A stretch of DNA of 64,000 nt, taken from the NCBI GenBank assembly GCA_036676495.1, contig JAKFCT010000027.1:22680-86679 (forward strand). The letters run 5' to 3'. Under the pieces are notes generated by a model. The model saw only the letters and a program-made list of their open reading frames with translations. It searched no databases and had not been told where the DNA came from. Both the position numbers and the translations under genes were made by a program. The DNA is from Candidatus Sericytochromatia bacterium (GTDB lineage: Bacteria > Cyanobacteriota > Sericytochromatia > S15B-MN24 > UBA4093). Shown here one piece after another: positions 1 to 64,000 of the stretch; the first letter of the stretch is position 1, and every line of letters starts with the position of its first letter.

Positions 1-2
1 AG

Positions 3-1487
3 AGCCTGACGACCGCCCCCAGCGAAGCAGGAGTTTCGGCATCTGCGGTAATGACTCCCTTCGCCGTCCCGCCCTCCGACGAGGCGATCGACACCCCCGG
101 AGCCATCCTCGATTACCCGCTGGGCATCAACGACACGCTGGCCATCAACATCTGGAGCAACTCCATGCGGTTCGGCCATACCGTCGTCGTCCCCCTCGAG
201 GGCCGCATCTACCTGCCCCAGATCGGCGAGATCGAAGTGGTGGGCCTGACCACTACTCAACTTAAGGATAAGATCAGCCGGACGATTGCCGGACGAGTCA
301 AGGACGCCAAGGTCTCCGTCCTCTTGGTCAAGACTCACACGATCAAGGTCTACGTGACCGGCCTCGTGAAAAGCCCCGGCGCCTACTCGATGAACGCCCT
401 GGGCCGCTTCGCCACGGCCCTCTCGCTGGCGGGAGGCCCGCTGCCCGAAGGCTCGCTGCGGCAGATCACCCTCAAGCAAGGCTCCAAGACCCGCACGCTC
501 GACTGGATGAAGTTCGTCCGGGACGGCGACGCGTCTCAGAACCCGCGCTTGCAGGCAGGTGACATCATCATGGTGCCACAGGCCAAGCACATCGCCCGGA
601 TCGAGGGCTCGGTCAACAAACCCGGAGCCTATGAATTCCAGCCCGGCGAGACCATCGAATCGCTGATCAGTTTCGCGCATGGCCTGAGAACCGGCGCAGC
701 TCCGGCACAAGCCAGTATCGCGAACTTTCCGACTGATGCCGTGACCCCACAAGCGGAGCACCCAATCGACCTCTCCAGCACCAAGGGCCTTCAGACCAAG
801 CTCGCTCATCGGGACCACATCACGCTACCGGCAAACACCCTAAGCTACGTCGAACTTCGCCGCACCCGGGTCAAGATCACTGGAGAGGTGGGCAATCCGA
901 ACGAATACACGCTGACGCTTGGAAATTCGCTCCGCGATCTCCTCGTGGCGGCCGGTGGCCCCAAGCCCACGGCGGGTCTACGCGAGGTCAAGATCTACCG
1001 TCGTTCAGGATCGGGGGAACTGCGAAACAGCGACGCGCAGGTGGTGGATGCCTACCGCTTGCTCTACGACAACGACGAGTCGCAGAACGTCGAATTGAAG
1101 GACGGAGATCTGGTCGCCGTCCCCGTGAACAAGAGCCCCACCGAGGACAGCGCGGTCTACGTCTACGGCCACGTTGGCAAGCCGGGTAAGATCGCCTACC
1201 GGACGGGCTACCATCTCTCCGACTACCTCAACTCGGCGGGCGGCCCTTTGCAGAAGGCCAACCTCAGAGGGGTGACCATCACGCGCGGAGCGTCCAACTC
1301 CAAGAAGAGCCAAACCCTCAAGGTGGACGCCTACCGGATCATGCATGAGGGGCGCCAGGACCTGGACCCCGTTTTGCAGGAAGGGGACGTCGTCCATGTC
1401 CCGGAGTCGTTCTTCTACATCGCGAATTTCCAGGACGTGGTGAACACCATCCTCGCGGCGGCAGCCGTCTGGGCGATCTTCAAGTAA
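3..1487 (+). CDS. wza: Polysaccharide export protein, Wza/KpsD-like with multiple SLBB domains (5' end probably outside the window)
   Basis: Poly_export motif (DYPLGINDTLAINIW, EGRIYLPQIGEIEVVGLT) followed by repeated SLBB units (VYVTGLVKSPGAY, IEGSVNKPGAY, VYVYGHVGKPG, LQEGDVVHVP). The frame is open from position 3, upstream of the ATG at 51. Confidence 0.85.
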   Translation, partial: SLTTAPSEAGVSASAVMTPFAVPPSDEAIDTPGAILDYPLGINDTLAINIWSNSMRFGHTVVVPLEGRIYLPQIGEIEVVGLTTTQLKDKISRTIAGRVKDAKVSVLLVKTHTIKVYVTGLVKSPGAYSMNALGRFATALSLAGGPLPEGSLRQITLKQGSKTRTLDWMKFVRDGDASQNPRLQAGDIIMVPQAKHIARIEGSVNKPGAYEFQPGETIESLISFAHGLRTGAAPAQASIANFPTDAVTPQAEHPIDLSSTKGLQTKLAHRDHITLPANTLSYVELRRTRVKITGEVGNPNEYTLTLGNSLRDLLVAAGGPKPTAGLREVKIYRRSGSGELRNSDAQVVDAYRLLYDNDESQNVELKDGDLVAVPVNKSPTEDSAVYVYGHVGKPGKIAYRTGYHLSDYLNSAGGPLQKANLRGVTITRGASNSKKSQTLKVDAYRIMHEGRQDLDPVLQEGDVVHVPESFFYIANFQDVVNTILAAAAVWAIFK

Positions 1488-1531
1488 GCGTTCTCTAGAC
1501 AGGAAGCAGGGCGGAAGGGTATACAGCCGGT

Positions 1532-2677
1532 ATGCCTTTCCGTCTTTTGCTACTTACCGCCTTCCTGGCCTTACAGCTCCCGCAGGCGGCCTTCGCCCAA
1601 GCGACTGAGACCTCGTTTCAAGCGACCTCCACGATCCTGCCTCGACTTGAGTCGTTGGGGTTCGAAAACCTGGCCCTTGAGGAGGATAGTGAGACCCTCA
1701 CGATCTGGTACGAGAACCGGCGCTGGTTACTTGAGATCGACGCCATGGGACGACTACTACGAGAAGCTACTCAAGGGCTAGGGGCGGATCAAATCGTAAA
1801 GGTGATCCCGCAGCGGGACCGTGTGCCACTGATGACCGTGAGCACTCGCACGGGTGATCTCCAGGACTTCCTTGAGAAACGAATGACTCCTGACGCGTTT
1901 CGAGCCGCGCTCGGCATCGGACCGCCTCCCGCGCATCGCCCAGGGCGGAATCTCAACTCCAGCCTGTACCGTATGGATCTGGACCTGACGCCGGGGTACT
2001 TCTTCTCGGTGGAGTTCAAGGGATGGGTCAACGGCACCCTGAGCATGCCCGTTGCCGAAGGCCTTGCGGCCACGGCCCGGGGACGCTACTACCTAGCTCC
2101 CTGGGGAGAAACCGCCGTGACGTTCGCCCAGCTCCAGGGCCATGGCTGGCTACGGCCAGGCCTGTTGGGCACCTGGGTCGCGGGGCGCTGGGATGCCAAC
2201 AACTACGGCGCACACGGGGAAATCGCCTCACTGCTCGACGAGGGGAACTGGATCTGGCGCCTCAGCGGAGGAGCAGGGACGGGGATGGCGCCGTTGGCGG
2301 CGAGCAGCATCGAGTGGCGGTTTCATCCGCTCGACGTCGTGCTCTCGGGAGGCGTGGGATTGTTCCAGGGAGGCGACCGGGCCATCTTCGCCCGCTTCAT
2401 TCGCTGGTTCCCCCGATCCACCGTCGAAGGCTCCATCTGGCGCAGTGATCTGGGCACCCAGCTCCGGATGGGCCTCTCAATTTACCTGGGGCCGAACCCC
2501 CTCCCGCAACCCGGCCCGTTACGGGTCTTTGCGCCAGGCTTGTTCATGACGGATTACCGCGCTTCTTCCCCTCCCTCGGCGATCATGCCCTTCCCGGAAG
2601 CGGATGTGGACCTCATCTGGCAACGGCTCTCCCCAAGTTATATTCGCGCGCATGTCGAGGACTGGCGTAGGCCCTAG
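1532..2677 (+). CDS. Outer-membrane protein resembling the central/C-terminal part of YjbH/GfcD
   Basis: Sec signal (AFA-Q); segment LESLGFENL...LTIWYENRRW...AMGRLLR...KVIPQRDRVPLM recalls the YjbH middle domain; amphipathic beta strands follow; sits in a capsule locus. Confidence 0.6.
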   Translation: MPFRLLLLTAFLALQLPQAAFAQATETSFQATSTILPRLESLGFENLALEEDSETLTIWYENRRWLLEIDAMGRLLREATQGLGADQIVKVIPQRDRVPLMTVSTRTGDLQDFLEKRMTPDAFRAALGIGPPPAHRPGRNLNSSLYRMDLDLTPGYFFSVEFKGWVNGTLSMPVAEGLAATARGRYYLAPWGETAVTFAQLQGHGWLRPGLLGTWVAGRWDANNYGAHGEIASLLDEGNWIWRLSGGAGTGMAPLAASSIEWRFHPLDVVLSGGVGLFQGGDRAIFARFIRWFPRSTVEGSIWRSDLGTQLRMGLSIYLGPNPLPQPGPLRVFAPGLFMTDYRASSPPSAIMPFPEADVDLIWQRLSPSYIRAHVEDWRRP

Positions 2678-3082
2678 GCGATGCCATTCTAGTTTCAGTC
2701 GGCCATGCTGCAAGAACTTCCACTTTGATGGACCAAACATCGTCGGGTGAGCGGCAATACTTCGTGACGACCCACCCGCTGCAATAGCCCGAGATAACGT
2801 TAACCTATTGGATCCATAAACTATTGCAGCGCATCGGCGACGATCCAGGTACAAGGACGCATAGACGTGGGCTTGCCTGTTGATCTACACTTAGACGTGG
2901 CGTGATCGCAGCAAACAAGGGAGCGAGATGTTTCAGGACACGCTTCTGAAACCAAGAGCGAGTAGGCAAGCATCACATCACGATTGAGACCCCGCTCACA
3001 CGTCACGCTGGATGAATCCTCCACAATATCAAAACCTCGATAGGCTGAATGGCGGAGGCAACAAACGAGTTTAAGCGCTAGA

Positions 3083-3829
3083 ATGTTACGTACAAAGCCT
3101 AAAGCAATCTCTCAACAGATTGATCCAAAACGGAGAAGGCGATTGTCTACGGAATCAATTCATCTTGGCTCACCCAAGCTTGGGCGTCCGCATGCCATTC
3201 ACTCGCCACACTCCTCCCTCCGAGGGATCCGTGGCAGTGCCAAACGAGCCTTAGATGTCATCGGCGCGGGACTCGGCTTGCTCCTCCTCGGCCCGCTGCT
3301 CCTCATGATTGCCCTCTTGGTGAAACTTGACTCACCAGGGCCGGTTCTCTTCAAGCAGAAACGGGTCGGACTCAATGGCTGCGAGTTCTGGATGTACAAG
3401 TTCCGCTCAATGGTCATTGACGCTGAGGCACAGCTTGAAGATCTCAAGGCCAAGAATGAGGTCGAGGGTGGAGTGACCTTCAAGATTGCCCAAGATCCAC
3501 GTATAACGCGCCTAGGTCGAATCCTCCGCAAAACGAGCCTGGATGAGTTCCCGCAACTTTTCAACGTTCTACGCGGAGAGATGAGCCTTGTAGGACCTCG
3601 ACCGCCCCTCCCGAAGGAAGTCGTCTTGTACACTGCTGAGCAAAAGCGACGCTTGACCGTGATTCCCGGCTGCACGGGACTGTGGCAAATTAGCGGACGA
3701 AGCAAGACGACGTTCAAACGGATGATTGAACTTGATCTCGAGTACATTGAAAAGTGGTCGCTACGTCGAGATATTCTGATCATGTTCAAGACCATTCGTG
3801 TGGTCTTGAAGATGGAGGGATCGTACTAG
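3083..3829 (+). CDS. Priming sugar-phosphate transferase (WcaJ/WbaP C-terminal, Bac_transf family); start uncertain
   Basis: KRALDV, DSPGPVLFKQKRVG, KFRSM, DPRITRLGRILRKTSLDEFPQLFNVLRGEMSLVGPRP, PGCTGLWQISGRS. Confidence 0.93.
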   Translation: MLRTKPKAISQQIDPKRRRRLSTESIHLGSPKLGRPHAIHSPHSSLRGIRGSAKRALDVIGAGLGLLLLGPLLLMIALLVKLDSPGPVLFKQKRVGLNGCEFWMYKFRSMVIDAEAQLEDLKAKNEVEGGVTFKIAQDPRITRLGRILRKTSLDEFPQLFNVLRGEMSLVGPRPPLPKEVVLYTAEQKRRLTVIPGCTGLWQISGRSKTTFKRMIELDLEYIEKWSLRRDILIMFKTIRVVLKMEGSY

Positions 3830-3916
3830 CGATGACACCTATGCATGTTTAGCAGGCGTAGGTTCGCGGTAAATACGTTCAGTCCCCATGTTATCCACGA
3901 AAGGAAGCACCTCCTC

Positions 3917-4042
3917 ATGAAGAAAATCCTTCTTGCCGCCGCTGCTTGCTCGCTGCTCGCCCTCGGTCTCACTGGCTGCCCCAACAATCCTGGCACTTCC
4001 GCCAGCACCGGCAACAACGGCACCAACGCCGGCAGCAACTAA
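3917..4042 (+). CDS. 41-aa small lipoprotein
   Basis: AAGGAAG upstream; MKKILLAAAACSLLALGLTG-C lipobox; mature part PNNPGTSASTGNNGTNAGSN; GC-biased codons. Confidence 0.75.
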   Translation: MKKILLAAAACSLLALGLTGCPNNPGTSASTGNNGTNAGSN

Positions 4043-4054
4043 GGCCCTCTCCCA

Positions 4055-4777
4055 ATGAAACGGCGCTCCGCGGGGGTCATGAGCCTCTGCGGAGCGCTTT
4101 CCCTTTTCGCCCCTGAAACCTGCCATGCGAAACTGGCACACCCTGGATACAGCGGGCTCATCTCCACCCCGAATGCCGAGGTTCTTCCGCAGGGCCACTT
4201 GGCTATAGGATTTAGCTGGGTTGACGGGCCGGAGACCTTCCTTTTCGCCCCCCGAACCAATCGCCTCTATGTGTTCACCATTGGCATCTTGCCAGGACTA
4301 GAGGCCACCTTGCGGCAGACCCAGGTTATCGGCTGGCATGACCCCGAGGCCCCTGGCGTCCAGCATGCCTTTGATCGAATGTTCAGCGCCAAGTACGCGA
4401 TCCCCATGCCAGGAGGCTTTCCACATGTAGCCATCGGCGTGCAAGACATTGCCTCAGGCAACATCCTAGCCGGAACTCCGGGGGTAAAGCCGGGTTCCAC
4501 CCAGTACGGCCAGTCCACTGCCTATGGAGTCCTCGGGGGAAGTCATGGCCGCTGGAGTTGGCATAGTGGGATTGGTATCAGCCAGGCATTTATCAACGGC
4601 CCCTTTGCGGGCATAGTTTATCAGCCCCTTGAATCACTGAGCCTTCACGGGGAATGGGACAGTCGAAGCCTAAACTGGGGAGCGAGAGCCATGCTCCCGT
4701 TCGGTCTATGGCTTCACTTTTCCGTCATCAAGCAAACCACACTGGCACTAGGAACCGGACTCGAATTGGCCTTGTGA
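4055..4777 (+). CDS. YjbH/GfcD N-terminal domain protein
   Basis: GYSGLISTPNAEVLPQG, LPGLEATLR, DRMFSAKY, PHVAIGVQDI, GPFAGI and HGEWD match the recalled YjbH N-terminal pattern; signal peptide present. Confidence 0.75.
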   Translation: MKRRSAGVMSLCGALSLFAPETCHAKLAHPGYSGLISTPNAEVLPQGHLAIGFSWVDGPETFLFAPRTNRLYVFTIGILPGLEATLRQTQVIGWHDPEAPGVQHAFDRMFSAKYAIPMPGGFPHVAIGVQDIASGNILAGTPGVKPGSTQYGQSTAYGVLGGSHGRWSWHSGIGISQAFINGPFAGIVYQPLESLSLHGEWDSRSLNWGARAMLPFGLWLHFSVIKQTTLALGTGLELAL

Positions 4778-4938
4778 TCGTGTAGTCAGACCTTCACAAT
4801 GGCGCCCTACGCGTGTCTGGCCGTGATGAGACCCCTTGGCCCTGAATACATAGGCCAGCAAGTGAATGACTCAAATCCTTGCAGCTGTCACGACGACAAA
4901 GACGAGGCTTGCCGGTTGCTGCTCGACGCAGCACAAGG

Positions 4939-4947
4939 TGGTAAACT
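4939..4947 (+). promoter_or_regulatory. Putative extended -10 (TGGTAAACT) upstream of the nonulosonate operon
   Basis: TGnTAnnnT in the intergenic gap before legB. Confidence 0.35.
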
Positions 4948-5055
4948 GGTTTCAGCGAGTTTCGCCCTTACTTGGCATATACGAGTGGAAATGAAACCCG
5001 AAGAGCGCCTGGCCATCGACCAGCACTTTTCCCTGCCAACTGGAATGGAAGCAAC

Positions 5056-6057
5056 ATGCAAAAGAAGATCCTAGTTACAGGTGCGGATGGCTTTATCGGG
5101 TCACACCTTACCGAAGAACTCATCCGTCGCGGAAACGACGTCCGCGCCTTTGTTCTCTACAACTCGTTCGGATCTTGGGGATGGCTGGATCAAGCGCCCG
5201 CGGAAATCCAGAAAGAGCTTGACGTCTTCGCGGGAGATATTCGGGACCCTCATGGCGTTCAAAAGGCGATGGAAGGTTGCGACGTGGTCCTTCACCTAGC
5301 CGCGCTCATCGCGATTCCGTACTCTTACCATTCGCCCGATACCTACGTCGACACCAACGTCAAGGGAACCCTGAACGTCTTGCAGGCAGCACGCGACCTT
5401 GGCGTCTCGAAGGTGGTCCACACCTCCACGAGCGAGGTCTACGGCACCGCTCGGTTCGTTCCAATCACCGAGGAGCACCCGCTCCAGGGACAATCCCCCT
5501 ACTCGGCGACCAAGATTGGAGCAGATCAACTCGCGCTCTCGTTCCATAGCTCCTTCAACACCCCCGTGGCTGTGATCCGCCCATTCAACACCTACGGGCC
5601 GCGCCAATCCGCCCGCGCCGTCATCCCGACCGTGATCACACAGATGGCCAACGGAACGGACCGACTCAAACTCGGCTCCCTGCACCCCACGCGGGACTTC
5701 AACTACGTCAAGGACACCGTGGCCGGCTTCATCGCCGTCGCCGAGTCGCCGCGCTCGGTCGGCGAGGTCATCAACATCGGTTCCAACTACGAGATCTCAG
5801 TCGGAGAGACGGTCCAGCTCATCGCCGGCCTCATGGGGAAGTCCATCGAAATCCAGACGGACGACGCGCGCCTCCGCCCGGAGAAGAGCGAAGTCGAACG
5901 CCTCTGGGCGGACAACGCGAAGGCCAAGCAACTGCTCGGCTGGGAGCCGCAGTACGGAGGCAAAGAGGGCTTCAAGCGGGGGCTCTCCGAAACGATCGCT
6001 TGGTTCACGGACCCCGCCAACCTCAAGAGCTACAAGAGCCACCTCTACAACCTATGA
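5056..6057 (+). CDS. legB: NAD-dependent NDP-GlcNAc 4,6-dehydratase (LegB)
   Basis: TGADGFIGSHL, LAALIAIPYSYHSPDTYVDTN, TSTSEVYG, YSATK, RPFNTYGPRQSARAVIP, RLRPEKSEVERL. Confidence 0.92.
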   Translation: MQKKILVTGADGFIGSHLTEELIRRGNDVRAFVLYNSFGSWGWLDQAPAEIQKELDVFAGDIRDPHGVQKAMEGCDVVLHLAALIAIPYSYHSPDTYVDTNVKGTLNVLQAARDLGVSKVVHTSTSEVYGTARFVPITEEHPLQGQSPYSATKIGADQLALSFHSSFNTPVAVIRPFNTYGPRQSARAVIPTVITQMANGTDRLKLGSLHPTRDFNYVKDTVAGFIAVAESPRSVGEVINIGSNYEISVGETVQLIAGLMGKSIEIQTDDARLRPEKSEVERLWADNAKAKQLLGWEPQYGGKEGFKRGLSETIAWFTDPANLKSYKSHLYNL

Positions 6058-7241
6058 CAAACCTCTCGCTCGCCCAGACGGTCCTGAATACGCTACACGA
6101 GGTCCTGTCGAAGGATGAAGGGTTCATCGGACTGCATGAGCCCCAGTTCTCAGGCAATGAATGGACCTACGTCAAGGAATGCCTGGATACCGGCTGGGTC
6201 TCCTCGGTCGGCAAGTACGTCGATCGATTTGAGGCAGATCTGGCCGCCTACACGGGCGTCAAGCATGCAGTTGCCGTTGTAAACGGCACAGCTGCATTGC
6301 ATGTTTGCCTCTTGCTGTCTGGAGTTGCTCCCAACGATGAGGTTTTGATCCCCTCTTTGACCTTCGTCGCGACGGCAAATGCCGTAGCCTATTGCGGGGC
6401 CATCCCGCATTTCGTCGATGTCTCGACGGCGAGTCTCGGAATCGACCCGCAACGCCTGGATGCCTACCTTGAGGCGATCGGGGAACCGCGGCCGGACGGC
6501 TTCTTCAATCGACAGACCGGGCGCCGAATCAAGGCAGTTATCCCCATGCACACCTTTGGGCACCCCGTGGATCTCGATCCTCTGGCCCAGGTCTGCGCCC
6601 GGTTCGGCCTCACCCTGATCGAGGATGCGGCGGAAGCGCTGGGCTCGCTCTACAAAGGACACCATGCTGGTCACTGGGGAAGCGTCTCGGCCCTGAGCTT
6701 CAACGGGAACAAGATTCTCACGACGGGTGGGGGCGGTGCAATCCTGACCAACGATGCAGAAATCGCACGCCAGGCGAAACACCTCACTACCACGGCCAAG
6801 TTGCCTCACCGATGGGCCTTCCAGCATGACCGGATCGCCTATAACTACCGGCTTCCAAACCTCAACGCGGCCTTGGGCTGCGCCCAGCTCGAGCAACTCG
6901 ACCGTTTCATCCAGGATAAGCGGCAGCTATCCGAGAAGTACCGGGCCGCTTTCGCGGCGGTGGACGGGGTGACCTTCTTCACGGAACCTGACTATGCCCG
7001 CAGCAACTACTGGCTGAACGCTCTCCTCTTCGATGAGCCGGTCTCCCACCAGCGGGACGAATTCCTGGAGCTTTCAAACCAGCACGGCGTCATGACGCGG
7101 CCCGTCTGGTCCCTGATGCATACATTGCCCATGTACACATCGTGTCCGCGCATGGACCTGTCGGTATCGGAATCCGTCGAGAAACGGCTTGTCAACATTC
7201 CGAGCAGCGCCAAGCTGGGGCAGCAGCACGACCATGCGTAA
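6054..7241 (+). CDS. legC: LegC-family PLP aminotransferase (DegT/DnrJ)
   Basis: LHEP, GWVSSVG, NGTAALH, IEDAAEALGS, SFNGNKILTTGGGG, NYRLPNLNAALG; ATGA overlap with legB. Confidence 0.92.
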   Translation: MTNLSLAQTVLNTLHEVLSKDEGFIGLHEPQFSGNEWTYVKECLDTGWVSSVGKYVDRFEADLAAYTGVKHAVAVVNGTAALHVCLLLSGVAPNDEVLIPSLTFVATANAVAYCGAIPHFVDVSTASLGIDPQRLDAYLEAIGEPRPDGFFNRQTGRRIKAVIPMHTFGHPVDLDPLAQVCARFGLTLIEDAAEALGSLYKGHHAGHWGSVSALSFNGNKILTTGGGGAILTNDAEIARQAKHLTTTAKLPHRWAFQHDRIAYNYRLPNLNAALGCAQLEQLDRFIQDKRQLSEKYRAAFAAVDGVTFFTEPDYARSNYWLNALLFDEPVSHQRDEFLELSNQHGVMTRPVWSLMHTLPMYTSCPRMDLSVSESVEKRLVNIPSSAKLGQQHDHA

Positions 7242-8388
7242 GATCGCGGTAATCACAGGAACCCGGGCAGAGTATGGCCTGCTCTACTGGCTCATTAAAG
7301 CCATCGACGCCGATCCCGACCTCGAACTCCAGGTCGTAGCGACGGGCATGCACCTCGCCCCCGAATTCGGCTCAACCTACCGTTCAATTGAGCAAGATGG
7401 TTTCACCCTTTCCGCCAAGGTCGAGATGCTGCTCTCCAGCGATTCCCCGGTCGGCATCGCGAAGTCGATCGGGCTGGCGACGATCGGCTTTGCCGACACC
7501 TTCGAGCGCTTGCAGCCCGACATGATTGTCGTCCTAGGAGATCGCTTCGAGATCCTCGCCGCCGCGCAGGCGGCCCTGGTCGCACGTATCCCCATCGCAC
7601 ATATCGCAGGGGGGGATGTAACCGAGGGTGCGTTCGACGAGGCGATTCGGCACAGCATCACCAAGATGTCCCACCTTCACTTCGTCACCAATGCGGATGC
7701 CCATGCCCGCGTCCGACAACTCGGCGAAGATCCCTCCCTCATCTTCAACGTGGGTAGCCCCGGCCTCGACCAGGTCCGGAGGCTCGCGCTGTTAAGCCGC
7801 AAGGAACTGGAGGAATCGCTCGGCTTCTCACTCCGAGCCAAGAACCTCCTCGTGACCTTTCATCCCGCCACCCTCGATCTGATCGACCCCAGCGAGCAGT
7901 TCCAGGCCGTGCTCGACGCCCTCGATGCCCTGGGACCGGAGGTCGGCCTAATCCTGACCAAGCCGAATGCGGACAACGGCGGACGGGCCTTGATTCAGAT
8001 GATCGACGCGTTTGTCGAGAGCCGCCCCCACGCCAAGGCATACACCTCCCTGGGCCAGCTGCGTTACTTGAGCGCGATCGCCCACATGGACGCCGTCGTC
8101 GGGAACTCCTCGAGCGGGCTCTACGAGGTTCCTTCTTTCAAGAAGCCCACGATCAATATCGGGGATCGCCAAAAAGGCCGCCTCCAGGCCAACTCGGTCA
8201 TCAACTGCCCCCCCTCCTCCGCCGAGATTCATGAGGCTATCTTGAAGGCCTTCAAACTGGATTGCTCGAACGTGATCAACCCTTATGGCGACGGTCGAAG
8301 CTCCGAGCGCATTCTGGCGCACATCAAGCAGGTGGAAGACCCCAAGCAGCTGCTCAAAAAGCATTTCCACCCATGGGAGGTTTCATGA
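7234..8388 (+). CDS. neuC: Hydrolysing NDP-sugar 2-epimerase (NeuC/LegG)
   Basis: TGTRAEYGLL, TGMHL, LGDRFE, DEAIRHSITKMSHLHF, VGNSSSG, NIGDRQKGR, NPYGDG. Confidence 0.93.
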   Translation: MRKIAVITGTRAEYGLLYWLIKAIDADPDLELQVVATGMHLAPEFGSTYRSIEQDGFTLSAKVEMLLSSDSPVGIAKSIGLATIGFADTFERLQPDMIVVLGDRFEILAAAQAALVARIPIAHIAGGDVTEGAFDEAIRHSITKMSHLHFVTNADAHARVRQLGEDPSLIFNVGSPGLDQVRRLALLSRKELEESLGFSLRAKNLLVTFHPATLDLIDPSEQFQAVLDALDALGPEVGLILTKPNADNGGRALIQMIDAFVESRPHAKAYTSLGQLRYLSAIAHMDAVVGNSSSGLYEVPSFKKPTINIGDRQKGRLQANSVINCPPSSAEIHEAILKAFKLDCSNVINPYGDGRSSERILAHIKQVEDPKQLLKKHFHPWEVS

Positions 8389-9464
8389 CAGCATCCGTCT
8401 ACGTCATAGCCGAGGCGGGAGTCAATCACAACGGCTCCCTGGACATGGCCAAGGAACTTGTCGACGTGGCAGCCTCAGCCGGAGCCGATGCCGTAAAGTT
8501 CCAGACTTTCAGGGCCGAGAAGCTGGTGACCAAGTCAGCCTCCAAGGCTGAGTACCAAACGCGAACCACCCAGCGGGATGAATCCCAGTTCGAAATGCTC
8601 AAACGCTTGGAACTCAGCGACTCTGCTCACTTCGAATTGATCCAGCACTGTCTTTCACGTGGGATCCAGTTCCTGTCCACACCTTTCGATGAGGAAAGCG
8701 TCGACCTGCTCGCACTGCACTTCGACCTGCCCCGATTGAAGCTCAGCTCCGGGGACCTCACGAATGCGCCCCTGCTCCTCAAGTGTGCAACTACGGGAAA
8801 ACCGCTCATTCTGTCCACGGGCATGAGCTCCCTGGCCGAGGTTGAGACCGCACTGGGAGTACTCGCCTTCGGCTATCTTGACCTCGACCTCGCGCCGGGG
8901 CAAGCAGCCTTCAGAACTGCGTTCGCCTCTCCGGAGGGGCAGAGGGTCCTGCAGAGAAACGTCACACTCCTGCATTGTACGACGGAGTATCCGGCCCCGA
9001 TCTCGGAGGTGAACCTCCGGGTCATGGATACGCTTCGGGCTGCCTTCGGACTACCCGTCGGATATTCGGATCACACGGAAGGCATCACCATCCCCGTGGC
9101 CGCGACCGCACGAGGTGCCTCAATCATCGAGAAGCACTTCACCCTGGATCGATCTTTGCCAGGCCCCGATCACAAGGCCTCGCTCGAGCCGGATGAGCTC
9201 CGGCAAATGCTCCAGGCCATCCGACAGGTGGAAGCAGCGCTGGGGCATGGGCTCAAGGTTCCAACCCCGGCCGAGGCAAGGAATGCCGAGGTCGCGCGCA
9301 AGAGCCTCGTGGCCGCTCACGAGATCCGGCAGGGAGAGATCTTTACTCCCGAGAACCTGGTGGTGAAGCGGCCGGGAACAGGAGTTTCGCCGATGGCGTA
9401 CTGGGAAATGCTGGGCCGCATCGCCAATCGCGACTACGCGCCGGACAGCGTGGTGACGCCGTGA
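8385..9464 (+). CDS. neuB: Nonulosonic acid synthase (NeuB/LegI)
   Basis: IAEAGVNHNG, DAVKFQTF, FLSTPFD, LSTGM, LHCTTEYP, GYSDHT, IEKHFTLDR, GPDHKASLEP, C-terminal SAF domain. Confidence 0.95.
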   Translation: MTASVYVIAEAGVNHNGSLDMAKELVDVAASAGADAVKFQTFRAEKLVTKSASKAEYQTRTTQRDESQFEMLKRLELSDSAHFELIQHCLSRGIQFLSTPFDEESVDLLALHFDLPRLKLSSGDLTNAPLLLKCATTGKPLILSTGMSSLAEVETALGVLAFGYLDLDLAPGQAAFRTAFASPEGQRVLQRNVTLLHCTTEYPAPISEVNLRVMDTLRAAFGLPVGYSDHTEGITIPVAATARGASIIEKHFTLDRSLPGPDHKASLEPDELRQMLQAIRQVEAALGHGLKVPTPAEARNAEVARKSLVAAHEIRQGEIFTPENLVVKRPGTGVSPMAYWEMLGRIANRDYAPDSVVTP

Positions 9465-10099
9465 TATCCCCCCTGCTGATCATGGGAAGCGGGGGGCATG
9501 CGAAGGTCCTCCTTGAGGCGCTTCAGGGCTCCGATCAACCAATCCTAGGCATACTGGATCCTTCACCAGCACGGCGAGGGGCGGAGATCTGGGGGGTGCC
9601 GGTGGTGGGCGACGACTCCCGCCTCGCGAAATATGCCCCAAGTGCCGTGCGCCTAGTGAATGGGCTTGGCTCGGTGGGTTCCACCAGGAATCGCCGCTTG
9701 CTGTTCGAGCGGCTTCAGCTTCAAGGCTACGCCTTCGCGGAAGTGATACACGCCACGGCCCTCCTTTCCCCGCATGCCGAGGTGGGAGAAGGCGTGCAGA
9801 TCATGGCGGGGGCGATCATCCAGAGCGACAGCCGGCTCGGCCGGAATGTGCTCGTTAACACCCGGGCAGTGATCGAGCATGATTGCATCGTGAGCGACCA
9901 CGTGCACGTGGCCACCGGAGCCATCCTCGCAGGAGGGGTGCACGTCGATGTGGGAGCCCACATCGGGGCTGGCGCCGTCCTTAAGCAAGGGGTACACGTC
10001 GGAAAGGACAGCTGCATCGGAGCCGGAGCGGTAGTTATTCGCGACGTGCCAGCAGGAGCTACGGTAGTGGGGGTGCCCGCCAAGGAGGTGAATCGATGA
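9461..10099 (+). CDS. neuD: NeuD/PglD-family sugar acetyltransferase
   Basis: GSGGHAKV, IEHDC, hexapeptide repeats, VVGVPAK. Confidence 0.9.
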   Translation: MISPLLIMGSGGHAKVLLEALQGSDQPILGILDPSPARRGAEIWGVPVVGDDSRLAKYAPSAVRLVNGLGSVGSTRNRRLLFERLQLQGYAFAEVIHATALLSPHAEVGEGVQIMAGAIIQSDSRLGRNVLVNTRAVIEHDCIVSDHVHVATGAILAGGVHVDVGAHIGAGAVLKQGVHVGKDSCIGAGAVVIRDVPAGATVVGVPAKEVNR

Positions 10100-11157
10100 G
10101 TCCCACAACGGGCGCGTGGAAAAAGACCTTGATCCCGCCATCGGCGTCGATCCGGGATGCGATTTCTGCCATCGAAGCAGGCGTCATGCAGCTCGCAATG
10201 GTGGTCGACGAACAAATGCGTTTGCTTGGAACCGTTACCGACGGGGACGTGCGACGCGGATTACTGCAGGGTCATACCCTGGAGTCCCCGACCAACCTGG
10301 TGATGAACTCCCTCCCCACAGTGGCGCGCTCACATGAGGATTCCCAAACCATCCTAGCCCTCATGAAGCTCAAGCAGCTCCGGCAGATCCCCATTGTCGA
10401 CGAGTTCGGCAGGGTGATGGGAGTCGAACTGCTCGACGAGCTGATCCAGGATAAGGAGCGAGATAATCGGGTCCTGCTGATGGCAGGAGGACTTGGAAGC
10501 CGCCTGGCGCCATTGACCGACAACTGCCCCAAGCCAATGCTCAAGGTCGGCGGGAAGCCTCTACTTGAAACCATCCTCGCCAATTTCATCGACCAAGGCT
10601 TCCGGCACTTCTATTTCTCCGTAAACTACCTGGCGGACATGGTGAAAGCTCACTTCGGCGACGGCTCGCGCTGGGGTGTCCAGATTACCTACCTGCACGA
10701 AAAGGAGAAGCTGGGAACGGCGGGGGCCATGACCATGATCCGCGATGAACTAACCCACCCGCTCATTGTGATGAACGGGGATCTGCTTACGAAGGTTAAC
10801 TTCCGCCAAATGCTCGATCTTCACGTCGAGCAGCAGGCACATGCGACCATGGGGGTCCGTGAGTTCAACTTCCAGGTCCCCTACGGGGTGGTTCGCCTCG
10901 AAAACAACCGCCTAGTAGGTATCGACGAGAAGCCCCTCCAGAAGTTCTTCATCAGCGCAGGAATCTATGTAATCAACCCTGATCTACTCGAATTACTGCC
11001 CAAGCATACGTACTACAACATGCCGACCTTCTTCGAAGAGTTGATCAACCAGCGGTACCGTACTTCGGTCTTCCCGATCCGGGAGTACTGGCTGGATATA
11101 GGCCAAATGAATGACTTCAAGCGCGCAAATGGAGAATTTTCCGAGGTGTTTCAATGA
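10096..11157 (+). CDS. CBS-domain nucleotidyltransferase (PtmE/LegX-like)
   Basis: GTVTDGDVRR CBS pair; MAGGLGSRLAPLT, PKPML, LGTAG, VMNGDLLT, YWLDIG. Confidence 0.9.
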   Translation: MSPTTGAWKKTLIPPSASIRDAISAIEAGVMQLAMVVDEQMRLLGTVTDGDVRRGLLQGHTLESPTNLVMNSLPTVARSHEDSQTILALMKLKQLRQIPIVDEFGRVMGVELLDELIQDKERDNRVLLMAGGLGSRLAPLTDNCPKPMLKVGGKPLLETILANFIDQGFRHFYFSVNYLADMVKAHFGDGSRWGVQITYLHEKEKLGTAGAMTMIRDELTHPLIVMNGDLLTKVNFRQMLDLHVEQQAHATMGVREFNFQVPYGVVRLENNRLVGIDEKPLQKFFISAGIYVINPDLLELLPKHTYYNMPTFFEELINQRYRTSVFPIREYWLDIGQMNDFKRANGEFSEVFQ

Positions 11158-11888
11158 CCCCTTCGTCGGTCCTTTGGCTCGTAACCGCTCGGTCAGGCTC
11201 CAAAGGCATTCCCGATAAGAACATCAAGCCCCTCAGGGGGATTCCACTACTGGGCTATCGAATTCAGACGGCCTTGGCATCGCGCCACCCTAGCGAAGTC
11301 TGGATCACCACCGATAGCCCTCGCTATGCCGAGCTAGCCGTGGCCTGGGGAGCCCGGGTGCCATTCCTACGGCCCGAACACCTATCCACTGACCAAGCCC
11401 GTTCAATCGATGTAGTCCTACATGCCATGGCATGGGCAGAAAGCAACGGATATTGCTTCAAAGCGGTCGGGCTCCTGGAGCCCACCTCACCCTTCACCAA
11501 GACAGCCTGGCTGGACGAAGCCGTCGACAACCTGCTCCAGGATCCGGACGCCAAGACGCTGGTCGCCGTTCGCGAAGCGCGCCCAAGCAGCTATTACGTG
11601 CAGCCGGCGGCCCGTTACCTGGACGACCTATATGACCGCATCCGGCTGCATGGCGTCCTTAGGCGGCAGGACGAGGCCATGGAGGTAACCCCTAGCGGAA
11701 ACCTCTACCTCGCGAAGTGGGAGGCCCTCAAAGAGGAGAAGAATTTCTACTCGAGCCGAACCTTGATGCAACTCATCCCCGATCCGTACGGGCTGGAGAT
11801 CGATCAGCCCCTTGATTGGGCCTGGGCCGAGTTCTTGTTGGAAAAAACTATCATCTCCCAAGCTGAGCTTGGCATACACCGTACCTAG
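11154..11888 (+). CDS. neuA: CMP-nonulosonate synthetase (NeuA/LegF family)
   Basis: ARSGSKGIPDKNI, PFLRP, LLEPTSPF, EIDQPLDW. Confidence 0.88.
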   Translation: MTPSSVLWLVTARSGSKGIPDKNIKPLRGIPLLGYRIQTALASRHPSEVWITTDSPRYAELAVAWGARVPFLRPEHLSTDQARSIDVVLHAMAWAESNGYCFKAVGLLEPTSPFTKTAWLDEAVDNLLQDPDAKTLVAVREARPSSYYVQPAARYLDDLYDRIRLHGVLRRQDEAMEVTPSGNLYLAKWEALKEEKNFYSSRTLMQLIPDPYGLEIDQPLDWAWAEFLLEKTIISQAELGIHRT

Positions 11889-11904
11889 GAGGGAGCGGAT
11901 TGGC

Positions 11905-13239
11905 ATGACCCTGTTCAACGAGACCATCACCAACTTCCAAAATTCTGCTCAGCTGAGAGAGAAGGCCCGGCGCCTGATTCCAGCAGGGGCCCACACGTAC
12001 AGCAAAGGCGATGATCAATTCCCGCAGTTATCGCCGGGTTTCATCATCAGAGGCAAGGGAACCCGGGTCTGGGACCCCGACGGAAACGAGTTCATAGATT
12101 GGGGCATGGGCCTCCGCTCGGTGATTCTCGGCCATGCCTACGAACCTGTTCTCGCGGCAGTACGTGAGCAACTCGAGCTAGGCTCAAACTTCGTGCGTCC
12201 CGCCCCCCTGGAGGCGGATGTCGCTGAACTCCTGGTCGATCTCATTCCCTCGGCGGAAATGGTCAAGTTCGCCAAAAACGGCTCGGACGTCACCACGGCA
12301 GCGGTGAAGCTCGCCCGCGCATTTACCGGCCGAGACATGGTGGTACGCTGCCAGGATCAGCCGTTCTTCAGCGTGAATGATTGGTTCATCGGGGACACCC
12401 CGGCAAATGCGGGGGTGCCTCAGGTCGTGCAGAACCTTACCAAGCGCTTCCGCTACAACGATGCCGACCACCTCGAACAGGTCCTCAACGAGCACCGCGG
12501 CCAGGTGGCTTGCGTCATCCTCGAGGCGGCCGCAACGACGGCACCGCTGCCGGGCTTCCTTGAGCGCGTGCGAGAACTTACCCGGACCCATGGAGTCGTC
12601 CTGATCTTCGACGAGATGATCTCGGGCTTCCGCTGGGACCCGCGCGGGGCCCAACACTACTACGGGGTCACCCCCGATCTTTCGACCTTCGGCAAGGCCC
12701 TGGCCAATGGATTCGCCCTCTCAGCGCTCGTGGGCCGCCGTGACATCATGGAGCTGGGCGGCCTCGAGCACAGGCGCGAGCGAGTCTTCCTGCTATCCAC
12801 GACCAATGGTGGGGAGACCCATGCACTGGCGGCGGCACGAGCGACCATCGAGGCCCTGCGGGACGGAGAGGCCACACGTCACATCTGGACAACCGGAAGG
12901 AAGCTGATGGAGGGCTTCAACGCGCTCGCTCATGAGTTCGGCCTGGCCGACCATGTGCGGATGGACGGGCTCGCTTGCAGCCCATACCAGGTCTTCCTCA
13001 ACGCGGATGGGCAAGTGGACCTCGCGCTGCGCACATTGTACCTTCAGGAAACGATCCGTCATGGAGTCCTCATTCCCTACATCGCGGTTTCGGCCGCCCA
13101 TGGCGATGCGGACATCGACCGAACCCTCGAGGCATCCCGCAAGGCCATGCCCCTCCTCCGCGAAGCCCTCGAACGCGGCAACACGGACGGCCTTCTCGTG
13201 GGCCCTGCCGTCAAGCCGGTTTTCCGCAAGTACAACTAG
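11905..13239 (+). CDS. Class III PLP aminotransferase (GSA-aminomutase-like), probable sugar-tailoring enzyme
   Basis: GAHTYSKGDDQFP, VWDPDGNEFID, KFAKNGSD, LIFDEMISGFR, PDLSTFGKALANG. Confidence 0.85.
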   Translation: MTLFNETITNFQNSAQLREKARRLIPAGAHTYSKGDDQFPQLSPGFIIRGKGTRVWDPDGNEFIDWGMGLRSVILGHAYEPVLAAVREQLELGSNFVRPAPLEADVAELLVDLIPSAEMVKFAKNGSDVTTAAVKLARAFTGRDMVVRCQDQPFFSVNDWFIGDTPANAGVPQVVQNLTKRFRYNDADHLEQVLNEHRGQVACVILEAAATTAPLPGFLERVRELTRTHGVVLIFDEMISGFRWDPRGAQHYYGVTPDLSTFGKALANGFALSALVGRRDIMELGGLEHRRERVFLLSTTNGGETHALAAARATIEALRDGEATRHIWTTGRKLMEGFNALAHEFGLADHVRMDGLACSPYQVFLNADGQVDLALRTLYLQETIRHGVLIPYIAVSAAHGDADIDRTLEASRKAMPLLREALERGNTDGLLVGPAVKPVFRKYN

Positions 13240-13247
13240 GAAAGACC

Positions 13248-14033
13248 ATGAGCATCCGGACCGTTTGCGCCCTTCAGATGACGATCGTCGAAGGGCAAGG
13301 AACCCGAAATCGCGACACCCTCGCCTCCATGTTGGACGCCGCCCCTGGCGCCGACTTGTACCTGGCACCCGAGTTATGGAGCAGCGGCTACCTCCATGAC
13401 CGCTGGCCGGAAATGGCGGATCAGGACACGCCTGAGGCAATGACCTGGATGGCGCGGCAGGCAGCCCATCGGAACGCTTGGCTCGGTGGGTCCCTGGTGA
13501 CCCGGACCGAATCCGGAGCGCTAGCGAACCGCTTCGTGCTATTCAACCGTCAGGGAGAACTGGTAGGCTCCTACGACAAGGCGCACCTTTTCCCTCCGAT
13601 GCGAGAGCCTCAGTTCCTGCAGCCCGGGAATCAGCTGCCCCTCTTCGACGTGGAGGGGCTCCGCGTGGCCCCGGCCATTTGCTACGATCTGCGCTTCCCT
13701 GAGATGTTTCGGAGACAGGCTCTACGGGGAGTCGACCTGTTCCTGGTGCCCAGCGAATGGCCACACCCACGGAGCCGTGTCCTCCGCGTGCTCTCCGAAG
13801 CTCGCGCCATGGAGAACCAGGCCTTTCTCCTGCTCGCAAATCGGACGGGGCCAGATGGCAACGGGAGCGACTTCTGCGGCGGATCGGGCCTCTTCGGCCC
13901 GTTCGGTCCCATCGGGGAGTGCCCCCAGACCGAAGGCCCCCTTGTCTTCGAACTCGACATGACCGTGCTTGAGAAAGCGCGCTCAGCCCTGGCCATATGG
14001 GGTGAGCGACGAAAGGGAATCGACTTTGACTAA
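13248..14033 (+). CDS. Carbon-nitrogen hydrolase, omega-amidase (MtnU/YafV)-like
   Basis: E-K-C triad: PELWSSGY, YDKAHLF, ICYDLRFPE; ARAMENQ. Confidence 0.88.
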   Translation: MSIRTVCALQMTIVEGQGTRNRDTLASMLDAAPGADLYLAPELWSSGYLHDRWPEMADQDTPEAMTWMARQAAHRNAWLGGSLVTRTESGALANRFVLFNRQGELVGSYDKAHLFPPMREPQFLQPGNQLPLFDVEGLRVAPAICYDLRFPEMFRRQALRGVDLFLVPSEWPHPRSRVLRVLSEARAMENQAFLLLANRTGPDGNGSDFCGGSGLFGPFGPIGECPQTEGPLVFELDMTVLEKARSALAIWGERRKGIDFD

Positions 14034-14850
14034 TCCGAACGCATCCCTCGACCGTTTCGGCCTAGACGGCAAGATCGTGGTCGTCACGGGCGGAACCGGC
14101 ATTCTGGGCAGCCTTTACTGTACGCGCCTCGCCGAGGCGGGCGCCGAGGTGGTGGTCGCCGACATCGACTCGGAGCAATGCAGTAGCCTCGCCGCTCAGC
14201 TTCAAGCGCGTACGGGGCGGCGAGCATGGGGGATCTCCGTGGATCTCTCGAAGGAACCCTCCGTCGCCGCCTGGGCTCAGGAAATCCTCCAAACTTGTGG
14301 CCGGGTGGATGTCCTCATCAACAATGCAGCTACGAAATCCCCCAACTTCTTCGCCCCTCTCGAGCGCTTCCCGCTGGAGGACTGGAACCGCGTCATGGCG
14401 GTCAACGTCACCGGCATCTTCTTGACCTCCAAGCTACTTGGAGCCGCGATGGCCGAGCGGGGCTCCGGAAGCATCATCAACGTCAGCTCGATCTATGGCG
14501 TGGTGGGGCCGGATCAACGTATCTACGAAGGGTCCTGGTACGAGGATCTCGGAGGAGCCATCAATACTCCACTGATCTACTCCGCCACGAAGGGAGCGGT
14601 CATCGCGATGACTCGCTACCTCGCCACATACTGGGGTCCGAAGGGCGTACGCGCGAACACCCTCACCCCGGGTGGAGTCAGTTCGGGTCAGAACAGCACC
14701 TTCATGCAGAAGTACAGCTACCGTGTGCCTATGGGCCGCATGGCCGAAGCAGAGGAAATGATCGGCGCCCTGCTCTTCCTAGCCTCGGACGCCTCCTCGT
14801 ACGTCAACGGCCAGAACATGGTCGTCGATGGAGGCTGGACGGCCTGGTAG
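14026..14850 (+). CDS. SDR oxidoreductase (PtmA/ElaC-like)
   Basis: TGGTGILG, INNA, SSIYG, YSATK, MTRYLATYWG, TPGGV, VDGGWTAW; TTG start after AAAGGGA. Confidence 0.88.
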   Translation: MTNPNASLDRFGLDGKIVVVTGGTGILGSLYCTRLAEAGAEVVVADIDSEQCSSLAAQLQARTGRRAWGISVDLSKEPSVAAWAQEILQTCGRVDVLINNAATKSPNFFAPLERFPLEDWNRVMAVNVTGIFLTSKLLGAAMAERGSGSIINVSSIYGVVGPDQRIYEGSWYEDLGGAINTPLIYSATKGAVIAMTRYLATYWGPKGVRANTLTPGGVSSGQNSTFMQKYSYRVPMGRMAEAEEMIGALLFLASDASSYVNGQNMVVDGGWTAW

Positions 14851-14865
14851 GCAGCAGATTTCGGC

Positions 14866-16332
14866 ATGAAGATCAGCAACCTCCAGAACATCGCTATCAT
14901 TTCTGGGTCCAATCAGATCGTTCGCATCCTTGCCCTCCTTACCAAGGTCTACCTTGGCAAGGTTTTCACACCTGCCCAGTTCGGGGTGATCAGCCTCGGT
15001 GAGCTCTTCCTGTTCTACGCAGACAAGGCGTACTCGCCGATCCGAGGGGGCATGGATCGGGAAGTCCCACGGTTGAAGGGAAGGGAAGAATACGCCGAGG
15101 CGGGCTCGCTCCAAGCCTTGTCCCTTTACGCGATTGCGCTGCTCTCGGTCCTCATTTCCGCAGGCCTACTCCTTGCCATCGCCGTTTACCAGCCCCAGCA
15201 GCACTACGCACTCGCGCTCTACGCCGTCATCAACATTCCCCTGGCAATCGTCAACTACTTCCGTATCTACCTCAAGACAGAACGACGATTCGACAAGATC
15301 GGCCTCTTCTACCTGGCACATTCCGCCGCCACCTTCATCCTGACGATCGCCTTCCTCAGAACCGCAGCCGTAACCACCTACCTTTACATCCTGCTGGTCA
15401 CCAACCTCATCTTTTCGATCTTCCTCCTGATGCAGTTTCGCACCAGCCCAGCCCAGCGTCCGAACCGCCAGAGCCTAAAGCTGTTGGCGAGCGCGGGGCT
15501 TGCCATGGCCTCCTACGATCTGGCTTTCGCTCTGTTCGAAGGCGTCGATCGCCTCGTCATCGCCTCGGTGCTCGGCAGTACGGCCCTCGGGCTTTATGCC
15601 TTTCCCGTCCTCATCGCGCAGAACATCCTGATCATCCCGAACTCGATCAACAGCGTGATCTTTCCGGAGTACTTCGAAGCTGTGGCCAAGAAAGACCAAG
15701 GGGCTCCCCAACTCCTTGAGAGTTCCACAGTCCTGGCACAGGCCATCACCCCCATGGTCATCGCAGCGGCCTGGTTCGGATACCCGGTCCTGCTGGATTT
15801 CTGGCTGTCCAACTTTGCTCAAAGCGAGGAGTTCGGCAAAATCCTCTTTCTCTCAGCCTTCTGGAGCGCTTCCTTCACGTTTGGCAGCATCGCCCTGCTC
15901 GCCCACAAGCGAACTCGGACTCTCATTTCCGCCATTCTGGTCGCAACGGCTATTGCTGTCATGCTTTTCTTTCTGACCGCCTCCAGCCAAGCTCAAGGAC
16001 TTCCCCAAGTCCTCGAACGGGTCGCCTGGGCCTCGACCGCAGCGGCGGCGACCTTGTCCATCCTGCTATCGGTCTTGGCCGACCGCTGCCATCGTCGCGC
16101 GGCTTGGTTCTCGGCATCAAAGCTGTTAAAGCAAGCTGGCTTGTTCGCCTGGCTCGCCATCCTACTGCTTCAGATCGATACACTCGCCATCCGTGCCTTG
16201 GACCATGTCCTGCTACAGGCCATCGTCGGAATGGTGGTCTTCTGCTTAGGTTATTACCCATTGCTCGCCGTCGCTGAGATTAAACCGCTTACAGCCTGGG
16301 TAAAGAAAAGGATGCCCCCGGCCCCTATTTAG
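14866..16332 (+). CDS. wzx: Polysaccharide flippase (Wzx)
   Basis: Many TM segments; DRLVIASVLGSTALGLY motif; locus context. Confidence 0.8.
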   Translation: MKISNLQNIAIISGSNQIVRILALLTKVYLGKVFTPAQFGVISLGELFLFYADKAYSPIRGGMDREVPRLKGREEYAEAGSLQALSLYAIALLSVLISAGLLLAIAVYQPQQHYALALYAVINIPLAIVNYFRIYLKTERRFDKIGLFYLAHSAATFILTIAFLRTAAVTTYLYILLVTNLIFSIFLLMQFRTSPAQRPNRQSLKLLASAGLAMASYDLAFALFEGVDRLVIASVLGSTALGLYAFPVLIAQNILIIPNSINSVIFPEYFEAVAKKDQGAPQLLESSTVLAQAITPMVIAAAWFGYPVLLDFWLSNFAQSEEFGKILFLSAFWSASFTFGSIALLAHKRTRTLISAILVATAIAVMLFFLTASSQAQGLPQVLERVAWASTAAAATLSILLSVLADRCHRRAAWFSASKLLKQAGLFAWLAILLLQIDTLAIRALDHVLLQAIVGMVVFCLGYYPLLAVAEIKPLTAWVKKRMPPAPI

Positions 16333-16449
16333 CAAGCGTCTCAGCCCGTTCTCCACCCCGAACATCAATCCGGAAGCCAGGTTTCCTTTTCTCGTGGTTA
16401 TTTCATCCCGGAACCACCATCAGCCGTTCCGCTCTAGGTGATCAACAGC

Positions 16450-17877
16450 ATGAAGACCAAGATATCCTTCAACATCTCCGAGTACTCCACCAACCAACTC
16501 TATTTCTCACTTAGGGATATCCTCTCTGCGCACCTCGACGCCGAGTTCCTCTACCCTAACAACGTGAAGCCGGCGAACTTCTCCAAGTTTATGGCCCCCA
16601 GCATCACCTCCGAGAACTCGCTCAACTACTTTGAGTTCACAAAAAGCCTACGTATCACCGACCTCAACCAAGAACTGGACGCAGCCGAGAAACTTTACGG
16701 CAACCCGTTTCTGGGTGAGTACATCTTTTCGGACCGATGGCTGGCCGACAAGAGCAGGGAGGAGATCCGTCTGCGCATCCTCCAGTACGTACGTTTCTGG
16801 GAGCACTTCTTCGAGCGCTTTAGACCGAACTACTTCATCGCTGGCGGCATTTCGGGCGCTTATCAGTACATCGCTCATGCGGTCAGCCGACACTATGGCG
16901 TCACGCCCCTCTACCTGTTCGGCTCGCAAGTGCCCGGACACTTCTCGATCACGAGCCAACCCTCGCTTTATCGAAACCGCCGCACATGGCTCACCCTGCC
17001 CGACCGCGAGGCGATTCGCGCCTCGGTCGACGGCTACCTCGCGACGGTCTTCGCCAAGGGTGGCAAGGTCGACCTTGATCAGGGCTTGCTCAAGACCGCG
17101 AGTTTCAACACCCTGATCAACCGCGACAACGTGTCCCGGGCCCTCTCGAAGGTAGCCAGACTGGAAAGCCCGCGGCGTATCCTCACGGCACTTGCCACCA
17201 AGCTTACCCCCCCGGTCCGGTGGAGACTTGCACAGCGCTACTTCCAACTTGACTTTCACCCGGGCTCCGTTCCATTCGTCTACTACCCCCTCCATTTTCA
17301 GCCGGAAGCTTCGACTCTGGTCTGGGCGCCCTACTTCGATAACCAGCTGGCCCTCCTAGAGAACATCTCGAAAAGCCTTCCGGTAGGCATGTCCCTCGTC
17401 GTCAAGGAGCACGTCGTAGGGAAGGGGACCCGTCCACTTTCCTTCTATCGGCGCCTTACCGAGTTGAAGAACATCGTCATCCTTTCCCCTGAATTCGACG
17501 GCATGGAGCTAGTGCGACACGCCCACCTGGTGTTGACCACCAGCGGAACCACGGCCTGGGAGGCCCTGCTGCTCAAAAAGCATCCGATCATCTTCGGCAA
17601 CTACTGGCTGGAAGAGAGCCGCCACGTTACCAAGGTCACGGATCTCACGACCCTGAAGCACCAGATCTGTCGGTTGCTGGACCAGGACTTCGAGGCCGAC
17701 GATGACTGGTATCGCTTCGTTTACCAGGAAATCAAGAGTTGTTATCCTGGAGTCTTCAACGAACCCAAATCCCTCCCGCGGGTCCTCGACCCCGAAAATG
17801 TCAGACTCATCGCGGACGCCTTGCTCGAAGAGTTCAATCATGCTCCCCGGGCCATGAGCACCGCTCAGGGGAGATAG
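16450..17877 (+). CDS. KpsS/Capsule_synth-like glycosyltransferase, probable nonulosonate transferase
   Basis: YYPLHFQPEAST, LVVKEH, TTSGTTAWEALLLKKHPIIFG. Confidence 0.7.
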   Translation: MKTKISFNISEYSTNQLYFSLRDILSAHLDAEFLYPNNVKPANFSKFMAPSITSENSLNYFEFTKSLRITDLNQELDAAEKLYGNPFLGEYIFSDRWLADKSREEIRLRILQYVRFWEHFFERFRPNYFIAGGISGAYQYIAHAVSRHYGVTPLYLFGSQVPGHFSITSQPSLYRNRRTWLTLPDREAIRASVDGYLATVFAKGGKVDLDQGLLKTASFNTLINRDNVSRALSKVARLESPRRILTALATKLTPPVRWRLAQRYFQLDFHPGSVPFVYYPLHFQPEASTLVWAPYFDNQLALLENISKSLPVGMSLVVKEHVVGKGTRPLSFYRRLTELKNIVILSPEFDGMELVRHAHLVLTTSGTTAWEALLLKKHPIIFGNYWLEESRHVTKVTDLTTLKHQICRLLDQDFEADDDWYRFVYQEIKSCYPGVFNEPKSLPRVLDPENVRLIADALLEEFNHAPRAMSTAQGR

Positions 17878-17879
17878 CT

Positions 17880-18983
17880 TTGCTCAGAAACATCCTGATT
17901 GGCGGCGATATCTACGGGCACCAGAACATCGGCGATGAAGGGATCCTGAAATCGATCGTCGATGAGGTCCGCAGGCGCCTACCAGATAGCGCGTATCGTG
18001 TCCTGACCAGCGACCCGACCACGTCTGACTGGCTGAACGTCAAGGCCTACAACCGCCGCTCCTACCTTCAGACGGTGCAGGCGTTCGCTGGCGCCAACTT
18101 GTTCATCTGCGGCGGGGGCACCATCCTTTCCGACGGCCCAAGGTACGCCCTCCGGCTCACGCAGTTCGCCTCCTACCTCAGGGTCCCCACCGTGATCTTC
18201 GGAGTCGGTATGGATCCGGTGGCCGATCCCGAGATGCGACGTTTCATCGTTCGGGAGTGCAACCGCGTCGGACTCATCCTCGCACGGGACAAGGATGTCC
18301 AGGCCCGCCTTCTCGAGTACGGGGTGACAACCCCCGTCGAGGCCTACGCCGATCCGGCCATGCTTCTCGCTCCGGCGCTCGACACAGAGGTCGATCGGCT
18401 CCTGGCTCAGGAAGGGATCGACCTGTCCCTGCCCAGCGTGGGATTCTGCATCTCTGGGGAGCCGCACCTCCATGCGCAGACCCCCTACCACGAGCTAGCT
18501 CACTATGCGGATACCCTGAACGCTGAGTTCGGCCTCCAGGTCGTCTTCATTCCCACCAACTATCGCACCGACCAGGACAACCTGATGATCTCTCGCGTCA
18601 TGCGCGAGATGAAGCATCCGGAACGGGCCCGGCACTTGAAGGGAGAATACCGCCCCGAGGCCATCGTAGGGCTGACGAAGCGGCTCTCTTGGCTAATCAG
18701 CAGCCGCCTCCACCTGATCATCTTCGCCGCCAGCGTTGGGGTCCCCTCCATCGGAATCAGCCGATCAGCCAAGATCGACAGTTTCCTCTCCCGACTGCAC
18801 GAGGTCCCGGTTTCCGGCATCGCAGACTTCGATGCGCGCCAGGCGCTGGAATTCACGCGAGACTTCGTCTCACGCCACCAACGCGCTCAGGTGAGGGAGC
18901 GCTTCGCTCAAGACATCTCGCAGATGAAAGACGATGCAACGGCCCTTTTCGATCGCTTGGCACAGCATGTGGCAAGCATCTAG
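17880..18983 (+). CDS. Polysaccharide pyruvyl transferase (CsaB/WcaK family)
   Basis: YGHQNIGDEGIL, GGGTILSD, ARD, ADPA, SSRLH. Confidence 0.88.
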   Translation: MLRNILIGGDIYGHQNIGDEGILKSIVDEVRRRLPDSAYRVLTSDPTTSDWLNVKAYNRRSYLQTVQAFAGANLFICGGGTILSDGPRYALRLTQFASYLRVPTVIFGVGMDPVADPEMRRFIVRECNRVGLILARDKDVQARLLEYGVTTPVEAYADPAMLLAPALDTEVDRLLAQEGIDLSLPSVGFCISGEPHLHAQTPYHELAHYADTLNAEFGLQVVFIPTNYRTDQDNLMISRVMREMKHPERARHLKGEYRPEAIVGLTKRLSWLISSRLHLIIFAASVGVPSIGISRSAKIDSFLSRLHEVPVSGIADFDARQALEFTRDFVSRHQRAQVRERFAQDISQMKDDATALFDRLAQHVASI

Positions 18984-19004
18984 CCCTTCTCCCACGAGCG
19001 CACG

Positions 19005-20474
19005 GTGATGGCTCATGTCAGGGTCTGGCTCAAGCCCGAATATCTTTGGCTGAGCGTAGGGTTGCTATTAGCCGCACTGGTGGGTGCGACCGCCGTGGTC
19101 GCACCCGGCATCCTCGCCGGCCTGACATACTTGGCCCTCGTACTCGGCACCCTGGCACTCACCATGCGGTTCTGGGGGGAATTCGGGTTCGTCATCACCA
19201 TCACCCTGCTCATCGTCCTGCAGAACATTCTCATCATGAGCGGGACGCACCTCGGCGATCCGATGTTCGGACGGGTCGTGCTCGTCACCAAAGAGCTGTT
19301 CCTCCTCGGTTTCCTCGGTTTGATCGCCCTGATGCGCCCGCGCTCCTCTTTACGAATCGCGCAAAGAGAACGATGGCTGCTCGTGCTTGGAGGCATCCTG
19401 GCTGGTGCCACCGGGCTGACCTTTCTCGTTCACCACCTTCCGGTGGCCTCGGTGGTCTTCGGGCTCCGCTCCCTCACCACCCCGATCCTCTTCTACCTGC
19501 TGGGACGCTTGATCTGGCTGCGAACCGCGTGGCGTATGCCGCTCGACGGGCTCTTCCTGACACTCGCATGCGCCCTCGCCCTCTACGGATTCGTTGAGGC
19601 CTACATGCTCCCGCAGTCCTGGGCCATCAACCTCGGACTCCCCTTCATGTACGCCATTAAGGGACTGGACGTCCTGGAGTTCCGCAACTACGGGCTCTTG
19701 CCCAACAACTTCTTCTTCACCGACCTGGACGGCCCGATCCGCCGCATGACCTCCTTCATCTACGAACCCTTATCCTACGGCTACATACAAGGCACGCTGC
19801 TGCTCTTCATCATCGCGCGCACCTTCCGGAGGGGGTTTCAAGCCGTCCTCCTCAACCCTCTCATCTGGTTGCTTGGCCTGTCGCTGTTGCTGAACTTCGG
19901 CCGGGGCCCCATCCTCTTCTTCATCATCGGCCTCACCTTCCTCCTGGTGCCGACCCCCCGCCGTGCTGTTTGGCTGGCACTGCTGCTCACGGCATTCGGT
20001 GGCTCCCTCTATGCACTCGGGCTCATCCGAGACAACACCGGGGGAACCCACATCCTAGCCCTCTTGTCTGGCTTCTCGTACGCCATGCAACACCCGTTGG
20101 GCCTCGGTATCGGCAGTGCCGGCTTCATGGCCCAGTACTACCTGAGCGACGGCACCGAGACGACGGCTGCCAATGAAAGCTTCGTCGGCATGCTCGGGAC
20201 GCAACTCGGCATGATCGGCCTGATCGCCTATCTGATTGTCCACATCAGCATCGCTAAACGCCTGCTACAGGGGCACAACCCCAGGAGTTACGGAGCAAGA
20301 GCCTATTACTTCCGGGCCGCCGCCGGCGCGTTGATTGGTCTCAATGTCTCGGCGCTGTTTACCGCTTCGTCCCATGGCTTTCTTTCCTGCGGCTTGGTGT
20401 ATATGCTGGCAGGAATGATGATGGCGGTCCTAGAGAACGACCTCGACGACGCCCCCGTGAAAGGTGATGCATGA
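19005..20474 (+). CDS. wzy: Putative polysaccharide polymerase / O-antigen ligase-like membrane protein
   Basis: Many TM helices; RMTSFIYEP, GRG, HPLGLGIG and ESF..MLGTQLGMIGL (Wzy_C-like). Confidence 0.7.
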   Translation: MMAHVRVWLKPEYLWLSVGLLLAALVGATAVVAPGILAGLTYLALVLGTLALTMRFWGEFGFVITITLLIVLQNILIMSGTHLGDPMFGRVVLVTKELFLLGFLGLIALMRPRSSLRIAQRERWLLVLGGILAGATGLTFLVHHLPVASVVFGLRSLTTPILFYLLGRLIWLRTAWRMPLDGLFLTLACALALYGFVEAYMLPQSWAINLGLPFMYAIKGLDVLEFRNYGLLPNNFFFTDLDGPIRRMTSFIYEPLSYGYIQGTLLLFIIARTFRRGFQAVLLNPLIWLLGLSLLLNFGRGPILFFIIGLTFLLVPTPRRAVWLALLLTAFGGSLYALGLIRDNTGGTHILALLSGFSYAMQHPLGLGIGSAGFMAQYYLSDGTETTAANESFVGMLGTQLGMIGLIAYLIVHISIAKRLLQGHNPRSYGARAYYFRAAAGALIGLNVSALFTASSHGFLSCGLVYMLAGMMMAVLENDLDDAPVKGDA

Positions 20475-21649
20475 GAGCCTATTACATCGATCCGCTTGCT
20501 TTTCATGGAGCGCTCCAGTACGACCATGGGCTCTGCAACGCGCTCAGCAAGCACGCCTCCCTGACGCTCGCGACCGCCAGAAATAACCCATTCCTCCCCA
20601 GAGCGACCTACGAGGGCCTCGAGGTTTTCTCAACTAAGGATGGCCTGGGCCTCGCAAGCAAGGCGCTGCGCTATGCGGCCGAGCTCCTGGCCATCTTCTG
20701 GCACATGACGAAGAACAAGCCCGCGATCGTCCACTTCGAATTTCCTTTCTTCACTCCCGCCGAATTTCTCTTCCTCTGGCTTTCAAGCAGAGTGCTTAAG
20801 GCCAAGCTCGTCTTCACGGCGCATGACCTGATCCCCTTCAACGAAAAGCCTTTCGATCGCTGGTTCATGAAGCGAATCTACCAGCTATCGGATGCCATCG
20901 TGGTGCATTCCCAAGCCAATCGCGCTGAGCTACTCGAAGAACTCCCCGACCTCAAGCCCCCTGTGCATGTCGTGCCTCACGGCAACTACTTCCCCTTCAT
21001 CTCGGTCACCCATGCCAAGGAGGCCGCCAGGTCCCACCTGGGCCTTCCCCAAGGCCATGAGATCATTCTCTTCTTCGGCATGATCAAGCCCATCAAGGGC
21101 TTGGATCACCTCCTGAAGGCCATGGCCCTCATCAAGGATCAGCACCCCAACGCGTGCCTTCTGATCGCCGGGAAGGTCTGGATGGATGACTTCTCCCGAT
21201 ACCAGACGACGATCGAAGAACTGGGCCTGGCCTCACATGTCATCAGCCATGTGCGTTTCATCGAGGACGAGGACGTCGCGCATTACTACGCCGCAGCCGA
21301 CGTCGTCGCCCTCCCATACCTGAAGATTTACACGAGCGGGGTTGCCGTTCTGAGCTCCTGTTATGGCAAGCCGATCGTGGCCTCTGCCATCGGAGGCATT
21401 CCGGAGGTCGTCGAGGATGGCGTGACGGGTGTGCTTGTCCCGCCCGCCGATCCGCAAGCTCTCGCGGACGCCCTCGGGAGGATTCTCGCCGCCTCCCCGC
21501 AAGAGCGCGAGGCCATGGGCGTCCGGGCAGCGGAGAAGATGCGCAACGAGTTCTCCTGGGAGCGCATTGCTGGCATCTTGTCATCTCTCTATCAAAGCTT
21601 GACCAAGAGCCCGATTTCTCATAGGAATACACATTCAATTGGGGGATAA
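20471..21649 (+). CDS. GT4 glycosyltransferase
   Basis: FTAHD, FFGMIKPIKGLD, ADVVALPY, GKPIVASAIGGIPEVV. Confidence 0.92.
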   Translation: MRAYYIDPLAFHGALQYDHGLCNALSKHASLTLATARNNPFLPRATYEGLEVFSTKDGLGLASKALRYAAELLAIFWHMTKNKPAIVHFEFPFFTPAEFLFLWLSSRVLKAKLVFTAHDLIPFNEKPFDRWFMKRIYQLSDAIVVHSQANRAELLEELPDLKPPVHVVPHGNYFPFISVTHAKEAARSHLGLPQGHEIILFFGMIKPIKGLDHLLKAMALIKDQHPNACLLIAGKVWMDDFSRYQTTIEELGLASHVISHVRFIEDEDVAHYYAAADVVALPYLKIYTSGVAVLSSCYGKPIVASAIGGIPEVVEDGVTGVLVPPADPQALADALGRILAASPQEREAMGVRAAEKMRNEFSWERIAGILSSLYQSLTKSPISHRNTHSIGG

Positions 21650-22876
21650 ATGTTAGAAGAGCAAAGGACATCGGGAGTTGCCACTCTCCAGGAGCAGGAA
21701 CTCTCTCTAATAGAAGTCACCCGCATCATTCTCAAGCGAAAAGGACTGATTGCCAGCCTGGCCCTGGTCGCCACGGTCATTGCAACCGGCCTAAGCTTCC
21801 TTCTTCCCGATCGGTTCACGGCGACGGCCACCCTCCTTCCCGTTGAGAAGTCGGCCAACAACAACTTCGCAGCCATCGCCAGCTCGCTGGGAGGCGGCCT
21901 GGGCATGTTCGCTCCCGCAGGCCTCATGGGCCGTGGTGCGACCGACAAGTTCGAGACCATCCTGAGAACCCGAACCCTAACCGAGAAGGTAATCACGCGG
22001 CACGATCTGATGCCTGTCATCTTCGAGAAGCACTGGGATCCAGCCCGCAAGGCATGGAAAACCCCAAAACCACCCACCATGCAGGCTGCCGTGCAGGCCA
22101 TGAAGAAAAGCGTCCTGATTGAATCCGAAAAGAAGTCAGGTGTCATTTCCATCAGCTACACGGCTACGGATCCGGAGATGGCGGCCCGCATCTCCAATGC
22201 TTACGCGGAAGAACTGGAAGACTACCTGAAGAGCAACACGCTTTCCACGGTAAAGCGAAATCGTCTATTCATCGAGGAGCAGTTGGACAAGAACGTGCAG
22301 GAGCTCAACCAGTACGAGAGCGCCCTCAAGAACTTCCATCTCCAGAACAAGATCGTCTCGCTGGATGCTCAAACGCAGGCCTCGATCAAAGCTTATGCCG
22401 ACCTCAAGGCACGCCTGGTGTCCGCCGAGGTCGACCTAAAGCTCCTCCAACGGAGTTCTCTTCCTGGCGATCCCAAGGTGCAGCTGAAAGAACAGGAAGT
22501 TGCTGAGCTAAAGCTCCAGCTCAGTAAAATCGAGAACGCATCCGGCGACGGACCGACTGTGACTTTCCAGAAAGCCCCGGAGCTCGGTTTGAGCCAGGCG
22601 CGCATCGAGCGCGAGCTCGCAGTTCGGCGCAAGGTCTTCGAGTTGCTCACCCAGCAGCTCGAGATGGCCAAAATCCAGGAAGCACAGGAAGAAGCCTCGT
22701 TCCAGGTGCTCGACGCCGCCATCCCGCCCGAAAAGAAGAGCGGACCGAAGCGGGCCATCATCGTGGTCATCGCCCTGCTAGCCTCGACCGTGCTCGGTAC
22801 CATCCTCGCGTACGCGCTGGAGTGGCGAAACAGATCGAACTCCCAGCCGAGCAATTCGAACCGCGTGACACTATGA
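21650..22876 (+). CDS. wzz: Polysaccharide chain-length regulator (Wzz/GumC type, no kinase domain)
   Basis: N- and C-terminal TMs around a coiled-coil region; VLDAAIPPEKKSGPKR. Confidence 0.85.
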   Translation: MLEEQRTSGVATLQEQELSLIEVTRIILKRKGLIASLALVATVIATGLSFLLPDRFTATATLLPVEKSANNNFAAIASSLGGGLGMFAPAGLMGRGATDKFETILRTRTLTEKVITRHDLMPVIFEKHWDPARKAWKTPKPPTMQAAVQAMKKSVLIESEKKSGVISISYTATDPEMAARISNAYAEELEDYLKSNTLSTVKRNRLFIEEQLDKNVQELNQYESALKNFHLQNKIVSLDAQTQASIKAYADLKARLVSAEVDLKLLQRSSLPGDPKVQLKEQEVAELKLQLSKIENASGDGPTVTFQKAPELGLSQARIERELAVRRKVFELLTQQLEMAKIQEAQEEASFQVLDAAIPPEKKSGPKRAIIVVIALLASTVLGTILAYALEWRNRSNSQPSNSNRVTL

Positions 22877-24030
22877 AAAAGCTCAGGATCTTAGGGACCC
22901 GAGGCATTCCTGCCAAGCATGGTGGCTTCGAGACTTTCGCCGAACACCTAGCCCGCTACTTGGTCAAGCAAGGCTGGAACATTACCGTGTATTGCCAGGC
23001 TGAACCTGGGAGCCAGCTGCACGAGGAGCACTGGCAAGGCATTCGCCTCATCCACATTCCCGCCGCGCTTTCCGGCGCAGCCAGCACGATCATTTTCGAC
23101 CTCAAGTCTGTCCTCCATGCCCTGAGGCATGATGGGGTGGTCCTTACTCTCGGCTACAACACGGCCGTCTTTTGCGGGCTTTTCCGGATCTTCAGGATTA
23201 ACAACCTGATCAACATGGATGGCCTTGAATGGAAGCGGGAGAAATGGAGTCACCTTGAGCGTGCCTGGCTATTCGCCAACGAGCGCTTGGGTTGCTGGTT
23301 TGGCAACCACCTAGTGGCCGATCACCCCGAGATCAAGCACCACTTGATGAGCCGCGCACCAGAAAGTAAGATCACGATGATCCCCTACGGGGCCGATCGG
23401 GTTTCGGCAGCCGATCCCACTCTGATCGAGCCTCTGGGAGTCCGTCCAGGCGAGTATGCCATCGTCATCGCACGCCCCGAACCGGAGAATTCCATCCTGG
23501 AGATCGTTCAGGCATTCTCGGCCAAGCCCCGCGGGCTCAAGCTCGTCGTCCTTGGCACCTTCGCTGCCGATAACCGCTATCACCAGCGAGTGCGGCAGGC
23601 GGCAAGCGAAGAAGTCGTCTTCCCCGGAGCCATTTACGATTCGCCGGTCGTTCAGTCCCTACGGTTCCACGCACGGCTCTACATTCATGGCCATCAGGTT
23701 GGTGGAACAAACCCATCCCTCGTTGAAGCCCTCGGCGCCGGTTCCGCAATCCTGGCCCACGACAATCCCTTCAACCGCTGGGTAGCCGGACCAGGGAACC
23801 ATTACTTCACCGACGCCGAGGAATGCCGTCATCATCTGGACGCCATGCTTGACGATGAGACGGAGTTGCAGCTCATGAGGACCGCCAGCGTGGGACGTTT
23901 CCAGCAAGACTTTACCTGGCAAGGAGTTCTCGAGAGCTACGAGTCCCTACTGGAACGCTGGTTGCCCAACGCGAAGTCAACGACCGGAAGCGCCTCAGGG
24001 CGAGCGGAGTCTGCATCTGAAGGCCAGTGA
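22873..24030 (+). CDS. GT4 glycosyltransferase with DUF1972 N-terminus (WchF-like)
   Basis: ILGTRGIPAKHGGFETFAE, NMDGLEWKREKW, ARPEPEN, HGHQVGGTNPSLVEA. Confidence 0.9.
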   Translation: MKKLRILGTRGIPAKHGGFETFAEHLARYLVKQGWNITVYCQAEPGSQLHEEHWQGIRLIHIPAALSGAASTIIFDLKSVLHALRHDGVVLTLGYNTAVFCGLFRIFRINNLINMDGLEWKREKWSHLERAWLFANERLGCWFGNHLVADHPEIKHHLMSRAPESKITMIPYGADRVSAADPTLIEPLGVRPGEYAIVIARPEPENSILEIVQAFSAKPRGLKLVVLGTFAADNRYHQRVRQAASEEVVFPGAIYDSPVVQSLRFHARLYIHGHQVGGTNPSLVEALGAGSAILAHDNPFNRWVAGPGNHYFTDAEECRHHLDAMLDDETELQLMRTASVGRFQQDFTWQGVLESYESLLERWLPNAKSTTGSASGRAESASEGQ

Positions 24031-24612
24031 GCGGCAGCAAAGCTTCGGCAAAGCCCTGATTGCGATGCTCATCAAGAAACTGGATAGGGTAACGGGACGC
24101 TAATACTTGACCAGAAGGCGACTCGTCTGGAAGAGCAGTTCGCCGGGGCGCATCTCTTACAGGCGACTCTCACGGCGTTGAGCGGTGCGGTAGTCTACGT
24201 GGACTATCAGTTCTCGAAGGAGGTGGAGCACTCCACCAGGAATACAAGGGTCCGCTACGGCTACGTCCAATGCCTCACAGGCTCGACCGGCGGATTCGAG
24301 CGCATTCACGCGCACAAGGTGACCGAGCACGCCGGTCGCAGAGGCAATGCTCGGAACTCGCTGAAGCGGACCTAGCATCGAGGAAAAAAGCGAGATGCGG
24401 CCCAAATCTTGAGTCCTGGTAGGTGGAAGGAGACACTCAAAACCCAACAAGAGGCAGGTATCATGAGCCTTCCAACCCTGTATCAGAGCGATTACTGACG
24501 AACCCGCGTGTGAGATGACATCTAGATGTGGTGCCCTGCGCTAAGGCCGATCAAACGGTCGAACTCTAGCCAATATCCAGGAGCTTCGCGGGTTGGATCC
24601 CGCTCGATTCCT

Positions 24613-24621
24613 TGCTATAAT
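24613..24621 (+). promoter_or_regulatory. Extended -10 promoter (TGCTATAAT) for pfkB
   Basis: Perfect TGnTATAAT about 45 nt before the ATG. Confidence 0.65.
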
Positions 24622-24666
24622 GGCCCTGTTTGCCCGAACAGGGCCTTTTCCAGACTATCGAGGGGA

Positions 24667-25617
24667 ATGATGAGCAAACTCACGATCGTAGGGTCCGTCG
24701 CACTCGACTCCGTGCGCACGCCCTTTGGCGAAGTCACCGATGCGCTCGGCGGCTCGGCCACCCACGCCTCCATGTCCGCCAGCTTCTTCTGCCCGGTCAA
24801 CATGGTCGGCGTCGTCGGCACCGACTTCGCGGAAGATCACATCGAGCTGTTCCGCAACCGGCAGATCAACGTCGAAGGGCTCCAGCGCGCCGACGGCAAG
24901 ACCTTCCGCTGGAAGGGCTACTACGAGCAGGACATGAACCAGGCCCACACCCTGCTCACCGACCTCAACGTCTTCGCCGACTTCCAGCCCACCCTCCCCG
25001 AGAACTACTGCGACTCCGAGTTCCTCTTCCTGGGCAACATCGACCCCAAGCTCCAGCTCTACGTGCTCGACCAGATGGAGCGCCCCAAGCTCACCGTCTG
25101 CGACACCATGAACTTCTGGATCACCAGCAAGCGCGCCGAGCTCGTCGAGGTCCTCAAGCGGGTCGACGTCGTCTTGCTCAACGAAGGTGAAGCACGCCAG
25201 CTCTGCGACACCACCAACCTCCTGACCGCCGCCAAGCGCGTCCTCGACCTCGGCCCCAAGGCCGTCGTCATCAAGAAGGGCGAGCACGGCGCGTTCCTGG
25301 TCCAGCAGAACGGCCACATCTTCATCTCCCCCGGCTACCCCCTCGAAGAGGTCTCCGACCCCACTGGCGCCGGTGACTCCTTCGCGGGCGGCTTGCTCGG
25401 CTACCTCGCCTACACCGACGACCTCTCGGACGACAACTTCCGCCGCGCCATCATCATCGGCTCGGTCATGGCCTCCTACAACGTCGAGAAGTTCTCGTGC
25501 GATCGCCTCCGCAGCCTCACCCACGACGAGGTGATGATGCGCTACAAGGTCCTGCGCAAGATGAGCGGCTTCGAGAAGCTGCCGGAGACCACCATCTTTC
25601 AGCCCGCCCTGGTCTAG
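24667..25617 (+). CDS. PfkB/ribokinase-family kinase
   Basis: VGSVALD, GGSA, LNEGEA, KKGEHG, DPTGAGDSFAGG; strongly GC-biased codons. Confidence 0.92.
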   Translation: MMSKLTIVGSVALDSVRTPFGEVTDALGGSATHASMSASFFCPVNMVGVVGTDFAEDHIELFRNRQINVEGLQRADGKTFRWKGYYEQDMNQAHTLLTDLNVFADFQPTLPENYCDSEFLFLGNIDPKLQLYVLDQMERPKLTVCDTMNFWITSKRAELVEVLKRVDVVLLNEGEARQLCDTTNLLTAAKRVLDLGPKAVVIKKGEHGAFLVQQNGHIFISPGYPLEEVSDPTGAGDSFAGGLLGYLAYTDDLSDDNFRRAIIIGSVMASYNVEKFSCDRLRSLTHDEVMMRYKVLRKMSGFEKLPETTIFQPALV

Positions 25618-25657
25618 CGCCCGCGGCTGTTGCGAAAGGCAACGAGCCTCGCTCTAA
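25614..25657 (+). repeat. Short copy of the CTAG-flanked miniature element
   Basis: CTAGCGCCCGCGGCTGTTGCGAAAGGCAACGAGCCTCGCTCTAA; shares both ends with 57326-57388. Confidence 0.65.
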
Positions 25658-25661
25658 TAGA

Positions 25662-25688
25662 AACGGCCCGCCGAATCGGCGGGCCGTT
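25662..25688. terminator. Bidirectional intrinsic terminator
   Basis: AACGGCCCGCCG-AAT-CGGCGGGCCGTT between convergent genes. Confidence 0.8.
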
Positions 25689-25693
25689 CTCGT

Positions 25694-26296
25694 TTAAGGC
25701 TGAACCGGGTCCTGCGGCGCCGGATCCCGCTTGAAGAGCTTGTTGAGCCCCGCCGAGAGGAAGCCTCCCAGCCCGATGGCCGCCGAGCCCAGGGCGCCGC
25801 CAATCGCCGCCCCGATGGGACCGCCCAGCGCGAAGCCGATGCCTGCGCCGGCCAAGGTCGTGCCGGGGATGATCATGTGCTTGCCTGCGAGCTTGAGGTT
25901 GAAGCCGTTGTCGGTCTCCTCCTTGCGCGCGACATGGCCCAGGTGATGAGCCACGTTCTTGGTCGCGAAGGCGAGGCCCGGAGCCGAGCCGCCCAAGGAA
26001 GCTCCGATCGCCGCCCCCACGGGACCCGCGATGAGGAAGCCCCCGAGTGCCCCCACCACGCTGGCGACCGGCGAGAAGATCATCGTCGAGACCACCTCGC
26101 CCAGGTCGTTCCAGCCATCGGAATGGGCAGGCTTCAGCGGCTGCTGGGCGGCGGCGTTGGGGCGCGAGAGTTGAAGAGAATCCCGGGTCGCCTGGGGCGC
26201 GGCCACGGAGGCCGCCGCCTGGGCCGGAAGGGTTCGCACGGCGATCGCGGGCGACGGCAAAGCCGACGGCGCTGCGGACGAAACGGATTTGAGCAT
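25694..26296 (-). CDS. Hypothetical protein with two glycine-zipper hydrophobic hairpins
   Basis: AGGAGG SD; GALGGFLIAGPVGAAIGASLGG and GAGIGFALGGPIGAAIGGALG; Ala/Pro-rich N-terminus. Confidence 0.75.
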   Translation of the reverse strand: MLKSVSSAAPSALPSPAIAVRTLPAQAAASVAAPQATRDSLQLSRPNAAAQQPLKPAHSDGWNDLGEVVSTMIFSPVASVVGALGGFLIAGPVGAAIGASLGGSAPGLAFATKNVAHHLGHVARKEETDNGFNLKLAGKHMIIPGTTLAGAGIGFALGGPIGAAIGGALGSAAIGLGGFLSAGLNKLFKRDPAPQDPVQP

Positions 26297-26408
26297 GCGA
26301 TCCTCCTGGGGGACGTGCGTCGGGATTCACTAACTCCCTTGTCGTGAGAAGCCGGCATGATCTGACGCGAAATCCTTTCTCCCGGTTGCCTCCATTTGCT
26401 TCATAACT

Positions 26409-26417
26409 TGTTATAAT
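26409..26417 (+). promoter_or_regulatory. Extended -10 promoter (TGTTATAAT)
   Basis: TGnTATAAT in an AT-rich intergenic segment upstream of the epimerase. Confidence 0.6.
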
Positions 26418-26475
26418 GATTTGAAAATCCCTTGGTCGATCCCAGTGTCAACGCCTTAGTAGCAAGGGAGCCGCC

Positions 26476-27468
26476 ATGAAGATTCTCGTCACCGGAGGCG
26501 CCGGGTTCGTCGGATCGCATTCCATCGACCTCCTGCGCGCGCTCGGACATACCGTGGTCGCCTTCGACAACCTCTCTACCGGAAAACTCGAGAACCTCAC
26601 CCATCTCGACGTCCCCTGGATTCGCGGGGACGTTCGCAACCTCGACGCCCTCACAGACGTCCTCGCGGATGGTTTCGACGCCGTCCTGCACCTGGCCGCC
26701 GTCGTCTCGGTGCCCCTCTCGGTGGCCGATCCGATCGGCAGTCATGAGACCAACACGCGCGGCACCCTGAACGTGCTGGAAGCCGCGCGGAGGCACGGAG
26801 TTCGGCGCGTCGTCCTCGCGAGCTCGGCAGCCGTCTACGGCGAACTCACGCCGCCGCTACACGAGGAGATGCTGCTCAAGCCCCTTTCGCCCTACGCGGC
26901 CCAGAAACTTCAAAACGAGATCGACGCGGGGGTCTACGCGCGACTCTACGGGATGGAGACCGTGTGCCTGCGGTACTTCAACATCTTCGGCCCCCGGCAA
27001 GATCCCAAGAGCCCCTACTCGGGGGTGCTCTCGATCTTCATCGACGCGCTCTCGGAAGGGCGGCGGCCGGTGATCTTCGGAGACGGCCTGCAAACCCGGG
27101 ACTTCGTCTACGTGGGGGACGTGGCCGGAGCGAACGTTCTGGCCCTCACGCGGGAGCTCAGCGCCAAAGACCTCGCACGCCATGGGCCCGACCGTGACCC
27201 TTGCCACCAGGCGAGTAAAACCGGGGTCTTCAACGTGGGCACCGGCAAGACGACCACCGTTCTCGAGGCGTACCGGGCGATCGCCCATGCCATGGGCGTG
27301 CGCATGGACCCCGAGTTCGGGCCGGAACGCGGGGGCGATATCCGCCACTCGCTCCCCGACCTCTCCCGCATCACCACGGTCCTCGGCTACCGCCCCGAGA
27401 CGGCCTTCGCCGACGGTATCCGCAAGACCGTCGAATGGGCCACGGCCTCCCAGACCTCCCGCGTCTAA
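26476..27468 (+). CDS. NAD-dependent UDP-sugar 4-epimerase/dehydratase
   Basis: TGGAGFVGSH, DNLSTG, SSAAVYG, YAAQK, RYFNIFGPRQDP, GDGLQTRDF. Confidence 0.92.
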   Translation: MKILVTGGAGFVGSHSIDLLRALGHTVVAFDNLSTGKLENLTHLDVPWIRGDVRNLDALTDVLADGFDAVLHLAAVVSVPLSVADPIGSHETNTRGTLNVLEAARRHGVRRVVLASSAAVYGELTPPLHEEMLLKPLSPYAAQKLQNEIDAGVYARLYGMETVCLRYFNIFGPRQDPKSPYSGVLSIFIDALSEGRRPVIFGDGLQTRDFVYVGDVAGANVLALTRELSAKDLARHGPDRDPCHQASKTGVFNVGTGKTTTVLEAYRAIAHAMGVRMDPEFGPERGGDIRHSLPDLSRITTVLGYRPETAFADGIRKTVEWATASQTSRV

Positions 27469-27492
27469 TCGATCCCGCGACTCGCCCATCCC

Positions 27493-27526
27493 GCGATCGC
27501 CTCGCCCGCCGGGGCGGGGCGATCGC
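27493..27526. terminator. 15-bp GC-rich hairpin after the epimerase (no clear U tract)
   Basis: GCGATCGCCTCGCCC-GCCG-GGGCGGGGCGATCGC, one G-U pair. Confidence 0.45.
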
Positions 27527-27559
27527 CCCGCAGCGCCGTACGGCTTGCTCCATGCCGGG

Positions 27560-27565
27560 TATAAT
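27560..27565 (+). promoter_or_regulatory. -10 element (TATAAT) for metH
   Basis: GGGTATAAT 36 nt before the ATG. Confidence 0.5.
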
Positions 27566-27601
27566 GCCCAGGATTGCCGTAGATAGCGCTGCGAGGATTT
27601 C

Positions 27602-30600
27602 ATGACTTACCTCTCCGAACTCCAACGACGGGTCCTGGTCTACGACGGGGCCATGGGCACCCAGGTCCAGGCCGCCAACCTGAGCCCCGAGGACTACGGC
27701 GGCAAGGAAGGCTGCACGGATATCCTCGTCCTCACTCGTCCGGACGTGATCGAAGGCATCCACGTCCGCTACCTGGAAGCCGGAGCGGACGTCATCGAGA
27801 CCAACACCTTCGGCGGCAACCGCCTCAAGCTCGAAGAATACGGGCTGGGCGATCGCCTCTACGAACTCAACTACACCGCAGCCCAGCTCGCAAGGAAGGC
27901 CGCGGATCGGTTCTCCACGCCTGAGAAGCCCCGATTCGTGGCCGGCTCGATCGGCCCGACCGGCATGCTGCCGTCCTCGGACGACCCCATGCTCTCGGCG
28001 ATCACCTTCGACGAGCTGGAGGCTATGTTCCATGAGCAGGCCAAGGCCCTGGTCGAGGGCGGCTGCGACGTGCTCCTGATCGAAACCAGCCAGGACATCC
28101 TGGAGGTGAAGGCCGCCGTGGTGGGGATTCACCGCTACCTCAAGGAAGCCGGCCTGACGAGTAGCGCCTGCGGCCAGGAGAGTAGCAAGCGGATCGCCCT
28201 GCAAGTGCAGGTCACGCTCGACGTCTCCGGCCGCATGCTTCTGGGAACCGACATGGGGGCGGCGATCGCCACCCTCGAAGCCCTGCCCATCGACGTGATC
28301 GGCCTCAACTGCTCGACCGGCCCCGAGCACATGCGCGAGCCGGTCCGGATCCTCTCGGAACAGGCCACCCGCCCCATCTCGATCATCCCGAACGCCGGCC
28401 TTCCCCAGAACGTGAACGGCCAGGCCGTCTACCCGCTGGGAGCCGAGCCCATGGCCGAGGCCCTCCACGAGTTCGTCACCCTTTTCGGGGTGAGCATCGT
28501 GGGGGGCTGCTGCGGCACGGGGCCGGAGCATATCCGGGCGATCGCCGAGCGGGTCAAGGAACTTAAGAGCCCGGTGGATTCCCGCTTGCGCGGGAATGAC
28601 GGGCAGGAACGCGGTATCGGCGAGCCCGCGGTCTCCAGTGCCATGCGGGCGACATCCCTGCACCAGGAGCCCAAGCCCCTGATCATCGGCGAGCGGGTGA
28701 ACGCCCAGGGGAGCCGCAAGATGAAGCAGGCGCTCTTGGCGGACGATTACGACACGGTGCTCGCCGTGGCGCGCGAGCAGGTGGAAGGCGGAGCGCACGT
28801 GCTCGACGTCTGCGTGGCCCTTACGGAACGGGCCGACGAGGCCGAGCAGATGCGCAAGGTGGTGAAGAAGCTCGCCATGGGCATCGAAGCCCCCTTGATG
28901 ATCGACTCCACCGAAGCCTCGGTGATCGAGGCCGCCCTGAAGGCCTATCCGGGGCGCGCGATCATCAACTCGATCAACCTCGAGAACGGCCGCGCGCGCA
29001 TCGATGCGCTCGCTCCGCTGGCGGCCACCCACGGGGCGGCCCTGGTGGCGCTGACCATCGACGAGGAAGGCATGGCCAAGACCGTGGAGCGGAAGGTGGC
29101 GATCGCCAAGCGCATTCACGACATCGTGGTCGATGAGTACGGCCTGCCGCCCGAATCCTTGATCTTCGATGACCTGACCTTCACCCTGGCCACTGGAGAC
29201 GCCGAGTTCCGGCCCTCGGCCCAGGCGACGATCGAGGGCATTCGGGCCATCAAGGCCGAATTGCCCGGGGTGATGACCGTGCTGGGCGTCAGCAACGTCA
29301 GCTTCGGGCTGGCTCCGCATGCCCGGGCCGTTCTCAACTCGGTCTTCCTGTATCACTGCGTGCAGGCGGGACTGGACCTCGCCATCGTCAACCCGAGCCA
29401 TGTCACGCCCATCGCCGAGATCCCCGCCGAGCAGAGGGAACTGGCCGAGGCCCTGATCTTCAACCGCCAGGAAGACGCTCTCGCGCGGTTCATCGACTAC
29501 TACGAAACCAACAAGCCCCAGGCGACAAGCGGAAACGCGGTCGAGGATCCCACCGCCGGCATGACCGCCGAGGCGAAGATCCACTACCAGATCCTCCACC
29601 GCAAGAAGGACGGGATCGAGGCCCTGATCGACGAGGCCCTCACGCGCCAGAGCCCGGTGGACGTGCTCAACAACGTGCTGCTTCCCGCCATGAAGGACGT
29701 CGGCGACAAGTTCGGAGCCGGCGAGCTCATCCTGCCGTTCGTCCTGCAATCCGCCGAAGTCATGAAGAAAGCCGTCGCCTACCTCGAACAGTTCCTCGAG
29801 AAGAAGGAAGGCTACACCAAGGGCAAGGTCGTCCTCGCCACGGTCTACGGAGACGTTCACGACATCGGCAAAAACCTCGTGAACACCATCCTCTCCAACA
29901 ACGGCTACACCGTCTACGACCTGGGCAAGCAGGTTCCGGTGAATACGATCCTGGAAAAAGCCGAAGAAGTCGGGGCAGACGCCATCGGGTTGTCGGCGTT
30001 GCTGGTCTCGACCTCGAAGCAGATGCCTGCCGCCGTTCAAGAGCTTGCCAAGCGCAACCTCAAGTATCCCGTGATCATCGGGGGCGCCGCCATCAACCGG
30101 TCGTTCGGGCGGCGGATCAACTTCCTGGACGAGGAAGCCCTCTACGGGCCCGGGGTCTTCTACGCCAACGACGCCTTCGAGGGCCTGGCCATCATGGACG
30201 CGCTGACCTCGGAGCGGCGCGACGCGTTCATCGCGAAGATCCATGAGGAGGCCCGGAAGTCCAAGGAGCTGCAAGCCCAGCACCCCGTGGCCGCCCCTGC
30301 CAGCACGGGAGGGGAGCGGAGCGCGGTCAGGACGGATGTGGAGATTCCCACGCCTCCCTTCTGGGGGACGCGGGTGCTGCGCGAGATCCCGCTGGATGCG
30401 ATCTGGCCCTGCCTGGACCTCAAGAGCCTCTTCCGGCTCTCGTGGGGAGCCCGGGACGCCAACGGCGAGAAGTGGGTGGCCCTCTTGCGCGACGAGTTCA
30501 ACCCCCGCCTGGAGCGCATGAAAGCTCAGTTCGGAACGCCGGATGCCGAAGGCCGGCGCATCCTCGATCCCATGGTGGTCTACGGCTACTTCCCCTGCCA

Positions 30601-31237
30601 ATCCGAGGGTGAGAGCTTGATCGTCTACGATCCCCAGGACCCGCGCACCGAATTGACCCGGTTCAGCTTCCCGCGCCAACCCGACGGCGAGCGCCTCTGC
30701 CTCGCGGACTACTTCGCCTCGAAGGAATCCGGCCGCATGGACGTGGTCGCCCTGCAGGCCGTCACGGTGGGCCCCGGCTCGACCCAGGAGAACGAACGCA
30801 TGCAGGCGTCGGGGGATTACTCGGAGGCCTACTACCTGCACGGCCTCTCGGTCGAGGCCGCTGAAGCCCTCGCGGAGTACAGCCACCGCAATATCTTGCG
30901 GGAGCTGGGCCTAGACGAGCGGCCGGCCACCGAGCGAGGCAAGCGGTATAGCTGGGGATACCCGGCGATCCCCGACCTCGAGGACCATGAGAAGGTCTTC
31001 CAAGTCCTGCCCATCAGCGAAAGCCTGGGCATGACCCTGACCGAGTCGTTCCAGCTGGTGCCCGAGCAATCGACGCTGGCCATCGTGCTGCATCACCCGG
31101 AGGCCAAGTACTACGCCATCCGGCAGGCGCGGGGCGAGCGGGTGAGCGCACATCCCCGTCACTCCCGCGAAAGCGGGAGTCCAGTGGATTCCCGCTTTCG
31201 CGGGAATGACGGACCGAGGGGCGGGAGTGACACCTGA
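27602..31237 (+). CDS. metH: Cobalamin-dependent methionine synthase
   Basis: DGAMGT, GLNC and GGCCGT Zn site; pterin domain IGERVN; B12 motif GDVHDIGKNLV...GLSALL; activation domain RYSWGYPA, PEQS. Confidence 0.97.
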   Translation: MTYLSELQRRVLVYDGAMGTQVQAANLSPEDYGGKEGCTDILVLTRPDVIEGIHVRYLEAGADVIETNTFGGNRLKLEEYGLGDRLYELNYTAAQLARKAADRFSTPEKPRFVAGSIGPTGMLPSSDDPMLSAITFDELEAMFHEQAKALVEGGCDVLLIETSQDILEVKAAVVGIHRYLKEAGLTSSACGQESSKRIALQVQVTLDVSGRMLLGTDMGAAIATLEALPIDVIGLNCSTGPEHMREPVRILSEQATRPISIIPNAGLPQNVNGQAVYPLGAEPMAEALHEFVTLFGVSIVGGCCGTGPEHIRAIAERVKELKSPVDSRLRGNDGQERGIGEPAVSSAMRATSLHQEPKPLIIGERVNAQGSRKMKQALLADDYDTVLAVAREQVEGGAHVLDVCVALTERADEAEQMRKVVKKLAMGIEAPLMIDSTEASVIEAALKAYPGRAIINSINLENGRARIDALAPLAATHGAALVALTIDEEGMAKTVERKVAIAKRIHDIVVDEYGLPPESLIFDDLTFTLATGDAEFRPSAQATIEGIRAIKAELPGVMTVLGVSNVSFGLAPHARAVLNSVFLYHCVQAGLDLAIVNPSHVTPIAEIPAEQRELAEALIFNRQEDALARFIDYYETNKPQATSGNAVEDPTAGMTAEAKIHYQILHRKKDGIEALIDEALTRQSPVDVLNNVLLPAMKDVGDKFGAGELILPFVLQSAEVMKKAVAYLEQFLEKKEGYTKGKVVLATVYGDVHDIGKNLVNTILSNNGYTVYDLGKQVPVNTILEKAEEVGADAIGLSALLVSTSKQMPAAVQELAKRNLKYPVIIGGAAINRSFGRRINFLDEEALYGPGVFYANDAFEGLAIMDALTSERRDAFIAKIHEEARKSKELQAQHPVAAPASTGGERSAVRTDVEIPTPPFWGTRVLREIPLDAIWPCLDLKSLFRLSWGARDANGEKWVALLRDEFNPRLERMKAQFGTPDAEGRRILDPMVVYGYFPCQSEGESLIVYDPQDPRTELTRFSFPRQPDGERLCLADYFASKESGRMDVVALQAVTVGPGSTQENERMQASGDYSEAYYLHGLSVEAAEALAEYSHRNILRELGLDERPATERGKRYSWGYPAIPDLEDHEKVFQVLPISESLGMTLTESFQLVPEQSTLAIVLHHPEAKYYAIRQARGERVSAHPRHSRESGSPVDSRFRGNDGPRGGSDT
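28574..28600. repeat. dRS3/RPE-like palindrome in frame within metH
   Basis: GTGG-ATTCCC-GCTTGCGC-GGGAAT-GAC (ATTCCC-N8-GGGAAT), read as VDSRLRGND. Confidence 0.85.
31157..31211. repeat. Inverted pair of dRS3/RPE-like palindromes in the metH 3' end
   Basis: CGTCACTCCCGCGAAAGCGGGAGTCCA-G-TGGATTCCCGCTTTCGCGGGAATGACG. Confidence 0.88.
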
Positions 31238-31238
31238 T

Positions 31239-33065
31239 ATGAGTCGCAACTTCCGAGCGCTTCTGGAAGGCGATCGCGTCCACGTCTTCGACGGCGCCAT
31301 GGGCACGATGATCTATGCCAAGGGCGTCTTCATCAACCGCTGCTACGACGAGCTCTGCTTCAAGGAGCCCGAGCTCATCAAGGAGATTCACCGGGAGTAC
31401 GCCAAGGCGGGCGCCGAGATCGTCGAGACCAACACCTTCGGCGCCACCCGGCCCCACCTGAAGGCCTACGGCCTGGAGGACCAGGTCGAAGCCCTCAACA
31501 AGCGGGCGGCAGAGCTCGCGCGCCAGGCCGTCGGCGAGAGCCTTTACGTCGCCGGCGCCATCGGCCCGCTGGGAATCCGCCTGGAACCCTACGGTCCTAC
31601 CTCCTTCGAGGAAGCCAAGGACTTGTTCAAGGAAGCCGCCCGCGGCCTCCACGCGGGCGGGGTGGACTGCTTCGTGCTGGAGACGTTCAGCGATCTCCAG
31701 GAGATCCAGCAAGCTATCCGGGCCGTCCGGGAGGTCTGCGATCGCCCCATCATCGCGCAGGTGACCATCCAGGACGATGGCAAGACTTCGTACGGGGGCG
31801 ACCCCGCGGACATCGCCCGGGCGCTCGACCGCTGGGGGGCGGACGTCATCGGGCTGAACTGCTCGGTAGGCCCCGCCATTCTGCTCGAAGCCGTCGAGGC
31901 GATGGCCCAGGCGACGGGCAAGCCGCTGGCAGCGCAGCCGAACGCAGGCATGCCGCGGGAGGTCGAGGGGCGGAAGATGTACATGTCGAGCCCCGAGTAC
32001 ATGGCGAAGTACGCCAAGCGCCTGATCCAGGCGGGCGTGCGCTTCGTGGGAGGCTGCTGCGGGACCACGCCCGAGCATATCCGCCAGATGGCCGACGCCG
32101 TGCGGGCCCTCTCGCCGCGCCAGGCCATGAGCTTCGCGACCGTCACCGAGCGCGCGCAGGCGCAAGCCGTGGAGCCGGTTCCTCCGGCCGAGCGCTCGCG
32201 CCTCGGAGCCAAGATCGCGGCAGGCGAATTCGTCACCTCGGTCGAGATCGTTCCTCCCAAGGGCTGCGATCCGCGTCAGATGCTCTCAAGCGTCCGGCTG
32301 ATCAAGGAGGCCGGAGTGGACGCGGTGAACGTCCCCGACGGCCCGCGGGCCCAGAGCCGCATGAGCGCCATGGCCACCTCGCTCTTGATCGAGCGGGAAG
32401 TGGGGATCGAGGCGGTAGTCCACTACACCTGCCGGGATCGCAACCTCCTGGGCATGCAGTCGGACCTGCTGGGGGCCGCGGCCATGGGCCTGAACAACCT
32501 CCTGCTGGTCACGGGGGATCCCCCCAAGATGGGCCCCTACCCGCAGGCCACGGCGGTCTTCGACATCGACTCGATCGGCCTCACCAACATGGTCACCCAT
32601 CTCAACCACGGCCTGGACCTGGGCGGGAACCCCATCGGGAAGCCGACCTCGTTCACGATCGGGGTGGGGGTGAACCCCGGGGCGCTCGATCTCGACTACG
32701 AGCTGAAGCGCTTCGCCTACAAGGTGGAGGCCGGGGCCCAGTACGCCATCACCCAGCCCGTCTTCGACCCCAAGCAGCTGCTGGAGTTCCTGCGTCGGAT
32801 CGAGGGCTTCCGGATCCCGATCGTGGCGGGGATCTGGCCCCTGGCAAGCTACCGCAACGCGGAGTTCATGAGCAACGAGGTTCCGGGAGTGGTCATGCCG
32901 CCGTCGGTGCTGGAGCGGATGCGACGGGCGGAGACGCCCGAGGCGGCGCAGGCCGAGGGGGTGGCGATCGCCCGCGAGATGCTGGCCGAAGTGCGCGATG
33001 CCGTCCAGGGCGTGCAGGTCAGCGCGCCTCTCGGCAAGGTACCCCTGGCGATCGCCGTTTTCTAA
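31239..33065 (+). CDS. yitJ: Bifunctional homocysteine S-methyltransferase / methylenetetrahydrofolate reductase
   Basis: DGAMGT, GLNCSVGP, GGCCGTTP; MTHFR part VEIVPP, NVPDGP, HYTCRDRN, TGDPP, ITQPVF. Confidence 0.93.
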   Translation: MSRNFRALLEGDRVHVFDGAMGTMIYAKGVFINRCYDELCFKEPELIKEIHREYAKAGAEIVETNTFGATRPHLKAYGLEDQVEALNKRAAELARQAVGESLYVAGAIGPLGIRLEPYGPTSFEEAKDLFKEAARGLHAGGVDCFVLETFSDLQEIQQAIRAVREVCDRPIIAQVTIQDDGKTSYGGDPADIARALDRWGADVIGLNCSVGPAILLEAVEAMAQATGKPLAAQPNAGMPREVEGRKMYMSSPEYMAKYAKRLIQAGVRFVGGCCGTTPEHIRQMADAVRALSPRQAMSFATVTERAQAQAVEPVPPAERSRLGAKIAAGEFVTSVEIVPPKGCDPRQMLSSVRLIKEAGVDAVNVPDGPRAQSRMSAMATSLLIEREVGIEAVVHYTCRDRNLLGMQSDLLGAAAMGLNNLLLVTGDPPKMGPYPQATAVFDIDSIGLTNMVTHLNHGLDLGGNPIGKPTSFTIGVGVNPGALDLDYELKRFAYKVEAGAQYAITQPVFDPKQLLEFLRRIEGFRIPIVAGIWPLASYRNAEFMSNEVPGVVMPPSVLERMRRAETPEAAQAEGVAIAREMLAEVRDAVQGVQVSAPLGKVPLAIAVF

Positions 33066-33141
33066 GGGATCGCCAGGCGGCTTGAAGGTCGCCGGACGGC
33101 CTGGGGATCGTCGGACGGGTTGGGGGTCGTCAGACGGCCTG
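33066..33141. repeat. Four degenerate 19-bp tandem repeats between convergent yitJ and nrnA
   Basis: GGGATCGCCAGGCGGCTTG / AAGGTCGCCGGACGGCCTG / GGGATCGTCGGACGGGTTG / GGGGTCGTCAGACGGCCTG. Confidence 0.7.
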
Positions 33142-34119
33142 GACCTGCATGGCGGTGCGGGCGGCCGTGAGCATGAGCTCGACGGCGGCCGAGAGCGGCA
33201 CTTCCAGGCGGGCCCCCGAGACGCGGCGGTGGCCGCCTCCCCCGAAGGCACGGGCGATCGCATGGGCGTTCACCTTGCCCCGGGAGCGGATCGAGATCTT
33301 GATGGCTCCATCCGGAAGCTCCTTGAAGAGGAACCAGACCTCGGCCTTGCCGATCTTGGGTAGCTCCGAGAGGATGAGGTCCGTTTCCTCGATCCGGGCG
33401 CCGCAGGCCGCGAGCATGGCCTGGGTGATGGTGGCCCAGACGAGCCTTCCGCCGAGGTCCTCTTGAAGGTGGCCGAGGGCCATGCCCATGACGCGAAGGG
33501 CGCCGGCGGAGAGCTGCTCGTTGAGGTAGCGGTTGATTCGGGTGGGGTTGGCTCCGGCGTCGACCAGGCGGGCGGCGAGGCGGTAGGTCTCGGAGTTGGT
33601 CTTGTCGATGACGAAGCCGCGGGTGTCGTAGAGCATGCCGGCGTAGAGGGCGGTGGCGATCGCCGCGTCCATCTCCACTCCGAGCTCGAAGCCGAGCCGC
33701 GCGACCATCTCGGCGGTGGAGGCGGCGGACGGGTCCACCCAGGTCAGCTCCGCGAAGAACGCGTTGTCGAGGTGGTGGTCGATGTTCAGCCAGACGGGCG
33801 GCAGCTTGGCAGCCGGGTGGATCCGGCGGGGATCGCCGCAGTCGAGGACCACCGGGTGCCAGCCGTGGCTCGCGCCGTCGGCTTCCGGGGGCTCGTGGTC
33901 GATCGGGAAGAGGTCTTCGAGGAAGCGGCTGTCGAAGGGGACGGCCTCGGGGGTGTAGACCCTGGCTTCCTTGCCGAGCTTCTGGGCGATCAGCGCGAGC
34001 CCGACGGCCGCCCCCAGGGTATCGGGGTCGGGATCGACGTGGGGAACAGCGATCAGGTGGTCGATCCGGCGGATCGCGTCGGCGGTCTCGGCGAGGGTCA
34101 GCGGGCGGCCCTTGGGCAT
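33130..34119 (-). CDS. nrnA: DHH/DHHA1 oligoribonuclease / pAp phosphatase
   Basis: HVDPDPD, VLDC, IDHH, DT, SIRS, FGGGGH; AAGGAGG SD. Confidence 0.9.
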   Translation of the reverse strand: MPKGRPLTLAETADAIRRIDHLIAVPHVDPDPDTLGAAVGLALIAQKLGKEARVYTPEAVPFDSRFLEDLFPIDHEPPEADGASHGWHPVVLDCGDPRRIHPAAKLPPVWLNIDHHLDNAFFAELTWVDPSAASTAEMVARLGFELGVEMDAAIATALYAGMLYDTRGFVIDKTNSETYRLAARLVDAGANPTRINRYLNEQLSAGALRVMGMALGHLQEDLGGRLVWATITQAMLAACGARIEETDLILSELPKIGKAEVWFLFKELPDGAIKISIRSRGKVNAHAIARAFGGGGHRRVSGARLEVPLSAAVELMLTAARTAMQVQAV

Positions 34120-34142
34120 GGGGTTCCTCCTTGGCTGAGCCG

Positions 34143-34703
34143 CTAGCGGCGGGGACTGGCGCTTGCCAGGCGCCGGAGGGTGAGCGCGACGATCTCGGCG
34201 TCCTCGGCGTGGTCGAAGGAATAGTAGCCCTCGATGCGGGAGTCCTTGAGCACGACGACGGCGGGAGTGCGCTTGAGATGAAACTCGTCGCGGCTGTAGC
34301 GCAGCGGATCGAGGACCATGGGAAGCGTCAGCTTCTCGGCGGCGGCGCGGGCCTTCACGCGGTCGGGGAGATTGCGGACGAGGGCCTTGGAGTCCAGGTT
34401 GACCGCACGGAAGCGAACCCGTCCGTCGAAGGACGCCGCGAGCTTGCGGAGCGCGGCGAACATGGCGGGAAGCGGCGCCTGATCGTAGATCGACCAGAAG
34501 AGAAGGACCTCGGCTCCCTCGGACGGGATCGCATAGGTCTTGCCGTCGAGGCCCGGAAGCGTGGTGCTCGTGATCGGCATGCCCGGGGCCAGGGACGACA
34601 GCGAGGCGTCCATGTGGGCCCGAGCCGGGGGGGGCGCCGCGGCGAGGGCGGCGGCAGTCAGGGCCGCGGTAGTCAGCGCGGCCATCCATCCTCTTGCGTT
34701 CAC
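34143..34703 (-). CDS. Exported thioredoxin-fold (TlpA-like) protein lacking CxxC
   Basis: Signal peptide (ARA-H); LPGLDGK, LLFWSIYD, AVNLD, PMVLDP, cis-Pro TP. Confidence 0.7.
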   Translation of the reverse strand: MNARGWMAALTTAALTAAALAAAPPPARAHMDASLSSLAPGMPITSTTLPGLDGKTYAIPSEGAEVLLFWSIYDQAPLPAMFAALRKLAASFDGRVRFRAVNLDSKALVRNLPDRVKARAAAEKLTLPMVLDPLRYSRDEFHLKRTPAVVVLKDSRIEGYYSFDHAEDAEIVALTLRRLASASPRR

Positions 34704-34796
34704 CCCTCCATTATTCCCGAGATCATGCCGATTCGGATAGAGGGAAGTGGCAGGTTCAGGGGGCTAGCCCCCATGGTTGACGTTCGGCGGCCAGGG

Positions 34797-34802
34797 TATA
34801 AT
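34797..34802 (+). promoter_or_regulatory. -10 element (TATAAT) for the response regulator/trpG unit
   Basis: GGGTATAAT about 41 nt before the ATG. Confidence 0.5.
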
Positions 34803-34843
34803 TGGCTCAGTTGCTGGCAATCTCAGAGTGAAGAGTGGAGCAC

Positions 34844-35539
34844 ATGACAAAGATAATGGTGGTGGAGGACGAGCCCAACCTCCGCAAACTCCTCGAGGTG
34901 ATCATCGGAAAAGAAGGCTACCACGTGATGACGCTGGACGACGGTGAAGCCGCGCTCGACCAGCTCGAAGCCTTCGCTCCCGACCTCATTATCTCCGACA
35001 TCATGATGCCCCGGCTGGACGGCCTGGAGCTTTGCCGCAAGATTCGCGCCATGCCGCAGCACCAGAACACCCCCTTCGTGCTGCTGACCGCCAAGGACGA
35101 CCCCACCGACAAGTACCAAGGCTTCCGCGACGGAGCCGACGACTACGTCGTGAAGCCGTTCGATCCCGTCGAGCTGCTCTTCCGGATCGAGGCCCATTTG
35201 CGGCGCTCCCGGCAGAACTTCAAGGGCGCCGCCGAAGTCATCTCGGTCGGCTCGCTCGAGCTCGACCGGCGGAACTACCAGGCGAAGGTGGGCGATCGCG
35301 CCATCCAGCTCACCAAGTCCGAGTTCGCCATGCTCCACCACCTCATGAGCCACGCCGACCACGTGGTCTCGGCCGAGTCCATCCTGGTCGAGGCGCTGGG
35401 TTACCCCCCGCAAGCCGGCAGCTCCGAGATCATCCGCACGCATATCCGCAACATCCGGCAGAAGATCGAGGCGGATCCCGCGAACCCCACCATCATCCAG
35501 ACCGTCGCGCGCCACGGGTACACGATCAAGAGCGCATGA
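34844..35539 (+). CDS. OmpR/PhoB-family response regulator
   Basis: [23 protein letters not shown]; winged helix LTKSEF...[10 protein letters not shown]...IQTV.GY. Confidence 0.93.
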
Positions 35540-35546
35540 GGCCCTC

Positions 35547-36113
35547 ATGCTCCTGATGATCGACAACTACGATTCCTTCACCTACAACCTGGTCCAGTAC
35601 TTCGGGGAGCTGGGAGCGGAGGTGCAGGTCTACCGCAACGACGCCATCACCCTGGAAGCGATCGCGCAGCTGGCCCCCAGTCACCTGGTGATCTCGCCCG
35701 GCCCCGGCACGCCCGCCGAAGCCGGCATCTCCCGCGACGCCATCATGCGCTTCGGCGGCCAGATCCCCCTCTTGGGCGTCTGCCTGGGCCACCAGAGCCT
35801 CGGAGAGGTCTTCGGCGGCAAGGTCGTACGCGCGCCGATGCTGATGCACGGCAAGACCTCGCCCATCCACCATGCCGACCAGGGGGTCTTCCAGGGCCTG
35901 CCGCAGCCCTTCGAGGCGACCCGCTACCACTCCCTGATCGTCGAGCGCGAGGGGCTTCCGGACTGCCTGGAAGTGACCGCCTGGACGGAGGACGGCCTGA
36001 TCATGGGGCTCCGGCACAAGACCCTGCCCCGGCTGCAGGGCGTGCAGTTCCACCCCGAGTCGATCATGACCGAAGCGGGGCATGATCTCCTGAGGAACTT
36101 CCTGGCCAATTAA
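35547..36113 (+). CDS. trpG: Anthranilate/aminodeoxychorismate synthase component II
   Basis: [34 protein letters not shown]. Confidence 0.93.
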
Positions 36114-36114
36114 C

Positions 36115-36137
36115 TTGTCCCCCGGGATGGGGGACAA
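36115..36137. terminator. Hairpin between trpG and moxR
   Basis: TTGTCCCCC-GGGAT-GGGGGACAA, 9-bp stem. Confidence 0.45.
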
Positions 36138-36154
36138 AGTAAGGAAGGTTGAGC

Positions 36155-37102
36155 ATGCCGCGCCGCGTGATCTCCAACATGCACCAGGCCATCATCGGGC
36201 AGGACCGCGCCCTCGACCTCGTCATGAGCGCCCTCCTGGCCGGCGGCCACATCCTGCTCGACGACGTGCCCGGCGTCGGCAAGACCCTCATGGCCAAGTC
36301 CCTGGCGCAGTCCATCGACGGCATCTTCAAGCGCATCCAGTTCTCTCCGGATCTGATGCCCTCGGACGTCACCGGCCTCAACATCTACACGCCCCCGAGC
36401 GAGTCCCAGAGCGGAAGGTTCCGCTTCATCCAGGGACCGGTCTTCGCCAACGTGCTCCTGGCCGACGAGATCAACCGCGCCAGCCCCCGCACCCAGGCCA
36501 GCTTGCTCGAAGCCATGGAGGAAGGCGTCGTCACGGTCGACGGCGAGACCCACCCCCTGCCCAAGCCCTTCCTGGTGATCGCCACCCAGAACCCGGTCGA
36601 GTTCCATGGCACCTTCCCGCTTCCCGAAGCCCAGCTGGATCGCTTCGCCGTGAGGTTGTCGCTGGGGTACCCGGCGGCCGAAGAGGAAGCGGAGCTGCTC
36701 CGCCGCTCGGCAGCGGGCGCCGCGGGCGCGACGCCCGGCCATGAGGGCGAGCGGATACACCCGGTGGTGACGCCCCAGGAACTGAGCGCCTGGCAGAAAG
36801 ACGTCCGCACGGTGCGGGTCGACCCCAGCCTCCAGGCCTACATCGTGCAGTTCGCCAACCTCACCCGCAACCACCCCCAGATCACCCTCGGCCTCAGCCC
36901 GCGCGGCAGCCTCACCTGGCAGCGGATCGCCCAGGCCTACGCGTACTTGCAGGGTCGGGGCTTCGTGACGCCGGACGATCTCAAGACGACGGCCGAGGCC
37001 GTGCTCGCGCACCGGTTGATCGTGTCGGGGCGCTCCTCGGGCACGCAGAGCAAGCACGCCCTGCTCGATGAGCTGCTCGGCTCCCAGCCCATCCCGGTCT
37101 AA
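36155..37102 (+). CDS. moxR: MoxR AAA+ ATPase
   Basis: DVPGVGKT, RIQFSPDLMPSDVTG, LADEINRA, ATQNP, LPEAQLDRF, SPR. Confidence 0.95.
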   Translation: MPRRVISNMHQAIIGQDRALDLVMSALLAGGHILLDDVPGVGKTLMAKSLAQSIDGIFKRIQFSPDLMPSDVTGLNIYTPPSESQSGRFRFIQGPVFANVLLADEINRASPRTQASLLEAMEEGVVTVDGETHPLPKPFLVIATQNPVEFHGTFPLPEAQLDRFAVRLSLGYPAAEEEAELLRRSAAGAAGATPGHEGERIHPVVTPQELSAWQKDVRTVRVDPSLQAYIVQFANLTRNHPQITLGLSPRGSLTWQRIAQAYAYLQGRGFVTPDDLKTTAEAVLAHRLIVSGRSSGTQSKHALLDELLGSQPIPV

Positions 37103-37105
37103 GCC

Positions 37106-38242
37106 ATGACGGGCCGCGCGTTCGTCCTCCTGCTCATCGCGGCGAGCACCCTCTACGCCGCCCGAAATGTCGGCGTAGGCTGGCTTTACGCTCTGGGCTA
37201 CGCCTTGGCGGCCGGAGTGGCAGCCTCTGCGGCGGTCGGGGCCTGGTCCTTGCATGGCCTCCGCCTGAAGGTCGCGGCGGGCCGCCAGACCGAAGCCGGC
37301 CAGCCCCTGCTGGTCGCCGTCACCCTGGAGAACCCCGGAGCCAAGCCCCGTCGCTACCTCTCGTTGCTGGCCGGTCCCCTGGGCACGCCCTCCCGGCTCT
37401 GGCCATGGCGTCGGGCCCTCGTGCCGGAGGGCTGGGGGACGGTCCTGATCCCCGAATTGAAGCCAGGTGAGCGGCTCACCGTCCAGCTTCCCATCCCGGC
37501 CCCCCGGCGCGGCGTCCATGCGCTGCCGGCGATCACCCTGCAGGCCGCCCCCCTGGGGCTGGTGGCCTGGGTCCGAAAGGTCGCAGACGAACCCAGGGGG
37601 GGAAGGCGCGTCGGGAATCACGCCGGAAAGCCGGATGCGATCACGGTGCATCCTCGGACGCATGCCCTGAGCGGCGCGGCCGTGCTGGACCGCCGCCGCG
37701 GACAGGGCGAGCGCGACGCCTCCAGCCGCCTGGAGGACGGCGGAGAGCTGGCCAAGGCCGTGCGGCCCTACCGCTCCGGGGATGCCATGCGGCAGATCCA
37801 CTGGAAGACCACCGCTCGCACGGGGCAGCTCTCGGTGCGGGAGAGCGAGGGGGACGCCCCCTCGCAGGAGCTCGTCCTGCTGCTGGACACCGTCGAGCAC
37901 GATCCGGAGTCCTTCGAGCTCGCCGTGGAGGTCGCGGCCTCGCTGCTGGTGCAGGCGCATAAGCAGGGGATGGAAGCGCGGCTTTACGGCGTGGGTAGCG
38001 AACCGCAAAGCGGCGAACCGCACGGCGGCAAACCGCAAAGCGGCGAGCCGTCCTCGCAGACCCTGCGGGGACAGCTCGACTGGCTGGCCCTCGTCGCTCC
38101 GGGGTCTGCGGCCCGTTCACGGCGGGAGGAGCGGGGACTGGTGATCACGGCGCGCCCCGAGGCCTGGGAAGGGCGCGCGGAGGCGTGCATCCTCGTCGCG
38201 CCGGGCATGACGATCGCCGACGTGCTGAAAGCGCTGCCATGA
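37106..38242 (+). CDS. DUF58 domain protein
   Basis: VRPYRSGDAMRQIHWKTTAR, LLLD, FELAVEVAAS; lies between moxR and tgpA. Confidence 0.88.
   Translation: MTGRAFVLLLIAASTLYAARNVGVGWLYALGYALAAGVAASAAVGAWSLHGLRLKVAAGRQTEAGQPLLVAVTLENPGAKPRRYLSLLAGPLGTPSRLWPWRRALVPEGWGTVLIPELKPGERLTVQLPIPAPRRGVHALPAITLQAAPLGLVAWVRKVADEPRGGRRVGNHAGKPDAITVHPRTHALSGAAVLDRRRGQGERDASSRLEDGGELAKAVRPYRSGDAMRQIHWKTTARTGQLSVRESEGDAPSQELVLLLDTVEHDPESFELAVEVAASLLVQAHKQGMEARLYGVGSEPQSGEPHGGKPQSGEPSSQTLRGQLDWLALVAPGSAARSRREERGLVITARPEAWEGRAEACILVAPGMTIADVLKALP
37998..38050 (+). repeat. 15-bp tandem repeat (about 3.5 copies) in DUF58, encoding EPQSG/EPHGG/KPQSG
   Basis: GCGAACCGCAAAGCG GCGAACCGCACGGCG GCAAACCGCAAAGCG GCGAGCCG. 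Confidence 0.75.
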
Positions 38243-40287
38243 GAGAAGCGACCATGAGGGGGCTCTTCGATCGGCGCGATCCCTTGCTGCACCTGCGGGT
38301 GGCCACGGCCGTCGCGGGGGCGATCGCCATCCTGGCCCTCTACGCGGTCTCGGGAGTCACCGGAGATCCGAGGCCCGGGGTGCTGGTCGCCATGGGCATC
38401 GGCCTCGTGGGCCAGTACGTCTCGCACCGCTTGCGGGGCAAGAGCCTGAAGACCATCAAGGCCCTGCTCGCCGTGGGCATGATCGTACTCTTGTGGCAGT
38501 ACATGGCCAACCTGATCGCCAACCTCCAGGACACCCGCTACCCGCTGGCCGAGCTGCTCCTATACCTGGCGGTGATGAACTCCTTCGACTTGCCGCGGCG
38601 CCACAACCTCCGGATCGCCATGATGGTCTCGGTGATCCTGCTGGTGGTGACCGCCACCTTGAGCCGGGACATGGCCTTCGGGGGCTTCCTGCTCGCCTTC
38701 CTGGGAGCGGGGCTCTGGTGGGGACACCAGGACATGCTCAGCGAGCTGGGGGCATCCCCGGAGCAATCCAAAATCAGCACGAGCGCCGTGAAGGGGCTCC
38801 TTCCGCTCGGCGGGATCATCCTCGCCGGGGGGCTCGCGCTGGTGCTGATCGTGCCCCGGGACGAGGGCGGAAGCTTCAAGCAGCTGCCGTTCTCGACGAT
38901 GCTCGCCCTGCCATCCCAGATCGATCCACAGGTGCGAAACCCCGCATACCCCGCGGGGGGATCCGGGAACGGGGACTCCGCTCCCGAGCTCGATCCGGAA
39001 GCCTACTACGGCTTCGCGGAGGCCCTGGATCTCAACTACCGGGGCCGGCTCTCTCAGACGGTGGCCCTGAAGGTGCGATCGCCCCGGAGGCAGTTCTGGC
39101 GGGGGATGGCCTACGACACCTTCGACGGCCGGAGCTGGCGCATGGCGTATCCCAAGGAGGTCACGCCGCTGCAGTCCAATCCCTTCACCTTGCCGTCGCG
39201 CACGGCGGACGGGGGAGGCCGGCGCGAGATCACGACCTTCTACATCGAGAAGAACCAGACCAACCTGATCCTGATGCCCGCGGATCCGAAGCTGCTTTAC
39301 TTCCCGACGGGCGAGATCATGGCGGATCGCTACGATTCCTTCCGCAGCCCGCTGATCCTGGAAAAGGGGATGTACTACACGGTGGTCGCGCAGCGGCCGT
39401 CCCCGCCGCGCGGGGGGCCGGATCGCGAGCTGCCGTCGCGCGAGCGGCTCGCGCGCGCGGGCCTGGAGATCGAGCCCTACCTGAGCGTGCCGCCGAGTTT
39501 CAGCGCGCGCACCCGGCAGCTGGCCCAAACGATCACGGCGGGTGCGGCGGGTCCGCGCGAGCGCCTGCAGCGGATCGAGGCCTACCTCGAAGCGACCTAC
39601 CCCTACGACCTGGAGATCCCGGCCTTCCCGGCCAGCGCGGATCAGCTCGATCACTTCCTCTTCGAGGCGAAGCGCGGGTACTGCGAGCATTTCGCGACGG
39701 CGCTCGCCCTGATGGCGCGGGAGGTCGGAGTGCCGACCCGGCTGGTCACGGGCTACCTGCCCGGCGATTTCAACCCGTTCACGGGCTTCTACGAGGTCTC
39801 GACGGCCCACGCGCATGCCTGGGTAGAGGCGTACCTCTGGGGACGGGGCTGGGTGGCCTTCGATCCAACCCCGGGCTTCGCGGGACCGGGCGAGATCTCC
39901 GAGGGCCTGAGCTTGCCCCTGGCCGATTGGGCGCGCTCGCTGCAGTCCAAAGGCCCGCTCGTCCTCCTCGGGCTGGGCGGGATCGCGCTTCTGGGGCTGG
40001 TCGGGCTGATCGCGGGCATGCGGCGTCCCCAGGGCCTGTCCGGGGCAAGCCGGGCCTACGTGCGACTCGTGGAGATCTCCGGAAAGGTCGGGCGCTTCTC
40101 GACCGACGGGCTGACCCCGCGGGAGCTGCTGGCGCGAATCGGCGAGGAGCCGGCACTGCGGGCGATCGCCCCCGAGGCGGAAGCGATCGTCTCGGCGTAC
40201 GAGGCGATCCGCTTCGGAGGGGAGCCCGACGACGGATCGCTGGCGCGCGCGCTGGCCGCGCTCGAAGCCCGGCTGAAAAAATCATGA
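38239..40287 (+). CDS. tgpA: Membrane transglutaminase-like protein (TgpA/YebA)
   Basis: N-terminal TMs; WRGMAYDTFDGRSW; GYCEHFA, HAWVE, FDPTP triad. Confidence 0.9.
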   Translation: MREATMRGLFDRRDPLLHLRVATAVAGAIAILALYAVSGVTGDPRPGVLVAMGIGLVGQYVSHRLRGKSLKTIKALLAVGMIVLLWQYMANLIANLQDTRYPLAELLLYLAVMNSFDLPRRHNLRIAMMVSVILLVVTATLSRDMAFGGFLLAFLGAGLWWGHQDMLSELGASPEQSKISTSAVKGLLPLGGIILAGGLALVLIVPRDEGGSFKQLPFSTMLALPSQIDPQVRNPAYPAGGSGNGDSAPELDPEAYYGFAEALDLNYRGRLSQTVALKVRSPRRQFWRGMAYDTFDGRSWRMAYPKEVTPLQSNPFTLPSRTADGGGRREITTFYIEKNQTNLILMPADPKLLYFPTGEIMADRYDSFRSPLILEKGMYYTVVAQRPSPPRGGPDRELPSRERLARAGLEIEPYLSVPPSFSARTRQLAQTITAGAAGPRERLQRIEAYLEATYPYDLEIPAFPASADQLDHFLFEAKRGYCEHFATALALMAREVGVPTRLVTGYLPGDFNPFTGFYEVSTAHAHAWVEAYLWGRGWVAFDPTPGFAGPGEISEGLSLPLADWARSLQSKGPLVLLGLGGIALLGLVGLIAGMRRPQGLSGASRAYVRLVEISGKVGRFSTDGLTPRELLARIGEEPALRAIAPEAEAIVSAYEAIRFGGEPDDGSLARALAALEARLKKS

Positions 40288-40299
40288 GGGTGTGCCAGC

Positions 40300-40335
40300 A
40301 AAAATGGGGCTATCCCACCGCGGTGAGACAGCCCC
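40300..40335 (-). terminator. Intrinsic terminator of cheW
   Basis: Minus strand GGGGCTGTCTCACC-GC-GGTGGGATAGCCCC followed by ATTTTT. Confidence 0.7.
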
Positions 40336-40347
40336 TTCGGGGTGTTT

Positions 40348-40371
40348 GTGGGGCGGGCCTCCGCGCCCGCC
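40348..40371. repeat. REP-like palindrome
   Basis: GTGGGGCGGGCCTCCGCGCCCGCC resembles GTAG-class REP hairpins; single copy here. Confidence 0.35.
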
Positions 40372-40383
40372 ATGGCTTAACTA

Positions 40384-40842
40384 TTAACCGACGGCGGTGA
40401 GCTGCTTCTGCTCTTCCTGGTTGAGCACCAGATTGAGATCCAGGAGGATCAGCAGGCGGTTCTCGAGCTTGGCGATGCCCTTGAGGTAGGACGCGTCGAT
40501 GACGCTCGCGACCATCTCGGGGGTGGGCTCGACCGAGTCCGAGGAGATCCGGCGCACCTCGGAGACCCCGTCGACGATCATGCCGACCGTGCGGCCGCTC
40601 ATGGTGACGATGATGATCCGGGTGCTCTTGGTGTTCTCGGTGATCGGAAGGCGGAAGCGCTTGCGGAGATCCACCACGGGGATGATCTTGCCGCGAAGGT
40701 TGACGACCCCTTCGACGAACTCGGGAGTGCGGGGCACCCGGGTGATCTCGGGCATGCGCACGATCTCCTGGACCATGCCGATGTCGACCCCGAACTCCTC
40801 GGATCCCAGGTTGAAGCTCACCAACTGCAATACGTCTGCCAC
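40384..40842 (-). CDS. cheW: Chemotaxis adaptor CheW
   Basis: QLVSFNLGSEEFGVDI, VQEI, GVVNLRGKIIPVVDLR, GMIVDGVSEV; GAGGAGG SD before GTG. Confidence 0.95.
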   Translation of the reverse strand: MADVLQLVSFNLGSEEFGVDIGMVQEIVRMPEITRVPRTPEFVEGVVNLRGKIIPVVDLRKRFRLPITENTKSTRIIIVTMSGRTVGMIVDGVSEVRRISSDSVEPTPEMVASVIDASYLKGIAKLENRLLILLDLNLVLNQEEQKQLTAVG

Positions 40843-40929
40843 CTTGGCCTCCTCTATCGCTTGACAGGTCTCCTGCCCGATCGCCCTCTTCGGCTCCCCG
40901 GGGGGCGCCGCGCGTGCTCGCATGCTTCC

Positions 40930-40938
40930 AATTTACCA
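40930..40938 (-). promoter_or_regulatory. Extended -10 (TGGTAAATT) for cheW
   Basis: TGnTAnnnT on the minus strand. Confidence 0.45.
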
Positions 40939-41122
40939 GGCATGCCCGCGGATCCCAAGGTCCATTTGGGCTAGTGGATCCAGATCGCGCCGCCCCGCGG
41001 CCCGGCCCTCCCCAACCCTTGTCTCAACTTTAAACGGGGCTTAACGTTTCTCCCGCAAGATCCCGGCCCGGATCGTCCATAGATTGTTAAGAGCAAAGCA
41101 TTGGAAAGGGAGGAACGACCCG

Positions 41123-41737
41123 ATGAAAGCCAAGAAGACTCTCACCCTCTTCGTCCTCGGGGCGCTGACCATGTCCCTGATGACCGGCTGCGGCGCCCGC
41201 GGCGACAACATGGTCGATCCGGGCTACGAGGATCCGGGCTACAACGATCCCGGCTACAACAACCCGGGCTACAACGACCCCGGCTACAACAACCCCGGTT
41301 ACAACAACCCGGGCTACAACAACCCCGGCACCGGCATGCCCGTCCAGCTCACCGCGACCGTGACCAAGAAGGCCAAGAAGTGGGGCGGCATCTTCCATCC
41401 CTTCACGACCTACATCACGGCGACCATCCAGGTCAACAACCCCTCTCAGCAGATGGTCCAGGGCACCCTCAAGGTGACCTTCACCAACAAGGGCCAAGCC
41501 ACGGAGACCCCCGAGCAGCCGATCACCCTGGCTCCGGGCGGCACCCAGGAGTACACCGTCACCTCGACCAAGGACGCCAGCGACGCGACCGCCTACGCCG
41601 AAGCCCTCCAGAACAACACGGGAATCGGAACCGGCTCCGGCTGGGGCACGGGCACCGGAACGGGCACGGGCAGCGGTTGGGGCTCGGGAACGGGCACCGG
41701 GACCGGCACCGGCACCGGCTGGGGCACCGGCTACTAA
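41123..41737 (+). CDS. Lipoprotein with 7 Y-x-x-P-G repeats, an Ig-like core and a Gly/Thr/Trp tail
   Basis: GGAGG SD; lipobox MTG-C; (YNNPG)n; beta-rich core; GTGSGWG repeats; own terminator. Confidence 0.85.
   Translation: MKAKKTLTLFVLGALTMSLMTGCGARGDNMVDPGYEDPGYNDPGYNNPGYNDPGYNNPGYNNPGYNNPGTGMPVQLTATVTKKAKKWGGIFHPFTTYITATIQVNNPSQQMVQGTLKVTFTNKGQATETPEQPITLAPGGTQEYTVTSTKDASDATAYAEALQNNTGIGTGSGWGTGTGTGTGSGWGSGTGTGTGTGTGWGTGY
41216..41329 (+). repeat. 15-bp coding tandem repeat (YNNPG/YNDPG)
   Basis: TACAACAACCCGGGC-type units, 7 copies. Confidence 0.9.
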
Positions 41738-41776
41738 CCCAGGCATCTTCCCTCTCTGATTCCATTCCTTGCTCTG

Positions 41777-41809
41777 CAGACGCCCGGCTCCGGCCGGGCG
41801 TCTGGTTTT
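41777..41809 (+). terminator. Intrinsic terminator
   Basis: CAGACGCCCGGC-TCCG-GCCGGGCGTCTG-GTTTT. Confidence 0.8.
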
Positions 41810-41883
41810 ACGCTTCTCCCGCGGATCCCGGGCAAGAATCCCGGCGGAGAGCGGCCTTACCCTTGAAACCGAGCGACTGCGGG

Positions 41884-41892
41884 TGCTACGAT
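41884..41892 (+). promoter_or_regulatory. Extended -10 (TGCTACGAT) for the mla operon
   Basis: TGnTAnnnT upstream of mlaE. Confidence 0.5.
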
Positions 41893-41897
41893 AACGA

Positions 41898-41931
41898 TAG
41901 CGCCTGCAGCTGTTGATTAAGGCTGTGAAGC
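41898..41931 (+). repeat. Diverged left part of the CTAG miniature element in the mla leader
   Basis: TAGCGCCTGCAGCTGTTGATTAAGGCTGTGAAGC; 28/34 identical to 57327-57360. Confidence 0.6.
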
Positions 41932-41969
41932 CGCCCCCTTCCCCCTCAGGCGTCACCATGGAGTAGCAG

Positions 41970-42743
41970 TTGGTAAGCACCCTCACCCGTCCCCTGGTGA
42001 ACTTTCTGACCGTGCTGGGCCGCATGGGCGCCTTCGCCGGGGAGATCGTGACGGCCATCTTCTCGCCTCCGATCTTCTGGGGCGAGACCGTGCGCGCCAT
42101 GCGCGGCGTGGCCCTCCAGACCCTGATCCCGGTCATCACCCTCATGGTCGCCGTCGGCATGATCGGCGCCATGCAAGGCCTCGCCGTCATCCGGATCTTC
42201 GGGGCCGACCACGTCCTCTCCGCGCTCTTGGCCGAGTCCATCCTCCGCGAGATGAGCCCCACCCTCGCCGCCATCATGATCGCCGCCCAGGCCGGAACCG
42301 CCATCGCGGGCGAGATCGGCACCATGCGCGTCAAGGAAGAGGTCGATGCCCTGGGCGTCATGGCCGTCAACCCGGTCAAGTACGTCGTGGCCCCGCGCAT
42401 GATCGCCCTGGCGACCATTTGCCCCCTGCTCAACATCCTGGCCTCGGCCGCCGGCATGTTCGGAGGCTTCGTGGTGGCGGTCTACCTCAAGGGCATGACC
42501 TTCGGCACCTTCGTCTCCAACCTCATGGCCTACGTGGACATGGGCGTCATCTACGTCGGCTTGCTGAAGAGCGTCGTCTTCGGCGTCCTGATCGGGCTCA
42601 TCGCCTGCTACTACGGCTACAACGTGACCGGCGGCGCGCAGGGCGTGGGCAAGGCCTCCAACAACACGGTGGTGCACGGGATCGTGGCGGTGGCGATCGC
42701 CAACTACTTCCTCACCTCCTTCCTCTTGCAGGTGATGAACTAG
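41970..42743 (+). CDS. mlaE: MlaE/YrbE ABC permease
   Basis: REMSP, GTAIAGEIGTMRVKEEVDALGVMAVNP, GAQGVG. Confidence 0.92.
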   Translation: MVSTLTRPLVNFLTVLGRMGAFAGEIVTAIFSPPIFWGETVRAMRGVALQTLIPVITLMVAVGMIGAMQGLAVIRIFGADHVLSALLAESILREMSPTLAAIMIAAQAGTAIAGEIGTMRVKEEVDALGVMAVNPVKYVVAPRMIALATICPLLNILASAAGMFGGFVVAVYLKGMTFGTFVSNLMAYVDMGVIYVGLLKSVVFGVLIGLIACYYGYNVTGGAQGVGKASNNTVVHGIVAVAIANYFLTSFLLQVMN

Positions 42744-43489
42744 TGGCCGGCGCGAAGGTCCTCGGCGAAGTCGGCCGGGTCGGGAAGTTCTGGTGGACCA
42801 CCGTCCGCTGGATGTTCTCCCACCTCCCCGAATGGCGCTCGGTAATCGATCAGATGATCCGGATCGGCCTCATGAGCCTGCCCGTGATCCTGGCCGTCTG
42901 CGCCTTCGTCGGCAGCAACATCGTGCTGGTGGGCTACTACGCCTTCCAGGACTTCGGGGGCCAGGACATGGTCGGAGCGTACTCGGGGCTGATGTCGATC
43001 CGGGAGTTCGCGCCGATCATCGTGGGCGCCATGATGGCCGCCAAGCCCGGCACCGAGATGACCGCCACCATCGCCACCATGCGGATCAAGGAGCAAATCG
43101 ACGCCCTCGAGGTCATGGCCGTCAACCCGTACGGCTACCTGATGGCCCCGCGCTTCCTGGCCTTCATGCTGGTCGCTCCGATGCTGATCATCTTCGCGGA
43201 CTTCGCGTCCATCTTCGCGGGCTGGCTGGTGGCCGTCTTCCAGCTCGGAGTCAACTCCGGCGCCTTCATGGCGGACGTGACCCGCTTCCTGACCTTCGAC
43301 GACCTGATCTTCGGCATGGTCAAGGGCATGCTCTTCGCCCTGTTGACCTGCGTGGTGAGCTGTTACTTCGGCTACACCTCCGGGCCCGGTCCGCAGGGCG
43401 TCAGCAGGGCCATCAACCGGGCGGTCGTGACCATTGCCACGCTCATCGTGGTGCTCAACTACTTCCTGTCGGAAGTGATGTGGGGGTAG
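42743..43489 (+). CDS. mlaE: Second MlaE/YrbE ABC permease
   Basis: REFAP, TMRIKEQIDALEVMAVNP, GPQGVS; GTG overlaps the upstream TAG. Confidence 0.9.
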   Translation: MAGAKVLGEVGRVGKFWWTTVRWMFSHLPEWRSVIDQMIRIGLMSLPVILAVCAFVGSNIVLVGYYAFQDFGGQDMVGAYSGLMSIREFAPIIVGAMMAAKPGTEMTATIATMRIKEQIDALEVMAVNPYGYLMAPRFLAFMLVAPMLIIFADFASIFAGWLVAVFQLGVNSGAFMADVTRFLTFDDLIFGMVKGMLFALLTCVVSCYFGYTSGPGPQGVSRAINRAVVTIATLIVVLNYFLSEVMWG

Positions 43490-43490
43490 C

Positions 43491-44264
43491 ATGTCCAATC
43501 TCGTCGTTCCGGATCCCATCATCTCGTTCCAGGGCGTGCACAAGGCCTTCGGCCGCCAGGTCGTCCTTGACGACGTCTCCCTGGACATCGAGCGGGGCAA
43601 GACCACCGTCATCATCGGGCCCTCGGGCACCGGGAAATCGGTCTTCATCAAGCTGCTGGTAGGCCTCCTGAAGCCCGATCGGGGCTCCATCGCGGTCGAC
43701 GGCGAGGACATCACCCGCCTCAAGGAGCGCCAGCTCTACGACGTGCGCAAGAAGTTCGGCATGCTCTTCCAGGACGGCGCCCTCTTCGACTCGATGGACG
43801 TCGGCGAGAACGTGGCCTTCCCGCTGCGCCGCCACACCAAGAAGTCCGAGCGGGAGATCCGGGAGATCGTGGCCCAGAAGCTCGCGCAGGTGGGCCTGCC
43901 CGGGATCGAGCACAAGTTCCCCTCGGAGCTGTCGGGAGGCATGCGCAAGCGGGTGGGCATCGCCCGGGCGATCGCCCTGGAGCCCGAGATCGTGCTCTTC
44001 GACGAGCCCAACTCGGGGCTGGATCCCGTCATGAGCGACGCCATCGACAAGCTGATCCTGCGCATGCAGCGGGAGCTGGGCCTCACCTTCGTGGTGATCT
44101 CCCATGACATCCCCGGAACCTTCCAGATCGCCGACCGGATCGCCATGCTCTACAAGAGCAAGCTCATCGCGTACGGGCCGTCCCAGGACCTGCAGGAGTC
44201 CCGGGACCCGATCCTGAGACAATTCTTCGACCGCAGCGCAGACGGTCCGATCCAGGTGGTCTAG
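43491..44264 (+). CDS. mlaF: MlaF ABC ATPase
   Basis: GPSGTGKS, FQDGALFDS, ELSGGMRKRV, FDEP, SHD. Confidence 0.95.
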   Translation: MSNLVVPDPIISFQGVHKAFGRQVVLDDVSLDIERGKTTVIIGPSGTGKSVFIKLLVGLLKPDRGSIAVDGEDITRLKERQLYDVRKKFGMLFQDGALFDSMDVGENVAFPLRRHTKKSEREIREIVAQKLAQVGLPGIEHKFPSELSGGMRKRVGIARAIALEPEIVLFDEPNSGLDPVMSDAIDKLILRMQRELGLTFVVISHDIPGTFQIADRIAMLYKSKLIAYGPSQDLQESRDPILRQFFDRSADGPIQVV

Positions 44265-44266
44265 CC

Positions 44267-45376
44267 ATGCTTAAAGAAAAACCCCCGGTGGATCCCTCCG
44301 AAAAAGGGAAACAGGTAGCAGAGGAGAGGGCAAAGGTGCAACGCAAACATACGGGCGACGTCATGCTGGGGGCGGTCATCCTGGCCGCTCTGGGACTGCT
44401 CGCCTACATGGCGATCGCCGTCGGCGGTCTGAAGTTCGGAGATGCCATCCACGTGACCGCCGAGTTCGACAACGCGACCGGCCTGGTCAAGGAAGGCGCG
44501 GTCATGATCGCCGGCGTGAACGTGGGCTCCGTCGAGTCCCTCTCGGTCCGCCACGACAAGGCCGTGGTCAAGCTGCGGCTGCGCCAGGACGCCCAGATCC
44601 GCCAGGACGTGAAGGCCGCCATCCGCGCCAAGAGCCTCCTGGGCGAGAAGTACGTCGAACTGCTGCCCCAGTCCACGGACGCTCCCCTGATCGCGCAAGG
44701 CGCCGTCATCACCGACACGGCCGTGCCGGTCGAGGTCGACGAGCTCTTGACCCACCTCGGCCCCGTCATCAAGGACATCGACCCCAAGGATCTGCAAGCC
44801 ATCGTCCACAGCATCGCCCAGGGCCTCAACGGCCAGGGCCCCCAGCTCGCCGCGGCCATCACCTCGGGCGCCTCCACCCTCGGCCGCCTCGACGGCATGC
44901 TCGCCCGCAACGAAGGCAAGCTCGACAGCATGATCTCCAGCCTCGACCGCGTGAGCCGCAACGCCGACGGGCTGCTCGAGCGCAACGAGAAGCGGCTTGA
45001 CGCCACCCTGGCCATCACGCCCGATCTGCTGAAGCGCCTGGATCGCATGGGCACGCAGCTCGATCCCACCATGACGGCCCTGGCCGACAAGGGCCCCAGC
45101 CTCGTGAACCGCCTGGATCGCCTGGGCGAGCAGCTCGACCCGACCATGGCCGCGCTGAGCACGAAGGGCCCCGGCATCGTGAACAAGGCCGACCGGACCC
45201 TGGCCCAGCTCGACCCGACCCTGACGCGCTTGCCCAGCACCCTCGAGCAGCTCGACAAGCTGGTGGGCCGCCTCGACACCTCGATGGCCCACATCGAGGC
45301 CATCCTCGAGCAGACCAAGGGCAAGGAAATGGTCGAGCGCGACGGCGCCCTCAAGGTCAAGGCCCGCCTGTTCTAA
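44267..45376 (+). CDS. mlaD: MlaD/MCE protein with a long helical extension
   Basis: FDNATGL, GVNVGSV, SLLGEKYVEL; 25-aa helical repeats. Confidence 0.92.
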   Translation: MLKEKPPVDPSEKGKQVAEERAKVQRKHTGDVMLGAVILAALGLLAYMAIAVGGLKFGDAIHVTAEFDNATGLVKEGAVMIAGVNVGSVESLSVRHDKAVVKLRLRQDAQIRQDVKAAIRAKSLLGEKYVELLPQSTDAPLIAQGAVITDTAVPVEVDELLTHLGPVIKDIDPKDLQAIVHSIAQGLNGQGPQLAAAITSGASTLGRLDGMLARNEGKLDSMISSLDRVSRNADGLLERNEKRLDATLAITPDLLKRLDRMGTQLDPTMTALADKGPSLVNRLDRLGEQLDPTMAALSTKGPGIVNKADRTLAQLDPTLTRLPSTLEQLDKLVGRLDTSMAHIEAILEQTKGKEMVERDGALKVKARLF

Positions 45377-45460
45377 CGGATCGCAGGTCCGCACCTTATC
45401 TTGCCCCCCCGTCGAGGGGGGGCATGTAGCAGAAGACTAGACGTGACGACGCAAGACGAG

Positions 45461-45862
45461 ATGACCGCCCTCTCCATCCCCCCCCAACCCGGCACCGCGC
45501 GTCCCGCGGTCGAGTCGGTGCACTTCGGAGCGCTTCTGATCGCCCGGGGGATCATCACCCCCCGGCAGCTCGACCATGCCCTGGAGTTCCAGGCGGAGAG
45601 CCCCTTCCTGCGCATCGGCGAGATCCTGCTGGGACTGGGCTACCTCTCCTTCACGCACCTCAAGAACACGCTGGAGGACCAGTACCACGACGTCCAGCTC
45701 GGACAACTCCTGCTGGAGATGCGCCTGGTGACCATGCCGTACCTGGAAGCGGCCCTCGAGGTGCAGGAGCGGACCGGAGAGAAGCTCGGCCCCATCCTGC
45801 TCGCCCTCGGCGCCCTTACCGAGAAACAGCTCTACCAGGCCCTCGCCCTCAAGGGAGCCTGA
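45461..45862 (+). CDS. Stand-alone protein of four MshEN-type motifs
   Basis: FGALLIARGIITPRQLDHALEFQ, RIGEILLGLGYL, LGQLLLEMRLVT..LEAALEVQ, KLGPILLALGALTEKQL; start could be the GTG at 45443. Confidence 0.8.
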   Translation: MTALSIPPQPGTARPAVESVHFGALLIARGIITPRQLDHALEFQAESPFLRIGEILLGLGYLSFTHLKNTLEDQYHDVQLGQLLLEMRLVTMPYLEAALEVQERTGEKLGPILLALGALTEKQLYQALALKGA

Positions 45863-45872
45863 TTCCCCCTCC

Positions 45873-45898
45873 AAACGGGCCTCGAAAGAGGCCCGTTT
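45873..45898. terminator. Bidirectional intrinsic terminator
   Basis: AAACGGGCCTC-GAAA-GAGGCCCGTTT. Confidence 0.85.
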
Positions 45899-45902
45899 CC
45901 GC

Positions 45903-46142
45903 TTACTTCACGCCCTGGGCAATCTCGTCCAGGATCGCATCCGCCAGCTCCCGGTAATGGGAATGCACCTCGGGATAGAGGGTCGTCGAGGCCGAGGGGT
46001 AGAGGAGCAGGACCACTTTCTTTTGCTCGTTGAGCGCGAAGCTCCAGGTCAGCAGCTGCTCGCGCATGTCGTGCTCGTAGGTGAGGACCCCGCAGAAGGT
46101 GTCCCCATCATGGCGTTCGATCACCACGTTCGATATTTCCAT
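45903..46142 (-). CDS. 79-aa hypothetical protein
   Basis: GAGGAG SD; upstream extended -10 TGGTAAGAT (46252-46260); ends at the terminator. Confidence 0.7.
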   Translation of the reverse strand: MEISNVVIERHDGDTFCGVLTYEHDMREQLLTWSFALNEQKKVVLLLYPSASTTLYPEVHSHYRELADAILDEIAQGVK

Positions 46143-46299
46143 GAGCGTCTCCTCTCGCGTCCTCGGGAGGCGTTTCCGGCGCTCGCGCCTCCCGATGCCG
46201 TTGCCGCGTTGCTTGCGACCCTACCTCGTTACATGTCGTAACACTGCCGGCATCTTACCACCCCGGCGCGGGGACGCAAAGGCTCAAGCAGAGCCGAAC

Positions 46300-46806
46300 T
46301 TACGCGGAGAAGACCGGCAGGATCCGCCTCAACAGGGCCTCATGGAAGGCTGCGCCCTCGGGGGTTCCTTCGAGCGGGGCCCATGAGGCGTAGGACTTGT
46401 GGGTGGACGGGGAGAAGGCGCCCTCGATGATCTCGTAGAGGACGGTTCCCGGAGCGAGGGCGATGACCGAGTGCCAGGTCCGGGGAGGGATCTCGACCCC
46501 GCGCTGGGGGCCTTCCGCCGCGATCACCACGAAGTCCGTCACCCGGGCCTCGTCGTCGAACTGCAGCACCAGTGCGCGCCCCGAGAGGACCACGAAGACT
46601 TCCACCTTGTCGGGATCCATGTGGCGGTGGGGTCGGACGTAGGACTCCGGCTCCAGGGCGTTCATCATGCGCTGCACGGCCTCGGAGTGCTCGTGGTAGC
46701 GGACGATGGCGCGCCGGCGGGGAGATTTTGCCGACAGAGCGCGGACCTCGTCCATCTGAACCCGGCCAATCGGGCGCAGCGCGCCGCTGGGAAAGTCGAG
46801 CTTCAC
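46300..46806 (-). CDS. WbuC-family cupin metalloprotein
   Basis: SPRRR, QRMMNALEPESYVRPHRH, E, EIPPRTWHS, YEIIEG; GGAGG SD. Confidence 0.88.
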   Translation of the reverse strand: MKLDFPSGALRPIGRVQMDEVRALSAKSPRRRAIVRYHEHSEAVQRMMNALEPESYVRPHRHMDPDKVEVFVVLSGRALVLQFDDEARVTDFVVIAAEGPQRGVEIPPRTWHSVIALAPGTVLYEIIEGAFSPSTHKSYASWAPLEGTPEGAAFHEALLRRILPVFSA

Positions 46807-46818
46807 TGATCACCTCCG

Positions 46819-46894
46819 AGCCGCGATTCCAAGTCTTGGAGCCGCGGGCGCTGCCTTCCAGCCGCGATTCCGGGTTTCTGAGCCGCGGGCGCTA
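46819..46894. repeat. Two 41-bp-period repeats in the cupin leader, each holding the AGCGCCCGCGGCT core on the minus strand
   Basis: AGCCGCGATTCC-N8-GAGCCGCGGGCGCT at 46819 and 46860. Confidence 0.7.
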
Positions 46895-47016
46895 ACTCCG
46901 GATTCCCAACGGCCGCCCCGTTGTTTACATTCCGTTACATGGTTGATAGAGTCGTCCCGTAGCGCCGGCCGAAGGCTTCATTTTAGCAGAGCCTGTCTCA
47001 GCGGAGGAGGAAGAGC

Positions 47017-47655
47017 ATGCAGCGACGGAACGGAACGTGGATAGGACTGGCCCTCATCCTGAGCGGTTGCGGATCCCCGCTGCCGGCGGCCGTCACCGAA
47101 TCCCGGGCGCTCCCGAGCGCGGACCCCGAGGCCGCCCCGATCCTGCGGCTCGTTCCCGCGGTTCATCCTGCGGGCGCCCTGCGGGACTCAGAAGCGACCG
47201 CCAGCGTGCTGATCGCGTTCCAGAACCCGCGAACCTCCTTCAGCTCGGAAAAGATCGACCTCGGCACCGGAAAACTCCTTCCCGTGGACGATGGGATGGG
47301 CCCCGAGGGAGATATTTCCTTCTTTTACGATGGTTCCCGGTTTCAGGTCATCGCCAATGCCGGTGGAGGCGCCAATCGCACGATAGCCCCCGCGAAGTCG
47401 GGCAAGGCCGTCGGAGAATTCGCCATGGCGCCGATTCCGCTTCATGAAGGCAGCGAAGTCTTGATCAAGCAGGATCACCGCCTCTACTCCGTACGAATCA
47501 GCGCGCTTCAAGCGGGTTCCATGACGTTCCTGCCCAGCGGATTGGGCACAGGGACGGGTTCGGTGGCATTCTCGTACCAGCTGCAAGCGCCCGAAGCGAA
47601 ATCCGCACACCCAACCCCAGTATTTCCATACGTTATCTCAGCAACTCGTGATTAA
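47017..47655 (+). CDS. Hypothetical lipoprotein
   Basis: GGAGGAGG SD; lipobox LSG-C. Confidence 0.7.
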   Translation: MQRRNGTWIGLALILSGCGSPLPAAVTESRALPSADPEAAPILRLVPAVHPAGALRDSEATASVLIAFQNPRTSFSSEKIDLGTGKLLPVDDGMGPEGDISFFYDGSRFQVIANAGGGANRTIAPAKSGKAVGEFAMAPIPLHEGSEVLIKQDHRLYSVRISALQAGSMTFLPSGLGTGTGSVAFSYQLQAPEAKSAHPTPVFPYVISATRD

Positions 47656-47842
47656 AAGGCAGATTGCAAGGGTAAGTGAGCAAAAGCCATCATCCTCGTC
47701 GAATCGACTCGAAGGTACGGGGTTGACGTCAAGATTCTAGAGCTAACGGTGTTTCTACAGGTCAGCTGCGCTGCCTTACGAAACAGCCACGGGCGCTAGT
47801 CGTGATGCTAAAAATGCACTCAATACGGAGGGAAAACCATCG

Positions 47843-48184
47843 ATGCCCAGGAAACCTGCTGCTGCCCCTGCGACTCAGCCCGCGACCAAGAAGAAGCCCG
47901 GCCGCCCAGCCTCGACCCGGGGCACCAAGAACGCGCGCCGTTCTCCCTATGAAATCGTGAACGAGCTCAAGGCGCGGCGCGACGAGCTGGCCAAGACCTA
48001 CGAGGAGCGGCTCTCCAAGCTCGACGCCCGGATCCAGCGGCTCGAGGAGCGGCACGAGAAGAAGATCAAGGTGACCGAGCTGCTGCAGAACAAGACTCCC
48101 GAGGAGCTGGCTCAGGAGCTCGAGGCCATCAAGAAGCAGCAGGCCATCCTCAAGAAGGCCATGAAGCAGGCTGGAAAAGCCTAG
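47843..48184 (+). CDS. Small basic coiled-coil protein, candidate nucleoid-associated protein
   Basis: GGAGG SD; MPRK, KKKPGRP, K/E-rich coiled coil; strongly biased codons. Confidence 0.8.
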   Translation: MPRKPAAAPATQPATKKKPGRPASTRGTKNARRSPYEIVNELKARRDELAKTYEERLSKLDARIQRLEERHEKKIKVTELLQNKTPEELAQELEAIKKQQAILKKAMKQAGKA

Positions 48185-49464
48185 CCGCCGGGCGGACGTT
48201 GTAATTCAGCTTCGGGGGCGAGCTGCCCCGGCTCGGCGAGCCGGGGCAGCTCGCCCATGGTGACCAGGGGCCGGCGCGAGGCGGCGATCGCCTCCACGCC
48301 ATCCCGGTAGCCCTGCTCGATGTAGCGCAGCTTGAGCTCGGGGTAGTAGATGGCGCTGAAGATCCCGCCCCGCAGCGGCTGGGTCGGCACGATCGGGATC
48401 AAGCGGATGTAGCGCTTGCCGAGGAAGTCGTCGAGACTCCGGAAGCCCGCCGCCCGGCAGAACTTCTCGTTGCGCTCCGAGCGCGCGATCTCGCCCTCCG
48501 CGTCGCGATCCAGGACCTCGCGCATGGCCAGGATCCGCGCGTTCATGCGCAGGACGTCGTGGTAGTTCTGGATCAGGTAGCGCCCCGCGATGATCGAGAA
48601 GACCCGCCCGGCGATCTGCAGGAAGGTGCTGGGCTCGCGCGAGGGCTCACCCACCACCGTGGCGGCCAGCACCACGTAGACCGTGTCGACCTCGGGATCG
48701 AGATGAAGCGCCTGGTCGATCGGCGCGTTCTCCGTCATGCCGCCGTCCAGGAAGAGGCCCGCTTTCTCTTGGCCGTGCAGCTGCATCTTGGTGGGAGGGT
48801 AGACCAGGGGCACCGAGCAGCTCGCCATGATCATCGAGCGCATCCAGGAGAACTGCTGGTTCCAGTGCTCCGGCTCCATCCCCTGATCCCAGTGGAAGGT
48901 CTCGTAGTGGCAGTGCCGCGCCTCGATGCTCGTCTCCTCGAGGGTGGTCGTCCCCAGCAGGTTGGTGACCGCCACGGAGAAGGTCATCGGCCGCACGACC
49001 CGCTCGGGGGGCAAGAGCTGGCTCTCGAGGATGTCCTTGAGAAAGCCATGGCTGAAGATCGAGGTGAAGCGCCCGCCGATCAGCTCCCGGGCCGCCAGCA
49101 GCGAATCCAGGCCGATCTTGATCCAGGAGAGCTTCTTGAAGGGATCGATGCCGATCCGATGGAAGATCTGCTGGGTCGAGCTGGCCCCCAGGCTGCCCGG
49201 CGCGAACTCGCCCTCCGCCGTGTAGAACATGTCCTCCAGCGTGGCCCGGTTGATCCAGAGGTGGATGATGCTCTCGTCGATGCGCTGAGGAGTGAACTCC
49301 CCCGACGCCACCAGGTTGGCGACGTAGGCCCCGTTGAGGGAGCCCGCGGAGATCCCGACCACCACGTCGGGAACCACCCCCGCCTCGGCCAGCGCCTTGA
49401 TGACGCCCGCTTCGTAGGCCCCCTTGAAGCCCCCGCCGCTCAGCACCAGTGCCGTCTTGCCCAT
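48181..49464 (-). CDS. Patatin-like phospholipase
   Basis: GGGFKG, GISAG nucleophile elbow, DGG. Confidence 0.88.
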   Translation of the reverse strand: MGKTALVLSGGGFKGAYEAGVIKALAEAGVVPDVVVGISAGSLNGAYVANLVASGEFTPQRIDESIIHLWINRATLEDMFYTAEGEFAPGSLGASSTQQIFHRIGIDPFKKLSWIKIGLDSLLAARELIGGRFTSIFSHGFLKDILESQLLPPERVVRPMTFSVAVTNLLGTTTLEETSIEARHCHYETFHWDQGMEPEHWNQQFSWMRSMIMASCSVPLVYPPTKMQLHGQEKAGLFLDGGMTENAPIDQALHLDPEVDTVYVVLAATVVGEPSREPSTFLQIAGRVFSIIAGRYLIQNYHDVLRMNARILAMREVLDRDAEGEIARSERNEKFCRAAGFRSLDDFLGKRYIRLIPIVPTQPLRGGIFSAIYYPELKLRYIEQGYRDGVEAIAASRRPLVTMGELPRLAEPGQLAPEAELQRPPGG

Positions 49465-49556
49465 TGCCGCCCCCTCCTCGTCGAGGTGATTCTCCCCGCC
49501 ATTCTAGCGAAGGGGAGGGGCAAAGAGCTTGTGCAATTCGAACAAAGGAAGGAGGG

Positions 49557-50489
49557 TTAGCCTCGGAGGGCGTCCACGCGGATCTGGCTCTGCAGCCGGT
49601 CGACTTGCTCCAGGCGGATCGTCCCGGCGGAAACCGCCTGGGTATTCGCCGCCCCCGTCGCCGCCGCCAGGCGCGCGCACTCCTTGAGCGGCATGCAACG
49701 GGTCAGCCCCACGATGAAGCCCGCCATGAACGCATCCCCGCTGCCCACCGTGTTCACGGCCTTGACCGGAGGGGCGTAGACCCGCCAGCGCTCCCCCTCG
49801 CAGCCAATCGCCGCGCCGCGCTCGCCCAGCGTGATCACCGCGATATGCGCCTTGCGAAGGAAATAGTCGATCGCCTGGGAGATCCGGGTCTCGGTGTCGA
49901 GGTGATAGCCCAGCACCTCCTCGGCTTCCACCTGGTTCGGCTTGACCATGTACGGGTTGGCCTCCAGGCCATGCACCAGGGCCGCCCCCTTGGCATCCAG
50001 GTAAGCCTTGCCGCCCGCCCGCTGCACGATGTCGATCCACTTGCGGTAGGCGTCCGGCGGCACTCCCGGCGGCAGCGACCCCGCGAAGACCGTCGGAGTC
50101 TGCCGGATCGCGTAGCGCTGGATGATGGCCGTCAGCTTGGTCACTTCCTGGGCCGTCACCTCGGGCCCCGCCTCGTCCAGCTCGGTCACCGTCCCGCGCT
50201 GCGGATCCAGGATCGCCATGCAGGTCCGCGACTCCCCCATGACGATGCCGAAGTCGCCCCGGATGCCCTCGCGCTCCAGCCCCAGCTTGATCAGCTTCCC
50301 CGTCTCGCCGCCCACGAAGCCCGCGGCGAAGACCGGCGTCCCGAACGCCTTGAGCACCCGGGCCACGTTGATGCCCTTGCCTCCCGGCTGGGCGTGGATA
50401 TGCTTGACGACATGCCGCTGGTTGACGGCAAAGCTCTGCACCACCGCCGTCTTGTCGATGGCCGCGTTGGGGGTGACGGTCAGGAACAT
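49557..50489 (-). CDS. fruK: 1-phosphofructokinase/LacC-family hexose kinase
   Basis: TVTPNAAID, GGKGINVAR, GSLP, KPN, NTVGSGD. Confidence 0.85.
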   Translation of the reverse strand: MFLTVTPNAAIDKTAVVQSFAVNQRHVVKHIHAQPGGKGINVARVLKAFGTPVFAAGFVGGETGKLIKLGLEREGIRGDFGIVMGESRTCMAILDPQRGTVTELDEAGPEVTAQEVTKLTAIIQRYAIRQTPTVFAGSLPPGVPPDAYRKWIDIVQRAGGKAYLDAKGAALVHGLEANPYMVKPNQVEAEEVLGYHLDTETRISQAIDYFLRKAHIAVITLGERGAAIGCEGERWRVYAPPVKAVNTVGSGDAFMAGFIVGLTRCMPLKECARLAAATGAANTQAVSAGTIRLEQVDRLQSQIRVDALRG

Positions 50490-51673
50490 GGCGACTCCTC
50501 AATCAAGCCGCCGAAGCGAATCCCGGCCGCCTCCATGCGGGCGATCGCCTCCCGGATCCGCTCCGCGTCCGTCACCAGCGCCACCCGGAAAAACCCTTCG
50601 CCCGCCTCCCCGTAAGCCGCTCCCGGCGCCACGATCACCCCGCAGCGCTCCAGCAACTGCTCGGCGAAGGCCGCGCTCGGCATCCCGCCCGGAGTCGGCA
50701 GCCAGACGAAGAAACCCCCGCCGCAGGGCGCTTCGGGCCAGCCCAGCGCCGCAAAGCCAGCCAGGGCGATGTCCCGACGCTCCTCGTAGAGCGCCCGCCA
50801 GCCCGGCAGGTGATCCTGCGGCCCGTCCAGGGCCGCCACGGCCGCGTCCTGAACCGCCTTGAAGACTCCCGTATCGACGTTCGACTTCAGGAGAGCCAGC
50901 GCCGCGAGCATGTCGGCGTTCCCGACGGCCATGCCGATCCGGAAGCCCGCCATGCCATGGCTCTTGGAGAGGGAATTCAGCTCGACGGCGATGTCCTGGG
51001 CTCCCGGCACCTGCAAGATCGACGGAGGGACATGCCCCTCGAAGCCGATCTCGGCGTAAGCGGCGTCATGGGCGATCCGCACGCCGTGCCGGCGCGCCCA
51101 AGCGACGACGGCCTCGAAGCGCTCCAGGGTGGCGATCGCCCCGGTCGGGTTGTTGGGGTAGTTCAAGAAGAGCAGCTTGGCACGCGAGACCACCTCGGGG
51201 CTCAGCGCCTCCAGATCCGGAAAACCACCCAATTCCGGCAAGAGCGGCACGCTCACCGGCTCGGCCCCGGCCATCACGGCGGCAGTGGCATAAGCCGGGT
51301 AGCCGGGATCCGGCACCAGAACCACGTCCCCCGGATCCGCCACAGCCCAGACCAGGTGCACGAGCCCTTCCTTGGAGCCGATCAGCGCCAGGACCTCGCG
51401 CTCCGGATCGAGCGAGACCCCGAAGCGCGTGTCGTACCAGCGCGAAACGGCCTGCTTGAAGGCCGGAGTCCCGTCGTAAGGCGGGTAGCGGTGGGACGTG
51501 GGATCGGTGGCCGAGGCCTGCAGCGCCGCCACGATATGCGAAGGCGCGGGACGGTCCGGAGCGCCGGCCCCCAGGTCGATGACGTCGACGCCCTGAGCGA
51601 GCAAGGCAGCCTTCTTGCGGTTGATCCCCGCGAAGAGGTAGGGCGGAATGCGGGAGAGGCGCTGCGCTTGCAT
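50480..51673 (-). CDS. dapL: LL-diaminopimelate aminotransferase
   Basis: PPYLFA, GSKEG, PDPGYP, NYPNNPTG, HDAAY, SLSK..GMAGFRIG, KSNVDTG; adjacent to dapF. Confidence 0.85.
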   Translation of the reverse strand: MQAQRLSRIPPYLFAGINRKKAALLAQGVDVIDLGAGAPDRPAPSHIVAALQASATDPTSHRYPPYDGTPAFKQAVSRWYDTRFGVSLDPEREVLALIGSKEGLVHLVWAVADPGDVVLVPDPGYPAYATAAVMAGAEPVSVPLLPELGGFPDLEALSPEVVSRAKLLFLNYPNNPTGAIATLERFEAVVAWARRHGVRIAHDAAYAEIGFEGHVPPSILQVPGAQDIAVELNSLSKSHGMAGFRIGMAVGNADMLAALALLKSNVDTGVFKAVQDAAVAALDGPQDHLPGWRALYEERRDIALAGFAALGWPEAPCGGGFFVWLPTPGGMPSAAFAEQLLERCGVIVAPGAAYGEAGEGFFRVALVTDAERIREAIARMEAAGIRFGGLIEESPCS

Positions 51674-52588
51674 CTACGCTCCCGTTCCCGCGAAGGCCGA
51701 AAGATCGACCTCCCCCGTGAAAACCAGTTCGGCGGGTCCGGTGAGGAAGACGCTGCCACCCACGGCCCAATCGATCTCGAGCGTGCCGCCCGGCAGCTCG
51801 ACGGAGACGTGACGCTCCGTGAACCCTCGGCTCACCGCAGCCACCACGGCGGCACAAGCGCCGGTTCCGCAGGCCAGGGTCGGGCCCGCGCCCCGCTCCC
51901 AGACCTTCACGCGGATCCGCCGGCGGTCGAGCACCTGGACGAACTCCGCATTGGTCCGCTGCCGGAAGCGCGGATGCGCCTCCACGGCGGGACCCAGCTC
52001 GGCGAAGGGGAAGCGGTCGAGATCCTCGACGAAGGAGACGCAGTGGGGGTTGCCCATCGAGATCAGGCTGACGTCCAGCCGGCGATCGGCCAGCGGCAGG
52101 AGCTCGCGGCCGAGCTCGAAGGGACGCCCCATCTCGAGCCGCACCCGGACACCGGGGGCCCGGACACCGGGGGCCCGGAAGCCGGGTCCGCCCGCTTCAT
52201 GGTCCTGGAGCACCTGAGCATGCCGCAACCCGGCGCCCGTCTCCACGGCCACCGAAGGCCCCGCAGTCATGCCGCGGTCATGCAGGTAGCGGACGAAGCA
52301 GCGCAGCCCGTTTCCACACATCTCGGGCTCGGAGCCGTCGGAGTTGATGACGCGCATGCGGAAGTCGGCCGGAGCCGGAGCGCCCGGGGCAGCACCTGGA
52401 ATGGCGGCGACCGACGGGGGAAGGACCAGGAGCAGGCCGTCGGCCCCGATGCCGAAGTGGCGGTCACAAAGCGCGCGGGCCAAATTCGGCCAATCGCGCA
52501 CATGCGCTTCCGCGGCGTGCTCGCCCGTGAGGTCGAAAAGGATAAAGTCGTTGCCGGCGCCTTGGGCTTTGGTGAAGGGGGTGGGCAT
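51674..52588 (-). CDS. dapF: Diaminopimelate epimerase
   Basis: GAGNDF, GIGADG, NSDGSEPEMCGNG, GNPHC, ERGAGPTLACGTG. Confidence 0.96.
   Translation of the reverse strand: MPTPFTKAQGAGNDFILFDLTGEHAAEAHVRDWPNLARALCDRHFGIGADGLLLVLPPSVAAIPGAAPGAPAPADFRMRVINSDGSEPEMCGNGLRCFVRYLHDRGMTAGPSVAVETGAGLRHAQVLQDHEAGGPGFRAPGVRAPGVRVRLEMGRPFELGRELLPLADRRLDVSLISMGNPHCVSFVEDLDRFPFAELGPAVEAHPRFRQRTNAEFVQVLDRRRIRVKVWERGAGPTLACGTGACAAVVAAVSRGFTERHVSVELPGGTLEIDWAVGGSVFLTGPAELVFTGEVDLSAFAGTGA
52144..52188 (-). repeat. 15-bp tandem duplication inside dapF (RAPGV)
   Basis: CCCGGACACCGGGGG twice plus a degenerate third copy. Confidence 0.8.
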
Positions 52589-52596
52589 GATCCTTC

Positions 52597-53544
52597 TTAC
52601 TTCGAGCCGGCGAGCCTTTCCTGGATCAGGGAGCGCGCCGCGTCTTTCATCGCTTGCATTGTAGCATAGCGTTGGGGCTCAAGCCAGACGACGTCTGGCT
52701 CTCGGCGGAACCATGCAACCTGACGCTTGGCGTATCGTCGCGTGTTCTGCTGGATGAGGGCGATCGCCTCCTCCTGGGAGATCTCTCCCTGTTGCCAGCG
52801 CAGGGTTTCGGCATAGCCCAGGGTCTTCAGCAAGGGTAATTCGGGGCCGTAGCGCTCGGCGAGGGCCCGAACCTCGTCACTGAGGCCGGCTTCGAACATC
52901 TGGAGGGTGCGACGGTTGATGCGGTCGTAAAGGGCTTCGCGCGGCCAATCGAGCGCGAGGAAGGCCACCCGGTAGGGGGATTCCTCCTTGGTCTGAAGCT
53001 CGGAGATGGGCTTGCCGGTGAGCTCGAAGACCTCGAGCGCCCGGATGACCCGCACGCGATCGTTCGGATGCAGGCGCGCGGCCGAGACGGGGTCGACCTC
53101 GCCGAGGCGCGCGTGCGGATCGGCAAGCGCCTCCAGGCGCGCGCGCAGCTCGGGGTCGGGCGGCACCTCGGGAATCGCATAGCCCCCCAGCACGGCGCGG
53201 ATGTAGAGGCCCGTGCCTCCCACCAGCAGCGGCAATCGCCCCTGCGCATGCGCCTGCGCGATCTCGGCGCGCGCCAGATCGCGGAACTGGGCCGCCGTGA
53301 AGGTCTCGGTCGGCGGGACGACGTCGATCAGGCGGTGGGGGACGGCCGCGCGCTCCGCGGCACTGGGCTTGGCGGTCCCGATATCGAAGCCCTGGTAGAC
53401 CTGCCGGGAATCCGCCGAGAGGATGACGCCATTGAGGTCGGAGGCCAGCTCCAGGGCCAGCGCGCTCTTGCCGCTGGCCGTGGGGCCCGCGATGACCACC
53501 AGCGGCGGTTTGGCCTGGGCGGGATCAGCCACGGGGGTCGACAT
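52597..53544 (-). CDS. miaA: tRNA dimethylallyltransferase
   Basis: GPTASGKS, SADSRQVY, DIGTAKP, VGGTGLY, TRRYAKRQ.WF. Confidence 0.96.
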   Translation of the reverse strand: MSTPVADPAQAKPPLVVIAGPTASGKSALALELASDLNGVILSADSRQVYQGFDIGTAKPSAAERAAVPHRLIDVVPPTETFTAAQFRDLARAEIAQAHAQGRLPLLVGGTGLYIRAVLGGYAIPEVPPDPELRARLEALADPHARLGEVDPVSAARLHPNDRVRVIRALEVFELTGKPISELQTKEESPYRVAFLALDWPREALYDRINRRTLQMFEAGLSDEVRALAERYGPELPLLKTLGYAETLRWQQGEISQEEAIALIQQNTRRYAKRQVAWFRREPDVVWLEPQRYATMQAMKDAARSLIQERLAGSK

Positions 53545-54187
53545 GCACGGGGTTGTCCGGCTTGAACTTCCAGCGGAGCAAGGCCGTGCCAGGGTTGCCG
53601 CGGACGTGCAGGATCAATTCGCGCGTGCGGCCGTCGATCAGGGGGCGCTTTCCCGCTTCCTGGGTCTTGAACCAGAGCCGGAAGGCCGTCGCGCGCTTGC
53701 CGCGCTCGGCGGGAACGTCCTTGCGATCCCCGAGGTAGAACGGCGTCCACCGGCGGCCGGCATCGTCCTCCAGGACGAACTCCCAGCGCGCCGGATCGAG
53801 CGTGGCCTGGGAATGGAAAAGCCGATCGAAGCGGAGCGTGACCTGGATGGGGAGGCGATCGCCCTGCGTGCCGTAAAGCGCGGCCCACATGGTCTCGAAG
53901 TAGCCGTCACGGCGAACCTCCCCCAGCCCCTCTTCCCGCGCGAGATGGGCCAGGTAGTCCGCACCGAGGCTGGGATCCTCGAAGGTCGCCTCGACCTCGC
54001 CCTTGACGCCCAGCGTCTCGCGGCGGGTCCAGGCGTCGCGATGCGCGGCGTAGCGGTCGGCGTCGCCGGCCAGCTCGGGAAAGCGCGTATCCGCGGCGGG
54101 CCGCATCAAACGATGCTCGCCCCCGCAGCCGGCGAGCGCCGCGAGCAGCAACAGGGTCAAAAACGTGGAACCAAGCCTCATCCGCAC
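53525..54187 (-). CDS. Hypothetical lipoprotein, first gene of the miaA-dapF-dapL-fruK operon
   Basis: GGAGG SD; lipobox LAG-C; overlaps the miaA start. Confidence 0.7.
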   Translation of the reverse strand: MRMRLGSTFLTLLLLAALAGCGGEHRLMRPAADTRFPELAGDADRYAAHRDAWTRRETLGVKGEVEATFEDPSLGADYLAHLAREEGLGEVRRDGYFETMWAALYGTQGDRLPIQVTLRFDRLFHSQATLDPARWEFVLEDDAGRRWTPFYLGDRKDVPAERGKRATAFRLWFKTQEAGKRPLIDGRTRELILHVRGNPGTALLRWKFKPDNPVHVDPRG

Positions 54188-54199
54188 ACCTCCCCCGCC

Positions 54200-54238
54200 A
54201 TTCTAGCATGGTCAAGCCCCCGCCACCTCTGGTAAAAT
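54200..54238. promoter_or_regulatory. Back-to-back extended -10 promoters
   Basis: TGCTAGAAT (minus, 54200-54208) and TGGTAAAAT (plus, 54230-54238). Confidence 0.55.
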
Positions 54239-54276
54239 CAGGGTTTTACACGCTTGACAGCAAAGGACTCAGACGC

Positions 54277-55761
54277 TTGAAACGCCGTTTTCCCTGGGTA
54301 ACCCTGCTCATGGTGACCGCCCTGACGGGCTGCCCCTCTCCACAGACCGCGGGCACCCCCCCGGCAGAACCGACCCCCGCCCCCTCTGCCTCGCCGGAAC
54401 CGCCCCAAGAAGCCCTCGAAATCGAAGTACGAGAACTCGCCCTCGACGCGAACGGCCAGCTCCGCCTGGAGCTCGAGGCGCCCGAAGCCCTCGTCGTCAT
54501 GCCCCTGATCGAGCCCCAGCGCTACTTCATGCGGATGGACGAGGCCCCGATCGACACGCTGCCCGCCTACCGGACCGCCGGGCTGAAGACCCTCTCCATG
54601 CCCCCCGTCCGCCGGGCCCCGGCCCCCGCGCCGCGGGCGATGGAAGCGCCGGAAGGCTACGGGCAAGACGCCTCCTTCCAGGTCGGTGCGATCACCGTGG
54701 ACGCGACCCGGGCCTTCGAGAGCCCGAACGTCCTCATCTACGTCGACAAGCGCGACGCCGCCACCACGGCCGCCAAGATCCAGGCGATCGCCACGGCCTT
54801 CGAGACGCGCCTCTACCCGGCCATCACCCAGCTCCTGGGCGCGGCTCCGGGCGGCCGCGCGGACGGCTTCAACCGCGGTGACGACCGGGTCGTCCTGCTC
54901 ATGTCCCGCGAGACCTCCGGCGCGGCCGTCACCTTCCCGGATGACCTCTTCCCGCCCATGGACGACAGCGGCCTCTCGAACCACGGCAAGATCATCCACC
55001 TCAGCCCGGACGCCACCCCCGAGCAACTGCTCCCGAGCCTGGCAGCCGAATATGGCGGACTGGTCTTCCTCATGCAGCGCCTGGAGACCTACAGCCGCAT
55101 GGAGAACCGCAACCTCCCCGTCGGGCAGGACGCCGCCTACTTCTTCGACGAAGCCACCTTCCCCGATCTCTGGCTCCACTCCCTGATGGCGCGACTGGCC
55201 ATGCAGGTCAGCGGCTACAGCGCGGAAACCGGCGATCGCGACGCCCTGGTCGCCGTCGGGAAGTACCTGGACTTGCCGAGCATGTACCGGCTCGACATGC
55301 CGGCGCTCCCAGGAGCCTACGAGGACAACGCGGGGCAGATGACCCTCTTCTCCGCGTACCTCTACGGCCAGAAACCGGACTTCGCCAAGGGCCTGGGAAG
55401 CACCGAGGCGCTCGGCGCGAAGGCCGTGGCGCTCGCCATGCAGCGCGACTTCCCCGGCCTCTTCCGGGACTTCTCGCTGGCGACGGTCCTCGATGGCCTG
55501 AAGGGCGTCCCCGCGCGCTACTCCATCCCCTTCGTGAACCTCCACCAAACCTACACGCTGGACGGCAAACCCTTCCCGTTCGCCGGAGCCGGAGCCCGCA
55601 CCCCGGGCGCCGTGGGCGGAGCCGCCTCCTACCAGACGATCGCGCTCCGAGGCCACTTCCCCGAAGGCAAGCTGCGGCTGGGCCTCAGCGCCGGAGTCGC
55701 TAAGAAGGCCTCCCTCGTCCTTTTCCGTCCCTCCGCGACCGCTCGCTTCATCGGGGAGTAA
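54277..55761 (+). CDS. Lipoprotein, catalytically degenerate paralog of the downstream metallopeptidase
   Basis: Lipobox LTG-C; shares IYVD.RDA, DGFN, DFPGL.RDF.LA..LDG and RY.IP.V.LH.TY with 55764-57329 but has AEYGG in place of HEFVH. Confidence 0.75.
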   Translation: MKRRFPWVTLLMVTALTGCPSPQTAGTPPAEPTPAPSASPEPPQEALEIEVRELALDANGQLRLELEAPEALVVMPLIEPQRYFMRMDEAPIDTLPAYRTAGLKTLSMPPVRRAPAPAPRAMEAPEGYGQDASFQVGAITVDATRAFESPNVLIYVDKRDAATTAAKIQAIATAFETRLYPAITQLLGAAPGGRADGFNRGDDRVVLLMSRETSGAAVTFPDDLFPPMDDSGLSNHGKIIHLSPDATPEQLLPSLAAEYGGLVFLMQRLETYSRMENRNLPVGQDAAYFFDEATFPDLWLHSLMARLAMQVSGYSAETGDRDALVAVGKYLDLPSMYRLDMPALPGAYEDNAGQMTLFSAYLYGQKPDFAKGLGSTEALGAKAVALAMQRDFPGLFRDFSLATVLDGLKGVPARYSIPFVNLHQTYTLDGKPFPFAGAGARTPGAVGGAASYQTIALRGHFPEGKLRLGLSAGVAKKASLVLFRPSATARFIGE

Positions 55762-55763
55762 CC

Positions 55764-57329
55764 ATGTTCAAACACCGCTCGACCCCCCTCCGTGCGCTGG
55801 CCCTCGCGACCGCCTGCCTCACCGCCGCCTGCACGGCACCATTCACCCCCCAGGACACCCGCTCCCTCAAGGTGCAGGTGACTGAAGGAACCTCGATCCG
55901 CCTCCAGGCCCTGGACCTGGCCTCCGGCCCCGTGAGCCTGGATCTCGAGGCCTCGGAAGCCATCCTGGCCCTCACCAACCCCACGCCCGAGACCCTCACC
56001 GTGCAGGCGGCCTTCGAGGGCACCGAGCGCCCCGAGGCGCAACGCCACGTCGCCTCGCTGGGAGGCCCGCCGCTCGCCGAGTGCGGCATCCGGCCCTACC
56101 GCCCCTTCGCAAGCCTCGCGCCCCGCGCCCCGCGCCTCCCCATCCGCGGCATGGAGGCCCCCGCTCCGTCCCGCGCCCTGGAAGCGACCATGTCCTTCAT
56201 CCTGGGAGGCAACGAGTCGGACACCTCCATCCCGGTCCCCCAGGCGACCCTCCGCTACCCGGGCACGCATTGCGCCATCTACGTGGACGATCGCGACGCC
56301 GAAGCCCTCACCCCGGAAGACGCCGAAGCCCTGGGCCGGATCTTCGACGCCCAAAGCTACGACCGCCTCGTCGCGGCCTTCGGCGCCGAGCCCCCGAACC
56401 CCGGCGACGGGTTCAACTTCGGCCAGGACAAGACGATCTTCCTCTTCACCGAGGCCCTCGCGGAATCGACGCCCGGTTCGGCCGGCATGGTCGACATGGT
56501 CGACTTCCACCGCCCCGAGGTCACCGCGCAGGCGGGGCTTGAGACCAATTACGCCAAGATGGTCTACATGCTGCCGAGCGCCATGGGCCCGATGACGCCG
56601 GGGACGATGGCCCACGAGTTCGTCCACGTGCTCTTCGCCTTGAAGCGGCTGACGACCTACGCCGACGTTCACGCGGGAGGCGGCGGCTTCGGATGGAACC
56701 CCGCCTACTACCTGGATGACACGACCTACTTCGCGGAGCTGGGCATGAACGAAGGCCTCGCCGAGCTCGGCAAGTTCATCGCCGGCTACGCACCCGACGA
56801 CCTGGGCATCGCCGTGGAGCGGATCGGTTACTTTCTAGGCAACCCCCAGCTTTTCGACCTGTTGAACTTCCATGGGGCCGCAGGCGCCAACTACGGGGGC
56901 ATGTCGCTGTTTAACAGCTACCTCTACGGCCTGGATCCGACCTTTCCGCAGCGCTTCCTGACGGCGGAAGCGACGGGTTCGGAGGCGATCGCCGAGGCGA
57001 TGGGCAAGGACTTCCCCGGCCTGTACCGGGACTTCACCCTCGCCATGGCCCTGGACGGCATGTCCCCGCTGGTGCCTTCCCGCTACCAGATCCCCATGGT
57101 CGACCTTCACAAGACCTACGCCGTGGGAGCCGGCCTCCAGCCGCTACGGGGCGCCAACGACAGCAGCGCCCCGCTGGTGCTCAACGCCCCCCGGCCCCAC
57201 GGCGTGCGCTTCACCCGGGTCCGCTTCCCGAGCGGCAAGGGCAAGCTCACCCTCAGCGGGGATCCCCGCCTGAAGGCGTCGCTGATCGTGCTGAAGGAGG
57301 GCAATCCCCCCGGCTTCCAGGGGGACTAG
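55764..57329 (+). CDS. Lipoprotein zinc metallopeptidase (gluzincin, M30/hyicolysin-like)
   Basis: TAA-C lipobox-like; TMAHEFVH and NEGLAE. Confidence 0.8.
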   Translation: MFKHRSTPLRALALATACLTAACTAPFTPQDTRSLKVQVTEGTSIRLQALDLASGPVSLDLEASEAILALTNPTPETLTVQAAFEGTERPEAQRHVASLGGPPLAECGIRPYRPFASLAPRAPRLPIRGMEAPAPSRALEATMSFILGGNESDTSIPVPQATLRYPGTHCAIYVDDRDAEALTPEDAEALGRIFDAQSYDRLVAAFGAEPPNPGDGFNFGQDKTIFLFTEALAESTPGSAGMVDMVDFHRPEVTAQAGLETNYAKMVYMLPSAMGPMTPGTMAHEFVHVLFALKRLTTYADVHAGGGGFGWNPAYYLDDTTYFAELGMNEGLAELGKFIAGYAPDDLGIAVERIGYFLGNPQLFDLLNFHGAAGANYGGMSLFNSYLYGLDPTFPQRFLTAEATGSEAIAEAMGKDFPGLYRDFTLAMALDGMSPLVPSRYQIPMVDLHKTYAVGAGLQPLRGANDSSAPLVLNAPRPHGVRFTRVRFPSGKGKLTLSGDPRLKASLIVLKEGNPPGFQGD

Positions 57330-57388
57330 CGCCCGCGGCTGTTGCGTAAGGCAGCGAAGCTGACCTGAAGCAACGTTTTTCGCTCTAG
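57326..57388 (+). mobile_element. Putative 63-bp MITE-like element flanked by CTAG
   Basis: CTAG-CGCCCGCGGCTGTTGC...GCAACGTTTTTCGCT-CTAG; related copies at 25614 and 41898. Confidence 0.55.
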
Positions 57389-57404
57389 GAAGACGTCACG
57401 GGAC

Positions 57405-57941
57405 TCAGAAGCGCGCCTGGATCATGGCCGCGAGCGAGCCGATGGGATCGGCCTCGCGCCGGGTCTTCAGGGAGTCGACGCCGGGAGCGTCGACTCCCGC
57501 GAGCAATTGCTGCAGCTCCCCGAGAATGCGCCGCCGCTCCCAGTAGTTCCGGGAGGCCAGGGCGCGGAGATCGCGGAGATCCCCCCAGCCCGCAAGCTGG
57601 TTGAGCAGCTGGACGGTGCGCTCCATGAGGCTGACGAGCGCGCCGAGGTCTCCGATCCAGACGCCTGCGAGCGCGCCTTCCGCCGAGGCGATCAGGCCCA
57701 TGACCTTCCCGCGCAACTCGGGAGGCACCATGGCGAGCAGGCCGCGAAGCTTGGCGATCAGCGCGCGGAGCTTGCTGGACATGGCCGGGGAGATCCGGCC
57801 GGGTTCGTCCTCGTCGAGCGGATCCACCGGCGATGAGCCCCCAGAGGCGCCCAACGGTCGCGTCCCCAGGGGACGCGTCCCGAGGGGGCGCGTGCCGATT
57901 GCGTCGCGGCGCGACGTGACGGTCAGATCCGGGGGGGCCAT
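57405..57941 (-). CDS. Hypothetical helical protein with GTRPL x3 repeat
   Basis: AGGAGGAG SD; disordered N-terminus; Leu-rich helices. Confidence 0.65.
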   Translation of the reverse strand: MAPPDLTVTSRRDAIGTRPLGTRPLGTRPLGASGGSSPVDPLDEDEPGRISPAMSSKLRALIAKLRGLLAMVPPELRGKVMGLIASAEGALAGVWIGDLGALVSLMERTVQLLNQLAGWGDLRDLRALASRNYWERRRILGELQQLLAGVDAPGVDSLKTRREADPIGSLAAMIQARF

Positions 57942-58047
57942 GGCTCCTCCTGTTCAAGCTTCTCCCCTATCTTATCGCGCCGGCGGCGGAGGAAGTTGCG
58001 TGACGGAGGTTACGTTCCCGCGAGCGCCCGGCGGGTACACTGGAAGA

Positions 58048-58632
58048 ATGCGCCGCCTTTTGCTTCTGGGCCTGGTCCTCATGTTCCTAACGGGGTGTAT
58101 GCCGCGGCTCGCCTCGTATGGGGAGGCTCCGCCCGGAGATCCGGTGCGCGATCCCGCACCCTCGGCCTCCCAGCTCGAGCGCGATCGCCTTCTCTCCTAC
58201 ATCAAGAGGCGCAATCCCTGGATCCAGCCGGATGCCGCCGACCGGATCGCCGATGGGATCCTGCGCTGGAGCGGCCAGCTGAGCCTGGACGCCCGCCTGG
58301 TGGCGGCCCTGATCGCCACCGAGAGCTCCTTCAACCCGAAGGCCACCTCGAAGGTCGGAGCCATGGGCCTGGGGCAGCTGATGCCCGGCACCGCCAAGGA
58401 TCTGGGCGTCAGCGACGCCTACGACATCGACCAGAACCTGAAGGGCACCGCCAACTACCTGTCATGGCTGCTGCGCAACTGGCAGACGCATCCTCAGGGG
58501 CGTGACTACGCCCTGGCCTCCTACAACTGGGGGATTGGCCACATGAAGCGCCAGGCGGCCGCCGGCGAATCCCTCACCTCCGCCCAGCTGGGCTACGTCC
58601 GGAAGATCCTGACCCACTACGAAAACCTCTGA
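58048..58632 (+). CDS. Lytic transglycosylase (SLT domain) lipoprotein
   Basis: LTG-C; IATESSFNP, GAMGLGQLMP, ALASYNWG, YVRKI; TACACT 6 nt before the ATG. Confidence 0.92.
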   Translation: MRRLLLLGLVLMFLTGCMPRLASYGEAPPGDPVRDPAPSASQLERDRLLSYIKRRNPWIQPDAADRIADGILRWSGQLSLDARLVAALIATESSFNPKATSKVGAMGLGQLMPGTAKDLGVSDAYDIDQNLKGTANYLSWLLRNWQTHPQGRDYALASYNWGIGHMKRQAAAGESLTSAQLGYVRKILTHYENL

Positions 58633-58851
58633 GTCGCCGTCCGCGGCCGCCCCCTCCTCCGGCGGGGGTGACGATCGGCGATCTTTGGCGCGCCCGATTG
58701 GTGCAATCGGCTTACCCTTCACCTACCATAGCCCTGTCAAGCCCGGGACTGGGCGAAAACGCCCCTCCCGCGCTCGCAGCTCGCGTTGGAGCCTTTCCGG
58801 CGCCCACGGCGCGTTGATTCGCCCCATGAGCCCGGAGGGAGAGGAGGGGAT

Positions 58852-59415
58852 ATGGGCGTGCGTCATGCGCTAGGGGTCGGAGTTCTGGCTTTCGCGTTGA
58901 TCGGGAGCCCGGCCCTCTCCCAGGTGGGCCAGAGCGTGCAGACCTTCGAGAAGAACGCCATGCTGAAGAAGGGAGTGATCGCCTACGTCGAGCCCTTCGA
59001 GCTCAAGGACGGGACCAAGGGCAAGACCTACCGCGCGACCGACACCTACTTCCATGCCTGCCAGATCATGGTGATCACCAAGGGCAACACGATCGAGGCC
59101 GAGATCTTCGCCATGCCCCTGATCGACTCCGAGGAGATCATGCAGGCCGAGAAGCTGCTGCTCGACATGTTCCTGAGCCAGTCGGGAATGACGGCGGCCG
59201 CGCAGGACAAGGCCCGCCAGCAGTTCATCGAATCGATCGAGCGGGATCAGCTGACCCGCAAGCATGGCAGCCACTACGTGCAGACGACCATGATCGCGGC
59301 GGAGGTGCCGTTGCTGGTGATGGCGATCGCCCGCGAGTCCAGCAAGCTGCCCTTCAAGGACGCCAAGCCCCCCAAGACCCATGGCCCGTCCGCTCCGATG
59401 ACGACGCCGATCTGA
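58852..59415 (+). CDS. Exported hypothetical protein
   Basis: AGGAGG SD; Sec signal (ALS-Q); typical codon bias. Confidence 0.75.
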   Translation: MGVRHALGVGVLAFALIGSPALSQVGQSVQTFEKNAMLKKGVIAYVEPFELKDGTKGKTYRATDTYFHACQIMVITKGNTIEAEIFAMPLIDSEEIMQAEKLLLDMFLSQSGMTAAAQDKARQQFIESIERDQLTRKHGSHYVQTTMIAAEVPLLVMAIARESSKLPFKDAKPPKTHGPSAPMTTPI

Positions 59416-59434
59416 CCATGCCCGGCCCGGCGCC

Positions 59435-59857
59435 TCACTCCGGAGCCATGTCATGGCCCCGGGCCTCCACCGTCTGCGCGATGATCCGCAAGAGGTGATC
59501 GAGCTTGCCGGGCACCTCCACGAAGGCCACGTAGTCCAGCCCCGGCGGCAGCTCGGATTCCGTCACGGCCATCGCCGTGAGGATCAGCGGGTAGGCGCGC
59601 GTCTCCGGGTGCTCCTGGATGGCGCTCAGGGCGCGCGCGCCGTCGACCTCCGTGTAGAAGTCATGCAAGGGAACGCCCAGGGCCTCGGTCTTGCGCACGA
59701 GGTTCACGAGGATCACGTCCGGGTCGAAGTCCGTGACGCGCTGGAGATCGAAGGGAACGATCAAGGGCTGAACCTCGTGCCCGCCCTTCTTTTGCAGCAG
59801 CAAGGCGAGCATCTCGGAATAGACCAGGTAATCGTTGATGCAGAGCACGCGCGCCAT
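59435..59857 (-). CDS. Atypical single-domain receiver (pseudo-receiver)
   Basis: RVLCIND, PDVILVN, DG..AL..I..HPET..YPLILT; GAGGAGG SD; extended -10 TGCTACTCT at 59897-59905. Confidence 0.75.
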   Translation of the reverse strand: MARVLCINDYLVYSEMLALLLQKKGGHEVQPLIVPFDLQRVTDFDPDVILVNLVRKTEALGVPLHDFYTEVDGARALSAIQEHPETRAYPLILTAMAVTESELPPGLDYVAFVEVPGKLDHLLRIIAQTVEARGHDMAPE

Positions 59858-59954
59858 GTCGCCTCCTCGCGTCGTTCCGGAACCGACCCGGAAGCCAGAG
59901 TAGCACCCGTGCCGCCGCGTTGAAAGCGTGGAGCGGCCGTTACCCGGCCGCTCC

Positions 59955-61193
59955 TCAGTTCGTGATCGAATTCTCGTTCTCGGAAAAATAGCCGGCCAGC
60001 TTGGTGAAGTTCCCCTCCAAGAGCAGCGTCGGGGAGACGAAGCCATGGGTCACCTGGCCCTGCTTCTCGGCCTCTCCGAGGAGAATCCGGAGCTGGGTGG
60101 AGAACGTGTACTTCTTGCCCATGTCCTTGACGAGCTTGGCCGCATCCCAGGTGGCGGAGAGTTTCTGGCCGCTGTTCCACTTGGCGATGACCTGGCCCGC
60201 CCGCAACTCGTCGATCCCGTGCTCCTTGAGGAGGTCCTTGATGCGGGTGATCGTGGCGTTGCGCGCCGGATCTTCGTACAACTCCAAGGTCGGCTTTCCA
60301 CCCCGGCTCACCGCTTGCGGGTTCTGGTTGTAGGCCGCATAGACCAACTCCGAGCAATAGTACGTGTCATTGAGGGTCGAGAAGGCGAAGTCGTAGGGCT
60401 TTCCGACCTGCTCCCGAGCAAACTGGATGGCCTCGGCGATCCGCTGCGGGTCGTCGGTCGGGCGAACGATGGCGAAGGTGGGCTTCCCTCCCACGGCGAG
60501 ATCGGTGTCCGAGATGAACTGGGTAAAGGTGCTCTCGCGGGTCAGGCCCCGGGAGCCGGGGCTGCCCGTCATGCCGACCGCTTCGACGAACTTGGGGGGC
60601 GGCCCTTTCTCGACGCAGAGCGCCACGTGCGTCCAAGCGCCGTTCGTGGCATCCGCCACCAGCCCCGTTCCCTTGGCGAAGACCAGATCACCCGGCTGCA
60701 CCGCCGCCATGAGCTGGTTGACGTAGCCGAAGCGCGTCGAGAGCTCCGCGGCGCGGGACTCGTAGGCGAACTGCCCGAAGGTGACGTTTTTGCCGGTAAT
60801 GCCCGACGGGGCATAGTCCTGGGTGTGAGAAAACCGATCGGAGATGGCCCGATCCAGCTCGTTGGCTCCCATTTCCCCGGGGTTTCCTGCCATGGCCTGC
60901 TTGTAGATGGCCCGCCAGTAGATTTCTTCTTGCTTCTGGGCGTCGGTCGTCATCTTTGCAGGGTCAAGGCCATGCGACCGCGCGAACTCATCCCAGGTAA
61001 TCCCCCCGTTGCCGTCGAGATCCCGCGCGAGGGGTCCCCGGACCTGGGCGCTGACGAACTCCGCTTCGGTCAGGCCGCCGCTGCGATCGCGATCCATGGC
61101 GGCGACCTCGGCCTGAAAATTCAGCTGGCGATTGCGTTCCCGCTCTTGCTTGGGAGTCGATTGAGGGCGGGGCAGGTTGGAGTCTATCGACAT
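59955..61193 (-). CDS. EF-hand + permuted papain-like (YiiX/YebB-type NlpC/P60) enzyme
   Basis: DRDRSGGLTEAE and DLDGNGGITWDE; QPGDLVF, WTHVAL, GKPYDF, YYCSELVYAAY, VSP..L. Confidence 0.85.
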   Translation of the reverse strand: MSIDSNLPRPQSTPKQERERNRQLNFQAEVAAMDRDRSGGLTEAEFVSAQVRGPLARDLDGNGGITWDEFARSHGLDPAKMTTDAQKQEEIYWRAIYKQAMAGNPGEMGANELDRAISDRFSHTQDYAPSGITGKNVTFGQFAYESRAAELSTRFGYVNQLMAAVQPGDLVFAKGTGLVADATNGAWTHVALCVEKGPPPKFVEAVGMTGSPGSRGLTRESTFTQFISDTDLAVGGKPTFAIVRPTDDPQRIAEAIQFAREQVGKPYDFAFSTLNDTYYCSELVYAAYNQNPQAVSRGGKPTLELYEDPARNATITRIKDLLKEHGIDELRAGQVIAKWNSGQKLSATWDAAKLVKDMGKKYTFSTQLRILLGEAEKQGQVTHGFVSPTLLLEGNFTKLAGYFSENENSITN

Positions 61194-61328
61194 GCGGAGG
61201 ACCTCCTTGGGGGGCAGTCCTTTAATTATCCCCCGTAGTCAGGTCAATCTTTCGCGACCCCGTATTAGGAACGCATCAAATCTCAATTATCACGAGCGTT
61301 CGCCTCCGGGACCGGATGGCCGAACCGC

Positions 61329-62105
61329 TCAGTCCCTCACGACCATGTGCCAGAACCAGTAGCCCCCCCCGAGCGCGAGCAAGGCCCCCGCCGGGATGAA
61401 AAGGGCGGCGTTGGCGAGCCAGAACGCCTCTCCCAGCCAATTGGCCTGGATGAGGGCCAGCAGGTTGTTGGTGCCGTGCGCGAGGATCGGAAGCCAAAGG
61501 GAGGCCGTGGCGAAGCGCAGCCAGCTTAGCCAGACTCCAAGCAAGAGGTAGGTGGGAAGGCCGGCAGGCTCCAGGTGGAACGCCGCGAAAAGGACGGCCG
61601 TCATCACGATGGCCGCCCAGGGCTTCAAGCGCTCTTGAAGGGTGGACTGGACGTAGCCCCGGAAGAGGGCTTCCTCGCAGGTCGCGGCGGCCAGCACCAC
61701 TCCCGCGGTGAGGAGGAGACCTTCGAACGGGGTCCGGATGGCGAGGACCTCGAGCAAGGCGGCGGGATAGGGAAGGCCGAAAGCCTTCTGGTAGACGTCC
61801 TGGAGGTAGGTCAGCAGGACCGAGAGGCCGAGGGTGGCGCCGAAGACGGCGACGCCGGCAGCGAACGGCACGCGCTTGGTGGGAAAGGTCGCCTCCGGAT
61901 CGACCTTCAAGAGCTGGGCCAGCGCCAACGCGGGAAAGAGGATGCCCAGGACCTCGACCAGGAGGAAAGAGGCCTTGTCGGAGAGGGCGCGGGGCAGGCC
62001 CAAGGCCGTCGACCAGTGGAACCAGCCGACGCTGGCCATCGCCGAGAAGATCAGGACCAGGGGGAGGAGGGCGGCGATGGACCAGAGGGGCGGGGTTGCG
62101 CGCAT
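61329..62105 (-). CDS. CPBP/CAAX (Abi) intramembrane protease
   Basis: EEALFRG, FAAFH, AHGTNN. Confidence 0.9.
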   Translation of the reverse strand: MRATPPLWSIAALLPLVLIFSAMASVGWFHWSTALGLPRALSDKASFLLVEVLGILFPALALAQLLKVDPEATFPTKRVPFAAGVAVFGATLGLSVLLTYLQDVYQKAFGLPYPAALLEVLAIRTPFEGLLLTAGVVLAAATCEEALFRGYVQSTLQERLKPWAAIVMTAVLFAAFHLEPAGLPTYLLLGVWLSWLRFATASLWLPILAHGTNNLLALIQANWLGEAFWLANAALFIPAGALLALGGGYWFWHMVVRD

Positions 62106-62120
62106 CAGGCGGACGAGAGC

Positions 62121-63098
62121 TTAGATCACGAGCCGGCGGAGGCGGGCGCTGAGGTAGTCCACGAGCATGACGAGCACGATCAGGACGATCACGGACATGG
62201 CGGCCTGGGGGTACTGGAACATGCGGAAGTCCGAGTTCATGATCAGGCCGATGCCTCCGGCTCCGATCAGGCCGAGCACGGTGGCGGCCCGGATGTTGGT
62301 CTCGAAGCGGTAGAGCACGAAGGAGATGAAGTCGGGGATGACCTGGGGCACGACCGCGAAGCTGACGACCTGGGGGTAGCGCGCGCCGGTGGCGGTGACG
62401 GCCTCGACGACGCCGGGGTCGATGTTCTCGATGGCCTCGCTGAAGAGCTTCACCAGGACGGTGGTGGTGTGGAAGGCCAGGGCGAGCGTCCCGGCGAAGG
62501 GCCCGAGTCCGATGGCGGCGATCAGGATCAGGCCGGCGGCGAAGTCGGGGATGGTGCGCAGGAAGTTCACCGTGAGCTTGATGGCGTGGTAGAGGATCGG
62601 GCTCGGGCTGGTGTTCCGTGCGGCGAGGAAGCCCAGCGGGAAGGCGATCAGGGTGGCGATGAAGGTGCCGGCGACCGCCATCTGGATGGTCTGGATGGTG
62701 GCGCCGAGGACGGTGTTGGGGAAGGTGTTGCGCCACCAGCGGTCCTTGACCTCGGAGAGCTCTCCTTCGAGGGGCAGGGGCAGCAGCAGCTCCTTCAGGC
62801 CGATTTCCTCGGGGATCGAGTAGCGCTCGGGGTCGGTGAGCGTGGAGACGTCCGGCGGGATGCTGCGCTGGAACATGTCGGCCATCTGGGGGGCGCCGTG
62901 GACCAGCTCCTTGAAGTCGAACTGCACTCCCGCGAAGGACCAGCCGAGGATGAGACCGAGCAGGAGGGCGATCGCCCAGCCCTTCCAGCCGTGACGCGGC
63001 GGGGCGGGAAGCACCTTCGGTTCGGTTGCCTGGACGGGGGGCTCGGGGGAAAGCGGCTTAGACGACGACACTGGCGCCTCGGGGGGTTGATGGAGCAT
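62121..63098 (-). CDS. phnE: Phosphonate ABC permease
   Basis: RTIPD, GLGPFAG, KLFSEAIE, YRFETNIRAATVLGLIGAGGIG. Confidence 0.93.
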   Translation of the reverse strand: MLHQPPEAPVSSSKPLSPEPPVQATEPKVLPAPPRHGWKGWAIALLLGLILGWSFAGVQFDFKELVHGAPQMADMFQRSIPPDVSTLTDPERYSIPEEIGLKELLLPLPLEGELSEVKDRWWRNTFPNTVLGATIQTIQMAVAGTFIATLIAFPLGFLAARNTSPSPILYHAIKLTVNFLRTIPDFAAGLILIAAIGLGPFAGTLALAFHTTTVLVKLFSEAIENIDPGVVEAVTATGARYPQVVSFAVVPQVIPDFISFVLYRFETNIRAATVLGLIGAGGIGLIMNSDFRMFQYPQAAMSVIVLIVLVMLVDYLSARLRRLVI

Positions 63099-63900
63099 GC
63101 TCGTATCCTTCTCGGAAATAGACTCTTTCGACTTCTTCGTCGCTGAGGGCTTCGGGCTTGCCGTCGAAGACGATCCGGCCGCCTTGGAAGCCGATGATCC
63201 GATCGCCATAGGTCTTGGCGAGGTCGAGGACGTGAAGGCTGACGAGCACCGTGATGCCGTCTTCCTCGGCCACCCGCTTGAGGGTGTCGAGGACCTGCAC
63301 GGAGAGCTTGGGATCCAGGGAGGCGACCGGCTCGTCGGCGAGGATCACCTTGGGGCGCTGCATCAGGGCGCGGGCGATCGCCACCCGCTGCTGCTGGCCT
63401 CCCGAAAGGGTGTCGGCACGCTGATAAGCCTGGTCGAGGAGGCCCACCCGGTCGAGGTTATGAAGGGCCCGCTCCCGCTCGGCGCGCGGGAAGGAGCGGA
63501 AGACGCTGGCCAGGACGTTGGCCTCTCCCAGCGTGCCCGAAAGGACGTTGTCGAGGACGCTCATGCGCTTGACGAGGTTGAACTGCTGGAAGATCATGCC
63601 GACCCGGCGGCGCCAGAGGCGCAGCTCGCGCGGGCTCGCCTTGGCCAGGTCGATTGGCTCGGCGGACGCTCCGCCGTGCGTCCCGGAAGCCTCCAGGACC
63701 GCCCGGGGAACCATGATGCGACCGCCGGTAGGCTCGATGAGGCGGTTGAGGCAGCGCAGGAAGGTGGACTTGCCGGCGCCCGACAGCCCGAGTATCGCGA
63801 CGAACTCGCCGGGGGCGAAGGAGACGCTGACGTCCTTCAAGATCAGGTCTCCGTCACCGTAGGCCTTGCGGAGTCCCTGAACGTCGATCATGAGGTCCAT
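63058..63900 (-). CDS. phnC: Phosphonate ABC ATPase
   Basis: [43 protein letters not shown]. Confidence 0.94.
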
Positions 63901-63913
63901 TCTGAGTCCTTGG

Positions 63914-64000
63914 TTAGGGCAGGCGATGTCCCACGCGGTTGAAGGCGTCCCGGATGGGCGCATACTCGGCGGGAGAGGTGGGGGCGAAGCCCTCGATGTG
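63914..64000 (-). CDS. phnD: 3' end of a phosphonate-binding protein (partial)
   Basis: Minus strand reads HIEGFAPTSPAEYAPIRDAFNRVGHRLP-stop, a PhnD-like C-terminus directly upstream of phnC. Confidence 0.65.
   Translation of the reverse strand, partial: HIEGFAPTSPAEYAPIRDAFNRVGHRLP

Follow-up and report, generated by a model that had tools for sequence, protein, structure and literature searches.

What do three tightly packed genes contribute to a polysaccharide locus in which they directly follow a gene set for CMP-legionaminic acid? In the window, i.e. the whole stretch of 64,000 nucleotides analysed here, all genes of this locus lie on the + strand in the order legB-legC-neuC-neuB-neuD-ptmE-neuA, followed by AT3-NIT-SDR, with neuA and the three additional genes making up positions 11154-14850:

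5056..6057, + strand: legB, NAD-dependent 4,6-dehydratase (TIGR04180, 535 bits, cut-off 475; start inferred, read from the translation)
6054..7241, + strand: legC, DegT-type aminotransferase (TIGR04181, 550 bits, cut-off 420; PF01041; start inferred)
7234..8388, + strand: neuC/legG, hydrolysing 2-epimerase (TIGR03568, 476 bits, cut-off 236)
8385..9464, + strand: neuB/legI, nonulosonate synthase (TIGR03569, 497 bits, cut-off 400; PF03102 and SAF; start at 8373 or 8385)
9461..10099, + strand: neuD/legH, N-acetyltransferase (TIGR03570, 230 bits, cut-off 161)
10096..11157, + strand: ptmE-type protein with CBS and sugar-1-phosphate nucleotidyltransferase domains (Pfam domains only: PF00571 and PF00483, NTP_transferase)
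11154..11888, + strand: neuA/legF-type CMP-nonulosonate synthetase, CTP_transf_3, in ElaB-like position (PF02348, 74 bits)
11905..13239, + strand: AT3, PRK06209-type class III PLP aminotransferase, 444 aa, proposed keto-CMP-nonulosonate aminotransferase (PF00202; NF004856)
13248..14033, + strand: NIT, YafV/Nit2-like CN-hydrolase, 261 aa, proposed omega-amidase (PF00795)
14026..14850, + strand: SDR, ElaC/PtmA-like NAD-type short-chain dehydrogenase, 274 aa, proposed C8 oxidase (PF13561/PF00106)
14866..16332, + strand: wzx-type flippase, next gene of the operon (PF13440/PF01943)

All seven components of the CMP-legionaminic acid pathway (LegB, LegC, LegH/NeuD, LegG/NeuC, LegI/NeuB, PtmE and LegF/NeuA) are present, five of them above their NCBIfam cut-offs; on the PseF model TIGR03584, neuA scores 133 bits, under the cut-off of 206. 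As read from the sequence, AT3 starts with an ATG 16 nt past the neuA stop, preceded by GGAGGGAG, and NIT with an ATG 8 nt past the AT3 stop, while the inferred TTG start of the SDR gene overlaps the NIT stop by 8 nt (its longest ORF begins at 13969) and 15 nt separate its stop from wzx. Profile scores and these 8-16 nt spacers or overlap confirm the sequence-only reading of a full leg/neu set with three tightly coupled genes behind it. The locus also codes for further glycosyltransferases and a pyruvyl transferase; an additional acyltransferase was not found in it.

AT3 belongs to a family found in sugar loci

AT3 clearly exceeds the cut-off of NF004856/PRK06209 (632 bits, cut-off 486), as do its homologues from three other loci (L103, L003 and L035; 620-745 bits), and matches PF00202 with 140 bits; its translation contains FDEMISGFR and FGKALANG, which we take to be the Asp motif and the PLP Lys motif. 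PRK06209 is an NCBIfam family of more than 7,700 proteins labelled 'GSA aminomutase', yet found in sugar loci: among 160 loci related to AT3, 127 are sugar clusters, i.e. 93 of a CDP-hexose type and 34 for nonulosonates, with 33 loci without assignment. The four CDP-hexose-type clusters that were annotated hold no DegT aminotransferase, and a fifth (L183) is of the same make-up. On the hemL model TIGR00713, AT3 reaches 224 bits, far under the cut-off of 527.3, and the true HemL of the same genome is encoded on contig C29 (607 bits). Among 47 genomes from the class, just three contain AT3 (E<=1e-80), its own included. In a tree of 161 rows it falls inside an all-nonulosonate clade (support 99) and outside the CDP clade. 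The 87% identical protein of the same-genus genome G017 is its sister with support 100/99. The earlier assignment to a GSA-like class III aminotransferase distinct from HemL thus holds, and the family name 'GSA aminomutase' is probably wrong. An assayed member of the AT3 family was not found in the literature searched.

The oxidoreductase next to AT3 is exchangeable

CMP-transferases usually adjoin AT3 in nonulosonate loci, and so do oxidoreductases. In the 20 loci of the nonulosonate clade that extend at least 1.1 kb on each side, the partners are Gfo plus NIT (eight), Gfo only (eight), Gfo plus SDR (two), SDR only (one, L103) or neither (one), such that 19 of 20 hold an oxidoreductase next to AT3 and 18 of 20 hold one that is an ElaA-like Gfo. 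L105 encodes a fusion protein of Gfo and a CTP_transf_3 domain (594 aa), which fits action on a CMP-sugar. AT3 is also found in PseB-type, i.e. UDP-GlcNAc-based, loci (L005, L026 and L041).

The absence of this Gfo/Idh/MocA reductase from the window's locus, pointed out earlier, is borne out on a larger scale: contig C27 contains no PF01408 match, and in the MAG, which is 92% complete, a profile built for AT3-linked Gfo proteins finds a single weak match, on contig C36, with 67.9 bits as compared with 188-538 bits in other loci. In G017, by contrast, legB to ptmE are followed by a CMP-transferase of another type, Gfo and then AT3, with neither SDR nor NIT after AT3. Within a single genus, Gfo and SDR thus interchange next to AT3 proteins that share 87% identity. 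The arrangement with SDR recurs in L103, a distant metagenome contig of 35.7% GC that matches the window in nine genes and their order, including neuA-AT3-SDR, and has neither Gfo nor NIT within 17.3 kb; identity to the window is 69% for AT3 and 70% for SDR vs 37-44% for NeuA and NeuD.

Two expectations of the sequence-only reading did not survive this comparison. The exact AT3-NIT-SDR trio without Gfo occurs in none of the 160 other loci and not in G017, i.e. only pairs recur. Nor are SDR and Gfo mutually exclusive, since Gfo, AT3 and SDR stand together in L005, L118 and L119/L120, which also means that SDR is no simple substitute for Gfo.

SDR retains the substrate residues of ElaC

The best PDB match of the SDR is 6UH2 (143 bits), the model used to solve ElaC. 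Ten ElaC residues have been named for catalysis or contact with CMP-8-keto-Leg (S145, Y147, I156, Y157, P165, Y168, K172, Q205, F209 and Y213), and in an alignment via 6UH2 all ten match identical residues of the window SDR: S-I-Y, R-I-Y, N-T-P, YxxxK and Q...F...Y are aligned, and an elongated loop precedes the catalytic Tyr. Nine of the ten are listed as invariant among five AT3-linked SDRs, the exception being Y147 (Y157 in the window); D46, which is presumably a mark of NAD preference, is invariant as well. Family profiles place the protein less sharply, with 190.5 bits on PRK09186 (PtmA; cut-off 255) and a slightly higher 199 bits on PRK08213, yet under the cut-off of that model too. The proposed PtmA/ElaC-like character of the SDR is supported by its best structural match and the retained substrate residues.

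In the docking model of ElaC, C8 lies at the nicotinamide and the 4-OH is bound through Q205; the enzyme is proposed to reduce an 8-keto sugar to the 8-epi alcohol, with the roles of ElaA and ElaC being based on genetics, structures and docking, not on enzymology. An enzyme of this stereospecificity would be unable to use the D-glycero C8-OH of Leg as a substrate for oxidation, and oxidation of that hydroxyl by the window SDR would need a facial specificity different from that of ElaC; the loop of the window SDR is seven residues longer.

Hydrolases were recruited repeatedly

NIT matches PF00795 with 119 bits, and its translation holds all motifs noted previously (PELW..GY, KAHLF, ICYDLRFPE and EWPHPR), with the E-K-C triad in PELW, KAHLF and ICYD. 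Its best families are the YafV-type PRK10438 and deaminated-glutathione amidase; on NF007757/PRK10438, its best NCBIfam match, it stays under the cut-off (135 bits, cut-off 249) and is the top gene of its genome, the next reaching 61.9 bits. NIT is absent from all nine same-family genomes searched (E<=1e-30). AT3-adjacent CN-hydrolases form at least four separate lineages, in nonulosonate as well as CDP-hexose contexts, i.e. four or more times such a hydrolase came to lie in an AT3 cluster, across two different sugar contexts. That of the window groups with hydrolases from CDP-context AT3 clusters (support 100, at most 45% identity). Most AT3 loci have no CN-hydrolase, including 11 of the 20 two-flank nonulosonate loci. 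The description of NIT as a Nit-type hydrolase agrees with its best families.

A proposed amination of CMP-legionaminate and its alternatives

We propose that the cassette tailors CMP-legionaminic acid at a late stage. LegB, LegC, NeuD, NeuC, NeuB, PtmE and NeuA would make CMP-Leg5,7Ac2, of which the ElaC-like, NAD-type SDR would convert a secondary hydroxyl, most likely the C8-OH, to a ketone; AT3 would turn this ketone into an amine, giving CMP-8-amino-8-deoxy-legionaminate, a 5,7,8-triamino nonulosonate; and NIT would hydrolyse the keto-acid amide arising from a glutamine (or asparagine) donor, which would make amination irreversible and recycle 2-oxoglutarate. Oxidation would be the task of the ElaA-like Gfo/Idh/MocA protein in most other loci and of SDR in the rarer variant represented by the window and L103. 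The substrate, the C8 position, the direction of SDR, the donor and the substrate of NIT are each proposed, and we infer glutamine as donor, C8 and a zwitterionic polymer. To the scheme in its entirety, i.e. oxidation of the C8-OH of CMP-legionaminate by SDR, amination by AT3 with glutamine and removal of 2-oxoglutaramate by NIT, we give an even chance. Amination of an oxidised CMP-nonulosonate by AT3 is probable; if it occurs, C8 can be named as its position with some confidence, and if it occurs at C8, SDR can be named as the oxidase just as confidently. That NIT acts on the donor by-product as an omega-amidase is a slightly more cautious prediction. Genes for replacing a hydroxyl by an amino group on legionaminic acid have so far not been described, and AT3, NIT and SDR most likely perform this step. 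A triamino nonulosonate as such, the product proposed earlier, is not new chemistry: the available part of the review PMC3210612 reports an 8-amino-3,5,7,8,9-pentadeoxynonulosonate in the Flexibacter maritimus O-polysaccharide, and the proposed product class thus exists in nature.

It is unlikely that SDR instead works as a normal reductase or epimerase partner of the ElaC type, with AT3 and NIT directed not at the nonulosonate but at, for example, a different repeat-unit sugar or an amino-acyl substituent. The AT3 family and the closest relatives of NIT do occur in CDP-hexose-type clusters, and the glycosyltransferases and pyruvyl transferase of the locus would be in keeping with other sugars. 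The window AT3, however, sits in the nonulosonate-only clade; AT3 and NIT are wedged between neuA and SDR with minimal spacing; in L103 neuA-AT3-SDR recurs with AT3 and SDR better conserved than NeuA and NeuD; neither contig C27 nor the Gfo profile search of the MAG yielded an ElaA-like oxidase that could feed a reductase; and the locus has no extra acyltransferase that we could find.

Unlikely, too, is the same oxidation and transamination at the C4-OH, which would give a 4,5,7-triamino sugar. In Leg5,7Ac2 the secondary hydroxyls at C4 and C8 are both free, and either could be the target as far as our analyses go; the two oxidoreductases of the Gfo+AT3+SDR loci could serve two positions. Against C4, docking of ElaC sets C8 at the nicotinamide and holds the 4-OH through Q205, and SDR has retained the residues responsible; moreover, the sole natural nonulosonate with an extra amino group found in the literature searched, as given in the available part of PMC3210612, is the 8-amino sugar.

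We consider it improbable that the three genes serve precursor supply, i.e. glucosamine-phosphate or GDP-glucosamine, with NIT as a glutaminase or amidase, in analogy to PtmA/PtmF of Campylobacter. The placement of ptmA in a GDP-GlcNAc segment reportedly follows Schoenhofen 2009. In this older scheme, as set out in the available part of PMC4481668, PtmA and PtmF belong to GDP-GlcNAc precursor supply in the first pathway segment, and the window SDR is PtmA-like by its PRK09186 score. Yet AT3 is present in the PseB-type loci, where no GDP-sugar precursor is needed, and the CMP-transferase of L105 is fused to Gfo. Comparative genetics in Acinetobacter, where lga alone goes with Leg and lga plus ela with 8eLeg, moreover ties ElaA/ElaC to C8 epimerisation (PMC9676051, available part).

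Very improbable is a role of AT3 as a PLP-dependent epimerase or aminomutase, for example one that inverts or shifts the amino group at C7 beside an 8-ketone: its closest solved relatives are aminomutases (185 bits), and natural C7 epimers of Leg are known (Aci and 8eAci), but the Acinetobacter aci modules for these epimers hold the SDRs AciB and AciE and no class III enzyme, N5 and N7 are already acetylated prior to condensation, and omega-amidase-like hydrolases have been recruited repeatedly, which speaks for a real by-product of an amino donor. Finally, that AT3 is the glutamate-1-semialdehyde 2,1-aminomutase of tetrapyrrole synthesis, as the NF004856 equivalog it passes and every informative name among the 120 homologues listed would have it, can practically be dismissed given the separate HemL, the low TIGR00713 score of AT3, its confinement to three of 47 genomes and the predominance of sugar clusters among its loci.

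Comparison with known systems

The preferred reading, oxidation and amination of CMP-legionaminate, can be set beside several known systems. Closest is ElaA/ElaB/ElaC of Acinetobacter baumannii KL49 (PtmF-, LegF- and PtmA-like, respectively), which epimerises CMP-Leg5,7Ac2 at C8: the window module likewise follows the lga/leg genes and contains a CMP-transferase as well as an SDR that is ElaC-like and keeps the named residues, and the Gfo/Idh/MocA proteins next to AT3 in other loci resemble ElaA at the family level. In contrast to ElaABC, no ElaA-type oxidase was found for the window (contig C27 and the 92%-complete MAG), AT3 and NIT separate the ElaB-like gene from the ElaC-like one, and the proposed outcome is amination rather than epimerisation.

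The majority Gfo-AT3 architecture (18 of 20 loci) parallels the oxidation-transamination pairs WbpB/WbpE and NtdC/NtdA, in which a Gfo/Idh/MocA dehydrogenase and an aminotransferase act on sugars; WbpE and NtdA, however, belong to the DegT/fold-type I sugar class and use UDP-sugars or sugar phosphates, whereas AT3 is a class III, GSA-aminomutase-like protein. Shewanella KdnB/KdnA convert Kdo to 8-amino-Kdo by a dehydrogenase that oxidises and a PLP aminotransferase that aminates. As proposed for the window, a hydroxyl in the terminal region of a ulosonic acid is oxidised and then aminated with PLP; compared by description, the dehydrogenase family and the sugar differ, since KdnB is an iron-type alcohol dehydrogenase and Kdo is an eight-carbon sugar with a primary alcohol.

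With the couples of glutamine transaminase and omega-amidase (MtnE/MtnU, GTK/Nit2, E. coli YafV), the window shares a transaminase adjoining a YafV/Nit-like CN-hydrolase with intact E-K-C triad, but here the hydrolase lies under the YafV cut-off (135 vs 249 bits), and the transaminase next to it is of class III and encoded among sugar genes. Finally, the class III aminoglycoside 6'-aminotransferases 7LM0/7LLD ('C-6' aminotransferase') are weak PDB matches to AT3 (94-99 bits); while distant in sequence and acting on pseudo-oligosaccharide aldehydes rather than on the CMP-sugar ketone proposed for AT3, they too are class III enzymes resembling GSA aminomutase and place an amino group on a sugar carbon that has been oxidised.

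Gene content of the polysaccharide locus

A Wzx/Wzy-type polysaccharide locus takes up the initial 24 kb of the window on the plus strand and encodes Wza, an initiating transferase, Wzx, Wzz, glycosyltransferases and a CsaB-like pyruvyl transferase. This locus includes a full gene set for legionaminic acid, consisting of LegB (TIGR04180, 535 bits, cut-off 475), LegC (TIGR04181, 550 bits, cut-off 420), NeuC (476 bits), NeuB (497 bits), NeuD (230 bits), a PtmE-type protein with CBS and NTP_transferase domains and a cytidylyltransferase. As the sequence-only reading had claimed, three further genes come after this set in the order described, at 11905-14850:

11154-11888, plus strand: CTP_transf_3 cytidylyltransferase
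11905-13239, plus strand: class III aminotransferase (AT3)
13248-14033, plus strand: CN-hydrolase (NIT)
14026-14850, plus strand: short-chain dehydrogenase (SDR), with an inferred TTG start codon

Spacers of 16 nt and 8 nt separate the cytidylyltransferase from AT3 and AT3 from NIT, and NIT and the SDR overlap by 8 nt. The hydrolase motifs quoted in that reading are present in the NIT translation, and the absence of a Gfo/Idh/MocA oxidoreductase (Gfo) holds for the entire contig, on which no such domain was found. Nor did a profile search of the 92%-complete MAG reveal a Gfo of the type that accompanies AT3 elsewhere, the top match, on contig C36, reaching 67.9 bits.

GC3 is 0.60-0.83 for the genes of the polysaccharide locus (window 1-24030), with the trio resembling the rest, versus 0.85-0.89 for the flanking housekeeping genes (24526-33062). 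With this low GC3 and the patchy distribution of AT3 and NIT among relatives, the locus looks horizontally acquired. Three of its ORFs (381-489 aa; 16438-17877, 19005-20474 and 1532-2677) have no Pfam or NCBIfam match and may represent the Wzy polymerase and other membrane proteins. In the flank, directly after a full-length MetH, a 619-aa fusion of homocysteine S-methyltransferase and methylenetetrahydrofolate reductase domains is encoded at 31206-33062. The MAG also seems to carry a pseudaminic-acid cluster on contig C29 (29871-34749), where a second NeuB (208 bits), a PseB-type dehydratase (233 bits) and an adjoining DegT aminotransferase are found.

A probably misnamed aminotransferase family

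AT3 passes the NCBIfam model NF004856 (PRK06209) with 632 bits (cut-off 486) and fails the hemL model TIGR00713 with 224 bits (cut-off 527). A genuine HemL, scoring 607 bits on TIGR00713 and 34% identical to AT3, is encoded on contig C29, so that AT3 itself can be ruled out as HemL, in line with the sequence-only reading. Among solved structures, GSA aminomutases come nearest to AT3, with no more than 185 bits. The family is large, with at least 7,787 proteins at E<=1e-100 among 8,000 candidates scored, and among 120 homologues listed every informative name is 'glutamate-1-semialdehyde 2,1-aminomutase'. Genomic context and the co-resident genuine HemL indicate that this naming of NF004856/PRK06209 is a systematic misannotation that affects thousands of proteins.

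Genomic context was assessed in 160 loci, i.e. those of the best 80 of 522 relatives in species genomes and the best 80 of 492 in metagenomes. By their neighbours, 93 are of a CDP-hexose type, 33 are nonulosonate loci, one (L046) is both, and 33, mostly on short contigs, are unassignable. In a FastTree phylogeny of 161 rows (158 of the 160 loci, the window, one paralogue and the MAG's own HemL; two loci with ORFs below 400 aa were omitted), the proteins from CDP contexts form a single clade of 121 rows (support 99), with nonulosonate-context proteins as a basal grade. The window AT3 falls into an eight-row clade from nonulosonate or unassigned loci only (99). A plasmid collection contained 37 matches, all below 60% identity, and the one examined had the CDP-hexose make-up.

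The CDP-hexose-type clusters combine genes for glucose-1-phosphate cytidylyltransferase, 4,6-dehydratase-like and 3,5-epimerase-like proteins, a TylC3-like C-methyltransferase, DUF4910 and PIG-L proteins, in addition to DUF2172/HTH_47 and often a pyruvyl transferase (e.g. L035:1962-13758, L009, L045, L081 and L183:8989-16410). No DegT aminotransferase was found in the four annotated loci, and the fifth, L183, has the same make-up; the only aminotransferase seen is the 'GSA aminomutase' of the AT3 family. These widespread clusters probably make an uncharacterised branched amino sugar.

Oxidoreductase partners of AT3 in nonulosonate loci

Pfam annotation of representative nonulosonate loci revealed a recurrent order of CMP-transferase, Gfo, AT3, CN-hydrolase and NeuB (L003, L012, L031, L061, L099, L100 and L127), as well as the arrangements AT3-Gfo-SDR-CMP-transferase (L005), NeuB-Gfo-(CMP-transferase/PtmE fusion)-AT3-SDR (L118) and a Gfo/CMP-transferase fusion followed by AT3 (L105). 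Partners were then counted in 37 loci of the nonulosonate clade as matches within 2.5 kb (at least 40 bits for Gfo, 120 for SDR and 60 for hydrolase), using HMMs built from the same proteins and therefore partly circular. Twenty of these loci extend at least 1.1 kb on either side of AT3:

Partners within 2.5 kb of AT3 in 20 nonulosonate-clade loci
Gfo and hydrolase: 8 of 20
Gfo only: 8 of 20
Gfo and SDR: 2 of 20
SDR only: 1 of 20 (L103)
Neither: 1 of 20 (L115)

By this tally an NAD(P) oxidoreductase stands beside AT3 in 19 of 20 loci, and the 17 shorter loci contain the same partners wherever sequence is present. The SDR-only arrangement is rare, and the exact trio recurred in none of the 160 loci. 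A search of the PDB with an AT3-linked Gfo gave no match at E<=1e-8. Fusions are found among these loci, i.e. Gfo/Idh/MocA with CTP_transf_3 (L105:6193-7974, 594 aa) and NeuA-PtmE fusions of CTP_transf_3 with NTP_transferase (L118:1895-3589, 565 aa; L109:5096-6808, 571 aa), and in L108 (1090-3788) tandem class III aminotransferases lie between Gfo and NeuB, the second being a distant paralogue (branch length 1.05).

Two relatives are particularly informative. L103, a metagenome contig (189 kb, 35.7% GC), matches the window in all nine genes and their order (identities: LegB 78%, LegC 64%, NeuC 65%, NeuB 64%, NeuD 44%, PtmE 53%, NeuA 37%, AT3 69%, SDR 70%); here AT3 adjoins the SDR, and neither Gfo nor CN-hydrolase was found within the 17.3 kb examined. 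In G017, a genome of the same genus as the window, LegB to PtmE are 56-84% identical to the window, and PtmE is followed by another type of CMP-transferase, a Gfo (45% identical to that of L003) and an AT3 that is 87% identical to the window protein. SDR and CN-hydrolase are absent after this AT3; a radical-SAM/SPASM gene (L181:7592-8689, minus strand) adjoins it directly, at the place of NIT and SDR in the window, and an epimerase gene comes after. An IQ-TREE phylogeny of 23 proteins places window and G017 as sisters (100/99) and L103 as the next branch (87/87). Sister aminotransferases with different neighbours mean that Gfo and SDR(+hydrolase) were exchanged within a genus around a conserved AT3. 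This is the pattern to expect if AT3 can be supplied by either oxidoreductase.

The SDR and its likeness to ElaC

The best solved relative of the window SDR is 6UH2 (143 bits), which served as the search model in solving ElaC of Acinetobacter baumannii KL49 (PMC13656337). According to this report, ElaA, a Gfo, is proposed to oxidize the C8 hydroxyl of CMP-Leg5,7Ac2 and ElaC, an SDR, to reduce the ketone to the 8-epimer; it names S145, Y147, I156, Y157, M164, P165, Y168, K172, Q205, F209 and Y213 of ElaC, and assigns the CMP site to an elongated loop (PMC13656337). In an alignment to 6UH2, the named residues fit exactly in spacing, and 10 of the 11 positions carry the identical residue in the window SDR (M164 is replaced by T), whose loop is seven residues longer. 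Nine of these ten residues, i.e. all but Y147 (Y157 in the window), are invariant among five AT3-linked SDRs, and so is D46, which we take to mark NAD preference. We term the SDR ElaC/PtmA-like rather than a member, since it scores below the cut-off of the NCBIfam model for PtmA (190 versus 255 bits).

The CN-hydrolase

NIT matches best the YafV-type family PRK10438 (135 bits, cut-off 249), with deaminated-glutathione amidase as the next family; among solved structures, uncharacterised CN-hydrolases come closest, and mouse Nit2 gives 71 bits. It is the top YafV-like gene of its genome (runner-up 61.9 bits), and a search of the nine other family genomes gave no homologue at E<=1e-30. A CN-hydrolase is encoded near AT3 in 9 of 34 nonulosonate-context loci (counting L046) and 7 of 93 CDP-context loci. 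A tree of 31 hydrolases has at least four lineages, in which NIT groups with CDP-context hydrolases (support 100, at most 45% identity) and apart from the Acidobacterial ones of nonulosonate loci. AT3 clusters for different sugars have thus acquired various Nit1/Nit2/YafV-like hydrolases on repeated occasions, which argues for a role of the hydrolase in the aminotransferase reaction itself. Enzymes of this branch are known to act on keto-acid amides, which arise when glutamine, asparagine or glutathione donates its amino group.

Proposed mechanism and significance

Judged from sequence and gene context, the best-supported scheme would have three steps: the SDR (or Gfo in other loci) would oxidize a hydroxyl of the CMP-nonulosonate, AT3 would aminate the resulting ketone, and the hydrolase would remove the keto-acid amide of the donor. 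C8 is the favoured position, because of the ElaC-like pocket of the SDR and a natural 8-amino-3,5,7,8,9-pentadeoxynonulosonate reported from the O-polysaccharide of Flexibacter maritimus (PMC3210612). There are weak points: the stereochemistry proposed for ElaC would not allow oxidation of a D-glycero alcohol, loci in which the SDR occurs together with Gfo and AT3 speak against a plain stand-in role for the SDR there, and an older scheme, which places PtmA and PtmF in precursor supply (PMC4481668), counts against the mechanism.

A broader reading, which we regard as possible though somewhat short of probable, joins these observations. PRK06209 proteins would be glutamine-using aminotransferases acting on oxidized nucleotide sugars, with a nonulosonate branch that produces CMP-8-amino-8-deoxy-legionaminic and -pseudaminic acids, i.e. 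triamino sialic-acid analogues. Gfo and ElaC-like SDR proteins would be interchangeable oxidases, such that an ElaC-type SDR could act as a C8 oxidase. Such sugars would be common across Acidobacteriota, Myxococcota and Bacillota, and would extend to cultivable hosts with close homologues, e.g. Achromobacter and Pelosinus, the homologue in Pelosinus fermentans being 71% identical; the module would provide the genes, missing so far, for the 8-amino nonulosonate of Flexibacter maritimus.

Nonulosonic acids decorate capsules, O-antigens and flagella, and shape immune and phage recognition. If the broader reading is true, an extra amino group would turn an anionic sugar into a zwitterion, and its gene signature would make glycan charge predictable from genomes. 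A family of thousands now annotated as a haem-pathway enzyme would gain a function, and a sugar known chemically since 2003 a biosynthetic basis. The roles proposed for ElaA/ElaC-type enzymes, which are under consideration as antivirulence targets, would be put to the test, and the recurrent pairing of aminotransferase and omega-amidase would carry the glutamine-transaminase ratchet beyond amino-acid salvage into glycan tailoring.

Relation to known systems

Our literature searches turned up no functional assignment for the class III aminotransferases of nonulosonate loci. Genes of this class or resembling GSA aminomutase are listed, unannotated, in Legionella Sg6/12 LPS loci (PMC3694923) and Aeromonas flagellin islands (PMC7874193). 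AT3 is not the extra gene of the Acinetobacter acinetaminic-acid module, where AciB and AciE are described as SDRs (PMC5595891). For the 8-amino nonulosonate we found reviews that describe the sugar and no paper on its biosynthesis; the available part of an account of the Tenacibaculum maritimum type-strain O-antigen locus mentions neither a class III aminotransferase nor a Gfo or neuB and leaves the module neither linked nor unlinked to this sugar (PMC9796276). A lead comes from Aeromonas hydrophila AH-1, whose polar flagellin is reported to carry an unexplained 403-Da pseudaminic-like glycan with some fragment ions 1 m/z unit off those of acetylated Pse (PMC4691044). AH-1 has been cited to exemplify the small flagellin islands of Group I or III, the first of which groups includes a class III aminotransferase (PMC7874193). 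This glycan could serve as a test case.

The product class is already known and the genes are not. Kdo8N formation and the Gfo-aminotransferase pairs of other amino sugars follow the same logic as the window module, and AT3 with NIT shares that of the glutamine-transaminase/omega-amidase couple. The ElaABC gene set overlaps with that of the window, which, however, lacks ElaA and therefore is not an ElaABC system; by its gene make-up, the window shows a rare variant, SDR plus amidase, of an uncharacterised module that is itself widespread.
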